Assembly (NCBI GenBank): GCA_030390025.1
Contig: CM059431.1
Location: forward strand, 137,704,001-137,768,000
Length of the DNA: 64,000 nucleotides
Direction of reading: 5' to 3'
Origin: Squalus acanthias
Taxonomy: Eukaryota
Part shown: positions 1 to 64,000 of the stretch, one piece after another
Numbering within the stretch: the stretch's first letter is position 1
How the letters are laid out: the number at the start of each line of letters is the position of its first letter
The notes under the pieces: model-generated
The model's input: only the letters and a program-made list of their open reading frames with translations
Database searches by the model: none
What the model was told of the DNA's origin: nothing
Made by a program: the position numbers and the translations under genes

Positions 1-2095
1 GAGCAGGGTCACCTCCAGTAATGTTAGTGCTGAGATACCAACAGTAATGTTGGAGTAGGGTCACCAACAGTAATGTTAGAGCTGCGACATCACCAGTAAT
101 GTTAGAGCAGGTACACCACCAGTAATGTTAGAGTAGATTCACCGCCAGTAGGGTCACCACCAGTAATGTTAGAGCAGGTTCACCTCCAGTAGTGTTAGAG
201 TAGGCTAAGCACCAGTAATGTTACAGCAGACTCATCACCAGTAATGTTAGAGAAAGGTCGCCAGCAGTAATGTTATAGCCGTTTCAGCAGCAGTAATGTT
301 AGAGTAGCGTCACCACCAGTAATGTTAGAGCAGGTTCACCACCACTAATGAAGAGTAGGATCACTACCAGCAATGGTAGCCTAGATTCATGGGATGTACT
401 GTGAGTGCAGGAACAACTTCAGTAGTGTTAGCGTAGGGTCATCACCTGTAAGGTTATCTAGGATCAATAACAGTAATGTCATCATCGTGTCATCACCAGT
501 AATGTTAGAATAGGGACACCACCAGTAATGTTAGAGTAGGGTCACCACCAGTAATGTTAGAGTAAAGTCACCAGCAGTAATGTTAGAGTAGAGTCATCAG
601 CAGTAGTGTTAGAGTAGGTTGACCACCAGTAATGTTGGAGTAGGGTCACCAGCATTAATGTTGGAGTAGGTTCACCACCAATAATGTTAGAGCAGAATCA
701 CAACCACTAATGTCGGAGTAGAATCACCACCAGTAATGTTATAGTAGGCGCACCACCAGTAATGTTACAGTAGGTTCACCACCATTAAAGTGAGAGTAGG
801 GTCACCACCAGTAATGTTATAGTAGGTTCACCACCAGTAATGTTAGAGTAGGGTCCCCACCATTAATGTTAGTGTAGGGTCACCACCAGTAATGTTACAG
901 TAGGTTCACCACCATTAAAGTGAGAGTAGAGTCACCAGCAGTAATGTTAGAGCAGAGTCACAACCACTAATGTTAGAGTAGGGTCACCAGCAGTAGTGTT
1001 AGTGTAGAATCACCACCAGTAATGTTAGAGCAGGGTCACCACCAGTAATGTTAAAGTAGGTTCTCCAAAAGTATTGTTAGAGCAGAGTCACAACCACTAA
1101 TGTGAGAGAAGGGTGACCAGCAGTAATGTTATAGTAGGTTCACCACCAGTAATGTTAGAGTAGAGTCACCACCAGTAATGTTGGAGTAGAATCACCACCA
1201 GTAATGTTAGAGTAGAGTCACCAGCAGTAATGTTAGAGCAGAGTCACCACCAGTAATGTTAGAGGAGAGTCACAACCAGTAATGTATGAGTTGGGTCACC
1301 ACCAGTAATGTTAGATTAGAATCACCACTAGTATTGTTAGTGTAGAGTCACCACCAGTAATGATAGAGTAGAGACACCACCAGTAATGTTAGAGCAGTGT
1401 CAGCACCAGTAATGTTAGAGTAGGGTCACCACCAGTAGTGTTAGTGTTGAGTCACCAACAGTAATGTTAGAGTAGAGTCACCAGCAATAGTATTCGAGTA
1501 GAGTCACCAGCGGTAATGTTAGAGTTGGGGCACCACCAGTAATGTTAGAGCAGAGTCACCACCAGTAATCTAACAGTAAAATCACAATCAGTAGTGTTGG
1601 AGTAGACTCACCACCAGTAATGTTAGAGTAGGGTCACCATCAATAATGTCAGAGTAGGGTCTCCACCAGTAATGCTAGATTCGGTTCACCATCAGTATGT
1701 TAGAGCAGAGTCACCACCAGTAATGTTAGAGTCGAGTCACCAGCAGTAGTGTTAGAGCAGAGTCACCAGCAGTAATGTTAGAGTAGTGTCACCACCATTT
1801 ACGTTGGAGTAGAGTCACCACCAGTAATGTTAGAGTAGAGTCACCACTGTTAAAGTTAGAGCAGAATAACCAGCAGAAGTGTTAGAGCAGAGTCACCACC
1901 AGTAATGTTAGAGTTGGGTCACCACCAGTAATATTAGAGTAAGGTCACCACCAGTAATATTAGAGTAAGGTCACCACCAGTAATGTTAGAGCAGGGTCAC
2001 CACCAGTAATGTTAGAGTAGGGCCACCACCAGTAATGTTAGATGAGCGTCACCATCAGTAATTTAAGATTAGAATCATCGTCAGTCATGTTAGAA
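1..2095 (+). repeat. 26-bp tandem satellite (consensus AGGGTCACCACCAGTAATGTTAGAGT), continues off the left edge
   Basis: TAATGTTAGA recurs every 26 nt (e.g. 1981, 2007); degenerates at ~2050-2095; reverse complement of the array at 34330-53540. Confidence 0.97.
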
Positions 2096-2516
2096 CCGAT
2101 TCATCATTCATCATCACAGTACAAAACAAATCTTTAGACAATGGATGAGTGACGATTTCACCAAATTAACATGCGACTTCAAGAAGCTAATGCAGAGTCC
2201 GGGAGGGATGTTGCCTTCAGTTTTCACCAGAGATTCGCAGAGCACATTCACTCTGGGATTGCTTTCCGTTCATTGATTTTAATGGACGGAGTTTCATGGA
2301 CTAAATTATACAATTTCCCGAGTGGCGGCCGGGGCGCACTGAAGGGAAAAATCGCTCCTTGTTTGTTAAGTGACTGTAACTAACGCCAATTATTGTGTAA
2401 CATGATTTTCTCACAGGGGCAGCGGCGGTCCTACAAAGGGTCTGCATTTACGGATCTCCGATTGCCTCTAGTCGGAACCGTAAAGCCGCTCAAGCTTCAC
2501 ACAAATCTGCAAAACA

Positions 2517-4223
2517 ATGGCACGGCCAGCAATTCTACAGATAAGGGACATTTCCTATCATTTTCTCGCAGCCTTTGGCGTTCCCGGTAAGTCAATGTAT
2601 CCTGTTGCCTAATAGCTGTGGACTATCTGAGTGTTAATGCAACATATTCTGAGAATGTCCTCATTGCAGATTCATTCTTCCACCGGGATCAGTCGCTAAA
2701 TATCAGCGGGAATCCTACCAGACCGCGCGGGCGCTGTTCTGGTGGGCAGATCCTTTGTACCGGGCGCTCAGCCTTCTTCCCTATACTAAGGGAGGGCGAG
2801 GCTATTTCCCTGGCCTCTCCAACCATGCATAGATCACTGAAGAACGTGTTGCTCAGTGTCTATAATATTCACCTCATTTGCGCCGTTGTTCCCTGTCTAT
2901 ATTAATGTGATAATTCCTCGGACTGCAGCCACCTCCACCCAACAGGGGGCTTTGAAAGATATTTTGAGAAATAATTTCCACTCAAGAAGATGCTCCACTC
3001 CCCTCGGCGGAATTTGGACATAAATTGTACGTTTTTGTCTCAGCTGAATGTTTCATTTGAATTATATCGTTCCATTAATTGCCGTGAAATTATTGTTATT
3101 ATTTGACAAAGACTGAGTGAAGTATGCTGGAAGGATGATGGATTTTCAGTCCCTCTATATTGAATGTCCAATGAATAATTTATGTTAAACAAAATACATT
3201 AACCCTCGCCTATATTCATGATAACAATCCGTGTGCATAACCCTAAGTAGGGACACATCTGAACATTTCCCCACAATATGCTGTGAGATTTATCTGAGTG
3301 ACCCCGTTACTGACCCCGTCTCCCTCTTTCTCACAGCGAACCTACTGACAATCGTGAATCTCTCCAGAGGAAACTGCGGCCTTTCCAAATGTATCTCTGT
3401 CTACATGGTGGCCCTGACAACAGCAGATCTACTGGTCATGATCATGAATATATTAGTGAATCGCATTTTACGTTATCACTTTCCACATTCCTTTCTGACC
3501 TACACTGTCGTTTGTAAGATCATTTTCTACCTGCAATGTGTCGCCCTGTATTTGTCGGTGTGGTTCACAGTCTCGTTCACATTTGACCCATTTGTAGCTA
3601 TATGTTGTGAGAGGTTTAAAACAAAGTATTGCACAGTGAGAACTGCGGCCGCGGTTATAACAACGGTGTCTGTCCTGATCTGTTTACAGAGCCTCGTGTT
3701 TTGGTTTGCCTTTGAACCTGAGCGAATCATTAACAATATTCACTGGGGTTGCCGACCCAGAGCGGAGTTTTCTTCATCGCCTGTAGGAGTGGCGTTTTCC
3801 TGGTTACGTAGCATTTGTTTTTCTTGGCTTAGTTTTGCTTTGACATTACTGTTTAATTGTTTGACAGCCAGACGTATTTTAGTGGCCAGTAGAGCCCGCA
3901 GGGCACTCCGGGGTCACAGCACTGAGAATCAGAGCGATCCAGAGATGGAGAACCGAAGGAAATCCATCATTTTACTGTTCAGTGTATCAGGCAGTTTTAT
4001 ACTGTTGTGGCTGACAACTATCGTTAGTAATTTAACTACCGGACTGACAAGCACCGTGCATTACCGAGGCGATTATGCAGCCCCTGCCTATATTGCCACT
4101 GAAACCGGATATATGCTCATGTATTTGAGTTCCTGTACAAACACATGTATTTATGCAGCTACTCAAACTAAATTCAGGGAAGAGCTGAAGCAGGTGATGA
4201 AAATTTCTTGGACATTTATTTGA
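2517..4223 (+). CDS. gpr139-like: GPR139-like class A orphan GPCR, 2 coding exons (2517-2586, 3337-4223), 318 aa; DRF motif changed to DPF and C-tail short
   Basis: Exon 1 MARPAILQIRDISYHFLAAFGVP ends at G|GTAAGT (2586/2587); acceptor CTCTTTCTCACAG| at 3336; phases match; seven hydrophobic segments with TADLL, FTFD(P)FVAIC, WGCRP, SSCTNTCIYA motifs. Confidence 0.88.
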
Positions 4224-5977
4224 AAATAATTTAAAAAATAAAACAAAGATTCTTGTCCAAACTTGAGTTCAATTAGTATGGTTTGCTGTTGTGAAAATAA
4301 AAAAGTACAGAAAATATATCTCCCACTTTGTGCCGTGTGTTTGATGTCTGCTGCTTTCCTCGGGTGAACAGAATCGATTTCCGTAAAACAGCACATTTCC
4401 CGCTCAAGATTCAAAGAGAACAGTCATGTCTGAGCTTCAGCAGTGGAGTGGAACATGTGGGCGTCAGCGATAACTGCCTCACACCGCAGGTACTGGAATG
4501 ATTCGCCCCAGTTTAATTAAAAGATAAAGTCTTCTATAGTGTAGAAACAATGTGTTACAATGGTGGTTATCTGTAATTCTGTAATCTTGGTGTGAATGTT
4601 GCAGGCGCTGGTCTCCCCATCAGACTCCACCCCCCATTGTCTCCTGGACCAATAGAACGGGGCCCTGTCTCCTGATCAGTGTCTGATGATGGAGACAGCA
4701 GGAACTTGACTCGTCAATGTGACATTAGACATCCTAGTTCACAGATATTTACTTAAATCCCAAACTGGTCATCAACATTTTGTAGAATTGGTAACAGGTG
4801 AACCGATCAATTTACCCAACCAGTCCGTGACCGCGTTTACACTGCACCCGAGAAAATAGTTCCATTCACTTTACCCACCTTATCTCAACATCCCATCAAC
4901 CTATTTTTATTAATTGATATATCCAATTTAAACTTGAAATGGACATTATTTCTCCCTCTGTGAATTCCACAGCCTCACAACTCTCCATGTAAAGAGGGTT
5001 ATCCTACTCTCAGTTCTAAATCTCTTCCATTTATCCTTTTATCTGTGGCAGTTAGTTCTTGATCCTCAATTAATGGAAGCTGTCTCCTTCTATCTATGCT
5101 GTCATGTCCCTTCTTAACTTTAGTCACCTTGGCACGACTCGTAAAAAAATGTTTGGAATGAATGCACAATCTCGTGAACGTCAAGAATTTATAGTTAAAA
5201 TGGTTAATTGATAGCTTTCCGTTGGAGATGGTTGTGTTCTTGCTTAAACTGAATAACGAGAAGTACGTAGTTGATAGCTTGAAATCTAACATCTACAGAA
5301 TCCCCCCCCCCCCCCCCCACCCGCCGATCGTTCGATAGATTGACAGAAAGGGCAGGAATGTTTTGTGTCGGATGGATGGCGCTGCGTGATCCTGGATTAT
5401 CGCTGTGTGTGCAGAAGTGACGTGTTGTGCAAGAAACAACAAGCCTGCAATATGCATGATGAAGATTGCATGGCGAACAGGTCCAAGACACGGTCAATGA
5501 AGTTCAAAACAACGGTAATTGAAAAGGTTAATGTGGCTCTGGAGAGTTTAATGTGTGAAACCGTTGTGTAGAGATCTGCACAAAGAATAGACCGCGATAG
5601 ATATACGTTGCTGATGAGATATAGTTAAATTCTGTCCTTAAATACACTAATGCTACGACAGAGGGCACTGTACGGGAAGGGATAATCAGACGGACCTGAA
5701 GTTTGATAATGTTATACTGTATTGGTTTATCTTAAAATTGCAGTAATGTTACCCTTAAGCCTTTGCCTGTTAAGCAGTTCATTTAAAGTAGCACTGAGCT
5801 GATGAGCGAGGGCTCACCCTGCAGCAATGGTCAGATTCAGGATGCAGTAAGAAGAAATGTAATTAAAGACATGTCATTGTAAACTGAGTCATACATTTCA
5901 GAGAACTTCAATCATTTGATAACAGTGTTCGAAATCTGTTAATTATGTAAAAGAAAACATCTCGACTGACATCATAA

Positions 5978-6310
5978 TTTTTTTATTCGTTCATGGGAAG
6001 TGGACGTCGCTGGCAAGGCCAGCATTTATTGCCCGTCCCTAATTGCCCTTGAGAAGTTGCTGGTGAGCTGCCCTCTTGAACCGCTGCAGTCCCTGCGGTG
6101 AAGGTACTCCTACAGTGCTGTTAGGGAGGGAATTCCAGGATTTTGAGCCAGCGATGATGAAGGAACGGCGATATACTTCCAAGTCAGGATGGTATGTGAT
6201 TTGGAGGAGAACTTGGAGGTGGTGGTGTTCCCCTGCGCCTGCTGGGCATGTCCTTCTAGGTGGAAAAGCTCGCGGATTTGGAAGCTGCTGCCGAAGGAGC
6301 CTTGGCGAGT
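5978..6310 (-). mobile_element. 3' end of a CR1/L2-group LINE
   Basis: GCCAGCATTTATTGCCCGTCCCTAATTGCCCTTGAGAAG is shared with 26685-27535, where it leads into an RT remnant, and with 53925-54210; it interrupts the duplicated flank. Confidence 0.75.
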
Positions 6311-7269
6311 TAATTGGTACAAATGGTGCAGAAATAAAGACAGATTTATAATTAAAGTATTCACTTGGTTGAATTGCAATTAAAGGAACAATAGTGAAAT
6401 TATTGGTAATATAACGAACTAAGTAATTATACGGGTAAGCCCAAAGGAAAATGTCCTCTTTAAGTAAAGGAAACTATCATTTATGAGAAAAAGATGAGTC
6501 CATTAAATTTTCCTTATATGGAGTTGTATTTTTACTTCTATATGATTAGATAATGCAAAATTGTGAGGATTGATACGAAGAGGCAGTGGAAAAGTGACAG
6601 TTTGGAATGAGCATTCGCAATGGTCCTAGATACTGAGTTCAGAACTACAACACGTTTGAATCCCAAACCAACAATCAGCAGCTGTGATTGTAGTTAGTAG
6701 CTTTAATTGTATGTTTAATTACTATTGCATATACTGTGTGCTTAAAATACTTAGGCCACCTTATTTCAATGTTCAAGAACCTGATTGAAAACCTTTCGCT
6801 AACAATAGCTTCAGTACTTTGTGAATGAGCTTCATTTATTAATTGTGATTAAGTGCCCTCTTTACCCGCCAATCTTCAAATTTCCACTTGATCCTGAGCT
6901 TCTGTAAAAGCCAAACTCCACTTGGTTTCAAGTCTCTGTGGAGCCCAAATTTGTCAATCCGGCTGCCATCCAGCTTCTGGGGCAGTGATTATGAGTTTGG
7001 AGTAATTCTGTGTAACAGGCACATTCTCATTTAACTGGAGTCAGACGACCAACAGTACTTAAGGCACCAGTCAGGCTTCATGCAGAGATATCACTCCATC
7101 AGACTCAGATGCGATGTATCTGCACCCAGCTACAATCGTGAGGAGCCGATATGTAATCAACCACATCATCCAAAATCAAAAAGTAAAATAGAAAGCAAAG
7201 TTAACCATTACATTACCGTGTCAAATTCCATCCCATATGGTTGTGATTCTCGCCCTCGTTTCTAATTCA

Positions 7270-7445
7270 ACAGCCACTACTTAAAAATCTCTCTTCACTA
7301 ACTTTTTCAATTCTGACGAAGGGTTCGATCCGAAACGTTGACTCTGTTTCTCTCTCCTCGATGCGGCCTGACTTGCTGAGTGTTTCCAGCATTTTCTGTT
7401 GTTATTTCAGATTTCCAGCATCCGCTCTATTTCGCTATTCTGATT
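7270..7445 (+). mobile_element. Penelope-associated terminal repeat fragment with a minimal hammerhead ribozyme core
   Basis: CTGACGA-A-GGGT tcg ATCC-GAAACGTT at 7313-7339; the downstream GATGC..CCTGAC..GCTGAGT..TCCAGCAT block also occurs at 25440-25570, 32420-32510 (-) and at the 3' end of the GIY-YIG element, 54575-54660 (-). Confidence 0.65.
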
Positions 7446-7539
7446 GAACAGTTGTTGTGTTCTCCTGGCATTCCTGTGCCCTCTATTTGTTATTTAACGG
7501 TTAATATAATTCCTTGTCCCCTGCTTCTAAATAAATGGT

Positions 7540-9863
7540 TTATGTATCCCCCTGGTCCCCATTTATAATTAAAGAGTTACAGCATTCCCCATAATTCTCC
7601 TGTCCTCTCTTTCGAATTAAAAAGTTATCATGTTCCCTTTACTTCTCCTGCCCTCTATCTCTAATTGTACAGTTACTGTGCTCCCCTAAATTACCCTGTC
7701 CTCTATCTCTAATTACACAGATAATGTGTTCCTCTAAATTACCCTGTCCGCTATCTCTAATTACACAGTTACTGTGTTCCTCTAAATTACCCTGTCCTCT
7801 ATCTCTAATTACAAAGTTACTGTGTTCCCCTAAATTACGCTGTCCTCTATCTCTAATTACAAAGTTACAGTGTTCCCCTAAATTACCCTGTCCTCAATCT
7901 CTAATAACACAGTTACTGTGTTCCCCTAAATTAAACTGTCCTCGATCTCTACTTACATGGTTACTGTGTTTCGCTAAATTACCCTGTCCTCTATCACTAA
8001 TTACAAAGTTATTGTGTTCCCCTAAATTACCCTGTCCTCTATCTCTAATTGCATTTACTGTGTTCCCCTAAATTATCCTGTCCTCTATCTTTAATTACAC
8101 AGTTACTGTTCCCCTAAATTACCCTGTCCACTATCTCTAATTACAGAGTTACTGTGTTCCCCTAAATTAGCCTGTCCTCTATCGCTAATTGCACAGTTAC
8201 TGTGTTCCCCTAAATTACTCTGCCCTCTATCGCTAATTGCACAGTTACTGTGTTCCCCTAAATTACCCTGTCCTCTATCGCTAATTGCACAGTTACTGTG
8301 TTCCCCTAAATTACACTGTCCTCTATCTCTAATTACACAGTTACAGTGTTCCCCTAAATTAAACTGCCTTCTATCTCTAATTACAGTTACTGTGTTCCAC
8401 TAAATTTACCTGTCATCTATCTCTAATTAAAGTTACTGTGTTCCTCATAATTACCCTGTCCTCTATCTCTAATTACACATTTACTGTGTTACCCTAAATT
8501 ACACTGTCCTCTATCTCTAATTACAGTTAATGTGTTCCGCTAAATTGCCCTGTCCTCTATCTTTAATTACACAGTTACTGTGTTCTCCTAAATTACCCTG
8601 TCCTCTATCACTAATTACAAAGTTACTGTGTTCCCCTAAATTACCCTGTCCTCTATCTCTAATTACACAGTTACTGTGTGCCCCTAAATTACTCTGTCCT
8701 CTATCTCTAATTACACAGTTACTGTGTTCCCCTAAATTACTCTGCCCTCTATCTCTAATTACACAGTTACTGTGTGCCCCTAAATTACTCTGTCCTCTAT
8801 CACTAATTACAAAGTTACTGTGTTCCCCTAAATTACCCTGTCATCTATTTCTAATTAAAAAGTTATAATGAGCCCGTTACTTCAACTGGCCTCTATCTCT
8901 AATTATACAGTTACTGTGTTCCCCTAAATTACCCTATCCTCTATCTCTAATTAGACAGTTATTGTGTTCCCCTCAATGACCCTGTCATCTATCTCTAATT
9001 ACAGTTACTGTTTTCTCCTAAATTACACTGTCCTCTATCTCTAATTACAAATTACTGTGTTCCCCTAAATTACCCTGTCCTCTCTCTCTAATTACACAGT
9101 TATTGTGTTCTCGTCAATGACCCTGTCATCTATCTCTAATTACAGTTACTGTGTTCTGCTAAATTACCCTGTCCTCTATCGCTAATTACACAGTTACTTA
9201 GTACCCCTAAATTACCCTGTCCTCTAACTCTGATTACACAGTAACTGTGTTCCCCTAAATTACCCTGTCAGCTAACTCTAATTACAGATTTACTGTTTTC
9301 CCCTAAATTATCCTGTCCTCTATCCCTAATTACACATTTACAGTGTTCCCCTAAATTCACCTGTCCTCCATCTCTAATTACACAGTTACTATGTTCCCCT
9401 AAATTACGCTGTCCACTATCTCTAATTACAGTTAATGTGTTCCCCTAAATTACCCTGTCCTCAAACTCTAATTACACAGTTACTGTGTTCCCCTAAGTTA
9501 CCCTGTCCTCTATCTCTAATTACAGTTTCTGTGTTGCCCTAAATTAAGCTCCCCTCTATCTCTAATTACACAGTTACTGTGTTTCCCTAAATTACCCTGT
9601 CCTCTATCTCTAATTACACAGTTACGGTATTCCCCTAAATTACCCTGTCCTCTATCTCTAATTACAGTTATTGTGCTCCGCCAAATTACCCTGTCCTCTA
9701 TCTCTAATTATACAGTTACTGTGTTCTCCTTAATTACTCTGTCCTCTATCTCTAATTACACAGTTACTGTGTGGCCCTAAATTACTCTGTCCTCTATCTC
9801 TAATTACAATGTTACTGTGTTCCCCTAAATTACCCTGTCATCTATTTCTAATTAAAAAGTTAT
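7540..9863. repeat. 48-bp tandem satellite (TTACTGTGTTCCCCTAAATTACCCTGTCCTCTATCTCTAATTACACAG), runs into the gap
   Basis: Direct tandem periodicity of 48 nt with 46-nt variants; gives the 16-aa repeat in ORFs 7724 and 8530. Confidence 0.97.
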
Positions 9864-10063
9864 NNNNNNNNNNNNNNNNNNNNNNNNNNNNNNNNNNNNN
9901 NNNNNNNNNNNNNNNNNNNNNNNNNNNNNNNNNNNNNNNNNNNNNNNNNNNNNNNNNNNNNNNNNNNNNNNNNNNNNNNNNNNNNNNNNNNNNNNNNNNN
10001 NNNNNNNNNNNNNNNNNNNNNNNNNNNNNNNNNNNNNNNNNNNNNNNNNNNNNNNNNNNNNNN
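9864..10063. other. Assembly gap (200 N)
   Basis: Exactly 200 N between two different satellites; true size and relative orientation of the two sides are unverified. Confidence 0.99.
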
Positions 10064-13000
10064 TAGAAACAGTGAAGTTCCAAAGCTAGAAACAGTGTTG
10101 GTCCAAAGCTAGAAATAGTGAAGGTCCAAAGCTAGAAACAGTGTTGGTCCAAAGCTTGAAACAGTAGAGGTCCAAAGCTAGAAGCAATGGAGGTCCAAAG
10201 CTAGAAACAGTGAAGGTCCAAAACTGGAAACAGTGAATGTTCAAAGCTAGAAATGATGGAGGTCCAAAACTAAAAACAGAGAAGGTCCAAAGCTGGAAAC
10301 AGTGGAGACCCAAAGCTGGAAACAGTGAAGGTCGAATGTAAGAAACAGTGTAGGTCCAAAGCCAGAAACATTGTAGGTCCAAAGCTAGAAACAGTGTTGG
10401 TCCAAAGCTAGAAACAGTTGAGGTCCAAAGCTAGAAACAGTGGAGGTCCAAAGCTAGAAACAGTGAAGGTCCAAACCTAGAAATAGCAGACGTCCAAATC
10501 TAGAAACAGTGATGGTCCAAAGCTAGAAACAGTGAAGGGCCAAATCTAGAAATAGCAGACGTCCAAAGTTGGAAACTGTGGACGTCCAAAACTAGAAAGA
10601 GTGAAGGTCGAAAGCTAGAAACAGTGGACGTCCAAAGCTAGAAACAATGAAGGTCCAAAGCTGGAAACAGTGGAGGTCCAATGCTACAAACAGTGGATGT
10701 CCAAAGCTAGAAACGGTGAAGGTCCAAAGCTAAAAACAGTGAAGTTCCAAAGCTAGAAACAGTGAAGGTCCAAAGTTAGAAACAGTGAAAGTACAAATCT
10801 AGAAACTGTGAACGTCCAAAGTTAGAAACAGTTTTTGTCCAAAGCTAGAAACAGTGTTGGTCCAAAGCTAGAAACAGTGAAGGTCCAAAGCTAGAAAGTG
10901 TGGAGATCCAAAGCCAGAAATAGTGAAGTTCCAAATCGAGAAACAGTGTTGGTCCAAAGATGGAAACAGTGAAGGTCCAAAGTTAGAAACAGTTGAGGTC
11001 CAAAGCTAGAAACAGTGGTGGTCCGAAGCTAGAAATAGTGAAGTTCCCAATCTAGAAACAGTGGTGGTCCAAAGCTAGAAAGAGTAAAGCTCCTAAACTA
11101 GAAACATTGAAGGTCCAAAGCTAGAAACACTGGAGGTCCAAATCTAGAAACACTGTATGTCCAAAGCTAGAAACAGTGGAGGTCCAAAGCTAGAAACAGT
11201 TAAGGTCCAAAGCCAGAAACAGTGAAGGTCCAAAGTTAGAAACAGTGAAAGTAGAAATCTAGAAACTGTGAAGGTCCAAAGCTAGAAACAGTGAAGGTCC
11301 AAAGTTAGAAACAGTTGAGGTCCAAAGCTAGAAACAGTGGTGATCCAAATAGAAATAGTGAAGTTCCCAATCTAGAAACAGTGGTGGTCCAAAGCTAGAA
11401 AGAGTAAAGGTCCTAAACTAGAAACATTGATGGTCCAAAGCTAGAAACACTGGAGGTCCAAATCTTCAAACAGTGGAGGTCCGAAGCTTGACACAGTGAA
11501 GGTCCAAAGCTAGAAACAGTGAATGTCCAAAGCTAGAAACACTGGAGGTCCAAAGCTTGAAAGAGTGGAGGTCCAAAGCTTGAAACAGTGGAGTTCCAAA
11601 GCTAGAAACAGTGAAGGTCCAAAGCCAGAAACAGTGAAGGTCCAAAGTTAGAAACAGTGAAAGTACAAATCTAGAAACTGTGAAGGTCCAAAGCTAGAAG
11701 GAGTGTTGGTCCAAAGCTAAAAACAGTGGAGGTCCAAAGCTAGAAACAGTGAAGGTCGAAAGCTAGAAACAGTGTTGGTCCAAAGCTAGAAACAGTGAAG
11801 GTCCAAAGCCAGAAACAGTGAAGTTCGAAAGCTAGAAACAGTGGAGGTCCACAGCTAGAGACAGTGAAAGTCCAAAGCTAGAAAGAGTGGAGCTCCAAAG
11901 CCAGCAAGAGTGGAGCTCCAAAGCTAGAAACAGTGGTGGACCAGAGCTAGAAAGCGTGGAGATCCTAAGCTAGAAACAGTGACGGTCCAAAGCTAGAAAC
12001 AGTGGAGGTCCACAGCTAGAGAGAGTGAAGTGCCAAAGCTAGAAACAGTGAAGGTACAAAGCTAGAAACAGCGGAGGTCCAAAGCTAGAAAGAGTGGAGA
12101 TCCAAAGCTAAAAATAGTGAAGTTCCATATCTAGAACCAGTGAAGGTCCAAAGCCAGAAACAGTGGAAGTCCAAAGCTAGAAACAGTGGAGGTCCAAAGC
12201 TAGAAACAGTGGAGGTCCAAAGCTAGAAACAGTGGTGGTCCAAATCTAGAAACAGTGAAGATCCAAAGATAGAAACAGTGAAGGTCCAAAGCTAGAAACA
12301 GTGTTGGTCCAAAGCTAGAAACAGTGGAGGTCCAAATCTAGAAACAGTGGATGTCCAAAGGTCGAAACAGTGAATGTTCAAAGCTAAAAATGGTGGATGT
12401 CCAATGCTAGAAACAGTGAAGGTCCAAAGCTAGAAACAGTGGAGGTACAAAGCTAGAAACAGTGGAGTTCCAAAGCTAGAAACAATGAAGGTCCAAAGCT
12501 AGAAACAGTTTTGGTACAAAGCTTGAAACAGTGGAGGTCCAAAGATAGAAACAGTGAAAGTCCAAAGCTAGAAACAGTGAAGGTCGAAAGCTAGAAACAG
12601 TGGAGGTCCAAAGGTAGAAACAGTGAAAGTCCAAAGCTGGAAAGAGTGGAGCTCCAAAGCTAGAAAGATTGGAGCTCCAAAGCTAGAAACAGTGGAGGTC
12701 CAAAACTAGAAAGCGTGGAGATCCTAAGCGAGAAAAAGGGAAGTTCCAAAGCTAGAAACAGTGGAGGTATAAAGCCAGAGAGAGTGAAACACCAATGCTA
12801 GAAACAGTGAAGGTACAAAGCTAGAAACAATGGAGGTCCAAAGCTAGAAACAGTGAAGATCCAAAGCTAGAAATAGTGAAGTTCCAAATGTAGAAACAGT
12901 GAAGGTCCAAAGCCAGAAACAGTGAAGGTCCAAAGTTAGAAACAGTGAAAGTACAAATCTAGAAACTGTGAAGGTCCAAAGCTAGAAAGAGTGTTGGTCC

Positions 13001-16000
13001 AAAGCTAAAAACAGTGGAGGTCCAAAGCTAGAAACAGTGAAGGTCGAAAGCTAGAAACAGTGTTGGTCCAAAGCTAGAAACAGTGAAGGTCCAAAGCCAG
13101 AAACAGTGAAGTTCGAAAGCTAGAAACAGTGGAGGTCCAAAGCTAGAGACAGTGAAAGTCCAAAGCTAGAAAGAGTGGAGCTCCAAAGCCAGCAAGAGTG
13201 GAGCTCCAAAGCTAGAAACAGTGGTGGACCAGAGCTAGAAAGCGTGGAGATCCTAAGCTAGAAACAGTGACGGTCCAAAGCTAGAAACAGTGGAGGTCCA
13301 CAGCTAGAGAGAGTGAAGTGCCAAAGCTAGAAACAGTGAAGGTACAAAGCAAGAAACAGTGGAGGTCCAAAGCTAGAAAGAGTGGAGATCCAAAGCTAAA
13401 AATAGTGAAGTTCCATATCTAGAACCAGTGAAGGTCCAAAGCCAGAAACAGTGGAAGTCCAAAGCTAGAAACAGTGGAGGTCCAAAGCTAGAAACAGTGG
13501 AGGTCCAAAGCTAGAAACAGTGGAGGTCCAAATCTAGAAACAGTGAAGATCCAAAGATAGAAACAGTGAAGGTCCAAAGCTAGAAACAGTGTTGGTCCAA
13601 AGCTAGAAACAGTGGAGGTCCAAATCTAGAAACAGTGGAGGATCAAATCTAGAAACAGTGGAGGTCCAAAGCTACAAACAGTAGAGGTCCAAAGCTAGAA
13701 ACAGCGGAGGTCCAAAGCTAGATAGAGTGAAGGTCCAAAGCTAGAGACAGTGAAGGTGCAAAGCTAGAGACAGTGGAGGTCCAAAGCTAGAATCAGTGAA
13801 GGTCCAAAGTAAGAAACAAATGAGATCCAAAACTAGAAACTGTGAAGGTCCAAAGCTAGACACAGTGGTGGTCCAAAGCTAGAAACAGGGGTGGTCCAAA
13901 GCTAGAAATATTGAAGGTCCAAAGCTAGAAAGAGTGGAGATCCAATGTAAGAAACAATTGAGATCCAAAACTAGAAACTGTGTAGGTCCAAAGCTAGACA
14001 CAGTGGTGGTCCAAAGCTAGAAAAAGTCATGGTCCAAAGCTAGAAACAGTGAAGTTCCAAAGTTAGAAACAGTGAATGTCCAAATCTAGAAACACTGTAC
14101 GTCCAAAGCTAGAAACAGTGAAGGTCCAAAGCTAGAAACAGTGAAGGTCCAAAGCTAGAAACAGTGGAGGTCCAAAGCTTGAAACAGTGGAGTTCCAAAG
14201 CTAGAAACAGTGAAGGTCCAAAGCCAGAAACAGTGAATGTCCAAAGTTAGAAACAGTGAAAGTAAAAATCTAGAAACTGTGAAGGTCCAAAGCTAGAAAG
14301 AGTGTTGGTCCAAAGCTAAAAACAGTGGAGGTCCAAAGCTAGAAATAGTGAAGGTCGAAAGCTAGAAACAGTGGAGGTCCACAATCGAGACAGTGAAAGT
14401 CCAAAGCTAGAAAGAGTGGAGCTCCAAAGCCAGCAAGAGTGGAGCTCCAAAGCTAGAAACAGTGGTGGACCAGAGCTAGAAAGCGTGGAGATCCTAAGCT
14501 AGAAACAGTGACGGTCCAAAGCTAGAAACAGTGGAGGTCCACAGCTAGAGAGAGTGAAGTGCCAAAGCTAGAAACAGTGAAGGTACAAAGCTAGAAACAG
14601 TGGAGGTCCAAAGCTAGAAAGAGTGGAGATCCAAAGCTAAAAATAGTGAAGTTCCATATCTAGAACCAGTGAAGGTCCAAAGCCAGAAACAGTGGAAGTC
14701 CAAAGCTAGAAACAGTGGACGTCCAAATCTAGAAACAGTGGATGTCCAAAGTTCGAAACAGTGAATGTTCAAAGCTAAAAATGGTGGATGTCCAATGCTA
14801 GAAACAGTGAAGGTCCAAAGCTAGAAACAGTGGAGGTACAAACCTAGAAACAGTGGAGTTCCACAGCTAGAGAGAGTGAAGTGCCAAAGCTAGAAACAGT
14901 GAAGGTACAAAGCAAGAAACAGTGGAGTTCCAAAGCTAGAAAGAGTGGAGATCCAAAGCTAAAATAGTGAAGTTCCATATCTAGAACCAGTGAAGGTCCA
15001 AAGCCAGAAACAGTGGAAGTCCAAAGCTAGAAACAGTCGAGGTCCAAAGCTAGAAACAGTGGAGGTCCAAAGCTAGAAACAGTGGAGGTCCAAATCTAGA
15101 AACAGTGAAGATCCAAAGATAGAAACAGTGAAGGTCCAAAGCTAGAAACAGTGTTGGTCCAAAGCTAGAAACAGTGGAGGTCCAAATCTAGAAACAGTGG
15201 ATGTCCAATGGTCGAAACAGTGAATGTTCAAAGCTAAAAATGGTGGATGTCCAATGCTAGAAACAGTGAAGGTCCAAAGCTAGAAACAGTGGAGGTACAA
15301 AGCTAGAAACAGTGGAGTTCCAAAGCTAGAAACAATGAAGGTCCAAAGCTAGAAACAGTTTTGGTCCAAAGCTTGAAACAGTGGAGGTCCAAAGCTAGAA
15401 ACAGTGAAAGTCCAAAGCTAGAAACAGTGAAGGTCGAAAGCTAGAAACAGTGGAGGTCCAAAGGTAGAAACAGTGAAAGTCCAAAGCTGGAAAGACTGGA
15501 GCTCCAAAGCTAGAAAGATTGGAGCTCCAAAGCTAGAAACAGTGGAGGTCCAAAACTAGAAAGCTTGGAGATCCTAAGCGAGAACAAGGGAAGTTCCAAA
15601 GCTAGAAACAGTGGAGGTATAAAGCCAGAGAGAGTGAAACACCAATGCTAGAAACAGTGGAGGTACAAAGCTAGAAACAATGGAGGTCCAAAGCAAGAAA
15701 CAGTGAAGATCCAAAGCTAGAAATAGTGAAGTTCCAAATGTAGAAACAGTGAAGGTCCAAAGCTAGAAATAGTGGAGGTCCAAATCTAACAACAGTGGAG
15801 GATCAAATCTAGAAACAGTGGAGGTCCAAAGCTACAAAGAGTAGAGGTCCAAAGCTAGAAACAGCGGAGGTCCAAAGCTAGATAGAGTGAAGGTCCAAAG
15901 CTAGAGACAGTGAAGGTGCAAAGCTAGAGACAGTGGAGGTCCAAAGCTAGAAAGAGTGGAGATCCAATGTAAGAAACAATTGAGATCCAAAACTAGAAAC

Positions 16001-19000
16001 TGTGAAGGTCCAAAGCTAGACACAGTGGTGGTCCAAAGCTAGAAAAAGTCATGGTCCAAAGCTAGAAACAGTGAAGTTCCAAAGTTAGAAACAGTGAATG
16101 TCCAAATCTAGAAACACTGTACGTCCAAAGCTAGAAACAGTGAAGGTCGAAAGCTAGAAACAGTGAAGGTCCAAAGCTAGAAACAGTGGAGGTCCAAAGC
16201 TTGAAACAGTGGAGTTCCAAAGCTAGAAACAGTGAAGGTCCAAAGCCAGAAACAGTGAAGGTCCAAAGTTAGAAACAGTGAAAGTAAAAATCTAGAAACT
16301 GTGAAGGTCCAAAGCTAGAAAGAGTGTTGGTCCAAAGCTAAAAACAGTGGAGGTCCAAAGCTAGAAACAGTGAAGGTCGAAATCTAGAAACAGTGTTGGT
16401 CCAAAGCTAGAAACAGTGAAGGTCCAAAGCCAGAAACAGTGAAGTTCGAAAGCTAGAAACAGTGGAGGTCCACAGCTAGAGACAGTGAAAGTCAAAAGCT
16501 AGAAAGAGTGGAGCTCCAAAGCCAGCAAGAGTGGAGCTCCAAAGCTAGAAACAGTGGTGGACCAGAGCTAGAAAGCGTGGAGATCCTAAGCTAGAAACAG
16601 TGACGGTCCAAAGCTAGAAACAGTGGAGGTCCACAGCTAGAGAGAGTGAAGTGCCAAAGCTAGAAACAGTGAAGGTACAAAGCTAGAAACAGTGGAGGTC
16701 CAAAGCTAGAAAGAGTGGAGATCCAAAGCTAAAAATAGTGAAGTTCCATATCTAGAACCAGTGAAGGTCCAAAGCCAGAAACAGTGGAAGTCCAAAGCTA
16801 GAAACAGTGGAGGTCCAAAGCTAGAAACAGTGGAGGTCCAAAGCTAGAAACAGTGGTCGTCCAAATCTAGAAACAGTGAAGATCCAAAGATAGAAACAGT
16901 GAAGGTCCAAAGTTAGAAACAGTGTTGGTCCAAATCTAGAAACAGTGGAGGTCCAAATCTAGAAACAGTGGATGTCCAAAGGTCGAAACAGTGAATGTTC
17001 AAAGCTAAAAATGGTGGATGTCCAATGCTAGAAACAGTGAACGTCCAAAGCTAGAAACAGTGGAGGTACAAACCTAGAAACAGTGGAGTTCCAAAGCTAG
17101 AAACAATGAAGGTCCAAAGCTAGAAACAGTTTTGTTCCAAAGCTTGAAACAGTGGAGGTCCAAAGCTAGAAACAGTGAAAGTCCAAAGCTAGAAACGGTG
17201 AAGGTCGAAAGCTAGAAACAGTGGAGGTCCAAAGGTAGAAACAGTGAAAGTCCAAAGCTGGAAAGAGTGGAGCTCCAAAGCTAGAAAGATTGGAGCTCCA
17301 AAGCTAGAAACAGTGGAGGTCCAAAACTAGAAAGCGTGGAGATCCTAAGCGAGAAAAAGGGAAGTTCCAAAGCGAGAAACAGTGGAGGTATAAAGCCAGA
17401 GAGAGTGAAACACCAATGCTAGAAACAGTGGAGGTACAAAGCTAGAAACAATGGAGGTCCAAAGCTAGAAACAGTGAAGATCCAAAGCTAGAAATAGTGA
17501 AGTTCCAAATGTAGAAACAGTGAAGTTCCAAAGCCAGAAACAGTGAAGGTCCAAAGTTAGAAACAGTGAAAGTACAAATCTAGAAACTGTGAAGGTCCAA
17601 AGCTAGAAAGAGTGTTGGTCCAAAGCTAAAAACAGTGGAGGTCCAAAGCTAGAAACAGTGAAGGTCGAAAGCTAGAAACAGTGTTGGTCCAAAGCTAGAA
17701 ACAGTGAAGGTCCAAAGCCAGAAACAGTGAAGTTCGAAAGCTAGAAACAGTGGAGGTCCACAGCTAGAGACAGTGAAAGTCCAAAGCTAGAAAGAGTGGA
17801 GCTCCAAAGCCAGCAAGAGTGAAGCTCCAAAGCTAGAAACAGTGGTGGACCAGAGCTAGAAAGCGTAGAGATCCTAAGCTAGAAACAGTGACGGTCCAAA
17901 GCTAGAAACAGTGGAGGTCCACAGCTAGAGAGAGTGAAGTGCCAAAGCTAGAAACAGTGAAGGTACAAAGCTAGAAACAGTGGAGGTCCAAAGCTAGAAA
18001 GAGTGGAGATCCAAAGCTAAAAATAGTGAAGTTCCATATCTAGAACCAGTGAAGGTCCAAAGCCAGAAACAGTGGAAGTCCAAAGCTAGAAACAGTGGAG
18101 GTCCAAAGCTAGAAACAGTGGAGGTCCAAAGCTAGAAACAGTGGAGGTCCAAATCTAGAAACAGTGAAGATCCAAAGATAGAAACAGTGAAGGTCCAAAG
18201 CTAGAAACAGTGTTGGTCCAAAGCTAGAAACAGTGGAGGTCCAAATCTAGAAACAGTGGATGTCCAAAGGTCGAAACAGTGAATGTTCAAAGCTAAAAAT
18301 GGTGGATGTCCAATGCTAGAAACAGTGAAGGTCCAAAGCTAGAAACAGTGGAGGTACAAAGCTAGAAACAGTGGAGTTCCAAAGCTAGAAACAATGAAGG
18401 TCCAAAGCTAGAAACAGTTTTGGTCCAAAGCTTGAAACACTGGAGGTCCAAAGCTAGAAACAGTGAAAGTCCAAAGCTAGAAACAGTGAAGGTCGAAAGC
18501 TAGAAACAGTGGAGGTCCAAAGGTAGAAACAGTGAAAGTCCAAAGCTGGAAAGAGTGGAGCTCCAAAGCTAGAAAGATTGGAGCTCCAAAGCTAGAAACA
18601 ATGGAGGTCCAAAACTAGAAAGCATGGAGATCCTAAGCGAGAAAAAGGGAAGTTCCAAAGCTAGAAACAGTGGAGGTATAAAGCCAGAGAGAGTGAAACA
18701 CCAATGCTAGAAACAGTGGAGGTACAAAGCTAGAAACAATGGAGGTCCAAAGCTAGAAACAGTGAAGATCCAAAGCTAGAAATAGTGAAGTTCCAAATGT
18801 AGAAACAGTGAAGGTCCAAAGCTAGAAATAGTGGAGGTCCAAATCTAACAACAGTGGATGTCCAAAGCTACAAACAGTAGAGGTCCAAAGCTAGAAACAG
18901 CGGAGGTCCAAAGCTAGATACAGTTAAGGTCCAAAGCTAAAGACAGTGAAGGTGCAAAGCTAGAGACAGTGGAGGTCCAAAGCTAGAATCAGTGAAGGTT

Positions 19001-22000
19001 CAAAGTAAGAAACAAATGAGATCCAAAACTAGAAACTGTGAAGGTCCAAAGCTAGACACAGTGGTGGTCCAAAGCTAGAAACAGGGGTGGTCCAAAGCTA
19101 GAAATATTGAAGGTCCAAAGCTAGAAAGAGTGGAGATCCAATGTAAGAAACAATTGAGATCCAAAACTAGAAACTGTGAAGGTCCAAAGCTAGAAAGAGT
19201 GTTGGTCCAAAGCTAAAAACTTTGGAGGTCCAAAGCTAGAAACAGTGAAGGTCGAAATCTGGAAACAGTGTTGGTCCAAAGCGAGAAAGAGTGAAGGTTC
19301 AAAGCCAGAAACAGTGTAGGTCGAAAGCTTGAAACAGTGGAGGTCCACAGCTAGAGAGAGTGAAGGGCCAAAGCTAGAAACAGTGAAGGTACAAAGCTAG
19401 AAAGAGTGGAGTTCCAAAGCTAGAAATAATGAAGTTCCATATCTAGAACCAGTGAAGCTCCAAAGCTAGAAACAGTGGAGGTCCAAATCGAGTAACAGTG
19501 GAGGTCCAAAGCTAGAAACAGTGGAGGTCCAAAGCTAGAAACAGTGAAGAACCAAGGATAGAAACAGTGAAGGTCCAAAGCTAGAAACACTGTTGGTCCA
19601 AAGCTAGAAACAGTGGAGGTCTAAAGCTAGAAACAGTGGATGGCCAAAGCTCGAAACGGTGAATGTTCAAAGCTAGAAATGGTGGATGTCCAATGCTAGA
19701 AACAGTGAAGGTCCAAAGCTAGAAACAGTGGAGGTCCAAACCTAGAAACAGTGGAGTTCCAAAGCTAGAAACAGTGAAGGTCCAAAGTTAGAAATAGTGG
19801 AGGTCCAAAGCTAGAAACAGTGAAGGTCCAAATCTAGAAACAGTGTTGGTCCAAAGCTTGAAACAGTGGAGGTCCAAAGCTAGAAACAATGAAAGTCCAA
19901 AGCTAGAAACAGTGAAGTTCGAAAGCTAGAAACAGTGGAGGTCCAAAGGTAGAGACAGTGAAAGTCCAAAGCTGGAAAGAGTGGAGCTCGAAAGCTAGAA
20001 AGAATGGAGCTCCAAAGCTAGAAACAGTGGAGGACCAAAGCTAGAAAGCGTGGAGATCCTAAGCTAGAAAATGGAAGTTCCATAGCTAGAAACATTGGAG
20101 GTACAAAGCCAAAGAGAGTGAAGGGCCAAAGCTAGAAACAGTGGAGGTACAAAGCTAGAAACAATGGAGGTCCAAAGCTAGAAACAGTGAATATCCAAGG
20201 CTAGAAATAGTGAAGTTCCAAATGTAGAAACATTGAAGGTCCAAAGCAGAAACAGTGGAGGTCCAAATCTAGAAACAGTCGAGGATCAAAGCTAGAAACA
20301 GTGGAGGTCCAAAGCTACAAACAGTCGAGGTCCAAAGCTAGAAACAGCGGAGGTCCAAAGCTAGATACAGTGAAGGTCCAAAGCTAGAGACAGTGAAGGT
20401 GCAAAGCTAGAGACAGTGGAGGTCCAAAGCTAGAATCAGTGAAGGACCAAAGTAAGAAACAAATGAGATCCAAAACTAGAAACTGTGAAGGTCCAAAGCT
20501 AGAAACAGTGAAGGTCCAAAGCTAGACACATTTGTGGTCCAAAGCTAGAAACAGGTTTGGTCCAAAGCTAGAAATATTGAAGGTCCAAAGCTAGAAAGAG
20601 TGAAGATCCAAAGCTAGAAATAGTGAAGGTCCAAAGTAAGAAACAATTGAGATCCAAAACTAGAAACTGTGAAGGTCCAAAGCTAGACACAGTGGTGGTC
20701 CAAAGCTAGAAACAGGGGTGGTCCAAAGTTAGAAATATTGAAGGTCCAAAGCTAGAAAGAGTGGAGATCCAAAGCTAGAAATAGTGAAGGTCCAAAGTAA
20801 GAAACAATTGAGATCCAAAACTAGAAACTGTGAAGGTCCAAAGCTCGACACAGTGGTGGTCCAAAGCCAGAAAAAGTCGTGGTCCAAAGCTAGAAACAGT
20901 GAAGTTCCAAAGCTAGAAACAGTGAAATCCAAAGCTTGAAACAGTGGAGGTCCAAAGCTAGAAACAGTGGAGGTCTAAAGATAGAAACACTGGATGTCCA
21001 AAGCTCGAAACAGTGAATGTTCAAAGCTAGAAATGGTGGATGTCCAATGCCAGAAACAGTGAAGGTCCAAAGCTAGAAACAGTGGAGGTACAAAGCTAGA
21101 AATAGTGGAGTTCCAAAGCTAGAAACAGTGAAGGTCCAAAGTTAGAAACAGTGGAGGTCCAAAGCTAGAAACAGTGAAGGTCCAAAGCTAGAAACAGTGT
21201 TGGTCCAAAGCTTGAAACTGTGGAGGTCCAAAGCTAGAAACAATGAAAGTCCAAAGCTAGAGACAGTGAAGTTCGAAAGCTAGAAACAGTGGAGGTCCAA
21301 AGGTAGAGACAGTGAAAGTCCAAAGCTGGAAAGGGCGGAGCTCCAAAGCTAGAAAGAATGGAGCTCCAAAGCTAGAAACAGTGGAGGACCAAAGCTAGAA
21401 AGCTTGGAGATCCTAAGCTAGAAAAAGGGAAGTTCCATAGCTAGGAACAGTGGAGGTACAAAGCCAGAGAGAGTGAAGGGCCAAAGCTAGAAACAGTGGA
21501 GGTACAAAGCTAGAAACAATGGAGGTCCAAAGCTAGAAACAGTGAAGATCTAAGGCTAGAAATAGTGAAGTTCCAAATGTAGAAACAGTGAAGGTCCAAA
21601 GCTAGAAACAGTGGAGGTCCAAATCTAGAAACAGTGGAGGATCAAAGCTAGAAACAGCGGAGCTCCAAAGCTAGATACAGTGAAGGTCCAAAGCTAGAGA
21701 CAGTGAAGGTGCAAAGCTAGAGACAGTGGAGGTCCAAAGCTAGAATCAGTGAAGGACCAAAGTAAGAAACAAATGAGATCCAAAACTAGAAATTGTGAAG
21801 GTGAAAAGCTAGAAACAGTGAAGGTCCAAAGCTAGACATATTTGTGGTCCAAAGTTAGAAACAGGGTTGGTCCAAAGCTAGAAAAATTGAAGGTCCAAAG
21901 CGAGAAAGAGTGGAGATCCAAAGCTAGAAATAGTGAAGGTCCAAAGTAAGAAAGAATTGAGATCCAAAACTAGAAACTGTGAAGGTCCAAAGCTAGGCAC

Positions 22001-23335
22001 AGTGGTGGTCCAAAGCGAGAAACAGGGGTGGTCCAAAGCTAGAAATATTGAAGGTCCAAATCTAGAAAGAGTGGAGATTCAAAGCTAGAAATAGTGAAGG
22101 TCAAAAGTAAGAAACAATTGAGATCCAAAACTAGAAACTGTGAAGGTCCATAGCTAGACACAGTGGTGGTCCAAAGCTAGAAAAATTCGTGGTCCAAAGC
22201 TAGAAACAGTGAAGTTCCAAAGTTAGAAACAGTGAATGTCCAAATCTAGAAACACTGTGCGGCCAAAGCTATAAACAGTGAAGACCAAAGCTAGAAACAG
22301 TAAAGGTCCAAAGCTAGAAACAGTGAAGGTCCAAAGCCAGAAACAGTGAAGGTCCAAAGTTAGAAACAGTGAAAGTAAAATCTAGAAATTGTGAAGGTCC
22401 AAAGCTAGAAAGAGTTTTGGTCGAAAGCTAAAAACAGTGGAGGTCCAAAGCTAGAAACAGTGAAGGTTGAAAGCTAGAAACAGTGTTGGTCCAAAGCTAG
22501 AAACAGTGAAGGTCCAAAGCCGGAAACAGTGAAGGTCGAAAGCTAGAAACAGTGGAGGTCCACAGCTAGAGACAGTGAAAGTCCAAAGCTAGAAAGAGTG
22601 GAGCTCCAAAGCCAGCAAGAGTGGAGCTCCAAAGCTAGAAACAGTGGAGGACCACAGCTAGAAAGCGTGGAGATCCTAAGCTAGAAACAGTGACGATCCA
22701 AAGCTAGCAACAGTGGAGGTCCACAGCAAGAGAGAGTGAAGGGCCAAAGCTAGAAACAGTGAAGGTACAAAGCTAGAAAGAGTGGAGATCCAAATCTAAA
22801 TATAGTGAAGTTCCATATCTAGAACCGGTGAAGGTCCAAAGCTAGAAAAAGTGAAGGTCCATAGCTGGAAACAGTGAATGTCCAAAGCTAGAAACACTGG
22901 AGGTCCAAATCTTGAAACAGTGGAGGTCCAAAGCTTGAAACAGTGGAGGTCCAAAGCTCGAAACAGTGAAAGTGCAAAGTTAGAAACAGTGAATGTCCAA
23001 ATCTAGAAACACTGTACGTCCAAAGCTAGAAACAGTGGAGGTCCAAAGCTAGAAACAGTGGAGTTCCAAAACCAGCAATAGTAAAGGTCCAAAGCTAGAA
23101 ACAGTGAAGTTCCAAAGCTAGAAACAGTAGAGGTCCAAAGCTAGAAACAGTGAAGGTCCAAAGCTAGAAACAGTAGAGGTCCAAAGGTATAAAGAGTGAA
23201 GATCCAAAGCTAGAAACAGTGACGGACCAAAGCTAGAAACAGTGGAGGTCCAAACCTAGGAAGAGTGAAGGTCCAAAGCTAGAAGTAGTGAACTCCAAAG
23301 CTAGAAGCAGTGAAGGTCCAAAGCTAGAAATAGCC
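10064..23335. repeat. 23-bp tandem satellite (CTAGAAACAGTGGAGGTCCAAAG), ~13.3 kb, with higher-order structure
   Basis: CTAGA at 10086, 10109 etc.; diagnostic variant monomers recur at 1288-bp and ~4620-bp spacing. Confidence 0.98.
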
Positions 23336-24640
23336 TGAATCTCCCTTGTATTATCAGCTGACATCTGTCATTCGCCCCCTTTTTCTGCTCCATACCACTT
23401 TCTAACACCTTCGTCATCCATTGAGCTCTGGCTTTGGTTGTCCTTCCTTTCCCACTTGTACGAATGCATCTAGACTGTTCCCGAACCATCTCCTCTTTAA
23501 AGGCCGCTCATTGCTCCATTACATTTCTGACTGCCAATATTAGACTCCAATTTACCCGGGCCAGATCACTCCTCAGTTCGCTGACAGTAGCCCTTCTGCA
23601 GTTAAGTTTGTTTTCATTTATAGATTGTACCTTGTCCTTCTCCATAGCGAATATTATTACGATATTCCGATATTATTATCACTCTTCGCGAGATTCACTC
23701 CAACTGTGACATTCTCCACTTGATCCACTTCATTCCCCAGCACTACATCCAGCAATGCCTCTCCTTTCATCGGGCAGGAAACATATTAATCAATAAGATT
23801 CTCTTAAACACACTTCAGAAATTCCTCCCCTTCTCTGCCCTCAACACAATCACTGCCCCAACAATATTGGGTTAGTTAAAGTCTCCCATTATCACTTGGG
23901 TATAGTTCTTGCACAGCTGAGTAATTTATTTTCCAAATCTGCTCCTCAAACTCACTCAGCAGAACCATATTCCTAGTTCTACCTATGTTGTTGCTTCCTA
24001 CGTGGACTATGTCAACTGGATCTTCCCCCTCTCAATCCAAATTAATCTCCAGCCGCGAGGAGATATCCTTAAACCTGGCACCGGGCAGGCAACAAAGCCT
24101 TCAGAACTCACGGTCGCGCCTACAGAGAGCAGTAGCCATCCCCCTGATAATACTGTGCCCTAACACTGCAACATTCCTTTTCACTCCCCGTCACTTGAAT
24201 GGCCTCCTATACCACGGTGCCTTGGTCAGTTTGCTCAACCACCCTGCAGAATTTGCCCTCATCCATACAGGCAGCAAAAACCTCATACCTGTTGGAAAAG
24301 GGCAAAGGCTGAGGCTCCTCCAGCACTGCACCTGAGGTCCTCTTACCTGCCTGAGTTGCTTTCACACACTCCCATCACTGGCCACTAAGCAGACCTGTAC
24401 CGCTACGTAATCTAATAGGTACTTTTGCCTCCTGGATCAAAGTGTCCATATAACTCTCCCCCTCCTTGATGCCCCGCAATATCTGCACCTCCGTCTCCAG
24501 CTCAACAACTCTGAGTTCCTCAGGTTGCAGGCACTTACTGCAAACGTGGTTGTCCGGGATCACAATGCTCTCGACAAACTCCCACATGTCGTAGTTGTGT
24601 CACACCTCCTGCGTAACCCTCCCTTTATAACTTTGCTTTA
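23336..24640 (-). mobile_element. Degraded CR1 LINE: ORF1 N-terminal Zn-finger/leucine-zipper region plus ORF2 endonuclease remnant
   Basis: Minus ORF 24375-24587 MWE..HVCSKC..LRVVELETEVQILR resembles CR1 ORF1; minus-strand VIMGDFN (APE motif) at ~23876-23896; multiple stops. Confidence 0.75.
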
Positions 24641-24984
24641 TTTATTTAGTGAAATAAAAATTACGTTTTTAATTAACTTAGCTTATAGTTTTGTTTTAGC
24701 AAATTGCCCTATCTAGTTTTAGTTCGAGGTAGTTTAAATTATATATTTACCTGTAACTCAATGCACTCCAAGTATTGGAGGCAAAAATCAGCACCTCCTT
24801 CCCCCTCTGCTCCGAATCCCCAAACTCTCCAAATTCCCAAATTTAACACTCTGATTAGAAACGCTCTGTTTAAGCACACTCTGTACAGACCACTTAGAAA
24901 GAAAAAGGTAACTTTCTAATAGAGATTGATTTCCTAGCACAGGGCGAATTTTCCCTCACAGCTGTGATCTCTGACTCAATTAGT

Positions 24985-25225
24985 GACATAGGAACAGGAG
25001 TAGGCCATTCAGCCCCTCGAGCCTGTTCCACCATTCAATGAGATCGTGGCTGATCTGCGACCAAACTCCACATACCCGCCTTTTACCCATATCCATTATA
25101 CCGTTGGTTAACAAAATGCTATCAATCTCCAATTTAAAATTACCAATTGATCTAGCATCAATCGAGAGTTCCAAACTTTTACCACCCTTGGTGTGTAGAA
25201 GTTTTTGCTAATTTCACTCCTGAAA
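24985..25225 (-). mobile_element. CR1 LINE 3' end
   Basis: ACATAGGAACAGGAGTAGGCCATTCAGCCCCTCGAGCCTG is the reverse complement of the CR1 3' terminus seen after the RT at 56880-56925. Confidence 0.85.
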
Positions 25226-25229
25226 GGTT

Positions 25230-25572
25230 TGGCCCTAATTTTGAATTTTCTCATTTACACCTCCTCTAGACCCATCTTTTTTCCACATTACCATCTCCTT
25301 TCGCCATGTACCATCATTCCATGTGTCATTTAGTCTCTGCTGCCTTCCACCTGTCATAGACCTTCCCTTTTGTTTTTTGCTCTCCTCCCCCTTCCCCTCC
25401 TCTGTACTTGCCTGAAACCTATTACATCTCTAACCTTTTCCCGTCCTAACGCATGGTCATCGATCTGAAACGTGCACTTTGTTTCTCTCTCCACAGATGC
25501 TGCCTGACCGACTGAGTATATCCAGCATTTAGAGATTTATTTCAGATTTCCAGGATCTGCAGTATTTTGCTT
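25230..25572 (+). mobile_element. Degraded Penelope 3' terminal region
   Basis: Pyrimidine-rich segment plus TGAAACGT..CTCTCTCCACAGATGCTGCCTGACC; similar to the reverse complement of 54575-54860. Confidence 0.6.
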
Positions 25573-26069
25573 CTGTCTTTCTCCATTTCTGTCTCTCTCT
25601 CTATGCCTTTCTCAATTTTTTTCCGGGTTCCTGTCTCCCTTCCATTTCCCCTTTTTTATGTGGGAGATGACATTACAGATGAGGAAGCATGGTGCGCGGG
25701 TTCTCAGATTGAGGGTCACCACCTCTCTCACCCTCTCACATACGCAGATCTGAAAGTGAGAAGGACAAACAAGGGAACTGGCCCAAAGATATTTATGCCT
25801 CTGTCCTATGTCAAATCAGTGAATCAAAGAGCGGCGAGTCCGTCTAATTGCTCAATGTGCAACGTCTCCAGTTTTATAGAGAGAGATTGTCACAGGAGGT
25901 GGGTCAGGAAAAATAGAGCGTCTGGACAAGAAAAAAGCTGCTCGGAAAATAACGTCCACAATAGGACAGACAGAGAGGAGGTTCTAACTCACGCTCTTCA
26001 ATTCAAAAGACCAATGTTTTACCACTGGCCCACCGCGCCCACTCGACACAGCATCTGCGCTGCCGGGTG

Positions 26070-26332
26070 TGACACTCCAGATGTGGCATTCCAGATGACA
26101 CACTCTAGATGTCATACTCCTGATGTCATGTTCCGAATGTCCCTCTCCGCATGTCACACAGTAGATGTCACACTCTAAATGTCACACTCTAGATGTCACA
26201 CTTCAGATGTCACACTCCAAATGTCACACTCTAGATATGAGATTCCTGATGTCACACCCAGATGTCACGCTCCTGATGTCCCTCTCCAGATGTCGCATTC
26301 AAGATATCACTCTCTGATGTCACACTCCAGAG
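26070..26332. repeat. 14-bp minisatellite (GATGTCACACTCCA)
   Basis: About 18 degenerate tandem copies. Confidence 0.9.
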
Positions 26333-26684
26333 GCCAAACATTTTTCAATGTTATTTTCGAAATTTCCCTTTCCCCATGCAGAGCCGGTGTTCTTACACAT
26401 AGACGGGCCGCCAGCTGCCCCGCCATTGGCCTCGGTTTCGCGCTTCATCCGAAAAAAGCGGCTCCTCGGACACTGCAGCACCGGGATTGTCAGCCTGGAT
26501 CGTGTGTTCAATATCTGACACTGACCCTAGGATCGCATTGAGTTTAATGTTGAGAGTTCCAGTTGGTATCAACAGGATGTAACCAAATGCTTCATTGATA
26601 TCACGAAATGTTCTATATCTGTCACCAAATGCTTCATTTATATCACCAAATTTTCTATATCTATCACCAAATGCTTCGCTGGAT

Positions 26685-27535
26685 ATGCCAGCATTTATTG
26701 CCCGTCCCTAATTGCCCTCGAGAAGGTGCTGTTGAGCATCATTCTTGAACCGCTGCAGTCCCCGAGGTTGCAGTATTCCAAAGTGTTCTTTGGCAGGAAT
26801 TTCCAGGAATTTGATCCAGCAGCGATGAAGGAAAGGTGATGTGTTTCCACGTCAGCATCATATGTGCCTTGGAAGTGAACTTGGAGGTGGTGGTGTTCCC
26901 CTGCGCGTGCTTCCCCTGTCCTCCTATGTGGTACAGGTCGTGGGTGAGGGAGATGCTATGGAAGAAGCCTTGGTGTGTTTTTGGGTGCTACACACTGCAG
27001 CCAATGTTTGCCGGAGGTGGAGGGAGTGAATGTATAATGTGGTGGATGAGGTGCCAATCACACGAGCTGCTTTATCCTGGATGGTGTCGAGCTACTTGAG
27101 TGTTTTTGGAGCTGCATTCATCCATGCAAATGGACAGTGTTCGATTACACTCCTGAATGATGTCGTGCAGGTGTTGGAAAGACTTTGGGGAGTCAGGTGT
27201 GAGTCATTCACTACAGAATACTCAGCCTGATCATGTAACCATAGCATTTATGTGGCTGGTACAGTTAACTGTGTTAACACCCAATATGTTGATGTGGAGT
27301 GATTCGACGATGGTAATGCCGTTGAAAGTCAAGGTGAGGTGGTTAGACTTCCTCTTGTTGGAGATAGTAATTGCCTGCAACTTGTGTGGTGCGAATGTTA
27401 CTTGTCAGGTAGCAGCCCAAGCCTGAATGTTGTCCAGGTCCTGATGCATGCGGGCACTGACTGCTTCCTTATCTGAGGAGTTGCGAATGGAAGTGATCAC
27501 GGTGCAATCATCTGCGAACTTCCCTACCTCTGACC
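26685..27535 (-). mobile_element. 5'-truncated CR1/L2-group LINE (RT C-terminus plus 3' end)
   Basis: Minus-strand translation EVGKFADDCTV...HQDLDNIQAWA (RT FADD motif); 3' end shared with 5978-6310. Confidence 0.85.
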
Positions 27536-28350
27536 TCATGCACAAGTTCGAGCAAGACTTCTTCGCTGCACAGGACCTCCAACCCACGCTATACACCAGA
27601 TACATCGACGACATTTTCTTCCTATGGACCCACGGCGAAGAATCACTGAAAAAATTACATGATAACATCAACAAGTTCCATCCCACCATCAAACTCACCA
27701 TGGACTACTCCTCAGAATCGATTTCATTCTTGGACACACGAATCTCCATCAAAGACAGACACCTCAGCACTTCACTCTACCACAAGTCCACGGACAACCT
27801 CACGATGCTCCACTTCTCCAGCTTCCACCCTAACCACGTTAAAGAAGCCATCCCCTATGGACAAGCCCTGCGATTACACAGGATCTGCTCAGACGAGGAG
27901 GAACGCGATGGACACCTACAGACGCTGAAAGACGCCCTCGTAAGAACGAGATATGACGCTCGACTCGTCGATCGACAGTTCCGACGGGCCACAGCGAAAA
28001 ATCGCATAGACCTCCTCAGAAGACAAACACGGGACACAACCAACAGAGTACCCTACGTCGTCCAGTATTTCCCCGGAGCTGAGAAACTACGCCATGTTCT
28101 TCGCAGCCTTCAACATGTCATCGATGAAAACGAACACCTCGCTAAGGCCATCCCCACGCCCCCAATACTCGCCTTGAAATAGCCATCTAACCTCAAACAG
28201 AACATCGTTTGCAGCAGATTACCCAGCTTTCAAGAGAACAGCGACCACGACACCAAACAACCCTGCCACGGCAACGTCTGAAAGACATGCTAGAACATCA
28301 ACACAGATACCATCATCACACGTGAGGACACCACCCACCAGGTACATGTC
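27536..28350 (+). mobile_element. Penelope-like element fragment (RT YIDD and thumb, truncated near the start of the GIY-YIG region)
   Basis: YTRYIDDIFFLW, ISFLD, TSLYHK, IPYGQALRLHRICS motifs; stop at 28180. Confidence 0.9.
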
Positions 28351-29449
28351 ACAGTCCTGAGCTCAATATCTTAGACTTTTACGAAAACGAATAATCATTC
28401 AAAACTGTTAGTTTTTATTCATTTTTCTCACTCCCGTTACATGAAAATCTTCAAAATTCTGCATTACACAATTATATCAAAGTTAAAACGTAAGGACAAT
28501 TTAATTGATTTATCTGAAAGATTGTTTCACTCATATAATTGCAATGGTACCAAGTGAAACCTTTAATCGTGAGACTGTCTGTCTCGGTATTTAAAGTACT
28601 ATGTGAAAATGGTGATGGATTTCCAGATGGTTTCCTTTGCAAAACTAACTCACTTCCCAAACTGTTACCAAAGGAAGAAAGTTCCCTGAAATTGGTGAAT
28701 CGGTTTGCAATGATATGTGTTTAATTTAATAGCTTATTACTTCATCCTGAAACTGACCATTGTTGCAGGGTGACCTCTGGCGCATTAGCCAAATGGCACT
28801 TTAAATAGACTTGTACTTCCTCCTTAACAGAACAATGCTAAAGATTAACATTACTACAATAGAAAGAAAAAAGATAAACCAAAACAGTATAATATTAGCG
28901 GAAGTTGGGCTCGGCTGATCAATCCTTTCCTTACAGCGCCCTCTTTGTTGACGTTAGAGTATTTCAGGTCAACACTTAACAATATCTCCTCAGCATCATA
29001 GATCTATCTCGGCCTATTCTATTGCTGAGATCTCCATCCATTGGTTTTACACATGTTCTCACTCTCCAGAGACACATTAACCATTTCATGTAGTGCTGTT
29101 GTCTGCGTGACTGACCATGTTTTGTATCCATTCTCCAGAGTAACTTCATCACGCATAGAGCATGCTGGTTGCTTCATGCACAACGCGTCACTTCTGCAAA
29201 CACAGCGATATCCCAAGATTTTACAGTGCCAGACATCCGATATAAGCCATTCCTGTCCCTTCTGGCTATCTATCAATGGATCGGGGGTCGGTCGGTGTTT
29301 GATTAGGATCGCCCTTGCATGTTCCCGATGTTTTGCGAATTTGCCAGGCTATCAAGTATTTTATTTTTTTCTTCTTCTAAAGCAAGGACAAAACCACCTC
29401 CAAGAGAAAGCTAGCAATTAACCAACTTCACTACAGTGTCATAAGAACA

Positions 29450-30080
29450 TAAGAACATAAGAAATAGGAGCAGGAGTAGGCCAATTGGCCCCTCGAGCCT
29501 GCTCTGCCATTCAACAAGATCATGGCTGATCTGATCCGAACCGCCAATCTACTATCACAGATCCATCTCCTGAATCTAACAGAATTGGACACACGAAATA
29601 GGAGCAGGATCAGGCTACACGGCCCCTGGGCTCGCTCTGCTACCCACAGGGCCATTTCCGATCCGAAACTAGACTCATGTCCAAATTCCTGCCCGCTCCC
29701 CATAACCCTTATTTCCCTTTACTTCTAGGAAACTGTCTATTTCTGTTTTAAATGTATGTAATGATGTAGCTTCCACAGCTTTTTGGGGCAGCATATTCCA
29801 TTGACCTACCACACTCTGAGTGAAGTTGTCCTCCTCATCTCAGTTTTGAAAGAGCAGCCCCTTATTCTAAGACCAAGCCCCCTAGTTCTAGTTTCACCCA
29901 ACATCGGGAACATTCTCCCCGCATCCACCCGATCCAACCCCTTCACAATCTTATATGTTTCAATAAGATCGCCTCTCATTCTTCTGAACTCCAATGAGTA
30001 GAGTCCCAATCTAGCCAACCTCTCCTCATATGTCCATCCCCTCATCCCCGGGATTAACCGAGTGAACCTTCTTTGTACTG
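29450..30080 (-). mobile_element. 5'-truncated CR1 LINE with (TTCTTATG)n tail
   Basis: Minus ORF YEERLARLGLYSLEFRRMRGDLIETYKI; ATAAGAAC x3 tail at 29450-29465; same subfamily as 45871-46283 and 50269-50673. Confidence 0.92.
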
Positions 30081-31036
30081 ACTTTCACTAGACTGTGCAT
30101 TGATACCAGACTCATATCTTTTGGTGAGTCGTACCCAGGTGGTTTACATTAAGAAGGGATGGGACAGGATAGGTGGAAGCGAAAACTTCCGTTCGTTGAA
30201 GGATCAAGAACTAACGGCCAGAGATTAAATGATAAATGTAATAGATTTAGAACTAACGGTGGGAGAAACCTCTTTACATGCAGTGTTGTGAGACTGTGGA
30301 TATAATGGAGGCAGAAGTTATATCAATATTGAAGAATAAATTGCCAATGTGTCTGAATATAAATAGGTTGAAGGGATGTTTGAGACCGTGTGGGTGAAGT
30401 CATTGGAACTATTTGCTCGGGTGGAGGGTAAAAGTCGACAAGGACGGCTTGGGTGGAATGGACTATAACATTCCAACATTGTAATGACCAGTTGTGATTT
30501 TCAGTAAATATCTGTGAACAAAGATGTCTAATGTCACATTGACGCGTAAATTCCTACTGTCTGCATCATCAGACACTGATCAGGAGACTGGGACCCGTTC
30601 TATTGGTCCAGGAGACAATGGGGGGCGGAGTCTGATGTTGAGACCAGCGCCTGCACCATTCACACCGAGATTACAGAATTACAGATAACCACCATTGTAA
30701 CACGTTGTTTCTACACTAAAGAAAACTTTAACTGTTAATTAAACAGGGGTGTCTCATTCCAGTACCTGCGGTGTGAGGCAGTTATCGCTGACGCCCACAT
30801 GTTCTGCTCGACTGCTGAAGCTCAATCATGACTGTTCTCTTTGAATCTTGAGCGGGAAGGGCGCTGTTTCAGCAGGAAACGATTATGTTCACCCGGGGAA
30901 AGCATCCGACATAAAACACACGGCACAAAGTGGAAGAAATGTTTTCTGATACCTGTTCATTCTCACAACAACAATCTGCTTTCGTCCTAACAGAAAGACA
31001 AACATTCTAAAATAAAACACGGGCTATAATTTTACT

Positions 31037-33966
31037 CTAGTTAGGACAGGAAGCTTTGTTTTGACTTTTCATTTTTTTACCCAATATCAGAATAAATGCC
31101 CAAGGAGATTTCACCAGCTTCTTCAGCTCTTCCCTGAATTTAGTTTGTGTAGCTGCATAAATACAAGTGTTTGTACAGGAACTCAAATACATCAGCAGAT
31201 ATCCGGTTTCAGTGGCGATGTAAGCAGGCGATATGTAATCGCCTCGGTGATGCACGGCCAGGTTGTTAACTATAAAACTCACGGCAGACGTCAGCCAAAA
31301 CAATACAAAACTGCCCGATACAGTGAACAGTAAAATGATGGATTTCCTTCGGTTCTCCATCTCTGGATCGCTCTGATTGTCACTGCTTTGACCCCGGAAT
31401 CCCCTGCGGGCTCTACTGGCCACTAAAATACGCCTGACTGTCAAACAATTAAGCAGTAATATCAAAACAAAAGGAAGCCACGTAATTAAAATATTTTCTA
31501 AGCGGAAGTAGGCTGCACCTGCAGGCGATGAAAAAAAGGCCACACTGGGGCGGAATCCCCAGGGAACGTTGTTGATTATTTGTTTGTGTTCATATGCAAA
31601 CCAAAATGGGATGTTCTCTAAATAAACCAGGACAGAGACCGTTGTTATAACCGCGGCCGCAGTTCTCACTGTGCAATACTTTGTTTTCAACTTCTGACAA
31701 CATATAGCTACAAATCGGTCAAATGTGAAGGAGACGGTAAACCACACTGACATATCCAGGTTGGCACTACACATATACATCATGAACTTACAAACGGCAG
31801 TGTAGGACAGGAATGAATATGGGAAATGTTTACTCAAAATGTGATATACGATTACATTGAGGATCATGACCAGTAGATCTGCTGTTGCCATGGCCACCAT
31901 GTAGACCGAGATACATTTGGAAAGGCCGCATTTTCCTCTGACGAGAATCACCATTGTCAACAGGTTCGCTGTAAGAAAGAGTGACAAGAGTAAGTAATGG
32001 AGACACTCGGATAAATCTTACATCGTATTGTGGGGAGATGAACCGAAGTGTTCCTACTGAAGGTTATGCACACGTTATTATATAGACGAACATTGACAAT
32101 CGACCTTTTCAAACGAAAATACTCATTAAACACTCAATATCGAGGGACTGAGAATGCGCCGTCCTTCCAGCACACTTCAGTCAGACTGTGTCAAATTGGT
32201 GGGTAGGGGTGGGTGCTGGGAGGGTCGCTCGTATTCAGTATCGGCAATGGTAACGGATAGTGACCCCAACACCACCGACAACCAGGCACTGATGGCTCAA
32301 CGGAGGGGAATTTTGACTTTGGGCGACAGTGTAAAACGGGCGACTCCGGATCAGCCGTTCATGATACATCTCTTCCGAATCAATCTCCATCGCTATCGCC
32401 ACTGACACTATATTCATGCATGAAAACAGAAAATTCTGGAAATACTCAGCAGGACAAGCATTATCTGTGGAGAGGAAAATAAAGTTTACGTTTCATGTTG
32501 AAACCATTCGTTTGAAATCCATTGAGGCTCCATTCACACTTTAACGCTGCGGTCCAGCTCAAGCCGCAGTCCCTGGCAGGGACGGTACAGTAACAGATTA
32601 AAGTCCCTTAAAGGGCAACCTTGGATGTTTCTGTAACTTGATAATTTTCACAGTCAATAAACAAGCGGATTCCCTTACATACACAAAAAGACACATTCCA
32701 TTGCAGTGTGGAGCGCTGAAATTTTCCCGCCATGAGGCTGGGACCATGTGATATACCGCGCCAATTTGATGAGTTACTACAGCGACCCGAGGGAGCAATC
32801 GATGGAATTTTACATTTACAAGCGGGATCTCGTGAGCGGCATCAGATGTCAGTTGTATTCAATATAATATACAAACAATTACTGGAAAGATATTAATTTA
32901 AATAAAACATTCAGCTGTGCCACAAACATTCGATGTACTTCGAAACTCTGCGATTTTACCATATAGAAACATAGAAACTAGGAGCAGGAGTAGGCCATTC
33001 GGCCCGTCGAGCCTGCTCCACCATTCAATACGATCATGGCTGATCATCCAAATCCAGTACCCTGTCCCTGCTTTCTCACACAGAATCCCCATCGAGCCTG
33101 CACCGACACATATCCCACCCTATCCCCGTAACCCCACGTATTTAATTCCCCCTAACATATCCCATCCTATCCCCGTAACCCCACACATTTAATCCCCCCC
33201 TAACACTAAGGGTCAATTTATCATAGCCAAATCAACCTAACCCGCACATTTTTGGACTGTGGGAGGAAACCGGAGCACCCGGAGGAAACCCACGCAGACA
33301 CGGGGAGAATGTGCAAACTCCACACAGACAGTCACCCGAGGCCAGATTCGAACCCGGGTCACTGGCGCTGTGAGGCACCAGTGCTAACCACTATGCCACC
33401 GTGTTGCCAAAATGTAGCTGCTCGGGAGCTGCTCGGGAGCTGGTGGAGGCGCGAAGGTTCTTTGCAGCGGAGGGGAGGGGAACAGCGCCCTGAGCGGCAA
33501 TTATTGCTCCAAATATCATTCACAGTCCTCTGATAGGAGGAGGTGGCTGCACTATAAGGAATTATCAACTTAAAGTAGATAGGGAACAACGGTACAGATG
33601 AAATGATTACCATGGACACCAAGCAACACATTCTTTAATGATCTATGTACTACTGGAGGGGCCGGGGAATCAGCCTCGCCCTTCCTCACTTTACGGAGGA
33701 AAGTTGAGTGCCCGGTGGCCACGATCGAGCGACCAGAACAGCGCCTCAGCGGCCCCGGGGACTGATAGGATTCCCGCTGATATTCACCGACTTATCCCGG
33801 TGGATCAATGACTCTGCAATGAGGACATGCTCGGAATATGTTACATTAACACTGAGATAGTCAACAGCTGTTAGACAACAGAATACATTGACTTACCGGG
33901 AGCCCCAAAGGTTGCGAGAACTGGGTAGTAAATTTGCTTTATCTGTAGAATTGTTGGCAGTTCCAT
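31037..33966 (-). CDS. gpr139-like: GPR139-like class A orphan GPCR, 2 coding exons (33966-33897, 31968-31037), 333 aa; ECL2 Cys replaced by Phe
   Basis: Exon 1 MELPTILQIKQIYYPVLATFGAP then G|GTAAGT; acceptor TTTCTTACAG|; same 70-nt first exon as the + copy; ATADLL, FDRFVAIC, SSCTNTCIYA motifs; frame open. Confidence 0.9.
32962..33075 (-). mobile_element. Short CR1 3' tail in the GPCR intron
   Basis: ATAGAAACATAGAAACTAGGAGCAGGAGTAGGCCATTCGGCCC. Confidence 0.8.
33080..33408 (-). mobile_element. tRNA-derived SINE (HE1/V-SINE-like) in the GPCR intron
   Basis: Minus-strand A box TGGCATAGTGG, B box GGTTCGAATC, then TGTGTGGAGTTTGCACATTCTCCCCGTGTCTGCGTGGGTTTCCTCCGGGTGCTCCGGTTTCCTCCCACAGTCC (V-domain-like). 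Confidence 0.88.
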
Positions 33967-34735
33967 TTTAAAAAACTGTGCGAAATCTGTCCAGCTTTAC
34001 GGTTCGGACTGGAGTGTATCTGAGATCAGTAAATACTCCCCATTTATAGAACAATCGGGGCCCAGGTCAGAAAAAAACATGTTACACAATAAGTGGCGTT
34101 AGTTACAGTCACTTAACAAACAAGGGGCGATTTTCCGCTTCAGTGCGCCCGGCCGCAAGTGGGGAAATTGTATGGAAAGTAATCCCAGAGGGAATGTGCC
34201 CTGCGCATGGTCCCTGAACGCTGAATGGAACATCCCTCCTGGTCTCTGCCTTAGGCTCTTGAGGTTTCAAATCCATTCGCTGAAAATCTTACTCATCCAT
34301 TGCATTAGCTAAATTTGTTTTTTTACTGCAATGATACCGAGTGATAATTCCGCTTTAATATTACTGGCAATGATTCATCGCTTACAATACTAGTGATGAC
34401 TCCTCTCTAACATTGCTGGCGGTGATCCTACTCTAATATTAATGGCAATGAGGCTACGCCGACTTTAATGCTGGTGATCCTATTCTACCGTTACTGGTGG
34501 TGATTATAATCTAAAATTACCGCTGGTAACCCAACATAAAAAAAAACTGGTTGATACCACTCTACCATTATTACTGGTAAAGATATACTAAAATTACTGA
34601 TGTTGATCTTATTGTAATTAATGGGGATGACCCTACTCCAGCATAATTGTAGTGACCATACTCTAACATTACTGGTCTTTGGTCCTACTCTAACATTAAT
34701 GGTGGTGACTCTACTCTACCATTATTGTGGTTAAC

Positions 34736-36313
34736 TTTAGAATTCGCAAAATTATCGCGATTTTATAATAACGAGAAGGAGACATAAAGTTTCGTATGAA
34801 CAGCTTTATTTCAGCAGAATGCTGTCATGTTTCAAAAGGGACACAAGCAGCCTGTAAAATGGCCACCACGCCTCGTGGCAGAAGGTTCTAGACTTTCAGT
34901 AGGCAGACAAGATGGCGTTTCATTAAACATTTCAGCAAGATCGGACAGGACTCAGCACATTGGAGATAATGACAAGACGCGATGGGTTTGCATTTTAAAC
35001 ATAAATACTGGAATCGGTTTTCCAGGTCTATTGTACTGGGCGATCAAGGACCCATCCAAAGACATTGATATGCGAATTCCCCACGGCTCTACGATGAGAG
35101 AGCCGTTCGCGGGTACTTACAGCAAGCATTTGGAAGCCCCAAAACCCCTCCAGGGAGACTCCTAGCCGGTTCCACAATGGGAGAAATATTAACGGGTACT
35201 CAGACACTTACAAGCATCACCGAGACCGATTAACGACAAGTACCACTCCATACAAGAAGATTGAGCACCAAAACATGACAAAAGATGGACATTAAGATTG
35301 GGCGGGAGATAAGGAATTACAGTACTATAAACTGTAGTGTCCAAACGTCCATCTTTCTCTTATCCTCTGGCTGTTCATCGTGCTCTTAGTCTTTACCACC
35401 GACTGGAGCTCTGGACTCTCATTCTCTGATCCACTGATTTTCCGGGAGTCAACCTCGTGGCTTGCCGCGAAGATCTGTGGAGAACTGGTCTGCGAAGGCC
35501 AGTAAAACGGGCGCACCATCCCGAGAAGTCGGTAAACGGTGTTGGAACCGAAGGCCCGAGAGGAGATGAGATGAGATGAGATGAGAAGAGAAGAAGACGA
35601 CAACACGTATCGCCACGGTCAGTAAGCCCCGACCGCGCCTGTAAATCGATTAGACTCTTCTTCGAGTTCTACTGAACCAGTGTAGGGCACAGGAAGACTC
35701 TTTTTCGAGTGGTGTCCGAACTCCGAGGTCAACACAGATCTTCATTGCAGCAGACGGTCCAGCCTGCTAGCCGGAGCAAAGCGAGTAAACAAGTGGGTTA
35801 CAGAGACCCCGGATCAACACGTGAATAGTCAGGTGTTGCCGAGCAGCGTTTTGGAATTCTCTGAGTTATCACGAGTGGTGAGCATGAGTCTCGATCCTAC
35901 AAATCTAGATTAGGACAGGTATTGATAGGGGAGGGTTTATGTTTTAAGGATAATTATAATGTGTGTCCCCTTTTACGATGTGTCGTGCGCTCCTCGTTTC
36001 CCTAAACCTAGTTGCATAAATGTGTGTAAGTTTGTACTGTCAGTAATCTGTGCTTATGACATGTATTTCGTAATCTTGAATAATATGCAATAAAGATTTT
36101 CCATTTCGCACTGTTCAACCGGGTCTAACTGAGTTTTTCTCTACATTATTGTTCTCGCACCTAAGTCCAGTGTCAGAACCGTAAGGGCGAGTGGGTCGAA
36201 CCACTCACAGGTGTCTCGTGCTACCAGGCTGGCTAGAGACCAGAATAGGCAACAAGGCCTAACCCCGCACTAGCACCCAGGCTAAGCACAGAGCCACGGC
36301 GAAACCCCTTACA
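34736..36313 (+). repeat. 5' LTR (1578 bp)
   Basis: Starts TTTAGAATTCGC (TG mutated to TT), ends CCCCTTACA; about 35 substitutions plus one 5-bp (GAGAT)n indel versus the 3' LTR by manual count. Confidence 0.96.
35295..35335 (+). promoter_or_regulatory. Candidate LTR promoter: inverted CCAAT/GC box and TATAAA (35326-35331)
   Basis: GATTGGGCGGG followed ~25 nt later by TACTATAAAC; TATA retained in the 3' LTR. Confidence 0.5.
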
Positions 36314-36318
36314 GACAA

Positions 36319-36336
36319 TGGCGACCACGAAGGGAC
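36319..36336 (+). promoter_or_regulatory. Primer-binding site, tRNA-Arg(UCG)-like
   Basis: TGGCGACCACGAAGGGAC 5 nt after the LTR; its reverse complement GTCCCTTCGTGGTCG-CCA matches, from memory, the 3' end of a vertebrate tRNA-Arg(TCG). Confidence 0.85.
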
Positions 36337-36379
36337 ACTGGCAGCGAGAAAATAATGTGTTAGACCTTGGTATGAATGG

Positions 36380-38140
36380 GTGAAATGTTATGGAAGAGGG
36401 AATAGCAGATTATGTTTTTGGAAAAGTGAATTTTCTAAGAGATGGATAAGTGACCTGCTGGTGGATAAGCGTCCACTAGAGGCAGCCATGAGGTGGACAG
36501 GTAGCAAGGAACATAAAAAATCTGTAGAGAAAGCTGTCTGGCTGATGTGTTATAAAAGGCAAGTCCAGATTTCGGACCAGGTCATCGTAGCGCAGGCAGC
36601 TCAGATCAATTGTTTGGAGGTGGAGATGGACGAGAAGGTCGCGAGGGGGCAGCAGCTCATCGCGTCTTTAAATGCGTTGCATCAGGAATGCCAGTTAGTC
36701 GCCAACCACCATGAGGCGAAAATAGATTACCTCGAGTGCCAGGTCACTGAGGCCAAATTAAATGAGGGCAGAATAAGGGAACGATGTGCCCGCCTAGCTG
36801 CTCAAATAAAAGCCCAGGAAGAGAGCTTAAAGGGGGTTAGGGCGGCATATAAGATGGCCCTCGAGGATAAACATGAGGGGGCCGACCACAGCGTCTGCCA
36901 GAGAGAGATAGGGAACCTTAAAGAGGCCCTGAATAAAGCGCACTGCATGGTGTGCCTCATCAGCCCGTCAGCGCACCAGCCGCAGGTGGGTGGGGAATTC
37001 CAAAAATCCCTACCAAACAAGGCACAGGAGGTATTTGCCACTGCACCCTCCGTGCCGCCCAGCTATTCGGCAACCTGGGTAAGGGAGGAAGTGGTAGAAG
37101 TAGAGGAAGAGGTCCCCGAGGTAGTACAGCTCCCGGAGGTAGTAGTGAAGCCGGGACCATTGTGCCCGCTTACAGGTATCAAGAGGGGCCCGAACGGAGA
37201 CGATGGGGAAGAGGGGAATCTCCTCAACCAGCTTGTGTTGCCTCACAGCGCACACCAGCTGAGGGCTATGATCAGCCACGTACGGAAGCTGTCCGAGTCA
37301 GACAACCCTTCCGTACATTTCAGGGAGGTAGAGCAGACCGCAGCCATTAACGGCTGCGACGATGGGGAAAGGGCAAAAATGCTGCTGGTCTCCTTAGACA
37401 GCTCGATCCTCCAGTGTCTCTCAGACGCGAGCAAAAGGGGAGATCATACCTATGGGGAATTGAGGGACGAGGTCCTGGAAGTGTTGGGAGCGGACGATGA
37501 AGGTTCGTTCGTTAGATTGGGACAGACAGTGCAGATGGAGGGAGAACCCCCGAAGGTTTTCACCGACAGGCTGTGGCCTGTCTATCAGCGTAGTTGCCCA
37601 GGCGCGCCCGAGCGTGTTGATTTAGACGGTGTTGGTTTAGCTCACTGGCTCAGATATATAGTACCCAACAGCTTACCAGCCGTGAGGGAGCAGGCAAAAG
37701 CGTGGTTTGATCCCAATAACGCCGCCACAACAGAGGAGTCGGTCCTAAATCGACTCACGGTAGGGTACCGTAATACTAGGAGCACGGGAGCGCGTCCCCT
37801 TAAGGGAAAGGTGCATGAGGCACGGCCCAGCGCCCCGGCTCAAAGGGAGTGGCATCAGGAGGGAAATCGCGTCCCACGAGCCAGTAATGCTTGTTTCGGG
37901 TGCGGAAAGACAGGGCACTGGCGCAACAACTGCAGGAACACTTGGAAAGAGTCCAGGGATAAAAATCCCGCAGCCCGAGCCCAGGTGCCTGCCCCCGATA
38001 AGGGAGCTGGTGTGCCTATCCATCCCGATGCGATAGAATCAATGCTGGGAGCCATGCGGACCCTCATGATTTCGCAAGGCTGGGTGACAGTCGCTACCGG
38101 CCCCGCAGATGCCGCAGCCCCATCTGCCGGTACCCAATGA
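36380..38140 (+). CDS. gag: Gag polyprotein (coiled coil, capsid-like region, CCHC zinc knuckle); start uncertain (frame open from 36356, first ATG 36488)
   Basis: Long ORF directly after the PBS; CFGCGKTGHWRNNC (CX2CX4HX4C) at 37892-37933; heptad-rich N-terminal third. Confidence 0.9.
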   Translation: MKCYGRGNSRLCFWKSEFSKRWISDLLVDKRPLEAAMRWTGSKEHKKSVEKAVWLMCYKRQVQISDQVIVAQAAQINCLEVEMDEKVARGQQLIASLNALHQECQLVANHHEAKIDYLECQVTEAKLNEGRIRERCARLAAQIKAQEESLKGVRAAYKMALEDKHEGADHSVCQREIGNLKEALNKAHCMVCLISPSAHQPQVGGEFQKSLPNKAQEVFATAPSVPPSYSATWVREEVVEVEEEVPEVVQLPEVVVKPGPLCPLTGIKRGPNGDDGEEGNLLNQLVLPHSAHQLRAMISHVRKLSESDNPSVHFREVEQTAAINGCDDGERAKMLLVSLDSSILQCLSDASKRGDHTYGELRDEVLEVLGADDEGSFVRLGQTVQMEGEPPKVFTDRLWPVYQRSCPGAPERVDLDGVGLAHWLRYIVPNSLPAVREQAKAWFDPNNAATTEESVLNRLTVGYRNTRSTGARPLKGKVHEARPSAPAQREWHQEGNRVPRASNACFGCGKTGHWRNNCRNTWKESRDKNPAARAQVPAPDKGAGVPIHPDAIESMLGAMRTLMISQGWVTVATGPADAAAPSAGTQ

Positions 38141-39253
38141 CTAGAGCCCACGCAGCCTGCCTACCTGTGTCCTTTTAAAAGACACGCACAGGAGGGGGTC
38201 TCCTGTGAGGAGGCCAGGTTAAAAGAGCAGGCCCTGCGGGAGGAAAACGCCCGCTTAATAGGGAAAGTAGACGAGCTAGAAGGGCAGCTTAGAGAGCAGG
38301 CCTTACGGGAGCAGAACGCCCGCTTAATGGGGAAAATAGATGGGCTAGAAGGGCAGCTTAGAGAGATAAAAGCAGCCTGCAGGGTAGCCAGAAGCAGGAA
38401 GTATGAGGATTTTAACCAGTGCAAGCTGTATAAGCCGGGTGCACAAGGGCAAACCACAGGGGCCAAACCTGTGAGTAGGGACTCGCAGCCCCGGGTAGGG
38501 CCACAGGGCACACAGGCAGGCAAAGCAGCTGACATCAGGGGAGAGGACATCCTAGCAAAATGTAGGATCCTTTATTGGGGTTGGGAGTCAGATGAGGAAG
38601 AGTTCGAGGAGCTCGACCAAGATCGTGACACAAGCGAAGAGGAGCTGGAATCGGAGGACGAAAGGGTCGCCACCGATTCAGGTAAAGGGAAGATAGGGAC
38701 TGCAGATGGAGATCCACACAGGGTGGAGACAGAAGCTGCAGGTCCCGAACTCAGTGGGGCGGGGCTAGGGGAGGCGGAGCCAGCGGCTGTAGTGGGACCA
38801 CAGGACGTGGCAATGGAAGCCTCAGAACCCAGTTCGTCCGACTTGAACGTCTTGCCCTCGAGGGAGGTAGGGACTGCGAGTGAAGGTCCGCCTACTGGGC
38901 CAAGTAGGGCGGTGTCAGAGGCTGCAGATCCCGAGTTCAGGGAGGCGGATTCAGGGGAGGCGGAGCCAGCGACTGTGGTGGGACCACGGGTCGCCACGGT
39001 GGAAGTCTTGAAACCCGGTCCGTCAGTCCTGGAGTTCCTGCCCACGGTAGTTCCCCGTAGGTCAAGTCGGACACCCCAGCCCAGGATGATGTGGGTAAGT
39101 CCCCAGAGTGTCCCAAGGCGTAGGGTCAAGGCTAAGGCAGCCCAGGGAGATCCCAGTCCCAGCGCAGCAGCAACAGGCTGCGGCAGATCAAAGGGAGGGG
39201 TCAGCACCCTCCCACCGTTGGGAAAAGCTTGTGGCCGCCTTCACAGAATTTGA
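38141..39253 (+). CDS. Gag readthrough extension ('ORF X', 370 aa) in the pol position: duplicated Gag-like coiled coil, acidic repeats, basic tail
   Basis: Same frame as gag; I translated 38141-38326 with no stop, joining the listed ORF 38327-39253; gag stop context CAA-TGA-CTA-G. Confidence 0.72.
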   Translation, partial: LEPTQPAYLCPFKRHAQEGVSCEEARLKEQALREENARLIGKVDELEGQLREQALREQNARLMGKIDGLEGQLREIKAACRVARSRKYEDFNQCKLYKPGAQGQTTGAKPVSRDSQPRVGPQGTQAGKAADIRGEDILAKCRILYWGWESDEEEFEELDQDRDTSEEELESEDERVATDSGKGKIGTADGDPHRVETEAAGPELSGAGLGEAEPAAVVGPQDVAMEASEPSSSDLNVLPSREVGTASEGPPTGPSRAVSEAADPEFREADSGEAEPATVVGPRVATVEVLKPGPSVLEFLPTVVPRRSSRTPQPRMMWVSPQSVPRRRVKAKAAQGDPSPSAAATGCGRSKGGVSTLPPLGKACGRLHRI

Positions 39254-39482
39254 GTAGGCCGCCCTGGGAACGGGCGGCGCTGTACAGTTTATAAGATAAG
39301 TGATAAGTTTTAGTTTGGAAGTTTTGTAAGCTTTATATTAAATGTTAATAAGTAAAAGTAATGATGGGCGTTTAGATTAGGTTTAGTTAAAAGATCTATC
39401 CAGTGCACATGTCTTCTTACGTGAGGCGAGGTCAGGGGACCCGCTCACCCTTCACAAAAGCCAGAGACTCTTGGGAGGCTGG

Positions 39483-39506
39483 CTACCTCATTCTATCTGA
39501 TCACAG
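39483..39506 (+). promoter_or_regulatory. Candidate env splice acceptor
   Basis: CTACCTCATTCTATCTGATCACAG|G, 13 nt before the env ATG at 39520 (AGGATGG). Confidence 0.5.
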
Positions 39507-39519
39507 GAACCAAGGAAGG

Positions 39520-41945
39520 ATGGAACGGATTCTGGTAGAGCTCACGGCACTTGGATGTGGATTGGCCTATCGAGGCCGCACCAAGGATGTTGTGGTGTTT
39601 GGATGCTCCGGTGACACGGCCCCCATCGCGGTGGATGGGACCGGGAGAAGAGAGGCTGAGGAGACCGCCACTGATTTCCACAAGGGAAGGTGGCCAGGAT
39701 GGCTGGGAACGAATTCCACTGAGTATTCCAGTACATCGGGATTTGCCTACAAAGAGACTTCTTTAATGTGCCCCAAAGTGAGGATCATCGCACCCAGAGT
39801 CAGCGTCACCTTCGGCAAACGGATTTGTTTGACTTGTAATGGGAATGTCCCATTGAGCCGATGGTGGTGGCTATGAAAGCTGAGCAAAAACATGAGGAAA
39901 TCTTCGGTCGAGTGGGAGCGACTGGATAATAATACCCATCGGACAATTACGGGGACTGACGGACAATTGAAAGTCTGTTGGGACAAATGGTGGGAACCGG
40001 ATGAGGGAATTTATGTGTGTATGTGGGGGTCGAAGCACGTCTGCCCCAAAGGCATCTCCATATTTTTCATCAATCAGTGGCAGGATAATGGGAAAGGGAT
40101 GAGGTGGGATGCAAGCACCAGGGGGTGCGGGGCTCCATACTCTCCGATCCCGGTAAATGCCACTGAACTCATTACGCGCCCACACAAGGCCCCGCCCACA
40201 ATTCCGGTGGTTCTAGCTAAGGAAGAAGGGTGCCCTAAAACCAGTAAGGGACCCGGGAATGGTTTGGTACTGGTCCCTACAGACAAGCTACTGTTTCAGG
40301 GGGTACATTATGTGGTGGCTTCGGTGATTTTAAATCTCACCGAGATGCGGTTGCCAGAATGGTGCCCCAAAGAGACGGAACAATTGTACCAGGTCCTGTT
40401 GACCAAGATGTTTAGGCAATTTTATGAGTTCGATTTCGCGGAAATTGATAAAACGAGTTTGTACACCGCACCACATGAAGTTTTGGGCCAGGTGGGGAGG
40501 CAAAGAAGGGGTATTGTGAACGATATGTTCACCGCTTTTAATACAGGAACATCTGTGGTCAACGCTCTAGACAACGTGGAGCTGCAGACCCAGGTTAATG
40601 GTTTAAAAACACAATTAAAGAATATCCTCACCGACGAAAATAAGGTGGTTGGGTCTGGGTTACATGAGGACAAGGCCATGACTCTCCATTTGAAGGAAAA
40701 TATTGCTGAGCTGGAGAAACATGCGCGTACGGTAAATGCCCTGATTAGGGAAGATCGGAATGCATCCGATCAAGCTGCGCAGAACGAGGTGTGCGTACTA
40801 TACGGGGCGTGGTTACTGGGCGAGGGCCGCAGTAATTTAAAGGATTTAAAACAAGGTTTGGTCCCCTCCTGGATAAGTAACAAACACCTGCAGGTGCTCC
40901 ACCCTTTTCAGAATGCATTAAGTCCGTGCCAGCTCAGGCTAGCTTCAGAAGCATACCCAGTCCCCGTGGACTGCGGACGATCAAACCACACCATTATGGG
41001 TGTAGTTTTACGTATGCCGGTTTTGGGCGACACAGCAAAGACCGCCCCGGTATATCGGGTAGAGAACATTGGTGTTATTCAGGGGGGAGCCCACATTCGC
41101 TATGCAGCGGTTCCACCTTACGTCATCCGCTGGGAGCAAACGATGACAGGTACAGATCTCTCTGGTTGTCGTGGCAGGGGAGCACACATAATCCTGTGTC
41201 CCCAGCACTTTATTGCCTTTTTAGCACTACAGTGCGGGTTCAGAACGGCTGGCGCCAAGCCCATGAATTGCACCATGGAGGCAATGGCACAAGATCATGT
41301 GCCTCCGCAGGTAGCATACATCGGGGTGGAACATATTGTGTTACCACTGCAGCGCAACTCTACCAGCATGGAAAGCGTAGCCGGTGTCCGGTGAGTGACA
41401 GCAGTTTCTGTTTTAAACCCAGGGCTGAAGTTCAAGTGGCACAGCAGCGAATTGTCCCGATCCCTGAACCATCCACTGTTCATCTAACAGTAAAAGAGAA
41501 TTTTACCGACTTGCAGCGATTCGTCGCGCATTTCGGATACCTCATTCCCCCTCTCCCTGAACACCTCACCAAACTTTTGAAAGCCGTAGCGGTTTCGCAG
41601 AAACATTTTTATACCCTTGAGCAAAAGACCGTCGAGATAGGGTCAGAGATCCTAGACATAGTAATCCCGCCGTGGTGGGATCTGTTCACCAACATTGAAG
41701 TGCCTTCCTGGATTAGAATAGCCTCCCACATTTTAGTTCTATGCCAGGTAATAATTGTAGTGTACCTATTGGTCGTGCATTGCAAGAGGGGCAAGCGCCT
41801 CACCAAACAGGAAAACACGGGAGAGTGGCGAGAGCGTTACGTGCGCGTGCACGAAGAAAGCGCCTGCGTAAATGACCAGAGTGACGTCACTCCAGTTTTT
41901 TCATGTGTGTCTCGAATTTGTTTACGGATTGTTATTTTTTCTTAG
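39520..41945 (+). pseudogene. env: env: signal peptide, Ig-like domain, F-type class I fusion glycoprotein, TM anchor (~808 aa reconstructed); one in-frame stop (39874) and one frameshift (~41323-41326)
   Basis: ORFs 39403 and 39892 share a frame; furin site RQRR|GIVNDMFTAFNTG at 40498-40510; heptad repeat; Cys-rich middle; TM IASHILVLCQVIIVVYLLVVHC; 8 N-x-S/T sequons. Confidence 0.87.
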
Positions 41946-42306
41946 AACCTGTAATTAAGTTTGGAACTCTATATGTTTAAGAGTTGTTTTAATTGTTTTG
42001 TTTTGGTGTTGTTGAATTATGGTTGTTTGATTGTTTGGTTTTTCTTTTCCTTGAATAAAAAAATAAACACATGCATATACAGGTGGTGCAAGAGGCATCG
42101 GCCTGTCACACATGGAGGACAAACACGCGGTGTAAGTTAAAGGCAGATGCTGCCTACGGTTATAAGAATGTAATTTTTCCCTGGGAAATAAGGACGACAC
42201 GGAGACCCTAGATAGTTTTAAGTTAAGGGAGTATTTGGATATGGAGAATCGAGATAATATTGCTCACCACAATGTTTTTGATATGATAAGCGGAGTTATT
42301 CGCATC

Positions 42307-42318
42307 AACAGGAGGGAC
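42307..42318 (+). promoter_or_regulatory. Polypurine tract
   Basis: AACAGGAGGGAC immediately before the TG of the 3' LTR. Confidence 0.7.
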
Positions 42319-43901
42319 TGTAGAATTCGCATAATTATCGCGATTTTATAATAACGAGAAGGAGACATAAAGTTTCGTATGAACAGCTTTATTTCAGCAG
42401 AATGCTGTCATGTTTCAAAAGGGACACAAGCAGCCTGTAAAATGGCCGCCACGCCTCGTGGCAGAAGGTTCTAGACTTTCAGTAGGCAGACAAGATGGCG
42501 TTTCATTAAACATTTCAGCAAGATCGGACAGGACTCAGCACATTGGAGATAATGACAAGACGCGATGGGTTTGCATTTTAAACATAAATACTGGAATCGG
42601 TTTTCCAGGTCTATTGTACTGGGCGATCAAGGACCCATCCAAAGATATTGATATGCGAATTCCCCACGGCTCTAGGATGAGAGAGCCGTTCGCGGTGACT
42701 TACAGAAAGCATTTGGAAGCCCCAAAACCCCTCCAGGGAGACTCCTAGGCGGTTCCACAATGGGATAAATATTAACGGGTACTCCGACAGTTACAAGCAT
42801 CACCGAGACCGATTAACGACAAGTACCACCCCATACAAGAAGTTTGAGCGCCAAAACATGACAATAGATGGACATTAAGATTTGGGGAGAGATAAGGAAT
42901 TACAGTACTATAAACTGTAGTGTCCAAACGTCCATCTTTCTCTTATCCTCTGGCTGTTCATCGTGCTCTTAGTCTTTACCACCGACTGGAGCTCCGGACT
43001 CTCATTCTCTGATCCGCTGATTTTCCGGGAGACAACCTCGTGGCTTGCCGCGAAGATCTGTGGAGAACTGGTCTGCGAAGGCCAGTAAAACGGGCGCACC
43101 ATCCCGAGAAGTCGGTAAACGGTGTTGGAAACGAAGGCCCGAGAGGAGATGAGATGAGATGAGACGAGATGAGAAGAGAAGAAGACGACAACACGTATCG
43201 CCACGGTCAGTAAGCCCCGACCGCGCCTGTAAATCGATTAGACTCTTCTTCGAGTTCTACCGAACCGGTGTAGGGCACAGGAAGACTCTTTTTCGAGTGG
43301 TGTCCGAACTCCGAGGTCAACACAGATCTTCATGACAGCAGACGGTCCAGCCTGCTAGCCGGAGCAAAGCGAGTAAACAAGTGGGTTACAGAGACCCCAG
43401 ATCAACACGTGAATAGCCAGGTGTTGCCGAGCAGCGTTTCGGAATTCTCCGAGTTATCACGAGTGGTGAGCATGAGTCTCGATCCTACAAATCTAGATTA
43501 GGACAGGTATTGATAGGGGAGGGTTTATGTTTTAAGGATAATTATAATGTGTGTCCCCTTTTACGATGTGTCGTGCGCTCCTCGTTTCCCTAAACCTAGT
43601 TGCATAAATGTGTGTAAGTTTGTACTGTCAGTAATCTGTGCTTATGACATGTATTTCGTAATCTTGAATAATATGCAATAAAGATTTTCCATTTCGCACT
43701 GTTCAACTGGGTCTACCTGAGTTTTTCTCTACATTATTGTTCTCGCACCTAAGTCCAGTGTCAGAACCGTAAGGGCGAGTGGGTCGAACCACTCACAGGT
43801 GTCTAGTGCTACCAGGCTGGCTGGAGACCAGAATAGGCAACAAGGCCTAACCCCGCACTAGCACCCAGGCTAAGCACAGAGCCACGGCGAAACCCCTTAC
43901 A
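42319..43901 (+). repeat. 3' LTR (1583 bp)
   Basis: TGTAGAATTCGC...CCCCTTACA followed by TSD CAAC (43902-43905). Confidence 0.96.
43677..43682 (+). terminator. Candidate LTR polyadenylation signal
   Basis: AATAAA (36089-36094 in the 5' LTR) followed by GT/T-rich sequence. Confidence 0.55.
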
Positions 43902-45870
43902 CAACCTATTCTATGATTACTAGCGTTCACTCTCCTCAAAAATTACTGTCGGTGAAGCTATCTAACATTGCATGTAGTAACCATACTGTAATATTACTGG
44001 TGGGGGCTCTACGCTAATATTATTGGTAGTGATTCTACTCTAACATTAATGATGGTGACCCTAATCTAACATTAATGGTGGTGACGCTAATCTAAAATTA
44101 CTGGTGTTGACCTTGCGCTACCATGAATTGTGGACACCCTACTCTAACATTACTGGTGGTGACCCTACTCTCTCATTACTGGTGGTGACTCTACTCTAAC
44201 ATTACTGGTGATGACCCTAATCAAACATTAATGCTGGATACCATATTCTAACATTACCGTTGGTGAATCAAATCTAACATTACTGGTGGTGACACTACTG
44301 TAACATTTCTGGTGGTGTATATACTCGAACATTACCGGTGGTGACCCTACTCTAACGTTACTGGTCTTTGGTCCTACTCTAACCTTAATGGTGCTGACAC
44401 TACTCTACGATTATTGTGGTCAACCTACTCTATGATATCTAGCGGTCACCCTACTCAAAAATTACTGGCGGTGAAGCTATCTAACATTACATGTAGTAAC
44501 CATACTGTAATATTACTGGTAGGGGCTCTACGCTTATATTATTGGTAGTGATTCTACTCTAACATTAATGGTGGTGACCCTACACTAACATTAATGGTGG
44601 TGAAACTAATCTAAAATTACTGGTGGTGACCTTGCGCTATCATGAATTGTGGAGACCCTACTCTAACATTACTGGTGGTGACTCTACTCTAACATCACTG
44701 GAGGTGACCCTAATCAAACATTAATGCTGGATACCATATTCTAACATTACCGTTGGTGAATCAAATCTAACATTACTGGTGGTGACACTACTGTAACATT
44801 TCTGGTGATGTATATACTCGAACATTACCGGTGGTGACCCTACTCTAACATTATTGGTGGTGACTCTACTATAACATTACTGGTGGTGGCCCTACTCTGA
44901 AATTACTGGTGGTAACTCTACTCTAACATTACTGGTGGTGACTCTACTCGAACATTACTGCTGGTGACCCTACTCTAACATTACTGGTGGTGATCATACT
45001 CTAACATTATTGGTGGTGACCCTACTCTAACATTACTGGTGGTGACCATACTCTAACATTAATGCTGGTGACCCTAATCTAAAATTACTGGTGGTGACCT
45101 TGCGCTATCATGACTTGTGGAGACTCTTCTCTAACATTAAGGTGGTGAACCTAATCTAACATTAATGGAGGTGCCATTAATCTATCATTAGTGATGGTGA
45201 CCCTACTCTCACATTACTGGTGGTGACTCTACTCTAACATTACTGGTGGTGACCCTAATCAGACATTAATGCTGGATACTTACTCTAACATTACAGTTAG
45301 TGACTCAAATCTAACATTACTGGTGGTAACACTACTGTAACATTGCTGGTGGTGTACATACTCGAACATTACTGGTGGTGATTCTTCTCTAATATTACTG
45401 GTGGTGACTCTACTATAACATAACTGGTTGTGACCCTACTCTGACATTACTTTTGGTAACTCTCCTCTATTATTACTGGTGGTGACTCTACTCTAACATT
45501 ACAGGTGGTGACCCTTCACTAACATAACTGGTGTTGACCCTATTCTAACATTAATGGCGGTGACCCTACTCTAACATTACTGATGGTGACCCTACACTAA
45601 CGTTACTGGTGGTCACACTACTCTAACATTAGTGGAGGTGACGCTACTCTAACATTACTGGTGGTGACAGTACTCTATCATTACTGGTGGTGACACCAAA
45701 CTAACATTACTGGTGGTAACCCTACACTAACATTACTGGTGCTGACCCTACTCCAACATTACTGGTGTTGACTCTACTCTAACATTAATGGTGGTGACCC
45801 TACTATAACTTTACTGTTGGTGACCCTACTTTAACATTACCGGTGGTGAATCTACTATAACATTACTAGT

Positions 45871-46283
45871 GGGCATAATCTTATAATAAGGGGATGCTCT
45901 TTCAAAACTGAGATGAGGAGAAACTTCTTCACTAAGAGGGTAGTAAGTCTGTGGAATTTGCTGCCCCAGGAAGCTGTGGAAGCTACATCATTAAATAAAT
46001 TTAAAACAGAAATAAACAGTTTCCTAGAAGTAAAGGGAATTAGGGGTTACGGGGAGCGGGCAGGACATTGGACATGAGGCTGAGTTCGGATCGGTCAAGG
46101 TCCTGTGGGTGGCGGAGCGGGCCCAGGGGCTGAGTGGCCGGGTCCTGCTCCGACTTCTTGTGTTCTTTAGATTTGAGGTTATGATCAGATCAGCCATGAT
46201 CTTATTGAGTGGTGGAGCAGTCTCGTTGGGCCGATTGGTCTACTCCTGCTCCTATTTCTTATGTTCTTATGTTCTTATGTTCT
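45871..46283 (+). mobile_element. 5'-truncated CR1 3' end in the satellite, copy A
   Basis: FKTEMRRNFFT coding end and (TTCTTATG)n tail; flanked by TAACATTACTAGTGG on both sides. Confidence 0.9.
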
Positions 46284-49200
46284 TAACATTACTAGTGGTG
46301 ACTCTACTCTAACATTAATGGTGGTGACCCTACTTTAACATTACTGGTGGTGAACCTACACTAACGTTACTGGTGGTGACTCTTCTCAAACAGTGCTGGT
46401 GGTAACCCTGCTTTAACATTACTGATGGTGAACCTACTGTAACATTACTCGTCTTGACCCTTCTCTAACATTACCTGTGGTGACCCTACTTTAACATTGC
46501 CGGTGGTGAATCTACTATAACATTACTGGCGGTGACCCAATTTAACATTACTGGTGGTGACTGTACTCTAACATAACTCGTGGTGACCCTACTCCAACAT
46601 TAATTGAGCTGACCCTATTCTAACATTACTCGTGGTGACACTACTATAACATTACTCGTGGTGACTGTAATATAACATTACTGGTGGTGACCCTACTCTA
46701 ACATAACTGGTGATGACTCTACTCTAACATTGCTGGTGGTGACCCTACGCTAACATTATTGATGGTGAGACTACTCTACCATTAATGGAGTTGACCCTAC
46801 TCTAGCATTAATAGTTGTGACTCTACTCCAGTATTACTGGTGATGACCCTAATCTAACATTACTGGTGGTGACTCTACTTGAACATTACTGTTGGTGACA
46901 CTACGCTAACATTATTGCTGGTGATCCTACTCTAACATTAATGGTGGAGATTCTACTCTGACATTAATGTTGGTGACCCTACTCTAACATTACTGGTGGT
47001 GACCCTACTCTCACATTACTTGTGGTGACGCTACACTAACAATAATGCTGGTTACCCTACACTAACATTACAGGTGATGACCCTGCTATAACATTACTAG
47101 TGGTGACCCTAATCTAACATTACTGGCGGTGACTCTACAACATCATTACTGGTGGTTACTCTACTCTAACTTTATTGGTGGTGACCCTACACTATAATTA
47201 CTGGTGTTGACACTTCTCTAAAATTAATTGTGTTGACCCTACGTTAACAGTACTGGTTGTGACTCTACTCTAACATTACTGGTGGTGAACCTACTGTAAC
47301 ATTAATGGTGGATAATCTACTCTAACATTACTGGTGTTGACCCTACTATAACATTAATGGCGGTGACCTTAATCTAACATTACTGGTGGTTACCGTACTC
47401 TAACATTAATGGTGGAGACTCTACTCTAATATTACTGTCGTTGACCCTACTCTAACATTAATGGCAGTGACCCTACTTTAACATTACTGGTGGTGACTCT
47501 ACTCTAACATTACTGGTGGTGAGCACACACTAACATTAATTGAGGTGACTCTTCGCTAACAGTACTGGCGGTGACTCTACACTAACATTACCGGTGGTGA
47601 CCCGACTCTAACATTACTGGTGGTGACTCTACTCTAACATTACTGGTGGTGACCCTACTCTAACATTACTGGTGGTGACCCTACACTAACATTACTGGTG
47701 TTGACCCTACCCTAACATTACTGGTGGTGACCCTACTCTGTCATTACTGGTGGTGACTCTACTCTAACATTACTGGTGGTGACCCTGCTCCAACATTACC
47801 GGTGTTGACACTATACTGCCAGTGCTGGGGTTAACCCTACTTTAACATTACTGTTGGTGTACCTACTGAAACATTACTGGTGGTGACTGTACTCTAACAT
47901 TACTGATGTTGACTCAACACTACCAGTACTGGTGTTAACCCTACTTTAACATTACTGTTGGTGTACCTACTGAAACATTACTGGTGGTGACTGTACTCTA
48001 ACATTACTGTTGGTGACTCTACTCTAACATTACTGGTGGTGAACTATAACATTACTCGTGGTGACTGTACTCCAGTATTACAGGTGCTGACCCTACTCAA
48101 TCATTACTGGTGGTGACCCTACTATACAATTTCTGGTGGTGTATTTGCTCTAACATTGCTGGTGCTGAATCTACTATAGCATTACTGGTGGTGACTATAA
48201 TCTAAAATTACTGGTGGTGACGCTACTCTAACAATGCTGGTGGTGACCCTACTCTAACATTACTGGTGGTGACGCTACTCTACCATTAATGGAGGTGACC
48301 CTACTCTAACATTAATCGTGGTGACTCTTCTCCAGTATTATTGGTGGTGACCCTAATCTAACAATACTGGTGGTGACTCTACTTGAACATTACTGTTGGT
48401 GACGCTACGCTAACATTACTGGTGGAGATCCTACTCTGACATTAATGGTGGAGACTCTACACTAACATTACTGGTGGTGACCCTACTCTAACATTACCGG
48501 TGGTGACCCTACTCTCTCATTACTGGTGGTGACTCTACACTAATAATAATGCTGGTTACCCTACTCTAACATTACTGGTGATGACCCTACTATAACATTA
48601 CTAGTGGTGACCCTAATCTAACATTACTGGCGGTGACTCTACACCATCATTACTGGTGGTTCCTCTACTCTAACATTACTGGTGGTGAACCTACTCGAAC
48701 ATTAATGGTGGAGAATCTACTCTAATATTACTGGTGTTGAACCTACTCTAACATTAATGGCGGTGACCTTAATCTAACATTAATGGTGGTTACCCTACTC
48801 TAACATTAATGGTGGAGACTCTACTCTAATATTACTGTCGTTGACCCTACTCTAACATTAATGGCAGTGACCCTACTTTAACATTACTGGTGGTGACACT
48901 ACACTAACATTACTTGTGGTGAGCCCACACTAACATTAATTGAGGTGACTCTTCTCTAACATTACTGGCGATGACTCTACACTAACATTACCGGTGCTGA
49001 CCCTACACTATAATTACTGGTGTTGACCCTTCTCAAAAATTAATTGTGTTGACCCCACGTTAACAGTACTGGTTGTGACTCTACTCTAACATTACTGGTG
49101 GTGAACCTACTCTAACATTAATGGTGGATAATCTACTCTAACATTACTGGTGTTGAGCCTGCTCTAACATTAATGGCGGTGACCTTAATCTAACATTACT

Positions 49201-50268
49201 GGTGGTTACCCTACTCTAACATTAATGGTGGAGACTCTACTCTAATATTACTGTCGTTGACCCCACTCTAACATTAATGGCAGTGACCCTACTTTAACAT
49301 TACTGGTGGTGACTCTACTCTAACATTACTGGTGGTGAGCCCACACTAACATTAATTGTGGTGACACTTCTCTAACATTACTGGCGTTGACTCTACACGA
49401 ACATTACCGGTGGTGACCCCACTCTAACAGTACTGGTGGTGACTCTACTCTAACATTACTGGTGGTGACCCTACTCTAACATTACTTTTGGTGATCATAC
49501 TCTAACATTAATGGTGGTGACCCTACTCTAACATTACTGGTGGTAACCATACTCTAACATTAATGCTGGTGACCCTAATCTAAAATTACTGGTGGTGACC
49601 TTGCACTATCATGACTTGTGGAGACTCTTCTCTAACATTAATGTTGTGACCCTAATCTAACATTAATGGAGGTGCCATTACTCTAACATTAGTGATGGTG
49701 ACCCTACTCTATCATTACTGGTGGTGACTCTACTCTAACATTACTGGTGGTGACCCTAATCAAACATTACTGCTGGATACCCTACTCTAACATTACCGTT
49801 GGTGACTCAAATCTAACATTACTGGTGGTGACACTACTGTAACATTGCTGGTGGTGTATATACTCTAACATTACTGGTGGTGATCCTACTCTAACATTAC
49901 TGGTGTTGACTCTACTATAACATTACTGGTTCTGACCCTACTCTGACATTACTGGTGGTAACTCTCCTCTATTATTACTGGTGGTGACTCTACTCTAACA
50001 TTACAGGTGGTGACCCTTCACTAACATAACTGGTGTTGACCCTATTCTAACATTAATGGCGGTGACCCTACTCTAACATCACTGATGGTGACCCAACACT
50101 AAAATTACTGGTGGTCACACTACTCTAACATTAGAGGAGGTGACGCTACTCCAACATTACTGGTGTTGACTCTACCCTAACATTAATGGTGGTGACCCTA
50201 CTATAACTTTACTGGTGGTGACCCTACTTTAACATTACCGGTGGTGAATCTACTATAACATTACTAGG

Positions 50269-50673
50269 GGGCATAATCTTAGAATAAGGGGCTGCTCTTT
50301 CAAAACTGAGATGAGGAGAAACGTCTTCACTCAGAGGTTAGTAGTTCTGTGGAATTTGCTGCCCCAGGAAGCTGTGGAAGCTACATCATTAAATAAATTT
50401 AAAACAGAAATAAACCGTTTCCTAGAAGTAAAGGGAATTAGGGGTTACGGGGAGCAGTCAGGAAATTGGACACAAGGGTGAATTCGGATCGGTCAAGGCC
50501 CTGTGGGTGGCGGAGCGGGCCCAGGGGCTGACTGGCCGTGTCCTGCTCCTAATTCTTGTGTTCTTTAGATTTGAGGTTATGATCAGATCAGCCATGATCT
50601 TATTGAATGGCGGAGCAGTCTCGTTGGGCCGATTGGCCTATTCCTGCTCCTATTTCTTATGTTCTTATGTTCT
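50269..50673 (+). mobile_element. 5'-truncated CR1 3' end in the satellite, copy B
   Basis: Same truncation point and flanks as copy A, 4398 bp downstream. Confidence 0.9.
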
Positions 50674-53600
50674 TAACATTACTAGTGGTGACTCTACTCT
50701 ATCATTAATGGTGGTGACCCTACTTTAACATTACTGGTGGTGAACCTAAACTATCATTACTGGTGGTGACTCTTCTCAAACAGTACTGGTGGTAACCCTG
50801 CTTTAACATTACTGATGGTGAACCTACTGTAACATTACTCATCTTGACCCTTCTCTAACATTACCCGTGGTGACCCTACTTTAACATTGCCGGTGGTGAA
50901 TCTACTATAACATTACTGGCGGTGACCCAATTTAACATTACTGGTGGTGACTCTACTCTAACATAACTGGTGGTGACCTTATCTAACATTATTTGAGGTG
51001 AACCTATTCTAACATTACTCGTAGTGACTCAACTACAGTATTACTGGTGCTGACCCTACTCTAACATTACTGGTGGTGACACTACTATACAATTCCTGGT
51101 GATTTAGCTTCTCTAACATTGCTGGTGGTGAATCTACTATAACATTACTGGTAGTGACTGTAATGTAACATTACAGGTGGTGACCCTACTCTAACATAAC
51201 TGGTGATGACTCTACTCTAACATTGCTGGTGGTGACTCTACTCTAACATTACTGGTGGTGACTCTACTCTAACATTACTGGTGGTGACCCTACTCTAGCA
51301 TAACTGGTGATGACTCTACTCTAACATTACTGGTGGTGACTCTACTATAACATTACTTGTGGTGACTCTACGCTAACATTACTGATGGTGAGCCTACTCT
51401 ACCATTAATGGAGGTGACCCTACTCTAGCATTAATAGTTGTGACTCTACTCCGGTATTACTGGTGGTGACCCTAATCTAACATTACTGGTGGTGACTCTA
51501 CTTGAACATTACTGTTGGTGACACTACGCTAACATTATTGCTGGTGATCCTACTCTAACATTAATGGTGGAGATTCTACTCTGACATTACTGTTGGTGAC
51601 CATACTCTAACATTACTGGTGGGGACCCTACTCTCACATTACTGGTGGTGACTCTACACTAACAATAATGCTGGTTACCCTACTCTAACATTACTGCTGA
51701 TGACCCTCCTATAACATTACTAGTGGTGATCCTAATCTAACATTACTGGCTGTGACTCTACACCATCATTACTGGTGGTTACTGTACTCTAACTTTACTG
51801 GTGGTGACCCTACACTATAATTACTGGTGTTGACCCTTCTCTAAAATTAATTTTGTTGACCCTACGTTAACAGTACTGGTTGTGACTCTACTCTAACATT
51901 AATGGTGGAGAATCTACCCTAACATTACTGGTGTTGACCCTACTCTAACATTAATGGCGGTGACCTTAATCTAACATTGCTGGTGGTTACCCTACTCTAA
52001 CATTAATGGTGGAGATTCTACTCTAATATTACTGTCGTTGACCCTACTCTAACATTAATGGCAGTGACCCTACTTTAACATTACTGGTGGTGACTCTACT
52101 CTAACATTACTGGTGGTGAGCCCACACTAACATTAATTGAGGTGACTCTTCTCTAACATTACTGGTGGTGAATCTACAATAACATTACCGGTGGTGACCC
52201 TACTCCAGCATTACTGGTGGTGACTCTACTCTAACATTACTGGTGGTGACCCTACTCTAACATTACTGGTGGTGACCCTACACTAACATTACTGGTGTTG
52301 ACCCTACCCTAACATTACTGGTGGTGACCCTACTCTGACATTACTGGTGGTGACTCTACTCTAACATTACTGGTGGTGACCCTGCTCCAACATTACCGGT
52401 GTTGACACTATACTACCAGTACTGGGGTTAACCCTACTTTAACATTACTGTTGGTGTACCTGCTGAAACATTACTGGTGTTGACTGTACTCTAACATTAC
52501 TAGTGTTGACATTACACTACCAGTACTCGTGTTAACCCTACTTTAACATTACTGTTGGTGTACCTACTGAAACATTACTGGTGGTGACTGTACTCTAACC
52601 TTACTGTTGGTGAACTATAACATTACTCGTGGTGACTGTACTCCAATATTACAGGTGCTGACCCTACTCAAACATTACTGGTGGTGACCCTACTATACAA
52701 TTTCTGGTGGTGTATTTGCTATAACATTGCTGGTGCTGAATCTACTATAACATTACTGGTGGTGACTCTAATCTAACATTACTGGTTGTGACGCTAGTCT
52801 AACAATGCTCGTGGTGACCCTACTCTAACATTAATCGTGGTGCCGCTACTCCAGTATTATTGGTGATGACCCTAATCTAACAATACTGGTGGTGACGCTA
52901 CTTGAACATGACTGTTGGTGACGCTACGCTGACATTACTGGTGGAGATCCTACTCTAACATTAATGGTGGAGACTCTACACTAACATTACTGGTGTTGAC
53001 CATACTCTAGCATTAATGGCGGTGACCCTACTTTAACATTACTGGTGGTGACTCTACTCTAACATTACTGGTGGTGAGCCCACACTAACATTAATTGAGG
53101 TGACTCTTCTCTAACATTACTGGTGGTAAATCTACAATAACATTACCGGTGGTGACCCTACTCTAACATTACTGGTGGTGACTCTACTCTAACATTACTG
53201 GTGGTGACCCTACTCTAACATTACTGGTGGTGACCCTACACTAACATTACTGGTGTTGACCCTACCCTAACATTACTGGTGGTGACCCTACTCTGACATT
53301 ACTGGTGGTGACGCTACTTGAACATGACTGTTGGTGACGCTACGCTGACATTACTGGTGGAGATCCTACTCTAACATTAATGGTGGAGACTCTACACTAA
53401 CATTACTGGTGTTGACCATACTCTAGCATTAATGGCGGTGACTCTACTCGAACATTACTAGTGGTGACACTACTCCAACATTACTGGTGGTCACACTACT
53501 CTAACATTACTGGTGGTGAAATACTCTAATGTTACTCCAACAGACAGTCTTAAGTTTAATATGCCCTTAGTTTACTGAGTTCTATTTTCTTGCTTTCTAT

Positions 53601-53924
53601 ATTTACTGTGTCCTTTTCTCTGCAATTATTGTTTCCGAGTATTCTGGTTTCACTAGTTCCTCGTGCTTATTCTCTCCTAAATTTCCTTATTCATGTTCCC
53701 TGCGTTTCCTTTGCTTCCTGTGATAGCACAAGTCGAAAGAATGTTTGAGGGAACCAACGTGCTAATTCAAAGGGAGCAACAAGTGGCCCCAAATAAACAG
53801 GATGTCCTAAGTCAGAATTACATAGAAATTACAACATGGAATAGGCCCAACCATTCCGTATAGTCGATAATTAGCTCCTAATTACATGTGCCCAACGGTT
53901 TCCCATATCAATTTATGCCACTTC

Positions 53925-54210
53925 ACTTTTTTATCCGTTTATTGGATTTGGGCGTCGCTGGCAAGGAGGCACTTATTTCCCATCCTAATTGCCCTTGAGA
54001 AGGTGGTGGTGAGCCGCCTTCTTGAACCGCTGCAGTCCGTGTGGTGAAGGTATTACCACGGTGCTGTTAGGTAGATAGTTCCAGGATTATGACCCAGCGA
54101 CGATGAAGGATCGGCGATATACTTCTATGTCAGGATGGTGTGTGACTTGAAGGGGAAGTTAGTGGTTTTCCCATGGTCCTGCGGCCCTAGATAAAAGATG
54201 TCGCGGGTTC
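53925..54210 (-). mobile_element. 3' end of a CR1/L2-group LINE
   Basis: Clear similarity to 5978-6310 (TTGAACCGCTGCAGTCC..GGTGAAGGTA). Confidence 0.75.
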
Positions 54211-54339
54211 AACCACCTATCTAATCTAATCAAAACCGTTGACATTTTTAAAATTCATTCAATGATGTTGCCAATTACTGCCGATCAAGGTTGTCATGAG
54301 AAGGAGATTTGAATAAACAATCTATGTTGCCGGAGACTT

Positions 54340-54570
54340 CCCGACGGTACGTTAAATCGATGCCTTTTCTGACCTCTTGGGTTGACGTTAAAGATCCCAT
54401 GGCATTATTGAGAAGAAGAGCAGTGGAATTCTCCCCGGCGATCTCGCCAATATTTAACCTCAAACAACAACATTATAACAGATTATCTGATGAATATTAC
54501 AGTGTGGGAGTATGCTGTGCCCAACTTTTCTACCACATGTATTGCACTACAACAGTGACCGCACCGCAAA
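54340..54570 (+). mobile_element. DeuSINE fragment (Deu domain)
   Basis: ACGTTAAATCGA..GACGTTAAAGATCCCATGGCATTATT resembles the Deu-domain core (from memory); related copy at 61600-62030. Confidence 0.6.
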
Positions 54571-54574
54571 AGTA

Positions 54575-57500
54575 CTCAAATAAAAACAGAACATGCTGGA
54601 GATACTCAGCATGTCAGGCAGCATCTGTGAAGAGAGAAACAGAGTTAACTTTTCAGGCAGAACTGGAAAAAAGCAGGAAATGGAACAGATTTTTAAGCAA
54701 GTGTAGGGTCTGGGAAATGGGGGGGGCGGGTGGGGTGAAAGAACAAAAGGGAAGGTCTGTGATAGGAGAGATGGCAGGAGAGGTTAAGAGACATTAAGAG
54801 ATATTCAAGGCAAAAGGAGATGGTAATGGGACAGGTTAAGAAACAAAGGATGGCTCTAGATGATGTGTAAATTGCGCTGGCAGAATGAAAGGCAGCTGCC
54901 ATGTGGGAGAGAAGAGAGAAAGACACCGACAAAAAGTGTGGATAAAACACATATATATGATTGGGGCCTAGGTTATGTTCTTAAATTGTTGAATTCTATG
55001 TTGAGTCCAGAAGGCTGTAAAATGCCTACTCGGAAGATGAGTTGCTGTTCCTTGAGCTTACGCTGAGCTTTAGTGGAACAATGCAAGGGGCCGAGGACGG
55101 TGAGGTCTGAGTGGGAGTGGAGCGGAGAATTAAAGTGACAGACGACCGGAAGCTCGGTGTCCCCCTTACGGACTGAACGGAGATGTTCCTCAAACGGTCA
55201 CCCAATCTGCGTTTGGTCTCCCCAATGTAGAGGAGACAGCATCGTGCGCAGCGAATACAGTACACTAAATGGCAAGAGGTACAAGTAAATCGCTGTTTTT
55301 CCTGGAAGGGGTGTTTGGGGCCCTGGTCACTGGGAAGTGGTAAGGTATAAGGGCATGTGTTGCATCTCCTGTGCTTGCATGTGAAGGTGCCGGGCGAAGG
55401 GAAAGGGGTGTTGGGGGTGATACAGGAGATGCATTGCTGATCATCTTCCAACATTCGATGGAATCTGGAACTGTACCCATGGATTGGAGGGTAGCTAATG
55501 TTACCCCACTATTCAAAAAGGGTGGTAGAGAGAAAGCGGGGAATTACAGACCGGTAAGCCTGACATTGGTAGTGGGGAAAATGCTAGAGTCCATTATAAA
55601 GGATGTAATAGCTGAGCACTTGAAAAACAGTGACAGGATCGGACAAAGTCAACATGGATTTACAAACGGTAAATCGTGCTTGACTAAACTAATGGAATTT
55701 TTTGAGGATTTAACTGGCAAAATAGATTTGGGAGAACCAGTAGATGTGGTATATTTGGACTTTCAAAAGGGTTTCCATAAGGTCCCGCATAATAGATTAG
55801 CGTGTAAAGTTAAGACACATGGGATTGGGGGAAAGGTATTGACTTGGATAGAGAACTGGTTGGCGGACAGAAAGCAGAGAGTAGGAATTAATGGGTCTTT
55901 TTCCGAGTGGCAAGCAGTGACTAGTGGGTTACCGCAGGGATCGGTTCTTGGACCTCAGCTATTCACAATATACATTAATGATCTAGATTAAGGAACTAAA
56001 TGTAATATCTCCAAGTTTGCAGATGACACAAAGCTGGATGGGAGTGTGTGCTGCGAGGAGGATACCGAGAAACTCCAGGATGATTTGGACAGTTTGGGTG
56101 AGTGGCCAGAAGCGTGGCAGATGCAATATCACGTGGATAAATGCGAGGTTATCCACTTTGGTGTCAAAAACAGAAAGGCAGACTATTATCTGAATGGCAA
56201 TAGATTGGGAGAAGGGGAAGTGCAACGAGACCTGGATGTCCTTGTGCACCAGTCGCTGAAGGTAAGCATGCAGGTGCAGCAGGCGGTGAAGAAGGCAAAT
56301 GATATGTTGGCCTTCATAGCGAAAGGGTTTGAGTATAGGAACAGGGATGTCCTGCTGCAGTTGTACAGCGCCTTGGTGAGACCACACCTTGAGTACTGTG
56401 TGCAGTTTTCGTCGCCTTATCTGAGGAAGGATGATCTTGCCATAGAATGAGTTCAGCGAAGATTCACAAGACTGCTACCTGGGATGGCAGGAATGACATA
56501 TGAGAAGAGATTGGGTCGATTGGGCTTATACTCGCTGGAGTATAGAAGAATGAGAGGGGATCTCATCGAAACATATAAAATTCTGACAGGTCTGGACAAA
56601 CTAAATGCAGGAAGAATGTTCCCGATGGTCGGAGAGTCCAGAACCAGGGGTCATAATCTAAGGATAACGGGTAAGCCATTTAGGACAGAAATGAGGAAGA
56701 ATTTCTTCACCCAGAGAGTGGTGAACCTGTGAAATTCTCTACCACAGAAGGTAGTTGAGGCCAAGTCATTAAATATATTCAAGAATGAGTTATAGATATA
56801 TTTCGTAAAGCTAAAGGTATCAAGGGATATGGGGAGAAGGCAGGTACAGGGTACTGAGTTTGGATGATCAGCCATGATCTCAACGAATGGCGGAGCAGGC
56901 TCGAGGGGCCGAATGGCCTACTCCTGTGGGGGTCAGTGGGCTTGTAGTGAATGTTTGTCAATAGCCTATCCCCATAGATGGAGACGGAGAATTCGAGGAA
57001 GGGAAGGGAAGAGTTGGAGATGGACCATGTGAAGGTGAGGGAAGGGTGGAATTTGGAAGCGAACTGAATGAAATTACCTACTTCTGGGCGAGAGCAGGAA
57101 ACGGCACCGATACAGTCATCGATGTACCGGAAAAAAGAGGTGAGGAATGGGACCTGAGTAGAACTGGAACAAAGAGTGTTCCACATATCCCACGAAAAGG
57201 GAGGCATAGCTAGGACCCATGCGGGTTCACATAGCGACACCTTTGATTTGTAGGAAGTGAGTGGAGTCAAATGAGAAGTTGTTCAATGTGAGAACAATTT
57301 CAGCCAGGCGGAGGGGGCGGTCCTGGATGGGGACTGGTTGGGCCTTTGTTCAAGGACGAAGCGGATCGCCCTCAGGCCATCCTGGTGGGGGATGGAGGTG
57401 TAGAGGGTTTGTATGTCCATAGTGAAAAGGAGGCGGTTGGGGCCAGGGAACTGGAAACTAGCGGAAGCTGAACGCCAACTCTCCGACACCTCTAGTTACC

Positions 57501-57965
57501 TCCGCCTCGACCATGACCCCACTACCGAACAGCAAGCCACCGTTTCCAACACTGTCACTGACCTCATCTCCTCTGGAGATCTTCCCCCCACAGCCGCCCA
57601 CCTCATAGTTCCCCAACCCCGCACAGCCCGCTTCTACCTCCTTCCCAAGATCCATAAACAGGACTGCCCTGGTAGACCCATTGTTTCAGCCTGTTCTTGC
57701 CCCACGGAACTTATCTCTTCCTATCTCGACTCAATTTTTTCTCCCCTTGTTCAGTCTCTTCCCAACTAAATCTGCGAATCTTCTGACGCCCTCCGCCACT
57801 TTAACAGTTTCCAGTTTCCTGGCCCCAAACGCCCCTATTCACTATGGAAGTACAATCCCTTCACACCTCCATCCCCCACCAGGATGGCCTGAGGGTGCTC
57901 CGCTTTTTCCTTGAACAGATGCCCAACCAGTCCCCATCCACCACCGCCCTCCTCCGCCTGGCTGA
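54575..57965 (-). mobile_element. Degraded Penelope-like element (terminal repeat, GIY-YIG, RT) split by a CR1, with an inverted 5' segment at 57461-57965 (+)
   Basis: Minus LVYCIRCARCCLLYIGETKRRLGDR (GIY-YIG); minus FFRYIDDCIG (RT); plus ARFYLLPKIHK..GRPIVSAC (RT N-terminal motifs). Confidence 0.88.
55425..56925 (+). mobile_element. 5'-truncated CR1 LINE RT region with stops
   Basis: [26 protein letters not shown], then in-frame stop at 55989 and SKFADD; RRMRGDLIETYKI; 3' end without its terminal microsatellite. Confidence 0.95.
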
Positions 57966-58494
57966 GAGAACGGGAGTGAGATTTAGAGAGTGAGAGAATG
58001 CGATTGCGTGTGAGATCACCGAGTGAGTGAATATGTCTGGCATCGATAGAGTGAGGGATTGGGAGCAGGAATGAGATTTACAGAGTGGGAGAATGGGAAT
58101 TACATTTAAAGATGTGGGGGCTTGAAGGGTAGCCTTTGTGCAAGAAGGGATAGAGAAGTAAACCAAATAACGATAGACCAGTCCATCCCTGGTCTCATTG
58201 ACCGACTTTCAATGCTTTAGATAAATATTGTAGTTTCATGCGAAGCTGTAAACTGGTTGATATCGAATTAGATGCGTATTATCCACCATGCTGGATTCTC
58301 CTTTCTGAGGAAGTCAGTGGAAGGGAGAATCGGGCGGCGTGTACAATGAGCGGCCAGTTCTCCATCGGTCATGTTATGCCATCACCCAAACTTAAAGTGA
58401 GTCCTCTTTGATTTTTCTGACAATCACCGTCTCATGTATATTAAGCAGGCATTTATGTTTTCTCTTTAATTTAGCTACATTCGCAGTATCATTT

Positions 58495-58652
58495 TCTGAG
58501 GGCACTTTAGCTTATGGCAATAATATGAAATGGGCAATATCGAAATGGTCTTCCATTGTTTTCAACGGGAAGGAAAATCAGGCGTGGTATAAAATGGGCG
58601 ACATATTGGATTTATCCCATTTTAAACCGTCGCCCAAAGTTAATGTGCCCCC
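58495..58652. mobile_element. Short palindromic MITE-like element
   Basis: GGGCACTTTAGCTTATGGC...GTCGCCCAAAGTTAATGTGCCCC imperfect terminal inverted repeats; related to 60956-61105 and 32305-32400. Confidence 0.45.
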
Positions 58653-58974
58653 TCTGTGTCACTGTTAGCACACCCAACCCACAACTTTGCTGTTTGGAAG
58701 GAGATGATGAGAGATCCTTCTGCTGTTGACAGGCCTGGAGGGCATTGCCTGCCGGCTGGGACTCGGTCTCTTGGCTCCAAGGAAGAAGATCACGGTGTAT
58801 TGATGGGGAACCATTCGGCCGGCAAGAGCTCGTTCATCAACTGGTGAGTACCTCATTTGTTTGTTCACTCTCGCGACCATTGGTGACGCTGGCAAGGACG
58901 CATTTATTCACAACTCTAGTTATCTTGAAGGCATTAAGAGCCAACGAAGTGGTGTGGGATCGCAGTTACTTGTT

Positions 58975-59670
58975 AATGCTGTGGATGTAATATAAATTAA
59001 TTTTCACAAGGCATTTGATAAAACGCTTCAAAGGAAGCTTGCTACAAAACTCAGGGAAATGCTATGAGAAACTACAGCAGGATAGCTATAAATCTGTTGA
59101 CAGAGAGAAAATGAGCAGGGACTCTAACCAGCGAGAATAGTGCAGGGGAAAGGTTAGAATTTTAAAATTTAGCTCCAAGCTCCATCCCAATGCGTCCCGG
59201 CTGCCTTCATTGTCATGAAGACGAATCACGCCATCGACGAGACTCCCGCTAAAGGAAGGCGGGGCCTACTTAACATTCAATAGTTGTGCCCCAATAACCT
59301 CTTCAGGCGTGCCAATTGCCTTGGATCTGGCACGCAAGGTTCGCTGCAGCCCTTTTAAAATCGCTGTCTAATGGGGATGCTTGTATTGGAGACGGGTTGG
59401 AAGTGGTATAGTCCGGGGTCAGAACTGCGTCCATTTTACTTCTTGGTGTATATCAACGATTTGCAATTGAGCATAGGGAGCTTAATCTAAAAATTTGCGC
59501 ATGAGCCAAATAGCAGCGGATTAAAAAACCAAGAGGACATCGAGTACAGGAATTAGAAAGTAAATTTGGACCGGCCTCAGACAGAAAATGTGTGCACTTT
59601 TAGGCACCCTATATAGAACCTCACTCAGCCGCAGACAGCATGCAGCATAGATTCAGCAAGATGATGCCTT
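58975..59670 (+). mobile_element. Old scattered CR1 RT remnants
   Basis: GTGGATGTAATATA..TTTCACAAGGCATTTGATAAA (VDVI..F.KAFDK) and GTGTATATCAACGAT (VYIND). Confidence 0.55.
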
Positions 59671-60955
59671 CATGGTGAAGTACTTACGTTACAACTAATC
59701 ATAGTATCATAGAAAGATAGCACCGGAGAATTAGAAAATCACGGGACCGTAGAATGGTGGAGTTACAGAAGCAGAGTGTGAAATAAACAGATAATCATAG
59801 AATCAGTGAATCATAGAATCATAGAATCTTAGGACTTTGGAAACATTCAGAGAATAATGTAACCATAGAAATAGAAAATCAGAGGCACACAGTTCAGAGA
59901 ACTGAGAACTGCAGCATCTTAGAAGCAGAAATCAACGTGAATGAAAATCAGGTAATTTGCATATTGGCGGGCAATCTGAAATGCCAGTTTGATGTCCAGG
60001 CAGCACGCTGAAAATCTACTTCATAGAATCAGAGAACTGAAGTATGGTAGAATCAGTGCATTATCCAGCTACAGTACCAAAGATTCATACAATTATACAG
60101 CTGTAGAATAGTACAATGATAGAATAAGTGACTAAAAGAAACATGGGATTAAATACAGGAGTAGATAACGCAGACCCTCTGGCCTGTTTTGTCATTCAAT
60201 TGTATCATGGCTGTTAAATTAATTCCCTTGACACATTTACCAAAATCAATCTCAATATTGAAAATTTCACTATTCTCAACATTTACAATTTTTTTGAGAC
60301 AGATTTCTAGATTGTTCTGGATTTCCATACAACAGCATATGGATTTTCTGTATCTACCCTGCCAAATCTGCATCTAACATAGAAACATAGAAACATAAAC
60401 ATAGAAACATCGCTAACTGTACACTATCCTGATTGTGCACCTGGACAAGATTGACGGCACGGGCAGCAATTGCGGAATGCTATGAACTCAAAGTATAGTA
60501 ACAGAGCTCTGGGATCAGATTAGCAACGTATTGAAAAGAATGCTGGAACGCAATGGATATCGCACAAAACAGATACCAGGCTGGACTCTATGGGACAGAT
60601 TGGGGGTCTGGTTGTCTAGGACTAGCAATCCAAATGTCGGGATTTAAACACCAACCACATCAAGATGTGCCATTGAATTCAATAAAATATGATAATTTCT
60701 GGATTGGGGCCAGAGGAAATTATGGTGAATGTTACTGAAGTTAAAGAGGAGGTAATGGATCCCCTCTCAGGATTTGATGAAACTTGTAGATTCGGCTAAC
60801 CTTCACTCCTTAACTAAAGCCACCAAAGCAAAGATTAACTGGTCATTTATCTCAACGTCAGGATTTTTCTATAAACTGAACTGTTGCCATAATGTCCTTC
60901 AGGTAAAGAAGCCTCCCACATCTACCTAGTTTGGATTACACAAAACTCCAGTTCC

Positions 60956-61105
60956 GGGTAGATTTCGACTTTCTACGATACAGTAAAATGTGTAATAGCG
61001 CATCGTCCGAATATCGTCCAACTCCCCTGATTTTTAATTTCATTGATTTCAATGGAAGTGAAAAATCACCCGTTTTACACTATCGCACACATTCAAAATA
61101 TACTC
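60956..61105. mobile_element. Short palindromic MITE-like element
   Basis: GGGTAGATTT..CGATACAGTAAAA versus TTTTACACTATCG..AAAATATACTCC, central CATTGATTTCAATG palindrome. Confidence 0.5.
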
Positions 61106-61599
61106 CATCGCAACCCAGGATGGGCAACAAATGCAGCTACACTGCGAGAGCAAATTTACAAAGTGATCCGGTAAAGACACACAGAGATATGAAACCTGGG
61201 GGCAGAATGTAATGCATGAAAGCTTTTAACGCCGATTTTGCTACTTCTACTCCTTTATCTGCAGTTAGATCGTCCAAATATTCCACCATTCTCTGCAAAA
61301 TAAAGCAGCGTAATCAATGATTCCTAATAGGGTGTGAAATAGGAAACAGAAAGATTATTTTGGGTTCAATGCCTCTCTCGAAATAATGGATTTGAATCAG
61401 GAAACTGTTTTTCGTAATCTAAGTATTTTTGTAGCTGCTTTGCGTCTCCAGGATTGCCTGCTTTGTTTCACGTTTTAAGTATAGTCTTTGTAAATCATTG
61501 ACTTTAGATAAAATATCAATTTTACAGATCCGTAGTAGCATTTTGAGGTCGATAGCGGGGCAGAGCACTGATTGGCTATGAGCAATATCTCAAATATTG

Positions 61600-62030
61600 C
61601 ACAGGTGGCTCTCATTTATTCCTAAACACTCGCCTCGGAATCAGAAGATCACCAGTTCATGCCTCATTCTAGAAGTTATGTCCATAATCTAGGCTGACGC
61701 CCAGTTCAGTGCTGGGTGAGTACGGCCTTGTGGGAGTCATCATCGATTGGACCAGAAGTTAAACTGAAGCCTCGTCTGCCTGTTCAGTTGAATGTAAAAA
61801 TACTCTGGCACTATTTGAAAAATGTAGTGATGTTAGCGAATATTCATTCCTTAATCAACGCCACTAAAATAACTTAAGTGGTAATTTATCTCAATACCAT
61901 TTGCAGGAAATTGCTTTGCTGCAGCGTTTGCCTCACCATAACAGTGACTGTATTCTGCAGTTGATTAATTGTGAAATGTTTCGGTTAATTCTGAGGATTT
62001 GGAAAGCTCTATAACAGTAGGAGATATTTA
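61600..62030 (+). mobile_element. Degraded DeuSINE (SacSINE1-like)
   Basis: tRNA-like head remnant, CATAATCTAGGCTGAC, GTTAAACTGAAGCCTCGTCTGCC..GTAAAAATACTCTGGCACTATTT. Confidence 0.55.
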
Positions 62031-63639
62031 TTTCGGATGGGACGTTGTTTACTGAAGTCCGGACACGTGCTGAGATTTACAGGGGAATATGTTTGTGTCA
62101 TTCCTCAGAGAGTGATGATGCAGATAGTACAAGAGCTGTGCAAGAGACCCGGGCTGAACAAATGTGGCTTTGATATGCCGACCATCTACATCCCGGATCC
62201 CAACAAGGTAGGGCCGTGATTCCTCAATGTTAATCAGGAATGTACAGAGCTCACAGAAACAACGCACTGTAGACGCAGCACGCGCCGTTTCCAATGTGCA
62301 TGTTGGATAAGGAACAGGTAGCAAAGTGGTTATGTTACTGGACTAGAATTCCAAGAGGCCTGGAATAATGATCCAGAGACGTTAGTTCAGAATGTTAGGT
62401 TAGACATTCCAGCCCAGAGTCCTTAAACTCTGGAGCAGATTATGAGCCATGCAGTGAATGTAAATTCAACACAGTCCAATCGGAGCCACACGAGTTACCG
62501 AGTCAGCGGGACAGTTCTGTTATTGGTAAGTCACGGGCTAGCTGGAGGACTCATTGTTATTGTCCTCCCCTGTAGCTTTGCTCGATTACCTTAGAGGGTC
62601 GGAAAAAAATAGCCCCGAGTTTTTCCTAAATTCACAACTGTTCTTTTCTCCGTGTTCTACCTCTGCGAGGGACCGTATTACCTGGAGGCAGATGGTGGGT
62701 GATGGGGAGAGGTGGGGGGAGGTTGATATTCATCATTGTCTACAACATGCCTGCTTGGGAAGAGTTTACAGATCAGAGGATATTTATCAGGTCCTTTCCT
62801 GTGTTCGTTTGTGTATTCTAATATCTAACATTACCCCCTTTATTGAAAAGCCTGGTAGAAATCAGAAGGAGCAGATGAATGTTGAAAAGAGCAGTAGAGC
62901 AGATTAATAATCGTCAATCATCGTCAGGTTTGGTTTTCAAAACCTGAGTTTTCTATCACGAAACGAATAGTCATGTGGGCAAGGAACTTTTGGATTCTGG
63001 GGTCCTTAAGATTAATTTTCTCTGTTAGTGATGGAGTACAACGGGCAATAGCGGATCGACCGTCCTATACAAATCGCCCGATTTACTTTCCCGTTGCAAT
63101 TATCCGATGTCGATCCGATATCGCCAGTTTCACACTATTGGACACAATTAAAATGAACCCCATTGAGTTAGCGCCGGAAACAGCGCTCCGAATTCGCAGT
63201 TAAATACACCCCGGAGGTCGGGAGTTCGCAGAAGGATCAATTATTCATCGATGTGGATACGAGAATGCACAGTGTGTCCTTCGGAATGAGATGCCTCTAA
63301 TTTATCAGTTGGTAGTTCCTATGTCTGTTTGTGTCTTTTGGACTGACAGCCAACACGTTGCATCAATCAGATCCAAGAGGTGTGCACGACAATAGAAAAG
63401 ACGGTAAACCGGAGAGTTCAGAAGACGCTGAACCAGCTGGAGAAGGACTGGGAGCTGATCATCCGCACCACCAGGTGCCAGCTCGAGGAGAGCAGGTGAG
63501 GCTTTAGTGTGAGTTGTGTTCAGGACAGGTGCAGTAAGACTGGGCAAACAAGGATGGGAATTAACAACATTGTCAGAAATGGTAACAGAAAAAGTATTAT
63601 AACTGAAGAGGGCATCGGGACAAGGAGACTGGGCTCGAT

Positions 63640-63940
63640 ATTCCTTTCTGCGCTCCTCTAATTCTGGCTTCTTGCACATCTCCGATTTTAATCGCTCCAC
63701 GATTGGCGGCCCTGCCTTCAGCTGCCGAGGCTCTGAGGTTTGGAATTCCCTCTCTAAGCCTCGCCACCTCTTTACTGTTCTTTGCTCCTTCAAGAGGCTC
63801 GTTAAAGACTTCCTCTTTTCATCTTCCCTATTATCTCCTTATGTGGCTCGGTGTCAAATTATGTTTGATAATCGCTCCTGTGAAGCGCCTTGGGACGTTT
63901 TACTACATTAAAAACGCTTTATAAATATAAGCTGTTGTTA
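63640..63940 (+). mobile_element. L2-type LINE 3' end
   Basis: GG.AFS....WNSL...FKRLVK coding end, then TGTGAAGCGCCTTGGGACGTTTTACTACATTAAA and TGTTGTT tail. Confidence 0.75.
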
Positions 63941-64000
63941 TTATATCATGAATATTTAAATAGGAAAATTGGACTTATTTTCTTCAGCAGATATTATACG

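Follow-up and report, generated by a model that had tools for sequence, protein, structure and literature searches.

The element at positions 34,736–43,901 of the window, a 64,000-nt stretch of the Squalus acanthias genome, is most likely a decayed copy of a pol-deleted sublineage of an endogenous retrovirus (ERV) family about 12.7 kb long, presumably complemented in trans by siblings with an open Pro-Pol and carrying a putative readthrough domain under selection. Judged from sequence comparison, the pol-less form once had pol and is not a lineage that always lacked it. Some ancestor of this sublineage would have exchanged roughly 3.6 kb of its pro-pol for 241 nt with a likeness to a Gag coiled coil. 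The segment lost would begin near codon 12 and end shortly before the NQCKLYKP motif, which lies behind the integrase SH3-like domain. Such a swap would have preserved the frame, so that the open reading frame (ORF) past the gag TGA would comprise a Pol N-terminus, a coiled coil and the Pol C-terminal tail. The features of a deletion derivative are found together: enzymatic pol domains are absent, the LTRs and primer-binding site (PBS) are common with a coding-competent form, and the same deletion occurs at many sites. The window copy is a fossil, since its gag and env are both broken.

The boundaries of the element are given by direct repeats (34734–36313 and 42317–43901) whose alignment of 1585 columns has 35 mismatches and one gap, an identity of 97.5%; the true LTR ends, together with all other features, are collected in Table 1. 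The initial annotation had described paired TG..CA LTRs of about 98% identity and a 4-bp target-site duplication. The identity holds and 4-mers do flank the element, but the 5' LTR of the window copy opens with TT and the flanks agree at only three of four positions. The 18-nt PBS, which we take to correspond to tRNA-Arg, and the polypurine tract (PPT) were confirmed. So was the 6.0-kb interior, which measures 6003 bp and holds a gag-like frame whose ATG falls within the PBS, a 370-codon ORF in the same frame past one TGA, and env-like frames. The description of the element as complete was overstated: codon 22 of gag is an in-frame stop and one nucleotide is missing near 36434, and env is broken by an in-frame stop at 39874–39876 and has lost one nucleotide near 41321, so that it is seen in two frames. 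With both genes interrupted, the window copy is unable to supply its own Gag and Env.

Table 1. Features of the pol-less element (window coordinates)
Feature	Position	Strand	Remarks
5' flanking 4-mer TAAC	34732..34735	+	target-site duplication, 3/4 matching 3' flank
5' LTR	34736..36313	+	TT start in window copy, CA end; 97.5% identity with 3' LTR
gag	36318..38140	+	long open part 36356-38137; dN/dS 0.27-0.28
18-nt primer-binding site TGGCGACCACGAAGGGAC	36319..36336	+	overlapped by gag ATG at 36318
gag N-terminal coiled coil	about 36719-36859	+	
gag PPSY	37055-37066	+	
gag CCHC knuckle	37892-37933	+	E 0.004, short of Pfam cut-off
gag stop TGA in TGA-CTAG context	38138..38144	+	proposed readthrough site
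First ~11 Pro-Pol codons (LEPTQPAYLC..), kept	38141..38172	+	collinear with L068 until 38172; beyond, L068 continues into protease
241-nt filler	38173..38413	+	stands in for about 3.6 kb of pol; coiled coil resembling Gag coiled-coil end of related ERVs
69-nt tandem repeat within filler	38224-38365	+	
C-terminal Pol ORF tail, including stop codon	38414..39253	+	downstream of integrase SH3-like domain
env	39391..41945	+	first ATG 39409; second Met 39520, ahead of hydrophobic stretch
env RQRR	40498-40509	+	basic cleavage-like site
env membrane-span-like segment	41709-41777	+	
Purine-rich tract AACAGGAGGGAC, polypurine tract	42307..42318	+	adjoins 3' LTR; identified on sequence only
3' LTR	42319..43901	+	TG..CA
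3' flanking 4-mer CAAC	43902..43905	+	

To characterize the pol slot, stop-to-stop ORFs of at least 35 aa from both strands of the window element (5 ORFs in one scan, 88 in another) were searched against Pfam, and no RVP, RVT, RNase H or rve match was obtained at E≤1. The slot ORF (38141–39250) is a composite of about 11 first Pol codons, the 241-nt filler, placed to within about 20 nt on its right side, and a non-catalytic C-terminal Pol tail containing a 141-nt internal repeat. The slot protein matches residues 1206–1263 (5e-8) and 1352–1415 (9e-6) of the 1421-aa Pol of the relative L065; altogether it aligns solely to residues 1–13 and 1206–1415 of that protein, and at the DNA level the tail shares 94.5% identity with that of L067, a 1496-aa Pol frame. 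The claim that pol is missing therefore stands for the catalytic domains, while both Pol ends remain. Likewise, in the segment 38141–39500, where the initial annotation had regarded reverse transcriptase (RT) or integrase (IN) homology as decisive against its reading, Pol termini are present and catalytic RT/IN homology is absent. The annotated contrast between an organized frame and a blunt deletion is not supported as worded: the frame is open, yet it lies where pol was deleted and a filler took its place. That an autonomous element might hide an unrecognized polymerase or integrase in the slot or the env frames has a negligible probability. The open frames are all that speaks for it; the slot aligns to a Gag-like coiled coil and to those ends of Pol that have no catalytic role, the RT/IN profiles are unmatched, and in the env frame a membrane span and heptad-like helices accompany a basic cleavage-like site.

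The origin of the filler was examined separately. Its DNA shows no similarity to any other part of the window, and its score against Pol is not significant (attained by 129 of 500 shuffles). The resemblance to Gag coiled coils suggests a homology of kind only; the best donor-like protein is P0017, and the closest sequence in this genome is only about 43% identical. Splicing as the origin of the pol deletion was ruled out, as the 241-nt insert is unmatched in the one related Pol examined and the left break has no GT. No Gag-Pol fusion turned up when longer proteins were searched for one, which is weak evidence.

The same genome harbors the pol-bearing form, approximately 12.7 kb long, in which the LTR ends, PBS, gag, env and the codons following the gag stop are common with the pol-less form at 91–96% identity. 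Pieces of one such provirus, C22, match the window at six places: the LTR start (91%); the LTR end, PBS and gag start (94.4%, the PBS being identical, as it also is in the pol-bearing L069); the gag end with the first 32 nt past the TGA (91%), after which C22 enters a DTGA protease; the Pol tail at 38414–39323 (94.5%); a piece of env (95.8%); and the end of the 3' LTR (94.3%). This piecewise check of shared LTR, PBS, gag and env was made on C22, with which C7, C1 and C28 agree by coordinates. A pol-bearing relative sharing the PBS and LTR ends, which the initial annotation had proposed to look for, thus exists.

The Pro-Pol frame of C22 is open over 1496 aa, and 37 of 42 scored Pol matches are stop-free. 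In L065 Pol, RVT_1 (1.4e-33), an RT-RNaseH tether, RNase_H, Integrase_H2C2, rve and SH3 were identified, along with RVP (5e-3) and gag-asp_proteas (4e-3), both weak and below curated cut-offs. Across the full-length family, protease, RT, tether plus RNase H and IN were all detected in Pro-Pol and a CCHC knuckle in Gag, and TG..CA LTR ends, a tRNA-type PBS, a PPT and a short target duplication are all present. Sequence matches of the RT in the PDB are about equally good for MLV RT (8e-70), Ty3 (4e-68) and foamy PR-RT (4e-62). In L068 and L065 the TGA is followed by an in-frame protease; the family thus has gag and pro-pol in one frame split by a single stop, plus a 4-bp target duplication. These are marks of gamma-/epsilonretrovirus-like (class I) ERVs, with which the family shares both features and from which it differs in giving no match to a gamma-type env profile at E≤10.

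To assess how widespread the pol-less layout is, positions 38100–39400 were searched against the assembly. This returned 3683 first-look candidates, and among 40 scored, 39 other places had long matches at 89–95%. A junction-only probe (38150–38430) gave 1541 first-look candidates, and 40 of 40 scored matched at 92–98% with 267 or more of the 281 nt covered. When the protease region of the C22 form served as query, 1804 candidates were returned, all 40 scored being 99–100% identical. All these copy numbers are first-look candidate counts and no census. The junction is present in 29/29 fetched loci, of which 23 are collinear across 36600–40900 (4.3 kb), and the junction-bearing copies are spread over many contigs and are 2–8% diverged. 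A second full pol-less copy, L063, has LTRs of 96.1% identity and its own CCTA/CCTA duplication, which differs from the 4-bp flanks of the window element, the flanks compared being those of these two full copies. Gag, the replacement ORF and env are each open in some sampled copies, and all three are open in one fetched copy.

These data support the multi-copy family favored by the initial annotation, including insertion at independent sites. Loss of pol from one provirus once it had integrated, with a layout private to this locus, would agree with the decay of the window copy (gag and env each have a stop and a 1-nt deletion) and with its LTR divergence of 2.5%. This reading is refuted by the recurrence of junction and filler, seen at 39 other places out of 40 scored candidates and in all 40 scored probe matches on many contigs, by the 23 of 29 collinear loci and by L063, and we assign it practically no weight. 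Multiplication of the pol-less copies by segmental duplication, instead of reverse transcription and integration, might be read from two pairs that look like local duplicates, L053/L054 (same contig, 99.2%) and L014/L015. It is nonetheless highly improbable: copies lie on many contigs, the window and L063 have different flanks, and synonymous changes exceed non-synonymous ones, which is not expected from decay after duplication. Moreover, 13 of 15 solo LTRs of the family have perfect and all-distinct 4-bp duplications, and the other two have one mismatch each.

The gag and env products were then considered. Phmmer ties Gag to proteins bearing Ty3_capsid or Retrotrans_gag. The gag-end TGA is kept in 30 of 30 copies, and the heptamer TGACTAG, which we presume to promote readthrough, in 26 of 30 as well as in the pol-bearing L068. 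An Rfam scan of 34000–44500 at E≤1 gave zero matches, i.e., no known readthrough pseudoknot family in that interval.

The env ORF spans about 820 aa, with RQRR, long heptad-like helices and a C-terminal membrane span, and homologues were located in one skate, one sawshark and one catshark. Pfam at E≤10 returned nothing relevant for env, the gamma-type TLV_coat profile included, and PF00523 (paramyxovirus/pneumovirus F) was absent at the same threshold from env and all 11 homologues. Phmmer against the PDB yielded only chance-level antibody matches (E 0.8–1). In an Atlas search, the only match of the whole env was to a chordate cluster without a name (0.84); the language-model neighbours of its C-terminal half are Baculo_F and Fusion_gly clusters (0.94), which we treat as a lead only. 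AlphaFold2 models of the full 826-aa env (7 sequences, pLDDT 28) and of residues 300–826 (11 sequences, pLDDT 36.7) were too poor for a fold search.

Next, coding constraint was estimated from pairwise dN/dS among 23 copies, these being the best matches to the window and their pairs non-independent. The values were 0.27 for gag and 0.26 for the filler; for the env region they were 0.27 (39256–39876) and 0.10 (39877–40899), and for the Pol tail 0.33 in the first half and a near-neutral 0.77 in the second. The filler estimate, drawn from just 81 codons, has a bootstrap range of 0.15–0.46, against 0.94 and 1.72 in the two off-frames. In a tree of the sequence on either side of the deletion, the single sampled pol-bearing copy nests among the pol-less copies (support 0.91–0.94). 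Hence the constraint on gag, env and the tail could derive from the full-length form via recombination, and the filler is the sole part specific to the deleted form. The same nesting, together with the broken genes of the window copy, qualifies the annotated idea of a separate lineage supplying its own Gag and Env.

Given this nesting, one may ask whether the deleted form is a passive passenger resembling a defective-interfering genome, copied via its cis signals, in which the slot frame has no protein function and conservation reflects helper recombination, RNA-level constraints or youth. We regard this as rather unlikely. The possibly borrowed constraint and the near-neutral second half of the tail fit it, as do the analogous bovine D-type and ETn elements, which, in the parts of PMC10924933 and PMC1331978 that describe them, need no genes of their own. 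The in-frame constraint on the filler runs counter to it, since this part is specific to the deleted form. So does the integrity of the frame: the filler is open in 28 of 30 copies, and the slot is free of stops and frameshifts in 20 of 29 copies, each 5–9% diverged from the window.

We therefore return to the pol-deleted, trans-complemented sublineage and propose the following mechanism. The genomic RNA of the deleted form would be packaged, with protease, RT and integrase arriving in trans as Gag-Pro-Pol of full-length siblings that have the same PBS and LTR ends; mobilization in trans is thus a prediction from the shared elements. Co-packaging would make recombination between the two forms possible, and readthrough of the TGA would yield a predicted Gag-X fusion as the selected product of the deleted form. 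A bolder version, which we consider possible but doubtful, is that the deleted form is a satellite-like retrovirus making its own Gag, Env and Gag-X, the last a new readthrough protein with a borrowed Gag coiled coil in the former place of Pol, and with X selected to aid entry into, or competition for, helper Gag-Pro-Pol particles. If so, the parasite of a retrovirus would have evolved a dedicated protein, and the constraint on env would imply that helper and satellite spread jointly by germ-line reinfection.

Among known systems, the family is best read as a trans-complemented deletion lineage of the kind represented by IAP I-delta-1, ETn/MusD and the bovine D-type elements, here keeping gag and env. 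The I-delta-1 deletion leaves an open fused frame in which gag is joined to part of pol, whereas the shark form has lost all catalytic pol and gained a foreign Gag-like coiled coil in frame. IAP elements are also without env, which the shark family retains under constraint. According to the relevant portion of PMC1331978, mouse I-delta-1 is a subtype that carries a deletion and is complemented in trans by IAP elements of full length. The shark form is, in the same way, an internally deleted ERV sharing LTRs with coding-competent siblings, and its reliance on them is here inferred.

Competent and defective pairs with near-identical LTRs are further described for mouse ETn/MusD, cattle ERVK[2-1-LTR] D-type/C-type and koala recKoRV/KoRV-A (PMC1331978 and PMC10924933, in part); in such pairs part of another retroelement takes the place of a central segment, and the gag and env or pol parts on either side are conserved (PMC10924933, same portion). 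The shark pair follows this pattern, pol having given way to a piece that resembles Gag of a related ERV, but its host is a cartilaginous fish instead of mouse, cattle or koala. The defective ETn, D-type and recKoRV forms are, in the portions of these sources that cover them, without full-length ORFs, whereas shark gag, replacement ORF and env are open in some copies with dN/dS of 0.1–0.3.

Two further systems share the loss of pol with the shark form. HERV-H is a high-copy ERV whose commonest form is pol-deleted and is thought to have spread by complementation in trans; its deleted forms are not known to carry env or to show coding constraint, unlike the shark deletion, in which both are found. 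Friend SFFV, a replication-defective, helper-packaged exogenous retrovirus, likewise keeps gag- and env-derived genes in the absence of pol; viruses of this type are exogenous laboratory or tumour isolates with a rearranged env, whereas the shark form is a germline family with over a thousand candidate copies.

A resemblance to lokiretroviruses was also considered. These fish and amphibian ERVs have gag, a dual-RNase H pol and an env unlike the canonical one, and some have an extra coiled-coil-type 'smc' gene, as stated in part of PMC7947760, the main text of which does not contain the words 'shark' or 'cartilaginous'. The tether plus RNase H of the shark-family Pol and the language-model neighbours of its env point in this direction, while the defining similarity to PF00523 was not found in shark env at E≤10.

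The family is a sizeable retroviral lineage of sharks and rays that has been little described and is apparently recent. In the known pairs of mouse, cattle and koala the defective partner is usually without working genes. Here, both partners occur in one genome, that of a cartilaginous fish, with first-look candidates in roughly similar numbers (about 1500 and 1800), and the defective one has kept gag and env and gained a constrained in-frame coiled-coil module behind a conserved stop. It thus offers a natural system for asking whether a retroviral "parasite of a parasite" can evolve its own protein, and for gauging how recombination between partners shapes ERV families.

The window element itself is inserted in a 26-bp satellite array. 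Contigs from four sequencing runs (type not stated) cover it, three of them spanning the left junction, which attests to its presence and not to transcription.

The element at 34736–43901 is bounded by direct repeats (34734–36313 and 42317–43901) that differ by 35 mismatches and one gap over 1585 columns (97.5% identity). The initial annotation had described paired TG..CA LTRs about 98% identical and a 4-bp target site duplication; the identity and the 3′ LTR ends agree with this, but the 5′ LTR begins with TT, and the flanking 4-mers, TAAC and CAAC, match in three of four positions rather than perfectly. A 26-bp satellite array, also readable with 52- and 78-bp periods at about 75% matches, lies on both sides (34353–34534 and 43935–45872); the provirus thus landed inside a satellite. 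An assembly gap of 200 N occupies positions 9864–10063.

Features of the window element, pieces of the pol-bearing C22 provirus aligned to it (percent identity), and dN/dS among copies
Feature	Window position	Characteristics	dN/dS in frame	dN/dS off-frame
5′ LTR	34736–36313	starts TT, ends CA; ends read in sequence		
PBS	36319–36336	TGGCGACCACGAAGGGAC, behind 5′ LTR; presumably fits arginine tRNA		
gag-like frame	36356–38137			
Slot ORF	38141–39250	370 codons, gag's frame, one TGA between		
env-like frames	39391–39876, 39877–41394, 40881–41945			
Purine-rich tract (PPT)		AACAGGAGGGAC, adjoins 3′ LTR upstream		
3′ LTR	42319–43901	starts TG, ends CA; ends read in sequence		
C22 LTR start	34738–35001	91%		
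C22 LTR end, identical PBS, gag start	36150–36451	94.4%		
C22 gag end, TGA, next 32 nt	37551–38172	91%		
C22 Pol-frame end	38414–39323	94.5%		
C22 env piece	40770–41170	95.8%		
C22 3′ LTR end	43619–43901	94.3%		
gag, codon comparison			0.27	0.95, 1.28
Whole slot			0.44	0.78, 0.90
Filler	38171–38413	codon bootstrap 0.15–0.46	0.26	0.94, 1.72
Tail, first half			0.33	
Tail, second half			0.77	
Env frame, upstream part	39256–39876		0.27	1.26, 1.40
env	39877–40899		0.10	1.71, 1.94

The 6003-bp interior between the LTRs holds three coding regions: gag, a slot ORF behind the gag stop, and env. As initially annotated, pol domains are absent: a Pfam scan of stop-to-stop ORFs of at least 35 aa on both strands (5 ORFs in one run, 88 in another) detected neither protease nor RT, RNase H or integrase at E ≤ 1, and gag yielded only a weak CCHC knuckle (E 0.004, under the curated cut-off). 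The element had also been called complete, which its gag and env contradict. From the gag ATG at 36318, which overlaps the PBS, translation would end at codon 22, a stop in this copy, and a 1-nt deletion lies shortly downstream. Env, which other copies carry from 39391 as a single frame of about 820 codons, is interrupted by an in-frame stop at 39874–39876 (a sense codon in 28 of 30 aligned copies) and by a further 1-nt deletion near 41321.

The pol-less layout is that of a family, not a private deletion. In the 3.7-Gb genome, a 1200-nt LTR query gave 5074 candidates (here and below first-look counts, not copy numbers), 40 of which were scored at 86–97% identity. The segment 38100–39400 gave 3683, with 39 places besides the window among the 40 scored and long matches at 89–95%. 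The stretch from gag end to slot end was whole at all 29 places read; 23 are collinear with the window over 36600–40900, and further out there are truncations or rearrangements in L037, L041, L048, L050, L052 and L056. A probe of the junction and the slot's filler segment (38150–38430) gave 1541 candidates, and all 40 scored match at 92–98%. A count of copies at independent sites with different duplications had been suggested as a check; L063, a second full-length pol-less copy with LTRs 96.1% alike, is flanked by CCTA/CCTA. Among 15 LTR loci without internal sequence and with both ends located (taken from 28, the other 13 having internal sequence, an insertion or matches short of the end), 13 show perfect 4-bp duplications, no two of them alike, and the other two carry a single mismatch. 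At L062 (3–1763, minus strand), an unrelated 587-aa frame lies about 250 nt past the env end of a pol-less copy, at the expected 3′ LTR start; its gag-like start runs into an RT motif, and another retroelement has probably inserted there.

In an alignment of the window with 29 loci, the gag stop is TGA in all 30 copies and the filler is open in 28. The slot frame is free of frameshifts and stops in 20 of the 29 loci, themselves 5–9% diverged from the window; for the gag and env parts, the clean loci number 11 and 12, respectively. Pairwise Nei–Gojobori ratios (Table) were calculated for 23 copies, i.e., the window and 22 loci; the six rearranged loci were omitted, as was L054, which nearly duplicates L053. 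As the pairs are non-independent and the copies were picked as best matches to the window, these values show constraint, not its size.

Parts of the slot were traced to Pol within the same genome. A phmmer search of 1.8 billion representatives, with an open gag from locus L061 as the query, returned 37 hits, all too short to take in pol; the organisms named were catsharks, a horn shark and a frog, and distant hits bear Ty3_capsid or Retrotrans_gag. P0005, the closest gag relative at 48% identity, points to a second gag family, in which a 364-aa ORF behind gag at L064 contains LVDTGAA (RVP E 0.19) and starts with LEPxQPxYLC, as the slot does. A genome search placed the C-terminal half of this ORF, at one place (L065), within a 1421-aa open Pro-Pol frame with RVT_1 (1.4e-33), RT-RNaseH tether, RNase_H, Integrase_H2C2, rve and SH3-like domains; its protease matches are weak (RVP 5e-3, gag-asp_proteas 4e-3, under curated cut-offs). 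Slot residues 1–13 align weakly with L065, residues 79–134 with its Pol 1206–1263 (5e-8) and residues 301–364 with 1352–1415 (9e-6). With L065 Pol 121–1221 as the query, 37 of 42 scored places were stop-free, and 38 were 86–87% identical to L065, in open frames of 1307–2007 aa, mostly about 1496 aa.

One of these places, the pol-bearing C22 provirus (on contig C22), was read in six small pieces (Table). Past window position 38172 it runs on into a DTGA protease. The expected helper with pol and shared PBS and LTR ends thus has a counterpart, the C22 PBS being identical and its LTR pieces 91–94.4% alike. Protease DNA of the C22-type form gave 1804 first-look candidates, all 40 scored being 99–100% identical. 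By coordinates, protease places on contigs C7 and C1 fall between LTR matches, and one on C28 abuts a Pol match; the ends read at the C7 and C1 places (L026, L023) are collinear with the window, and the LTR pair on C7 puts that provirus at about 12.7 kb. The window element is accordingly a C22-type ERV in which 241 nt (38173–38413, the filler, its right boundary uncertain by about 20 nt) stand in for about 3.6 kb of pro-pol, followed by a C-terminal Pol remnant (the tail, 38414–39253).

Within the filler is a 69-nt tandem repeat; the segment encodes a coiled coil. No counterpart exists in L065 Pol, against which 129 of 500 shuffles equalled its score. The filler resembles the end of the Gag N-terminal coiled coil in the same ERV superfamily; its score against the window's own gag was equalled in 1 of 500 shuffles, and BLASTP (52 proteins) matched the gag-like P0017 (1.3e-5), P0035 (7.8e-5), P0005 (2.5e-4) and P0012 (1e-3) and the family's own gag (8.9e-4), all at one Gag position and with a motif like IQAACRVAR in common. 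Because coiled coils inflate such scores, derivation from the gag of a related element is probable, not proven. No donor was found in the same genome, where P0017 is at best about 43% identical to anything. According to PMC10924933, a piece of another retroelement likewise takes the place of a central segment in the bovine, mouse and koala pairs, and the gag and env flanks are kept; here pol is swapped for a Gag-like piece.

The gag stop stands in the context CAA-TGA-CTA-G, with the next ORF in frame, in 26 of 30 pol-less copies and in L068, a piece of C22. UGA-CUAG favours readthrough; Rfam gave no structure family for the window element. Since an ORF lies in frame behind the gag stop in both forms, the products would be Gag and Gag-Pro-Pol for the full-length form, and Gag plus Gag-X for the deleted one, where X is the slot protein. 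The deleted RNA retains LTRs, PBS, PPT, the whole leader and gag, and so could be packaged, primed and integrated by the enzymes of full-length siblings whose PBS and LTR ends are the same. In a tree built from 1.5 kb of sequence next to the deletion, with C22 as the one pol-bearing copy, C22 nests among pol-less copies (support 0.91–0.94), and its mean identity to them (94.7%) exceeds that among themselves (93.2%); this fits exchange between co-packaged genomes. From sequence, we infer trans mobilisation, readthrough products and exchange between forms. Contigs from three runs of unknown type (window 36314–42316) have several-fold greater summed depth over env (39500–41900) than over gag and slot; env being common to both forms, or subgenomic RNA, would fit, but contigs cannot show this.

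Trans-complemented deleted ERV morphs are already known from IAP I-delta-1 and ETn/MusD (PMC1331978) and from bovine D-type elements and recKoRV (PMC10924933), and the pol-less form described here is another deleted morph. Unusually, it keeps gag and env under constraint and has a constrained in-frame replacement domain behind a conserved stop. A pol-deleted gag–env lineage in cartilaginous fish was not found in literature on lokiretroviruses, shark ERV env and trans-complementation of non-autonomous ERVs (mostly titles and abstract openings).

Among solved structures, the family Pol is about equally close to MLV RT (8e-70), Ty3 (4e-68) and foamy PR-RT (4e-62), with PFV integrase at 1e-31; the family has 4-bp duplications and a Pol with tether and RNase H. 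Env homologues were found only in a skate, a sawshark, a catshark and unnamed contigs (60–79% identity), and env has no Pfam or PDB sequence match. A language-model search with env residues 380–826 gave Baculo_F (12% of members) and Fusion_gly F0 (80%) as nearest clusters, both at 0.94; such kinship is a lead only. Lokiretroviruses have an F-like env defined by PF00523 similarity, and some carry an 'smc' gene (PMC7947760); a test of the present family's env did not find that similarity, and membership is not supported. The words 'shark' and 'cartilaginous' are absent from the main text of PMC7947760 and PMC9040795. Residues 131–216 of the family env (P0001; window ~39780–40040) have a weak immunoglobulin V likeness (Pfam Ig_3 E 0.15; antibody light chains in PDB at E 0.8–1), which could reflect a captured Ig-like fold in the surface subunit or simply chance.

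The second gag family (L064 155–1249; G000:C2:89191454-89192548; ~85% identical to P0005) has a pol-deleted form of its own, its 364-aa ORF joining an N-terminal protease half to a Pol tail; the motif between them, which gave no domain hit, presumably recalls the RNase H end. As a query this ORF gave 12315 first-look candidates, and many variants are split near residue 175, with 0.5–0.6 kb between halves; no env-like ORF lies within 5 kb downstream of the L064 copy. The pol-bearing element of this family (G000:C6:133729780-133736400; L065, L066) shares the LTR end CCCCTTACA with the window family and differs in its 18-nt PBS, TGGCGAGCCAGCCAGGAG, which we take to fit another arginine tRNA. For a third gag family (43–45% identical to P0007) there are 9868 candidates, one of them, at G000:C6:87455610-87457409, with an open frame of 1004 aa. 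A Pol match at G000:C1:125504188-125507487 lies within an open frame of 2007 aa, which may be a gag–pol fusion lacking the stop.

Follow-up and report, generated by a model that had tools for sequence, protein, structure and literature searches.

The locus described here raises the question of why a retroviral gag gene that ends in a UGA stop codon is followed, in the same frame, by a further 370 codons, and what these codons are for. The window, i.e. the whole stretch of DNA that we analyzed, comprises 64,000 nucleotides of the Squalus acanthias genome (assembly GCA_030390025.1, contig CM059431.1, positions 137,704,001 to 137,768,000 of the forward strand). The translation of 36488-39253 gives 550 aa, one stop and then 370 aa up to the TGA at 39251-39253; with the stop decoded, this makes 921 codons. 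The codons at the junction are ACC (38132-38134), CAA (38135-38137), TGA (38138-38140), CTA (38141-38143) and GAG (38144-38146), with an A at position -1. The original prediction had described the gag end ACC-CAA-TGA-CTA-GAG and the same frame staying open behind it, and both are seen in the sequence and in the translation. It is also correct that the list of ATG-started open reading frames begins this product, which we call X, at Met 38327; the stop-to-stop list places 38141-39253 in the same frame as 36356-38140.

The gene belongs to a defective provirus that occupies positions 34734-43901 and has an LTR pair at its two ends. Its parts are given below, with the autonomous relative in the same genome referred to as the helper.

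34734..36313, + strand: 5' LTR, aligned by self-BLAST to 42317-43901 (1585 nt, 97.5% identity)
36488..38137, + strand: gag open reading frame; counted from its first ATG it has 550 codons, and the product has a helical N-terminal region and a single CCHC knuckle towards its C-terminal end
38138..38144, + strand: TGA and CTAG, the predicted gag/pro-pol readthrough site of the family (TGACTAG at 53 of 54 distinct places)
38141..38172, + strand: first 11 codons (32 nt) of the helper protease frame; the homology to the helper ends at 38172
38173..38413, + strand: 241-nt insert of about 80 residues without a helper counterpart; no match in the helper stretch or the rest of the window
38414..39253, + strand: final 279 codons of pol, which code for the tail that follows the integrase SH3-like domain, and the TGA of pol, in frame and 94% identical in DNA to the helper
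39391..41945, + strand: env-like gene, broken in the window copy (from the open reading frame lists)
42317..43901, + strand: 3' LTR, self-BLAST partner of 34734-36313

The zf-CCHC match of gag is weak (residues 468-483, under the curated Pfam cut-off). The C-terminal 350 aa of gag are alignable to the helper gag, and a protein search found no gag homologues among longer proteins. Contigs of four runs of unspecified kind cover the stretch at 88% likeness and some of them run across the stop into the insert (e.g. 38130-38322); they have no bearing on transcription.

The function of the stop codon is best understood from the helper. In 17 of 30 loci chosen by their gag (16 distinct contexts), the homology to the window extends only to 38172, and the frame past TGA-CTAG then enters a protease (LLDTGAS, 36 codons downstream of the stop) and a reverse transcriptase (YVDDLLL). 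This frame is open to the end of the roughly 1.47 kb read in 11 of the 17 loci, and the remaining loci have stops or frame breaks further on. One helper place that was read further contains 1496 open codons after the stop, with Pfam matches to RVP, RVT_1, RNase_H, Integrase_H2C2, rve and SH3_Tf2-1. Among solved structures, the helper reverse transcriptase is nearest to those of MLV/XMRV and foamy viruses. All 40 scored matches to the helper integrase region, which has 1871 first-look candidates, are 99-100% identical. The helper is an abundant, very young autonomous endogenous retrovirus of the same genome. Since TGA-CTAG is followed by an in-frame protease and reverse transcriptase in the helper loci, the site appears to be the Gag-Pro-Pol readthrough switch of the family, and the earlier proposal that the element had retained a Gag-Pol recoding switch is borne out. 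With gag and pro-pol in one frame and a single UGA between them, the helper Gag-Pro-Pol would be made by stop-codon readthrough.

A comparison of a helper locus with the window shows what the defective element has lost. The helper matches positions 35722-38172 with 93.6% identity and positions 38414-39569 with 94.4% identity, and the intervening 3619 nt are missing from the window. They encode the protease past codon 11, the reverse transcriptase, RNase H and the integrase to the end of its SH3-like domain. The pol tail matches helper positions 6091-7250, where it shares the frame of the 1496-codon pro-pol open reading frame; the helper C-terminal tail was read at one place only. By chance alone, a replacement of this kind retains the frame in one case out of three. 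Because the 241 nt that stand in place of about 3619 nt keep the frame, the helper's readthrough site now opens into a delta-Pol of 11 + 80 + 279 codons that ends at pol's own stop. X was originally thought to be a non-Pol protein. This is incorrect, as Pol accounts for 290 of its 370 codons (11 from the start of the protease and 279 from the end of pol, up to the pol stop) and only about 80 codons (38173-38413) are foreign.

The stop codon itself is shared by the family. TGA is present in all 54 distinct genomic places that have the junction, in 53 of them (37 defective and 16 helper) as TGACTAG and in one as TGACTAT, and the open frames of the 127 gag matches do not exceed 647 aa. Hence, the stop is not a private nonsense mutation of the window copy, and the original expectation that TGACTAG is conserved among copies is upheld. 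The 16 nucleotides at 38130-38145 are unchanged in 30 of 30 copies, with invariant columns making up 51% of the region 37055-39300. The longest invariant runs in this region are 25, 19, 19, 16 and 16 nt, and as the run at the stop is only the joint fourth or fifth longest, its conservation is not unique. Furthermore, one copy (1 of 148 matches to X) has lost the stop via a 24-nt in-frame deletion, so the stop is not strictly required for the persistence of a copy.

The same UGACUAG heptamer, with a purine at position -1 and a coding signature past a conserved stop, is found in several vertebrate genes (OPRL1, OPRK1, MAPK10, AQP4, MDH1) and in some alphaviruses. According to the available part of PMC4132726, four human genes reach their maximal readthrough with only UGA_CUAG and 12 nt of 3' sequence, a purine is favored at -1, and the quoted readthrough ranges from about 3.5% (MDH1) to about 31% (OPRL1). 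Unlike in those cellular and alphaviral cases, UGA-CUAG here would be used for a retroviral polyprotein and, in the defective element, for the gutted form of it, and the genome contains thousands of copies.

The arrangement of the helper resembles that of the gamma- and epsilon-type readthrough retroviruses (MoMLV, WDSV and the endogenous retroviruses of fish and frogs), which also have gag and pro-pol in one frame, interrupted by one stop that lies shortly before the DTGA motif of the protease. The signals are different. In the accessible portion of a 2026 review (PMC13517186), the gammaretroviruses are described as using UAG and a pseudoknot, and the other retroviral contexts are UGAAGA (SSSV), UGACGA (ZFERV), UGAAGU (toad ERV) and UAGGGC (SnRV). 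A retrovirus with UGA-CUAG was found neither among the contexts in that portion of the review nor elsewhere in the literature searched, and thus, as far as these sources go, UGA-CUAG widens the set of retroviral readthrough signals. The stimulatory pseudoknot of gammaretroviruses lies about 8 nt after the stop. In a minimum free energy calculation that is blind to pseudoknots, the 123 nt 3' of the helper stop show no significant local fold (z of +1.1). The same pseudoknot-blind calculation gave a z of -2.16 for the defective element, with 7 of 200 shuffles folding as well. The copies vary too little for a covariation test of structure 3' of the stop. If a distal or pseudoknotted stimulator exists beyond 38172, it would be lost from the defective element. 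A recently active vertebrate endogenous retrovirus therefore appears to express Pol via UGA-CUAG without an evident downstream fold, which makes it a natural and minimal test case.

We then have to consider whether the frame behind the stop is selected as coding sequence. It could be a passive relic of a lucky in-frame deletion or replacement in a young family, with X unselected and Gag-X a functionless by-product. The one in three prior for frame retention is in line with this explanation, as are the private disabling changes, whose frequency in X (5 of 28 copies) is similar to that in the C-terminal part of gag (7 of 28), and the pol tail, which AlphaFold2 modelled with pLDDT below 50 and which has no Pfam match. 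Besides, with LTRs that are 97.5% identical and copies that are 91-97% alike, the family is young, so few stops would be expected anyway. The pattern of changes, however, speaks against a relic. A frame of at least 360 codons, without an internal stop, is open in 105 of the 148 genome matches to X residues 1-140, and it is open in several length classes: 370 codons (38 copies), 372 (15), 368 (9) and 367 (9). Among 36 copies, the frame-breaking indels and stops in X are private to single copies, except for alignment-ambiguous 1-nt insertions in a G run near 38754 in three copies, whereas the clearly shared indels, of 69 nt and 9 nt, are multiples of three. Sites that vary in at least two copies show an excess at the third codon position (52, 51 and 74 for the three positions), whereas singleton sites are flat (62, 63 and 58).

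The pN/pS ratios are in agreement with this pattern. They were calculated for 33 copies; like the other copies compared here, these are the ones most similar to the window copy and not a random sample. In addition, the pairs are non-independent and the bootstrap covers codon sampling only. With these limits, pN/pS is 0.52 (0.41-0.67) for the whole of X, 0.32 (0.18-0.55) for the first 11 codons and the insert, 0.31 (0.17-0.53) for the insert alone and 0.61 (0.45-0.80) for the pol tail, compared to 0.32 for the C-terminal part of gag (37055-38137). Off-frame controls gave 0.7-1.7 overall, 0.79-1.45 in the calculation that covered X, its parts and the C-terminal part of gag, and 0.93-1.66 in the other two frames of the insert. 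The original prediction that X does not gather stops at a neutral rate agrees with these ratios, with the 105 open frames and with the private nature of the frame breaks, and we consider the passive relic improbable. The weak constraint on the tail could partly come from exchange with helper lineages.

Selection might instead act on the transit of ribosomes past the gag stop. Occasional readthrough over 1.1 kb would clear UPF1 and shield the full-length RNA from nonsense-mediated decay, and only the openness of the frame would matter. The retention of both the stop and the open frame, as well as the weak constraint on the tail, could be accounted for in this way. Yet such selection should leave pN/pS near 1 save for stop avoidance, and the values of 0.25-0.32 for the insert and the codons before the first ATG are as low as that of gag. 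The first 40 residues of X are also nearly fixed in the peptide alignment of 33 copies. This makes a shield of the RNA distinctly improbable.

It is even harder to reconcile the data with X being made separately, through initiation at one of two internal AUGs (38258 or 38327) or by translation of a spliced RNA, with normal termination at the gag stop. An in-frame ATG at 38258 is present in 24 of 33 copies, and otherwise the first is at 38327, which is where the list for the window copy, itself without an ATG at 38258, begins. Nevertheless, the stop and the first in-frame ATG are separated by 39 codons that are constrained in frame, with a pN/pS of 0.25 (0.11-0.55) against 0.71 and 1.45 off frame, and the helper must read through an identical site for its Pol. 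We find separate synthesis of X very improbable. X is under frame-specific purifying selection, and so are, within it, the insert found only in the defective lineage and the 39 codons that precede any in-frame AUG.

Individual copies are often damaged elsewhere. Both gag (36500-38137) and X are fully intact in only 5 of 30 copies chosen by X, and the length of a gag G run at about 36644-36648 varies in 7 of 25 copies, so many copies could not make the full fusion. An apparent excess of conservation of X over gag (X intact in 25 of 30 copies and gag in 6 of 30) was discarded because most of the gag breaks are locus-edge artefacts, rearranged 5' parts (five loci) or the variable G run.

The insert contains two tandem units of 69 nt (23 codons), at about 38225-38293 and 38294-38362, one of which is missing in two copies, and about 1542 first-look places were counted for the insert genome-wide. 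Residues 22-95 of X form a single helix in the AlphaFold2 model (pLDDT 81-98). The only Pfam match of X is a coiled-coil one, to Rab11-FIP3, with an E of 0.0014 that is under the family's cut-off. Blastn and tblastx found no match to the insert in the helper stretch or the rest of the window. A word-indexed search, with the whole of X for proteins of near length and with the insert alone for longer proteins, found no homologues, and the ESM Atlas gave only generic zipper-like clusters with scores of 0.85 or lower. The element is similar to gag-onc transducing retroviruses in having a foreign coding sequence in frame behind gag and a helper-dependent genome, but its insert is short and helical, and it forms a many-copy germ-line family. 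A cellular gene as the origin of the insert was considered and rejected, as the protein, window, helper and Atlas searches showed no cellular source; a diverged one is possible. A phmmer search with the whole of X against 1.84 billion representatives found only P0001, a relative of the pol tail, in which a related tail follows the integrase end (43% identity over 315 aa). Judged by its sequence, the 279-residue tail behind the integrase is an undescribed Pol module that also occurs in this related element.

Taken together, the conserved stop context and the selected open frame make a Gag-deltaPol readthrough protein likely. The explanation that we prefer, and regard as probable, is that the element is a non-autonomous derivative of the helper that has kept the leaky gag stop, and that the in-frame remnant of pol is selected as coding sequence. 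Ribosomes would pass the UGA at a few percent to make the protein of about 921 aa, which would co-assemble through its Gag part and help the defective element to spread. The helix might stand in for the lost dimer contact of the protease, with the tail doing the normal job of the integrase tail, and cleavage by the helper protease at the NC/PR junction, which has been retained, may free X.

Mouse IAP 1-delta-1 is the closest known system. As in elements of that kind, the LTR and gag of the defective element are also those of an autonomous relative in the genome, the pol enzymes are missing and the defective form is present in large numbers (the insert has about 1542 first-look places and the helper integrase region 1871). 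By analogy with the IAP fusion, Gag-deltaPol might act in cis, for which the purifying selection on X is indirect support. However, the IAP fusion joins gag directly to pol by a 1.9-kb deletion, whereas the element described here has a complete gag and needs readthrough for the fusion, has lost every catalytic domain, has gained about 80 codons of new helical sequence and retains env.

A more specific role, which we put forward tentatively and consider rather unlikely, is that of a decoy Pol in which a self-associating helix replaces the protease-reverse transcriptase-integrase core and is joined to the integrase tail. Such a protein would take Gag-Pol slots in helper particles or bind the helper integrase or its chromatin partner. 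If so, packaging or integration would be biased to the parasite's own RNA, as a hyperparasite's adaptation built on a translational recoding site. This would also explain why the defective family is numerous and why its copies differ from each other far more (91-97% identity) than the present copies of the helper do (99-100%).

The usual view of non-autonomous retroelements is that cis signals, in some cases together with Gag, are all they need. Here, a derivative with about 1500 places keeps the switch and has its frame under purifying selection even though all enzymes have been removed. If Gag-deltaPol is indeed selected, it would be the second case after IAP 1-delta-1 of a parasite-specific protein that exploits its helper, in this instance made by recoding. 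The retention of the tail without the integrase also offers a handle on the tail's function.

Also of note is the env-like gene. In lokiretroviruses, Env is similar to the paramyxovirus fusion glycoprotein (PF00523). The env pieces of the broken window copy match neither this family nor any other in Pfam at E up to 1, and no PDB sequence at E up to 10. The gene is interrupted by one in-frame stop at 39874-39876 and by a change from the frame of 39877-41394 to that of 40881-41945, and its 500-aa open reading frame carries an RQRRG motif about 200 residues in.

In the window copy of the defective element, positions 38132-38146 read ACC CAA TGA CTA GAG. Translated in a single frame, 36488-39253 yields 550 residues, then one stop and another 370 residues, which end at the TGA at 39251-39253. 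The stop-to-stop ORFs 36356-38140 and 38141-39253 are adjacent and share a common frame, and in the list of ATG-started ORFs the second one begins at 38327. The end of gag and the open frame behind it (X) had therefore been read correctly in the original prediction, as had the fact that the ORF track hides this frame by starting at 38327. The element is laid out as follows:

34734-36313 and 42317-43901, LTRs, direct repeats 97.5% identical by self-BLAST
36488-38137, gag, followed by its stop TGA (38138-38140) and CTAG
38141-39253, X, 370 codons
39391-41945, env-like gene, disrupted in the window copy by a single in-frame stop (39874-39876) as well as a change of frame

Protease, RT and integrase are absent between the LTRs, where the only Pfam match is a weak CCHC knuckle in gag. 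The 3.7 Gb host genome contains many copies of the element: as rough lower bounds, first-look candidates number at least 2613 for the junction, at least 4229 for 38000-39300 and at least 7024 for the C-terminal part of gag.

A BLAST comparison with a stretch of the helper, an autonomous relative in the same genome, gave two blocks: helper 11-2471 corresponds to window 35722-38172 (93.6%) and helper 6091-7250 to window 38414-39569 (94.4%). Hence, 3619 nt of the helper are exchanged for 241 nt in the defective element, and because the difference of 3378 nt equals 3 x 1126, the frame is kept across the replacement. X is composed of three parts:

Directly behind the gag stop, 11 codons of protease, by homology with the helper
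38173-38413, insert of ~80 codons, not in the helper
38414-39250, tail, the last 279 codons of pol, after the integrase SH3-like domain (...WFHVNQCKLYKPGAQG...), ending at pol's own stop

X had been described as a non-Pol protein, but it consists of the two ends of a hollowed-out Pol and a small foreign helix. The tail belongs to no Pfam family. In the databases, P0001 alone is related to X (E 5.6e-30); this 266-aa protein, encoded on a Logan contig of 5 kb, has an integrase end followed by a related tail. It is 43% identical to the helper over 315 residues, with both ends of the tail well conserved and an acidic middle that varies. By this sequence comparison, the tail is a real, conserved Pol extension in this lineage. 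The insert contains two tandem 23-codon units and is predicted by AlphaFold2 from the single sequence to form one helix (X residues 22-95, pLDDT 81-98 in ten-residue blocks), whereas most of the remainder of X scores below 50. Searches of proteins, the window and the helper stretch did not find a source for the insert, which has ~1542 first-look places in the genome.

The original prediction had raised the question of whether a helper carries the same TGACTAG ahead of protease, and it does. Among 30 loci picked by likeness to the C-terminal 312 residues of gag, 17 match the window up to 38172 and diverge beyond it. All 17 have TGA CTAG, and the frame behind it, LEPAQPVYLCPLSYDAW...LLDTGAS...YVDDLLL, encodes protease and RT; in 11 of them it is open to the end of the ~1.47 kb examined. 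At the one place extended, by 3.4 kb, 1496 open codons follow the stop with Pfam matches to RVP, RVT_1, RT_RNaseH, RNase_H, Integrase_H2C2, rve and an SH3_Tf2-1-like domain. The solved structures closest to the helper RT are the MLV/XMRV and foamy-virus RTs. The gag of this extended copy is open for 350 codons only. As the helper needs Pol, we strongly infer that its TGA-CTAG must be read through. With a 391-nt query from the integrase region, 40 of 40 scored matches were 99-100% identical and 1871 first-look candidates were found, so the helper is very young and numerous, the product of a very recent burst. The defective copies, in contrast, are just 91-97% like the window copy, so that their family seems to be older or more diverse than the helpers present today.

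The stop site itself is conserved among copies, a check that the original prediction had proposed. GTACCCAATGACTAGA is invariant in 30 copies chosen by DNA likeness to 38000-39300, while the bases flanking it vary. Among all loci compared, the junction at 54 distinct places reads TGACTAG in 53 (37 defective and 16 helper contexts) and TGACTAT in one, a copy in which codon 2 of X is also a stop. The open frames of 127 gag matches do not exceed 647 aa, and among 148 X matches one goes beyond this length (759 aa). In this defective copy (L070, G000:C2868:315300-318300, minus strand, 88% identical), a deletion of 24 nt removes the gag stop, including the T of TGA, so that gag and X are directly fused in frame and readthrough is not needed. 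The invariant 16-mer at the stop is among the five longest invariant runs in 37055-39300, but is not the longest. Site conservation by itself is suggestive, not decisive. By a folding method blind to pseudoknots, no significant fold follows the helper stop (z +1.1) and a modest one follows that of the defective element (z -2.16).

The frame of X is kept open in most of the copies compared. Of 148 matches to X residues 1-140, 105 stay open for 360 codons or more, with no stop within the match, at amino-acid identities to the window copy down to 80%. Open frames recur at 370 (38 copies), 372 (15), 368 (9), 367 (9), 369 and 371 (5 each), 381 and 374 (4 each) and 387 codons (3); therefore, subfamilies differing by indels have all kept the frame. 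In an alignment of 36 copies, each stop and each clear frame-breaking indel in X occurs in a single copy, except near 38754, where a G-rich run has 1-nt insertions in L023, L041 and L065 and the alignment is ambiguous. Indels clearly shared in X comprise a repeat unit of 69 nt in 2 copies and 9 nt in 3-4 copies; an 18-nt deletion in the C-terminal part of gag is common to 7 copies. Substitution ratios, which the original prediction had also proposed as a check, are consistently lower in the gag frame.

pN/pS in the gag frame (pooled Nei-Gojobori, 33 copies; 95% CI from bootstrap over codons)
gag C-terminal part: 0.32 (0.24-0.40)
X, whole: 0.52 (0.41-0.67)
First 11 codons + insert: 0.32 (0.18-0.55)
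Insert alone: 0.31 (0.17-0.53)
Tail: 0.61 (0.45-0.80)

In the other two frames of each region, pN/pS is 0.79-1.66. The sample consists of the copies most similar to the window copy, compared in non-independent pairs; L037, L038, L059, L060 and L068 were left out for rearrangements or large indels. The first in-frame ATG of X lies at 38258 in 24 of the 33 copies and at 38327 in the other 9, and the 39 codons from the stop to the first ATG have a pN/pS of 0.25 (0.11-0.55) versus 0.71 and 1.45 off frame. Counted over codon positions 1, 2 and 3, there are 52, 51 and 74 variable sites that two or more copies have in common, and singletons are flat (62, 63, 58). As the helper has no insert, the insert's constraint is not borrowed from it by recombination. 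Low pN/pS in the insert and ahead of the first AUG argues against X being a passive relic, which is possible, and against its possible independent translation from an internal AUG. It also weighs against selection on ribosome transit alone, a further possibility in which the RNA would be shielded from nonsense-mediated decay, as the available text of PMC6277124 describes for readthrough elements. The comparative evidence that X is functional is good.

Readthrough to Gag-Pro-Pol is standard in gamma- and epsilon-type retroviruses. In the accessible part of a 2026 review (PMC13517186), the gammaretrovirus context is UAG with a pseudoknot, other contexts are UGAAGA (SSSV), UGACGA (ZFERV), UGAAGU (toad ERV) and UAGGGC (SnRV), and CUAG occurs once, in a non-retroviral passage. 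Our full-text literature search found no description of retroviral UGA CUAG readthrough, which does not prove its absence from print. According to the portion of Loughran et al. 2014 (PMC4132726) at hand, UGA_CUAG plus 12 nt of 3' sequence is enough for maximal readthrough of four human genes, with values from ~3.5% (MDH1) to ~31% (OPRL1). UGA is the best stop for the CUAG motif, and a purine at -1 is favourable; the -1 base of the defective element is A. The central idea of the original prediction, a retained recoding switch that feeds a new downstream frame, holds.

From the full-length RNA of a defective copy, most ribosomes would stop at UGA and yield Gag, and a few percent would decode it and continue for 370 codons to give a Gag-deltaPol of ~921 residues. 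This protein would enter particles via its Gag part, like Gag-Pro-Pol. The NC/PR cleavage site is probably still present in the end of gag and the first protease codons that remain, so that X could be freed by the helper protease. We infer such synthesis, particle entry and release from the helper's biology. In our preferred reading, X would act in cis or as a decoy, comparable to the gag-pol fusion of IAP 1-delta-1, which the available text of PMC6466679 reports to be cis-acting; there, 1-delta-1 elements are the source of most new IAP insertions despite needing helper proteins. Readthrough in retroviruses and defective elements with a gag-pol fusion are both known, and this element is a variant of the two.

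The env-like gene has no Pfam relative and no PDB relative by sequence, as judged from the broken window copy. An RQRRG motif lies ~200 residues into a 500-aa ORF and is followed by a long C-terminal part, a layout reminiscent of fusion glycoproteins with a short N-terminal subunit. The short N-terminal part, RQRRG and lack of a family recall the lokiretrovirus Env as described in the accessible part of PMC7947760; the PF00523 similarity that defines that Env was not found by Pfam in the broken window copy. Directly inside the 5' LTR, 36314-36340 (GACAATGGCGACCACGAAGGGAC) resembles a primer-binding site and starts with TGG. At the LTR ends as defined by BLAST, a clear target-site duplication is not apparent. 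In 7 of 25 copies, the length of a G run in the 5' part of gag (36644-36648) is altered by 1 or 2 nt, so that their gag frame is broken; a hot spot of slippage or a homopolymer assembly error may be the cause.

Elsewhere in the window, an array of 26-nt tandem repeats, kilobases long, begins at 43859, either in the end of the 3' LTR or in the flank, and extends to ~47000. The 12 kb at 10001-22000 show a strong, constant strand skew (AT skew ~0.41-0.46, GC skew ~0.20-0.25), which may point to a further satellite or a long block of low complexity. A GC-rich patch, where both strands carry several short ORFs, contains an unrelated RT fragment (55344-55991, Pfam RVT_1, E 9.5e-23). Two intronless rhodopsin-family receptor ORFs flank the region, 3225-4223 (+) and 31037-32017 (-), with Pfam 7tm_1 E-values of 3e-18 and 5e-20, respectively. 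Their neighbourhood is duplicated and inverted, as 33470-34173 matches 3005-2308 on the opposite strand at 78%.

Follow-up and report, generated by a model that had tools for sequence, protein, structure and literature searches.

An endogenous retrovirus of Squalus acanthias in which a gag coiled coil from a sister family stands in place of most of pol

What stands behind the Gag stop of a retrovirus that has lost most of pol, where did it come from, and what keeps it open? The question is raised by a 64,000-nt stretch of the Squalus acanthias genome, called the window here, whose sequence holds a 9.2-kb provirus. Directly behind the Gag stop of this provirus, and in the same frame, lies an open frame termed X (38141–39253). 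A first, sequence-only reading had proposed that X begins with a diverged, tandemly duplicated copy of Gag's own coiled coil, and that a gag segment, probably of a related element, had replaced pol and stayed under coding constraint, perhaps as an adaptor or decoy. Copies were sought throughout the 3.7-Gb genome, and the results bear on each part of that proposal.

The provirus has two LTRs, a primer-binding site, a purine tract and a target-site duplication (table 1). Over their aligned part, the LTRs show 1541 matches and 34 mismatches. The insertion site is a 26-bp satellite (34350–34735 and 43902–53000); arrays of a related 26-bp type, inverted, lie near 460–1960, and a 23-bp tandem array of about 550 copies occupies 9992–23000. 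The primer-binding site presumably fits the 3' end of tRNA-Arg(UCG); no tRNA gene was found in the 64,000-nt window. The closest named Gag is a skate protein (56%). By comparison with a skate homologue (P0001), the 5' end of gag is broken near 36,380–36,450 in the window copy; gag open frames of 617 aa are common among sister copies. An ATG at 36318–36320, which overlaps the primer-binding site, matches the start of the same homologue, and the gag start may fall inside the primer-binding site. Env is damaged in the window copy by a stop (39874–39876) and a frame change around 41,300–41,400; env open frames of 826–848 aa are common in sister copies. Its closest proteins are from skate and sawshark, its pieces gave no Pfam match (PF00523 included), and a structure model from a 7-sequence alignment reached a pLDDT of 34. 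The N-terminal part (39877–40100) contains W...D-x-G-x-Y-x-C, which we take to be an immunoglobulin V-type motif. In the five frames scanned in the window copy there was no Pfam match to protease, RT, RNase H or integrase core, and the only pol remnants are its start and tail. By every tested feature of its sequence, the element is a non-autonomous, pol-deleted endogenous retrovirus.Table 1. Positions of the features of the provirus and of frame X in the window.
Feature	Positions	Strand	Remark
Target-site copy TAAC, 4 bp	34732–34735		just before 5' LTR
5' LTR	34736–36313	+	direct repeat with 3' LTR; from sequence
Primer-binding site	36319–36336	+	5 nt past LTR; from sequence
gag open frame	36356–38140	+	N-terminal coil, capsid, one CCHC knuckle
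Own Gag coil segment resembling the insert	36749–36859	+	distant homologue, ~50% nt identity in register
Gag stop, UGA-CUAG readthrough context	38138–38144	+	X and pol both follow in frame
pol start, first 11 codons (pre-protease stub)	38141–38173	+	first 35 nt near-identical to pol-bearing sisters, divergent beyond
Predicted extended RNA stem-loop	38148–38240	+	stub 38148–38168 pairs with insert 38213–38240; post hoc
Captured gag coiled-coil piece of sister family 'D'	38177–38413	+	30 nt fewer than donor
Unit 1, 69 nt	38225–38293	+	
Unit 2, 69 nt	38294–38362	+	missing from one-unit copies; one three-unit copy exists
Native pol 3' end	38414–39253	+	last integrase SH3-like residues and long acidic low-complexity tail
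141-nt repeat inside pol tail	38720–38860 / 38906–39046	+	
env, broken	39409–41945	+	furin-type RQRR site
3' LTR	42319–43901	+	purine tract precedes
CAAC after 3' LTR	43902–43905		target-site copy, one mismatch to TAAC

The composition of X emerges from comparison with sister copies that retain pol. Ten gag-matching loci were fetched as absent from the list of X loci; after the same stop, eight have a retroviral protease start, one is X-type and one could not be parsed. All six of six pol-bearing loci rejoin the window at exactly 38414, in frame and at 90–96% nucleotide identity. This point is the end of the integrase SH3-like domain, and Pfam rve and SH3_Tf2-1 lie upstream of it in the pol-bearing loci. 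Since pol matches X at both ends, X consists of 11 codons of the pol start, an insert of about 80 codons and a 280-codon pol tail. On these alignments, about 3.6 kb of pol, from protease to integrase core, has been swapped for roughly 170 nt of foreign gag coil. An accessory gene located after pol was considered and rejected, the tail of X being the pol tail itself. The lokiretroviral 'smc' gene was likewise rejected: smc heads smc-gag(-pol) polyproteins and is thus the Gag N-terminus (PMC7947760, in the part available). Nor is X a gene of its own, with no start before the ATG at 38327 and 291 of its 370 codons derived from pol. With this layout, readthrough of the Gag stop, giving a Gag-X fusion, is the only way to make X.

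Variants of the cassette occur. Some one-unit copies (e.g. G000:C3806:411579 and C794:30326) have an X frame about 200 codons longer, at 519–559 aa, probably by in-frame expansion of the tail repeat. Three X-type loci (L171, L209 and L215) share an extra piece after the insert, which in L209 runs in frame into the tail, and L179 has an integrase piece inside the insert. A subset of X-type copies (L034, L105, L108, L111, L115, L117, L141 and, in part, L144–L171) has a shorter Gag C-terminus ending in NPDF; this C-terminus and the stub resemble other sister families. The X cassette may have arisen in another backbone and then moved by recombination.

The source of the insert was sought with a distant Gag fragment as query, which exposed several sister gag families; 26 coil-region loci were sampled. 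One locus (L077) is identical to the one-unit insert at 105 of 120 nt, with a score of 173. Against the other sister gag families the insert scores 54–105, and against its own Gag 73. BLASTP of the insert gives 1e-20 for the donor-family Gag and 4e-05 for the own Gag. The donor family has at least 40 copies at 96–100% (40 scored of 1185 candidates). It has a gag of its own, followed by UGA-CUAG and a protease, and its Gag shares 36% identity with that of the window. In a tree of 25 rows and 144 columns, rooted at the midpoint only and with the last two codons of the X rows derived from pol, the seven X rows join three donor rows with support of 99/99. Forcing X and the own Gag into one clade is rejected (p-AU 0.014). 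The piece is native to the donor Gag and an insert in X, and the direction is therefore from donor to X. Relative to the donor the insert lacks 30 nt, and its 3' junction holds a few bases found in both sequences (...DLNH in the donor, ...VNQ in the integrase). Rather than the true donor itself, the sampled family may be a near sister of it. A donor family is thus present in the same genome. The idea that a related element's gag segment had replaced pol survives in part: the related family exists, and only the middle of pol was replaced.

Gag's own coiled coil as the source does not stand, since the sister-family gag fits better and the grouping with own Gag is rejected. The resemblance from which that idea came is genuine. 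The first alignment of X with Gag, counted by hand, has 14 of 37 residues identical, and a natural one-unit copy (L046) gives 15 of 37 with no collapsing of a repeat. The local score of 73 beats chance: it was reached by 1 of 2000 whole-X shuffles, by 0–4 of 2000 local shuffles and by none of the 5000 that preserved the heptads. The K-x-E..D..C pattern noted in both proteins is partly coincidence, the cysteine belonging to the integrase tail that starts at 38414. The 69-nt tandem duplication is present, and its units are 88% identical. Their differences had been called mostly synonymous or conservative; in fact four of the six differing codons change the residue (E/Q, I/M, V/I and E/G), the E/G pair having been left out of the earlier list. 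Of the 78 other two-unit loci none has the Q codon, which is private to the window copy, and 4 have its E at unit codon 17, which is thus nearly private as well; the I/M, V/I and silent pairs segregate across the whole family. With a private Q and four of six codons changing the residue, comparison of the two units therefore tells little about constraint. Loci L079–L084 show a sister-family Gag in two lengths, the difference being a tandem repeat of about 18–19 residues in the coil, so repeat slips in the coil are not peculiar to X.

The pol-deleted form has been amplified to hundreds of loci, beside pol-bearing sisters. The two-unit query was matched by all 150 candidates scored, of 4982 candidates, and the one-unit form is found at least 100 times (100 of 150 among the matches listed). 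Upstream of env matches, 40 loci comprised 33 pol-type, 5 X-type and 2 of neither type, in a sample that left out most known X-type loci. A hand tally by coordinates of the best 40 env rows, biased to the lineage of the window copy, gave 18 X-type, 20 pol-type and 2 unassigned. Sister loci contain the Pfam domains RVP, RVT_1, RT_RNaseH_2, RNase_H and rve; the order in their pol is PR-RT-tether-RNase H-IN with two RNase H-like domains, and env is present. The best solved relatives are gammaretroviral RT (2e-63), foamy (7e-52) and Ty3 (3e-39), and among named RTs the closest, at about 50%, are 'NYNRIN-like' proteins of amphibians and coelacanth. Judged from its sequence, the family is of retrovirus type, as against Ty3/gypsy. 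Another sister family (L087, L088, L089, L091, L097 and L098) has pol-deleted derivatives of its own, where TGA-CTAG is followed by a protease stub that continues in frame into an apparent RNase H end; in-frame pol deletion seems to be recurrent in the lineage. Sequencing runs (8 small-share runs of 2 studies, 4 of them examined) yielded only diverged contigs of the family, not shown to be RNA. One contig of run X3, a run only guessed to be RNA, has a shorter, one-unit-like insert (joint 38253–38343).

Readthrough of the Gag stop is suggested by its context. Among 92 X-type loci chosen by protein similarity, the context is TGACTAG in 73, TGACTGG in 18 and TGACTCG in 1, and the same UGA-CUAG precedes pol in sister copies. 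UGACUA(G) followed by an extended stem-loop is a known readthrough signal (PMC13517186, in excerpt). A stem-loop of this kind is predicted here, found post hoc, in which the pol stub pairs with the beginning of unit 1. The 103 nt that begin at the stop fold with a z of -2.25 (6 of 200 shuffles). The duplex of stub and insert arm is predicted at -25.3 kcal/mol, matched by 0 of 1993 other windows of the internal region, and at least 10 stub-insert pairs are kept in 54 of 58 distinct copies. The corresponding pairing in pol-bearing copies is weak (-14.3, with 303 of 1234 windows as good). Among 108 copies, the insert arm has shared variants in 1 of its 20 paired columns and in 4 of its 8 unpaired ones; on the stub side 6 of 20 paired columns vary, three of them keeping G-U, and no compensatory double changes were found. 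With the donor's homologous stretch the stub already gives -19.2; the pairing may thus have helped the recombination to occur, instead of being a product of selection. The same stop context is used by alphavirus and related type II signals, which combine UGA-CUA with an extended stem-loop. The predicted stem begins 11–14 nt beyond the stop's first base and spans about 90 nt, within the type II ranges of +2 to +16 and 50–177 nt given in the available part of PMC13517186. It differs from those signals in being only a prediction and in drawing one arm from a captured coding piece.

Maintenance of the frame can be followed through the events that built X. Both insert junctions and the 30-nt loss relative to the donor are in frame, and the later length variants that are shared (+69, +6, -9 and -6) are all multiples of 3. 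Most loci were chosen by protein similarity, which favours open frames; a further set, chosen by the DNA upstream of the units, comprised 39 of 40 loci (11 one-unit, 27 two-unit and 1 three-unit). The frame is kept through the insert in 34 of these 39, one of them with a stop in the stub, and the 5 frameshifts each have a place of their own, mostly within base runs. Across 29 loci, the tail has 7 private shifts and one +1 shift common to 2 loci. Shared indels of every size are frequent in the 155-nt non-coding spacer behind the X stop. These counts are to be read with the caveat that periodic sequence favours in-frame slips and that the tail is renewable from pol-bearing helpers.

Residue constraint was assessed by comparing non-synonymous and synonymous variants (N/S) present in at least three loci with those that are private. 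The Gag control shows a deficit (79N/91S shared versus 180N/117S private, p=0.002). The whole two-unit insert does not (36/22 versus 42/21, p=0.37), nor do one-unit copies alone (12/6 versus 13/17, p=0.97) or the tail (66/34 versus 137/58, p=0.27). The units by themselves, unpooled, do (12/18 versus 27/7, p=0.0014). With all units pooled over 112 loci, p is 0.068, 0.023 and 0.013 at thresholds of 2, 3 and 5 loci, the middle value resting on 15N/14S shared and 21N/5S private variants. In the 39 DNA-picked loci the values are 0.06, 0.015 and 0.016, with 6N/9S shared and 17N/4S private at p=0.015. The neutral N/S expectation for the units is 2.3–3.2. There is thus modest sequence evidence for a constraint on the 23-residue unit, and none for its flanks. 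Forms with one to three units have spread, as have insertions of two residues and, in 12 loci, a change of L to S; a 23-residue period shifts the heptad phase by 2. The spread of unit number, phase shifts, insertions and the L-to-S change counts against a precise interface. Of the earlier statement that the segment stayed under coding constraint, the kept frame and a modest deficit in the units bear it out in part, and the insert as a whole does not reach significance.

What keeps X may mainly be a benefit in cis of continued readthrough, in a helper-dependent, pol-deleted subfamily; this explanation is given an even chance. Recombination put the coil of a sister-family gag in place of the middle of pol, in one frame behind the Gag stop, and a later slip of 69 nt produced the two- and three-unit forms. 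A few per cent of ribosomes would pass UGA-CUAG, making Gag-X instead of Gag-Pol, and pol-bearing sisters would supply enzymes to the pol-deleted form. Selection would mainly maintain readthrough itself: the stop context, a stem-loop rebuilt from stub and insert, and an open frame of 1.1 kb. The RNA would gain in cis through protection from nonsense-mediated decay, through hand-over of translated RNA to particles, or both. The coil would be under loose amino-acid constraint only, enough to remain a soluble helix. Two known cases offer precedent: readthrough shields from nonsense-mediated decay in dependence on downstream frame length (PMC5360307, in excerpt), and the fusion of mouse IAP 1Δ1 is reported to act in cis (PMC6466679, in excerpt). 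The lack of a deficit in the tail (p=0.27) and the spread of coil variants count for a loose peptide constraint. Against the cis explanation count the N/S deficit of the units, which frame-keeping alone does not predict, the stem, which is post hoc, lacks compensatory changes and is weak in pol-bearing copies, and the +1 tail shift common to 2 of 29 loci.

The coil may instead be a protein module, acting in Gag-X or after release by helper protease, that oligomerises or binds the coils of its own or the donor Gag, either as an adaptor carrying the RNA into helper particles or as a decoy aimed at the sister family. This is a serious contender, if an unlikely one. It draws on the same p-values (0.0014 unpooled, 0.013–0.068 pooled by threshold), on the mostly conservative nature of the shared unit changes, on amplification of the unit to two and three copies, and on the 7 amino-acid against 8 silent codon differences between insert and donor over 46 codons, a divergence that may partly predate capture. 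The N-terminal coil of lokiretroviral Gag mediates membrane association, according to the part available of bioRxiv 10.1101/2024.03.25.586437. Set against a module are the missing deficit over the whole insert and in one-unit copies, an identity to the helper coil of only 15 of 37, and heptad phases shifted by the 23-residue duplication and the +2 insertions. For co-assembly a further coil would be superfluous, Gag-X already including a complete Gag. A complex prediction of the N-terminal 200 aa of Gag with the 80-aa insert scored 0.00, with controls not folded, and is evidence neither way. A combined version, in which the captured stretch does two jobs by rebuilding the RNA stem and providing a second coil that binds sister-family Gag, to borrow or jam its particles, appears quite improbable.

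X might also be a neutral scar of recombination, in a shorter element that spread after the loss of pol with its LTRs, gag, env and env splice signals kept; frame and pairing would then be by-products of recombination between similar, codon-periodic sequences. The short shared sequence at the 3' junction fits this account, as do the tendency of coil-repeat slips to stay in frame, the tandem-repeat difference in a sister-family gag coil, the non-significant tests of the whole insert and the tail, and a tail that pol-bearing helpers can refresh. It is made rather unlikely by the fact that the three founding events are all in frame, as are three or more shared indels that arose later, the duplication not counted, while the spacer behind the X stop has many shared indels of every size; by the unit deficit, which recurs in the DNA-picked set; and by UGA-CUNG, kept in 92 of 92 loci. 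It is hardly credible that the coil goes back to an early internal duplication of the own gag, or matches a coiled coil or host gene by chance. The own-Gag similarity above chance and a weak Pfam match of X to Rab11-FIP3 (E 0.0014, below cut-off) speak for it. A host-gene origin was rejected on that sub-threshold match, and an own-gag duplication or chance match is refuted by the donor score (173 against 73; BLASTP 1e-20 against 4e-05) and the rejected clade of X with own Gag.

The X-type element may work like mouse IAP 1Δ1, a very successful element with an in-frame gag-pol deletion, a single open frame ending in 3' pol and a need for helper proteins (PMC6466679, in excerpt). The single open frame across the deletion is common to both. 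In the X-type element, however, gag is whole, the fusion lies behind a readthrough stop and the gap is filled by a foreign gag piece; env is kept, and only the integrase tail remains, without the catalytic domain. Zebrafish BHIKHARI-1 and -2, non-autonomous endogenous lokiretroviruses, are also helper-dependent, with a whole Gag of about 617 aa and an N-terminal coiled coil as here; both lack pol and Bik-2 lacks env, and the available part of the source describes no second coil for them (bioRxiv 10.1101/2024.03.25.586437). The helper of the X-type element, by contrast, is present in the same genome; the likeness to BHIKHARI is one of features. Snakehead retrovirus-like or class III elements (clade Huo; Ovex1) share a coiled-coil Gag, one zinc knuckle, gag-pol in one frame and stop suppression (PMC2717909, in excerpt). 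SnRV-like ERVs occur in cartilaginous fish, among them lineage I of elephant-shark CmiERV, according to the accessible parts of PMC4422223 and PMC6001957. The stop context of SnRV is UAG-GGC (PMC13517186, in excerpt), whereas that of the X family is UGA-CUAG. A coiled-coil Gag with in-frame gag-pol fits both snakehead-like/class III elements and lokiretroviruses, a likeness by features, and the family is assigned to neither. Of 3 chondrichthyan genomes, the Loki survey lists none (PMC7947760, in the part available). The literature searched, which was mostly outside subscription papers, showed no report of a pol-deleted ERV whose gap is filled in frame by a gag coil taken from a sister family.

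The X-type element is real and its origin is explained. As a natural example of a defective retrovirus born from recombination between co-resident families it is clean and high in copy number, and a single genome holds its parent, its donor and its one-, two- and three-unit descendants. The family also points to UGA-CUAG readthrough in a retrovirus lineage, where the review section available gives other contexts only (PMC13517186). Were the two-job version true, a defective retrovirus would have invented a cross-family adaptor or decoy and amplified it to hundreds of copies. If frame and stem are kept for an effect in cis, the family would bear on what maintains the open frame downstream of gag in pol-deleted retroelements, a matter so far judged largely from mouse IAP 1Δ1.

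Follow-up and report, generated by a model that had tools for sequence, protein, structure and literature searches.

The window, a stretch of 64,000 nucleotides from the shark Squalus acanthias (contig CM059431.1), harbours a complete LTR element at positions 34736-43901 on the plus strand, the strand of every feature given here, which has inserted into a 26-bp satellite. The 5′ LTR (34736-36313; 1578 bp) and the 3′ LTR (42319-43901; 1583 bp, TG...CA) are flanked by target-site duplications of 4 bp at 34732-34735, within the satellite, and at 43902-43905, the two copies differing by one mismatch. The primer-binding site (PBS; 36319-36336) lies 5 nt past the LTR, and its reverse complement ends in CCA; the site may resemble the 3′ end of a tRNA-Arg. 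A polypurine tract (PPT; 42310-42318) abuts the 3′ LTR. The order of the element is LTR, PBS, gag, a non-enzymatic ORF, env, PPT and LTR, and no motif or Pfam match for protease, reverse transcriptase (RT), RNase H or integrase was found anywhere in its interior.

The LTRs are 97.8% identical, with 35 mismatches over 1580 aligned bases and a K2P distance of 0.022. The age of the element is poorly fixed by this divergence and depends on the rate chosen, being about 5 My if one applies the rate for mammals of PMC7947760, and about 50 My if one applies the shark rate assumed in PMC4422223. Short contigs were found by the thousands in two DNA runs (6,074 and 10,130) and left none of the 30 interior bins uncovered, as would be expected of a high-copy family. 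All 30 bins were also covered by contigs from two runs guessed to be RNA, a coverage that does not in itself show transcription. This copy is a dead endogenous retrovirus, one of very many, and neither Gag nor Env could be made whole from it as assembled.

The gag gene (36318-38140) opens with an ATG overlapping the PBS, carries a frameshift near 36430 and ends in TGA-CTAG. Its product consists of a long N-terminal coiled coil, a Ty3/Arc-like capsid region and one CCHC knuckle (zf-CCHC). A skate Gag (P0045), aligning from 36318 at 56% identity, is its sole database relative. Look-alikes of the capsid region in the atlas were Ty3, Arc and Retrotrans_gag clusters, matches among PDB sequences were confined to the knuckle, and the Gag model, with a pLDDT of 40, gave only coiled-coil or insignificant structure matches and was left out of the lineage placement. 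The position of pol is occupied by an ORF (38141-39253) in frame behind the gag stop that encodes a coiled-coil repeat, an acidic block and a basic tail, and that lacks motifs of protease, RT, RNase H and integrase. This ORF, a possible pol remnant, had no significant match to P0022, a whale-shark gene model discussed below. A stem-loop behind the gag stop was no better than those of shuffled sequences (z -1.46; 18/200).

The env gene and its core

The in-frame alignment of two relatives, P0009 and P0050, begins at 39541-39547, and the start of env was therefore placed near 39520. The gene encodes about 805 residues in total and is broken twice: a stop codon occupies 39874-39876, and the reading frame shifts near 41325. 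Most of the contig depth at the frameshift site differs from the element copy in three of four runs, and this lesion thus looks private to the copy or an assembly error. The original prediction did not state that env is broken. It had env begin at 40255, which proved to be the start of the F scaffold; the gene starts some 700 nt earlier, and about 240 N-terminal residues had been missed.

These residues comprise a likely signal peptide and about 65 conserved residues of unknown fold (39520-39770), a probable Ig-like domain of V/I-set-like type that is interrupted by the stop codon (39770-40080), and a linker rich in Pro and Thr (40080-40230), recognized by its sequence and low pLDDT. The F2-equivalent of about 86-87 residues (40231-40509) runs from a conserved C-P-xn-G motif up to the furin site RQRR, found exactly where it had been predicted (40498-40509) and corresponding to residues 327-330, with cleavage expected at residue 330. 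A predicted fusion peptide (40510-40566) sits directly after this site and is succeeded by heptad repeat A (HRA) with the helices of domain III (40567-40851), by the Cys-rich domains I/II that contain the frameshift (40852-41552), by heptad repeat B (HRB; 41553-41666), and by a Trp-rich membrane-proximal stretch, a transmembrane segment (TM; 41718-41774, Kyte-Doolittle 2.62) and a cytoplasmic tail (together 41667-41945).

The sequence following RQRR, GIVNDMFTAFNTGTSVVNA, aligned to the fusion peptide of HPIV3 and is mildly hydrophobic, with a Kyte-Doolittle mean of 0.55 over 19 residues. In the heptads past it, 67% of the a/d positions are hydrophobic as compared with 20-23% elsewhere, and in the second heptad helix the proportion is 82%. 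From cleavage to TM there are about 404 residues with about 10 Cys. The fusion-peptide-like sequence, long heptad repeat, Cys-rich ectodomain of roughly 400 residues, second helix, Trp-rich stretch, TM and tail of the original prediction were thereby all recovered. Its description of the furin site as early is correct when counted from the start of the F scaffold (residue ~245, nt ~40250) and does not apply to the gene as a whole. The site lies about 87 residues past the core motif, and for class Ib proteins the expected distance from the start of the scaffold is about 85-110 residues. Of the eight Cys in the stretch of the core that was read, seven are kept by 84% or more of the relatives covering them, which argues that the layout of env is not due to chance.

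A profile made from 26 Env relatives was searched against 177,635 PDB sequences and had its best matches in HPIV3 F0 (E 3e-6 and 3.5e-6), in an alignment that was collinear through the Cys of F2, the cleavage site, the fusion peptide, the Cys-rich domains and HRB. At the sequence level F0 was reached by this search only; phmmer with P0001 and with P0037 gave no match in PDB. Structural comparison was based on an AlphaFold model of the protein encoded in the window itself, which spans residues 1-605, has X at the stop codon and ends before the part behind the frameshift. The model has a mean pLDDT of 55, a pTM of 0.45 and 300 of 605 residues under pLDDT 50, the core being mostly at 70-90. All 36 rows listed by Foldseek from PDB were F proteins of paramyxo- or pneumoviruses, with a best E of 3.8e-8 and low TM-scores (0.2-0.3). 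Among 48,161 chains compared with VIA-align, PIV5 F ranked highest (Z 10.4, rmsd 6.8, 266 aligned), the foamy virus Env reached Z 8.5 (rmsd 4.6, 248 aligned), the top 11 rows contained nothing but F proteins and foamy Env, and the best unrelated chain had Z 5.1. The match to F domains I-III was found on residues 245-605 of the predicted model, whose residue 245 corresponds to residue ~26 of F. A search of BFVD had as its best match an entry without a name, A0A384ZVF2 (928 aa, E 9.8e-10), was led by fusion proteins of lispiviruses, paramyxoviruses and baculoviruses, and also returned the Envs of the walleye epsilonretroviruses WEHV1 (E 7e-6) and WDSV (E 3.5e-5). Of the families that the original prediction put forward for comparison, Fusion_gly, Baculo_F and Gypsy env, clusters of all three appeared in the atlas at 0.93-0.95; in Pfam, single-protein scans of the window's Env pieces and of relatives gave no PF00523, Baculo_F or Gypsy match.

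The assignment of the predicted Env core to the F-type (class Ib) fusogens rather than to the gamma/beta type is thus well supported, with profile and structure searches in agreement, as the original prediction had proposed. The F proteins of HPIV3, PIV5, mumps virus, Nipah virus, RSV and hMPV are the best matches of the Env in both sequence profile and structure, and share with it a collinear series of F2, cleavage site, fusion peptide, HRA, domains I and II, HRB and TM. They differ in that identity is only 10-17% and in having no built-in head, and most of these viruses use a separate attachment protein (PMC11468914). The walleye Envs, at 1159-1317 aa in BFVD, are far longer than the Env in the window, and their predicted structures match it less well than viral F proteins do. 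Since the Envs of foamy viruses and walleye epsilonretroviruses also match, and errantivirus Envs are of this type too, an F-type Env is not specific to lokiretroviruses (Loki).

Two other identities for the protein, an SU/TM Env of the classical gamma type and a membrane protein of the host, are highly improbable. Gamma-type Envs can bear an N-terminal IgV-like receptor-binding domain (bioRxiv 2024.03.17.585361), and a 4-bp target-site duplication together with a Gag knuckle is typical of ERV1 (PMC4299795). Against these identities stand the F-type fold matches, a post-cleavage ectodomain of about 400 residues, the absence from both env pieces of CX6CC, CXnCC and LQNRxxLD-type immunosuppressive (ISD) motifs, foreseen in part by the original prediction, and the absence of TLV_coat from Pfam scans of the Env and its relatives; the best matches were neither TLV_coat nor non-viral proteins. 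A further point against them is the position of env between gag and PPT within paired LTRs.

The N-terminal head

The region of residues ~85-185 contains a B-strand Cys, a C-strand Trp cluster and, at 40000, the sequence D-E-G-I-Y-V-C, which conforms to D-x-G-x-Y-x-C. Pfam Ig_3 was matched below the curated cut-offs in the window (E 0.17) and in the close relatives P0050 (E 0.0027) and P0017 (E 0.0085), and a profile from five head sequences found only the Ig domain of CRTAM in PDB (two sequences, E 0.062 and 0.13). With VIA-align, residues 88-186 of the model, of low confidence in the head, matched TREM2, TLT-1, TREM-1 and NKp44 at Z 3.8-4.2. These tests are individually weak and concordant, and taken together they make an Ig-like fold of the head probable.

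The distance from the N-terminus to the C-P-xn-G motif that opens the core varies considerably among the relatives. It is residue 20-22 in the headless proteins of eel and coelacanth (P0038 and P0044), residue 154-189 in five relatives, three of which have Ig-like features and two another Cys-rich domain, and residue 230-238 in the subfamily of the window, whose own protein has it at 238. By this variation in where the core starts, the N-terminal slot is modular. Ig-like N-termini are also seen in the distant relatives P0024, named 'Ig-like domain-containing' in UniRef, and P0037 (V-set, E 0.045). An HMM of the head, searched against a 7-sequence set, found the heads of P0024 and P0036 weakly (E 0.003-0.005) and P0037 not at all, and the heads may for that reason not be homologous.

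The F, coronavirus spike and foamy Env proteins have been grouped as class Ib, a scaffold that accepts receptor-binding modules either N-terminally or as an insert (PMC11468914). The foamy Env (PDB 8RM0/8RM1) resembles the Env in the window in being retroviral, in its class Ib scaffold and in having a receptor-binding module of its own. The foamy module forms an insert within the N-subunit, with a fold of its own (PMC11468914); the one in the window stands at the N-terminus, like that of coronavirus spikes, and is probably Ig-like. The known IgV receptor-binding domains of retroviruses, including a captured SIRP-like one, sit on SU/TM Envs of gamma-type, class Ia (bioRxiv 2024.03.17.585361), and in the nectin3 capture of CrocERV31 an Ig-fold module replaces env (PMC4299795). 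The Ig-like module in the window differs from the class Ia cases in being placed on a class Ib F scaffold. A host donor gene for it was not recognisable. The PMC open-access and bioRxiv texts searched describe F-type Envs of Loki, foamy viruses and errantiviruses, but neither an Ig-headed F-type Env nor this shark Env clade. An Ig-like head at the front of an F scaffold would add a third mode by which class Ib carries its receptor-binding module.

By its position and by the precedents on other scaffolds, the head is likely to be a receptor-binding module. We consider it about 70% probable that the broken env of this endogenous retrovirus without pol specified a fusogen of class Ib, in front of which a probable Ig-like domain was the likely receptor-binding head. 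By analogy with F and foamy Env, an intact Env of this kind would enter the secretory route by its signal peptide and be cut at RQRR by a furin-type protease, after which the N-terminal piece, composed of head and F2-equivalent, would stay in a metastable trimer, probably linked by disulphide. Binding of the head, low pH or both may then release the fusion peptide for insertion, after which a six-helix bundle would form from HRA and HRB. For its spread the family would depend on enzymes provided in trans by a pol-bearing relative acting as helper. That env has been kept in many copies points, we infer, to spread through particles.

The N-terminal module could also serve as a shield, a decoy or a modulator of immunity, or could have some fold other than Ig, with attachment left to the F core. 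The Ig matches are weak and are to immune receptors (CRTAM and the TREM family), and since headless relatives exist (P0038 and P0044) and Loki Envs have no head, the core presumably enters cells alone. The head is, on the other hand, conserved in close relatives, with 49 invariant columns over five sequences, and it holds the position of the receptor-binding domain in coronavirus spikes and in the IgV-bearing gamma-type Envs. We regard such a role as rather unlikely and retain the receptor-binding head as the preferred reading.

Relatives and lineage of the element

The closest relatives of the Env are from sawshark and skate (68-77% identity), and among 30 relatives looked up 19 were from sharks or rays and three from other vertebrates (frog, coelacanth and eel), in line with the original prediction of an env belonging to a chondrichthyan. 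An Env tree of 16 rows, without outgroup, Loki or viral F rows, consists of shark subclades and a group with frog, eel and coelacanth, and does not by itself place the family. No related locus was found in metagenome contigs or viral contigs; one candidate obtained with P0022 as query (L001; E 6e-4 over 52 residues) was apparently a chance match.

The lineage of the element must be approached through its relatives. In the whale-shark gene model P0022 an RNase H is joined to an Env 39% identical to that of the window. The model was predicted ab initio, and the pol and env parts in it may stem from different insertions. By hand count over an 18-residue stretch, the RNase H agrees with SnRV in 10/18 positions, with foamy-like ERVs of fish in 7/18 and with Loki in 2-5/18, the Loki side being 15 rows shown; P0022 has DGS where all 15 of these rows have DGC. 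In the RT tail motif SnRV and MuLV tie at 6/11. By this count the RNase H motif is closest to SnRV, and an SnRV-like lineage, CmiERV lineage I, is known from the elephant shark (PMC4422223), the SnRV clade being discussed also in PMC12193657. The gag stop context of SnRV, UAGGGC (PMC13517186), differs from the TGA-CTAG in the window, and no SnRV-like 3′ accessory ORFs were identified in the element. We give even odds to an SnRV-like or other basal non-Loki retrovirus as the lineage of the element, and consider it somewhat more likely that the helper pol is of this kind than that it is from a lokiretrovirus.

Kinship to lokiretroviruses, as proposed in the original prediction, could not be established, the F fold being common to the Envs of foamy viruses and walleye epsilonretroviruses, the head having no counterpart in the published Loki Envs compared, and the one pol fragment linked to this type of Env looking nearer to SnRV. 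In this alternative the element would be a lokiretrovirus (lokiortervirus) that is non-autonomous and the first from cartilaginous fish, with an Env that had gained a head and a helper pol that would be Loki. The Env of Loki is F-like with an RXKR site (PMC7947760) and resembles that of the window in having an F-like core with the furin site about 85 residues from its start, a fusion peptide, a coiled coil and a TM; it opens with a G-P-x-x-G-I/L-V-L motif, the same as in the core of the window. The Gag of Loki has a long N-terminal coiled coil ('smc') as in the window, TGA-CTAG is the end of at least three of the four Loki entries that bear the label 'Gag protein', as it is of the gag of the window and in contrast to SnRV, and Loki derivatives without pol are known (BHIKHARI). 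The core of Loki Env, however, follows directly on the signal peptide, whereas about 240 residues precede it in the window, and its Cys pattern, judged by eye, is unlike that of the window. None of the 17 Loki Envs with an N-terminus, among 18 of 23 entries compared (one a fragment), carries a head, and no CCHC knuckle occurs in the compared parts of four labelled Loki Gags (one compared to its end), while the Gag of the window has one. In the Loki screen, where we took an asterisk as the positive mark since it stands on known-positive species, all six genomes of sharks, rays and chimaera are without it, and relatives of the Env in the window occur in four of these six species. The DGS of P0022 likewise departs from Loki, and UGA-CUAG is a common, convergent readthrough context (PMC13517186). 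Because the layout of Gag and the context of the gag stop are Loki-like, a Loki placement keeps a share of the probability, and we regard it as possible and rather doubtful.

The resemblance of the Gag capsid region to Ty3/Arc/Retrotrans_gag clusters opens for a mosaic, in which a Loki- or Ty3/Gypsy-like Gag would be combined with an F-type Env recombined from another lineage and no single family label would apply. Incongruence between Env and pol is frequent in ERVs of fish and amphibians (bioRxiv 2021.11.23.469661), and invertebrate Ty3/gypsy elements carry F-type env (bioRxiv 2023.10.26.564294). The element has no RT, its Gag has one database relative only, and we hold a mosaic to be improbable.

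A broader proposition, which we advance tentatively and think may well fail, is that these Envs form a vertebrate-wide clade, comprising sharks, rays, frog, coelacanth and eel, of F-type Envs on non-Loki retroviruses, with a swappable N-terminal slot that is here occupied by a captured host Ig head. Four scenarios have been drawn up for the origin of the retroviral env (PMC7947760), and independent origins of Env were preferred in PMC9040795. If the clade is real, it would, together with the Envs of foamy viruses, walleye epsilonretroviruses and Loki, point to the class Ib fusogen as the ancestral retroviral envelope and to the gamma/beta SU-TM as a later replacement, reversing the model in which Loki and canonical retroviruses acquired Env independently. 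Should these Envs be carried on SnRV-like pol, the F-type would have a far wider distribution among basal retroviruses than the literature records. The wider Env clade escapes both Pfam and screens seeded with gamma- and beta-type Envs, such as that of bioRxiv 2021.11.23.469661.

Initiation of gag and its junction with ORF2

The ATG of the provirus's gag gene overlaps the primer-binding site (36318-36336, plus strand), which itself supplies the first gag codons. Translation would start 4 nt past the LTR, which would place the leader within the LTR. The same kind of start is found in the skate Gag P0045.

At its other end, gag stops at TGA-CTAG (38138-38144, plus strand), in frame with ORF2, which occupies the pol slot as an open frame of 370 codons (38141-39253, plus strand). 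TGA-CTAG is a known readthrough context (PMC13517186), and several published lokiretroviral gag genes share this ending. No significant stem-loop was found downstream of the stop when compared with shuffled sequences. ORF2 contains two duplications (69-bp and 141-bp) and combines an acidic block (51% D+E) with a basic tail; no known domain was found in it.

Env relatives annotated as host genes

Four relatives of the Env, P0024 (bamboo shark), P0036 (frog), P0037 and P0044 (eel), are open, apparently full-length and annotated as host genes, and are possible co-opted fusogens. In the shark gene models P0010, P0015 and P0022, parts of this Env are joined either with pol remnants or with host genes, Niban-like ones and C2H2 zinc fingers among them; these fusions are probably annotation chimeras, while exonisation may be an alternative explanation.

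LTRs and genomic surroundings

The LTRs (34736-36313 and 42319-43901, plus strand) are unusually long, 1.58 kb each, with an AATAAA at LTR position 1355. They differ by 19 transversions and only 16 transitions, an excess that may stem from assembly error in this satellite-rich region. The target of the provirus is a 26-bp satellite, present as large tandem arrays in both orientations at 1-2094 and 43935-53519. Further large arrays consist of a 48-bp unit (7566-9862) and of 577 copies of a 23-bp unit (10064-23330). The provirus is preceded, at a distance of about 2.7 kb, by an intronless rhodopsin-family GPCR ORF (31037-32017, minus strand; Pfam 7tm_1, E 5e-20). A short ORF at 29806-30084 (minus strand) may represent the C-terminus of ORF2 from a CR1-type LINE.
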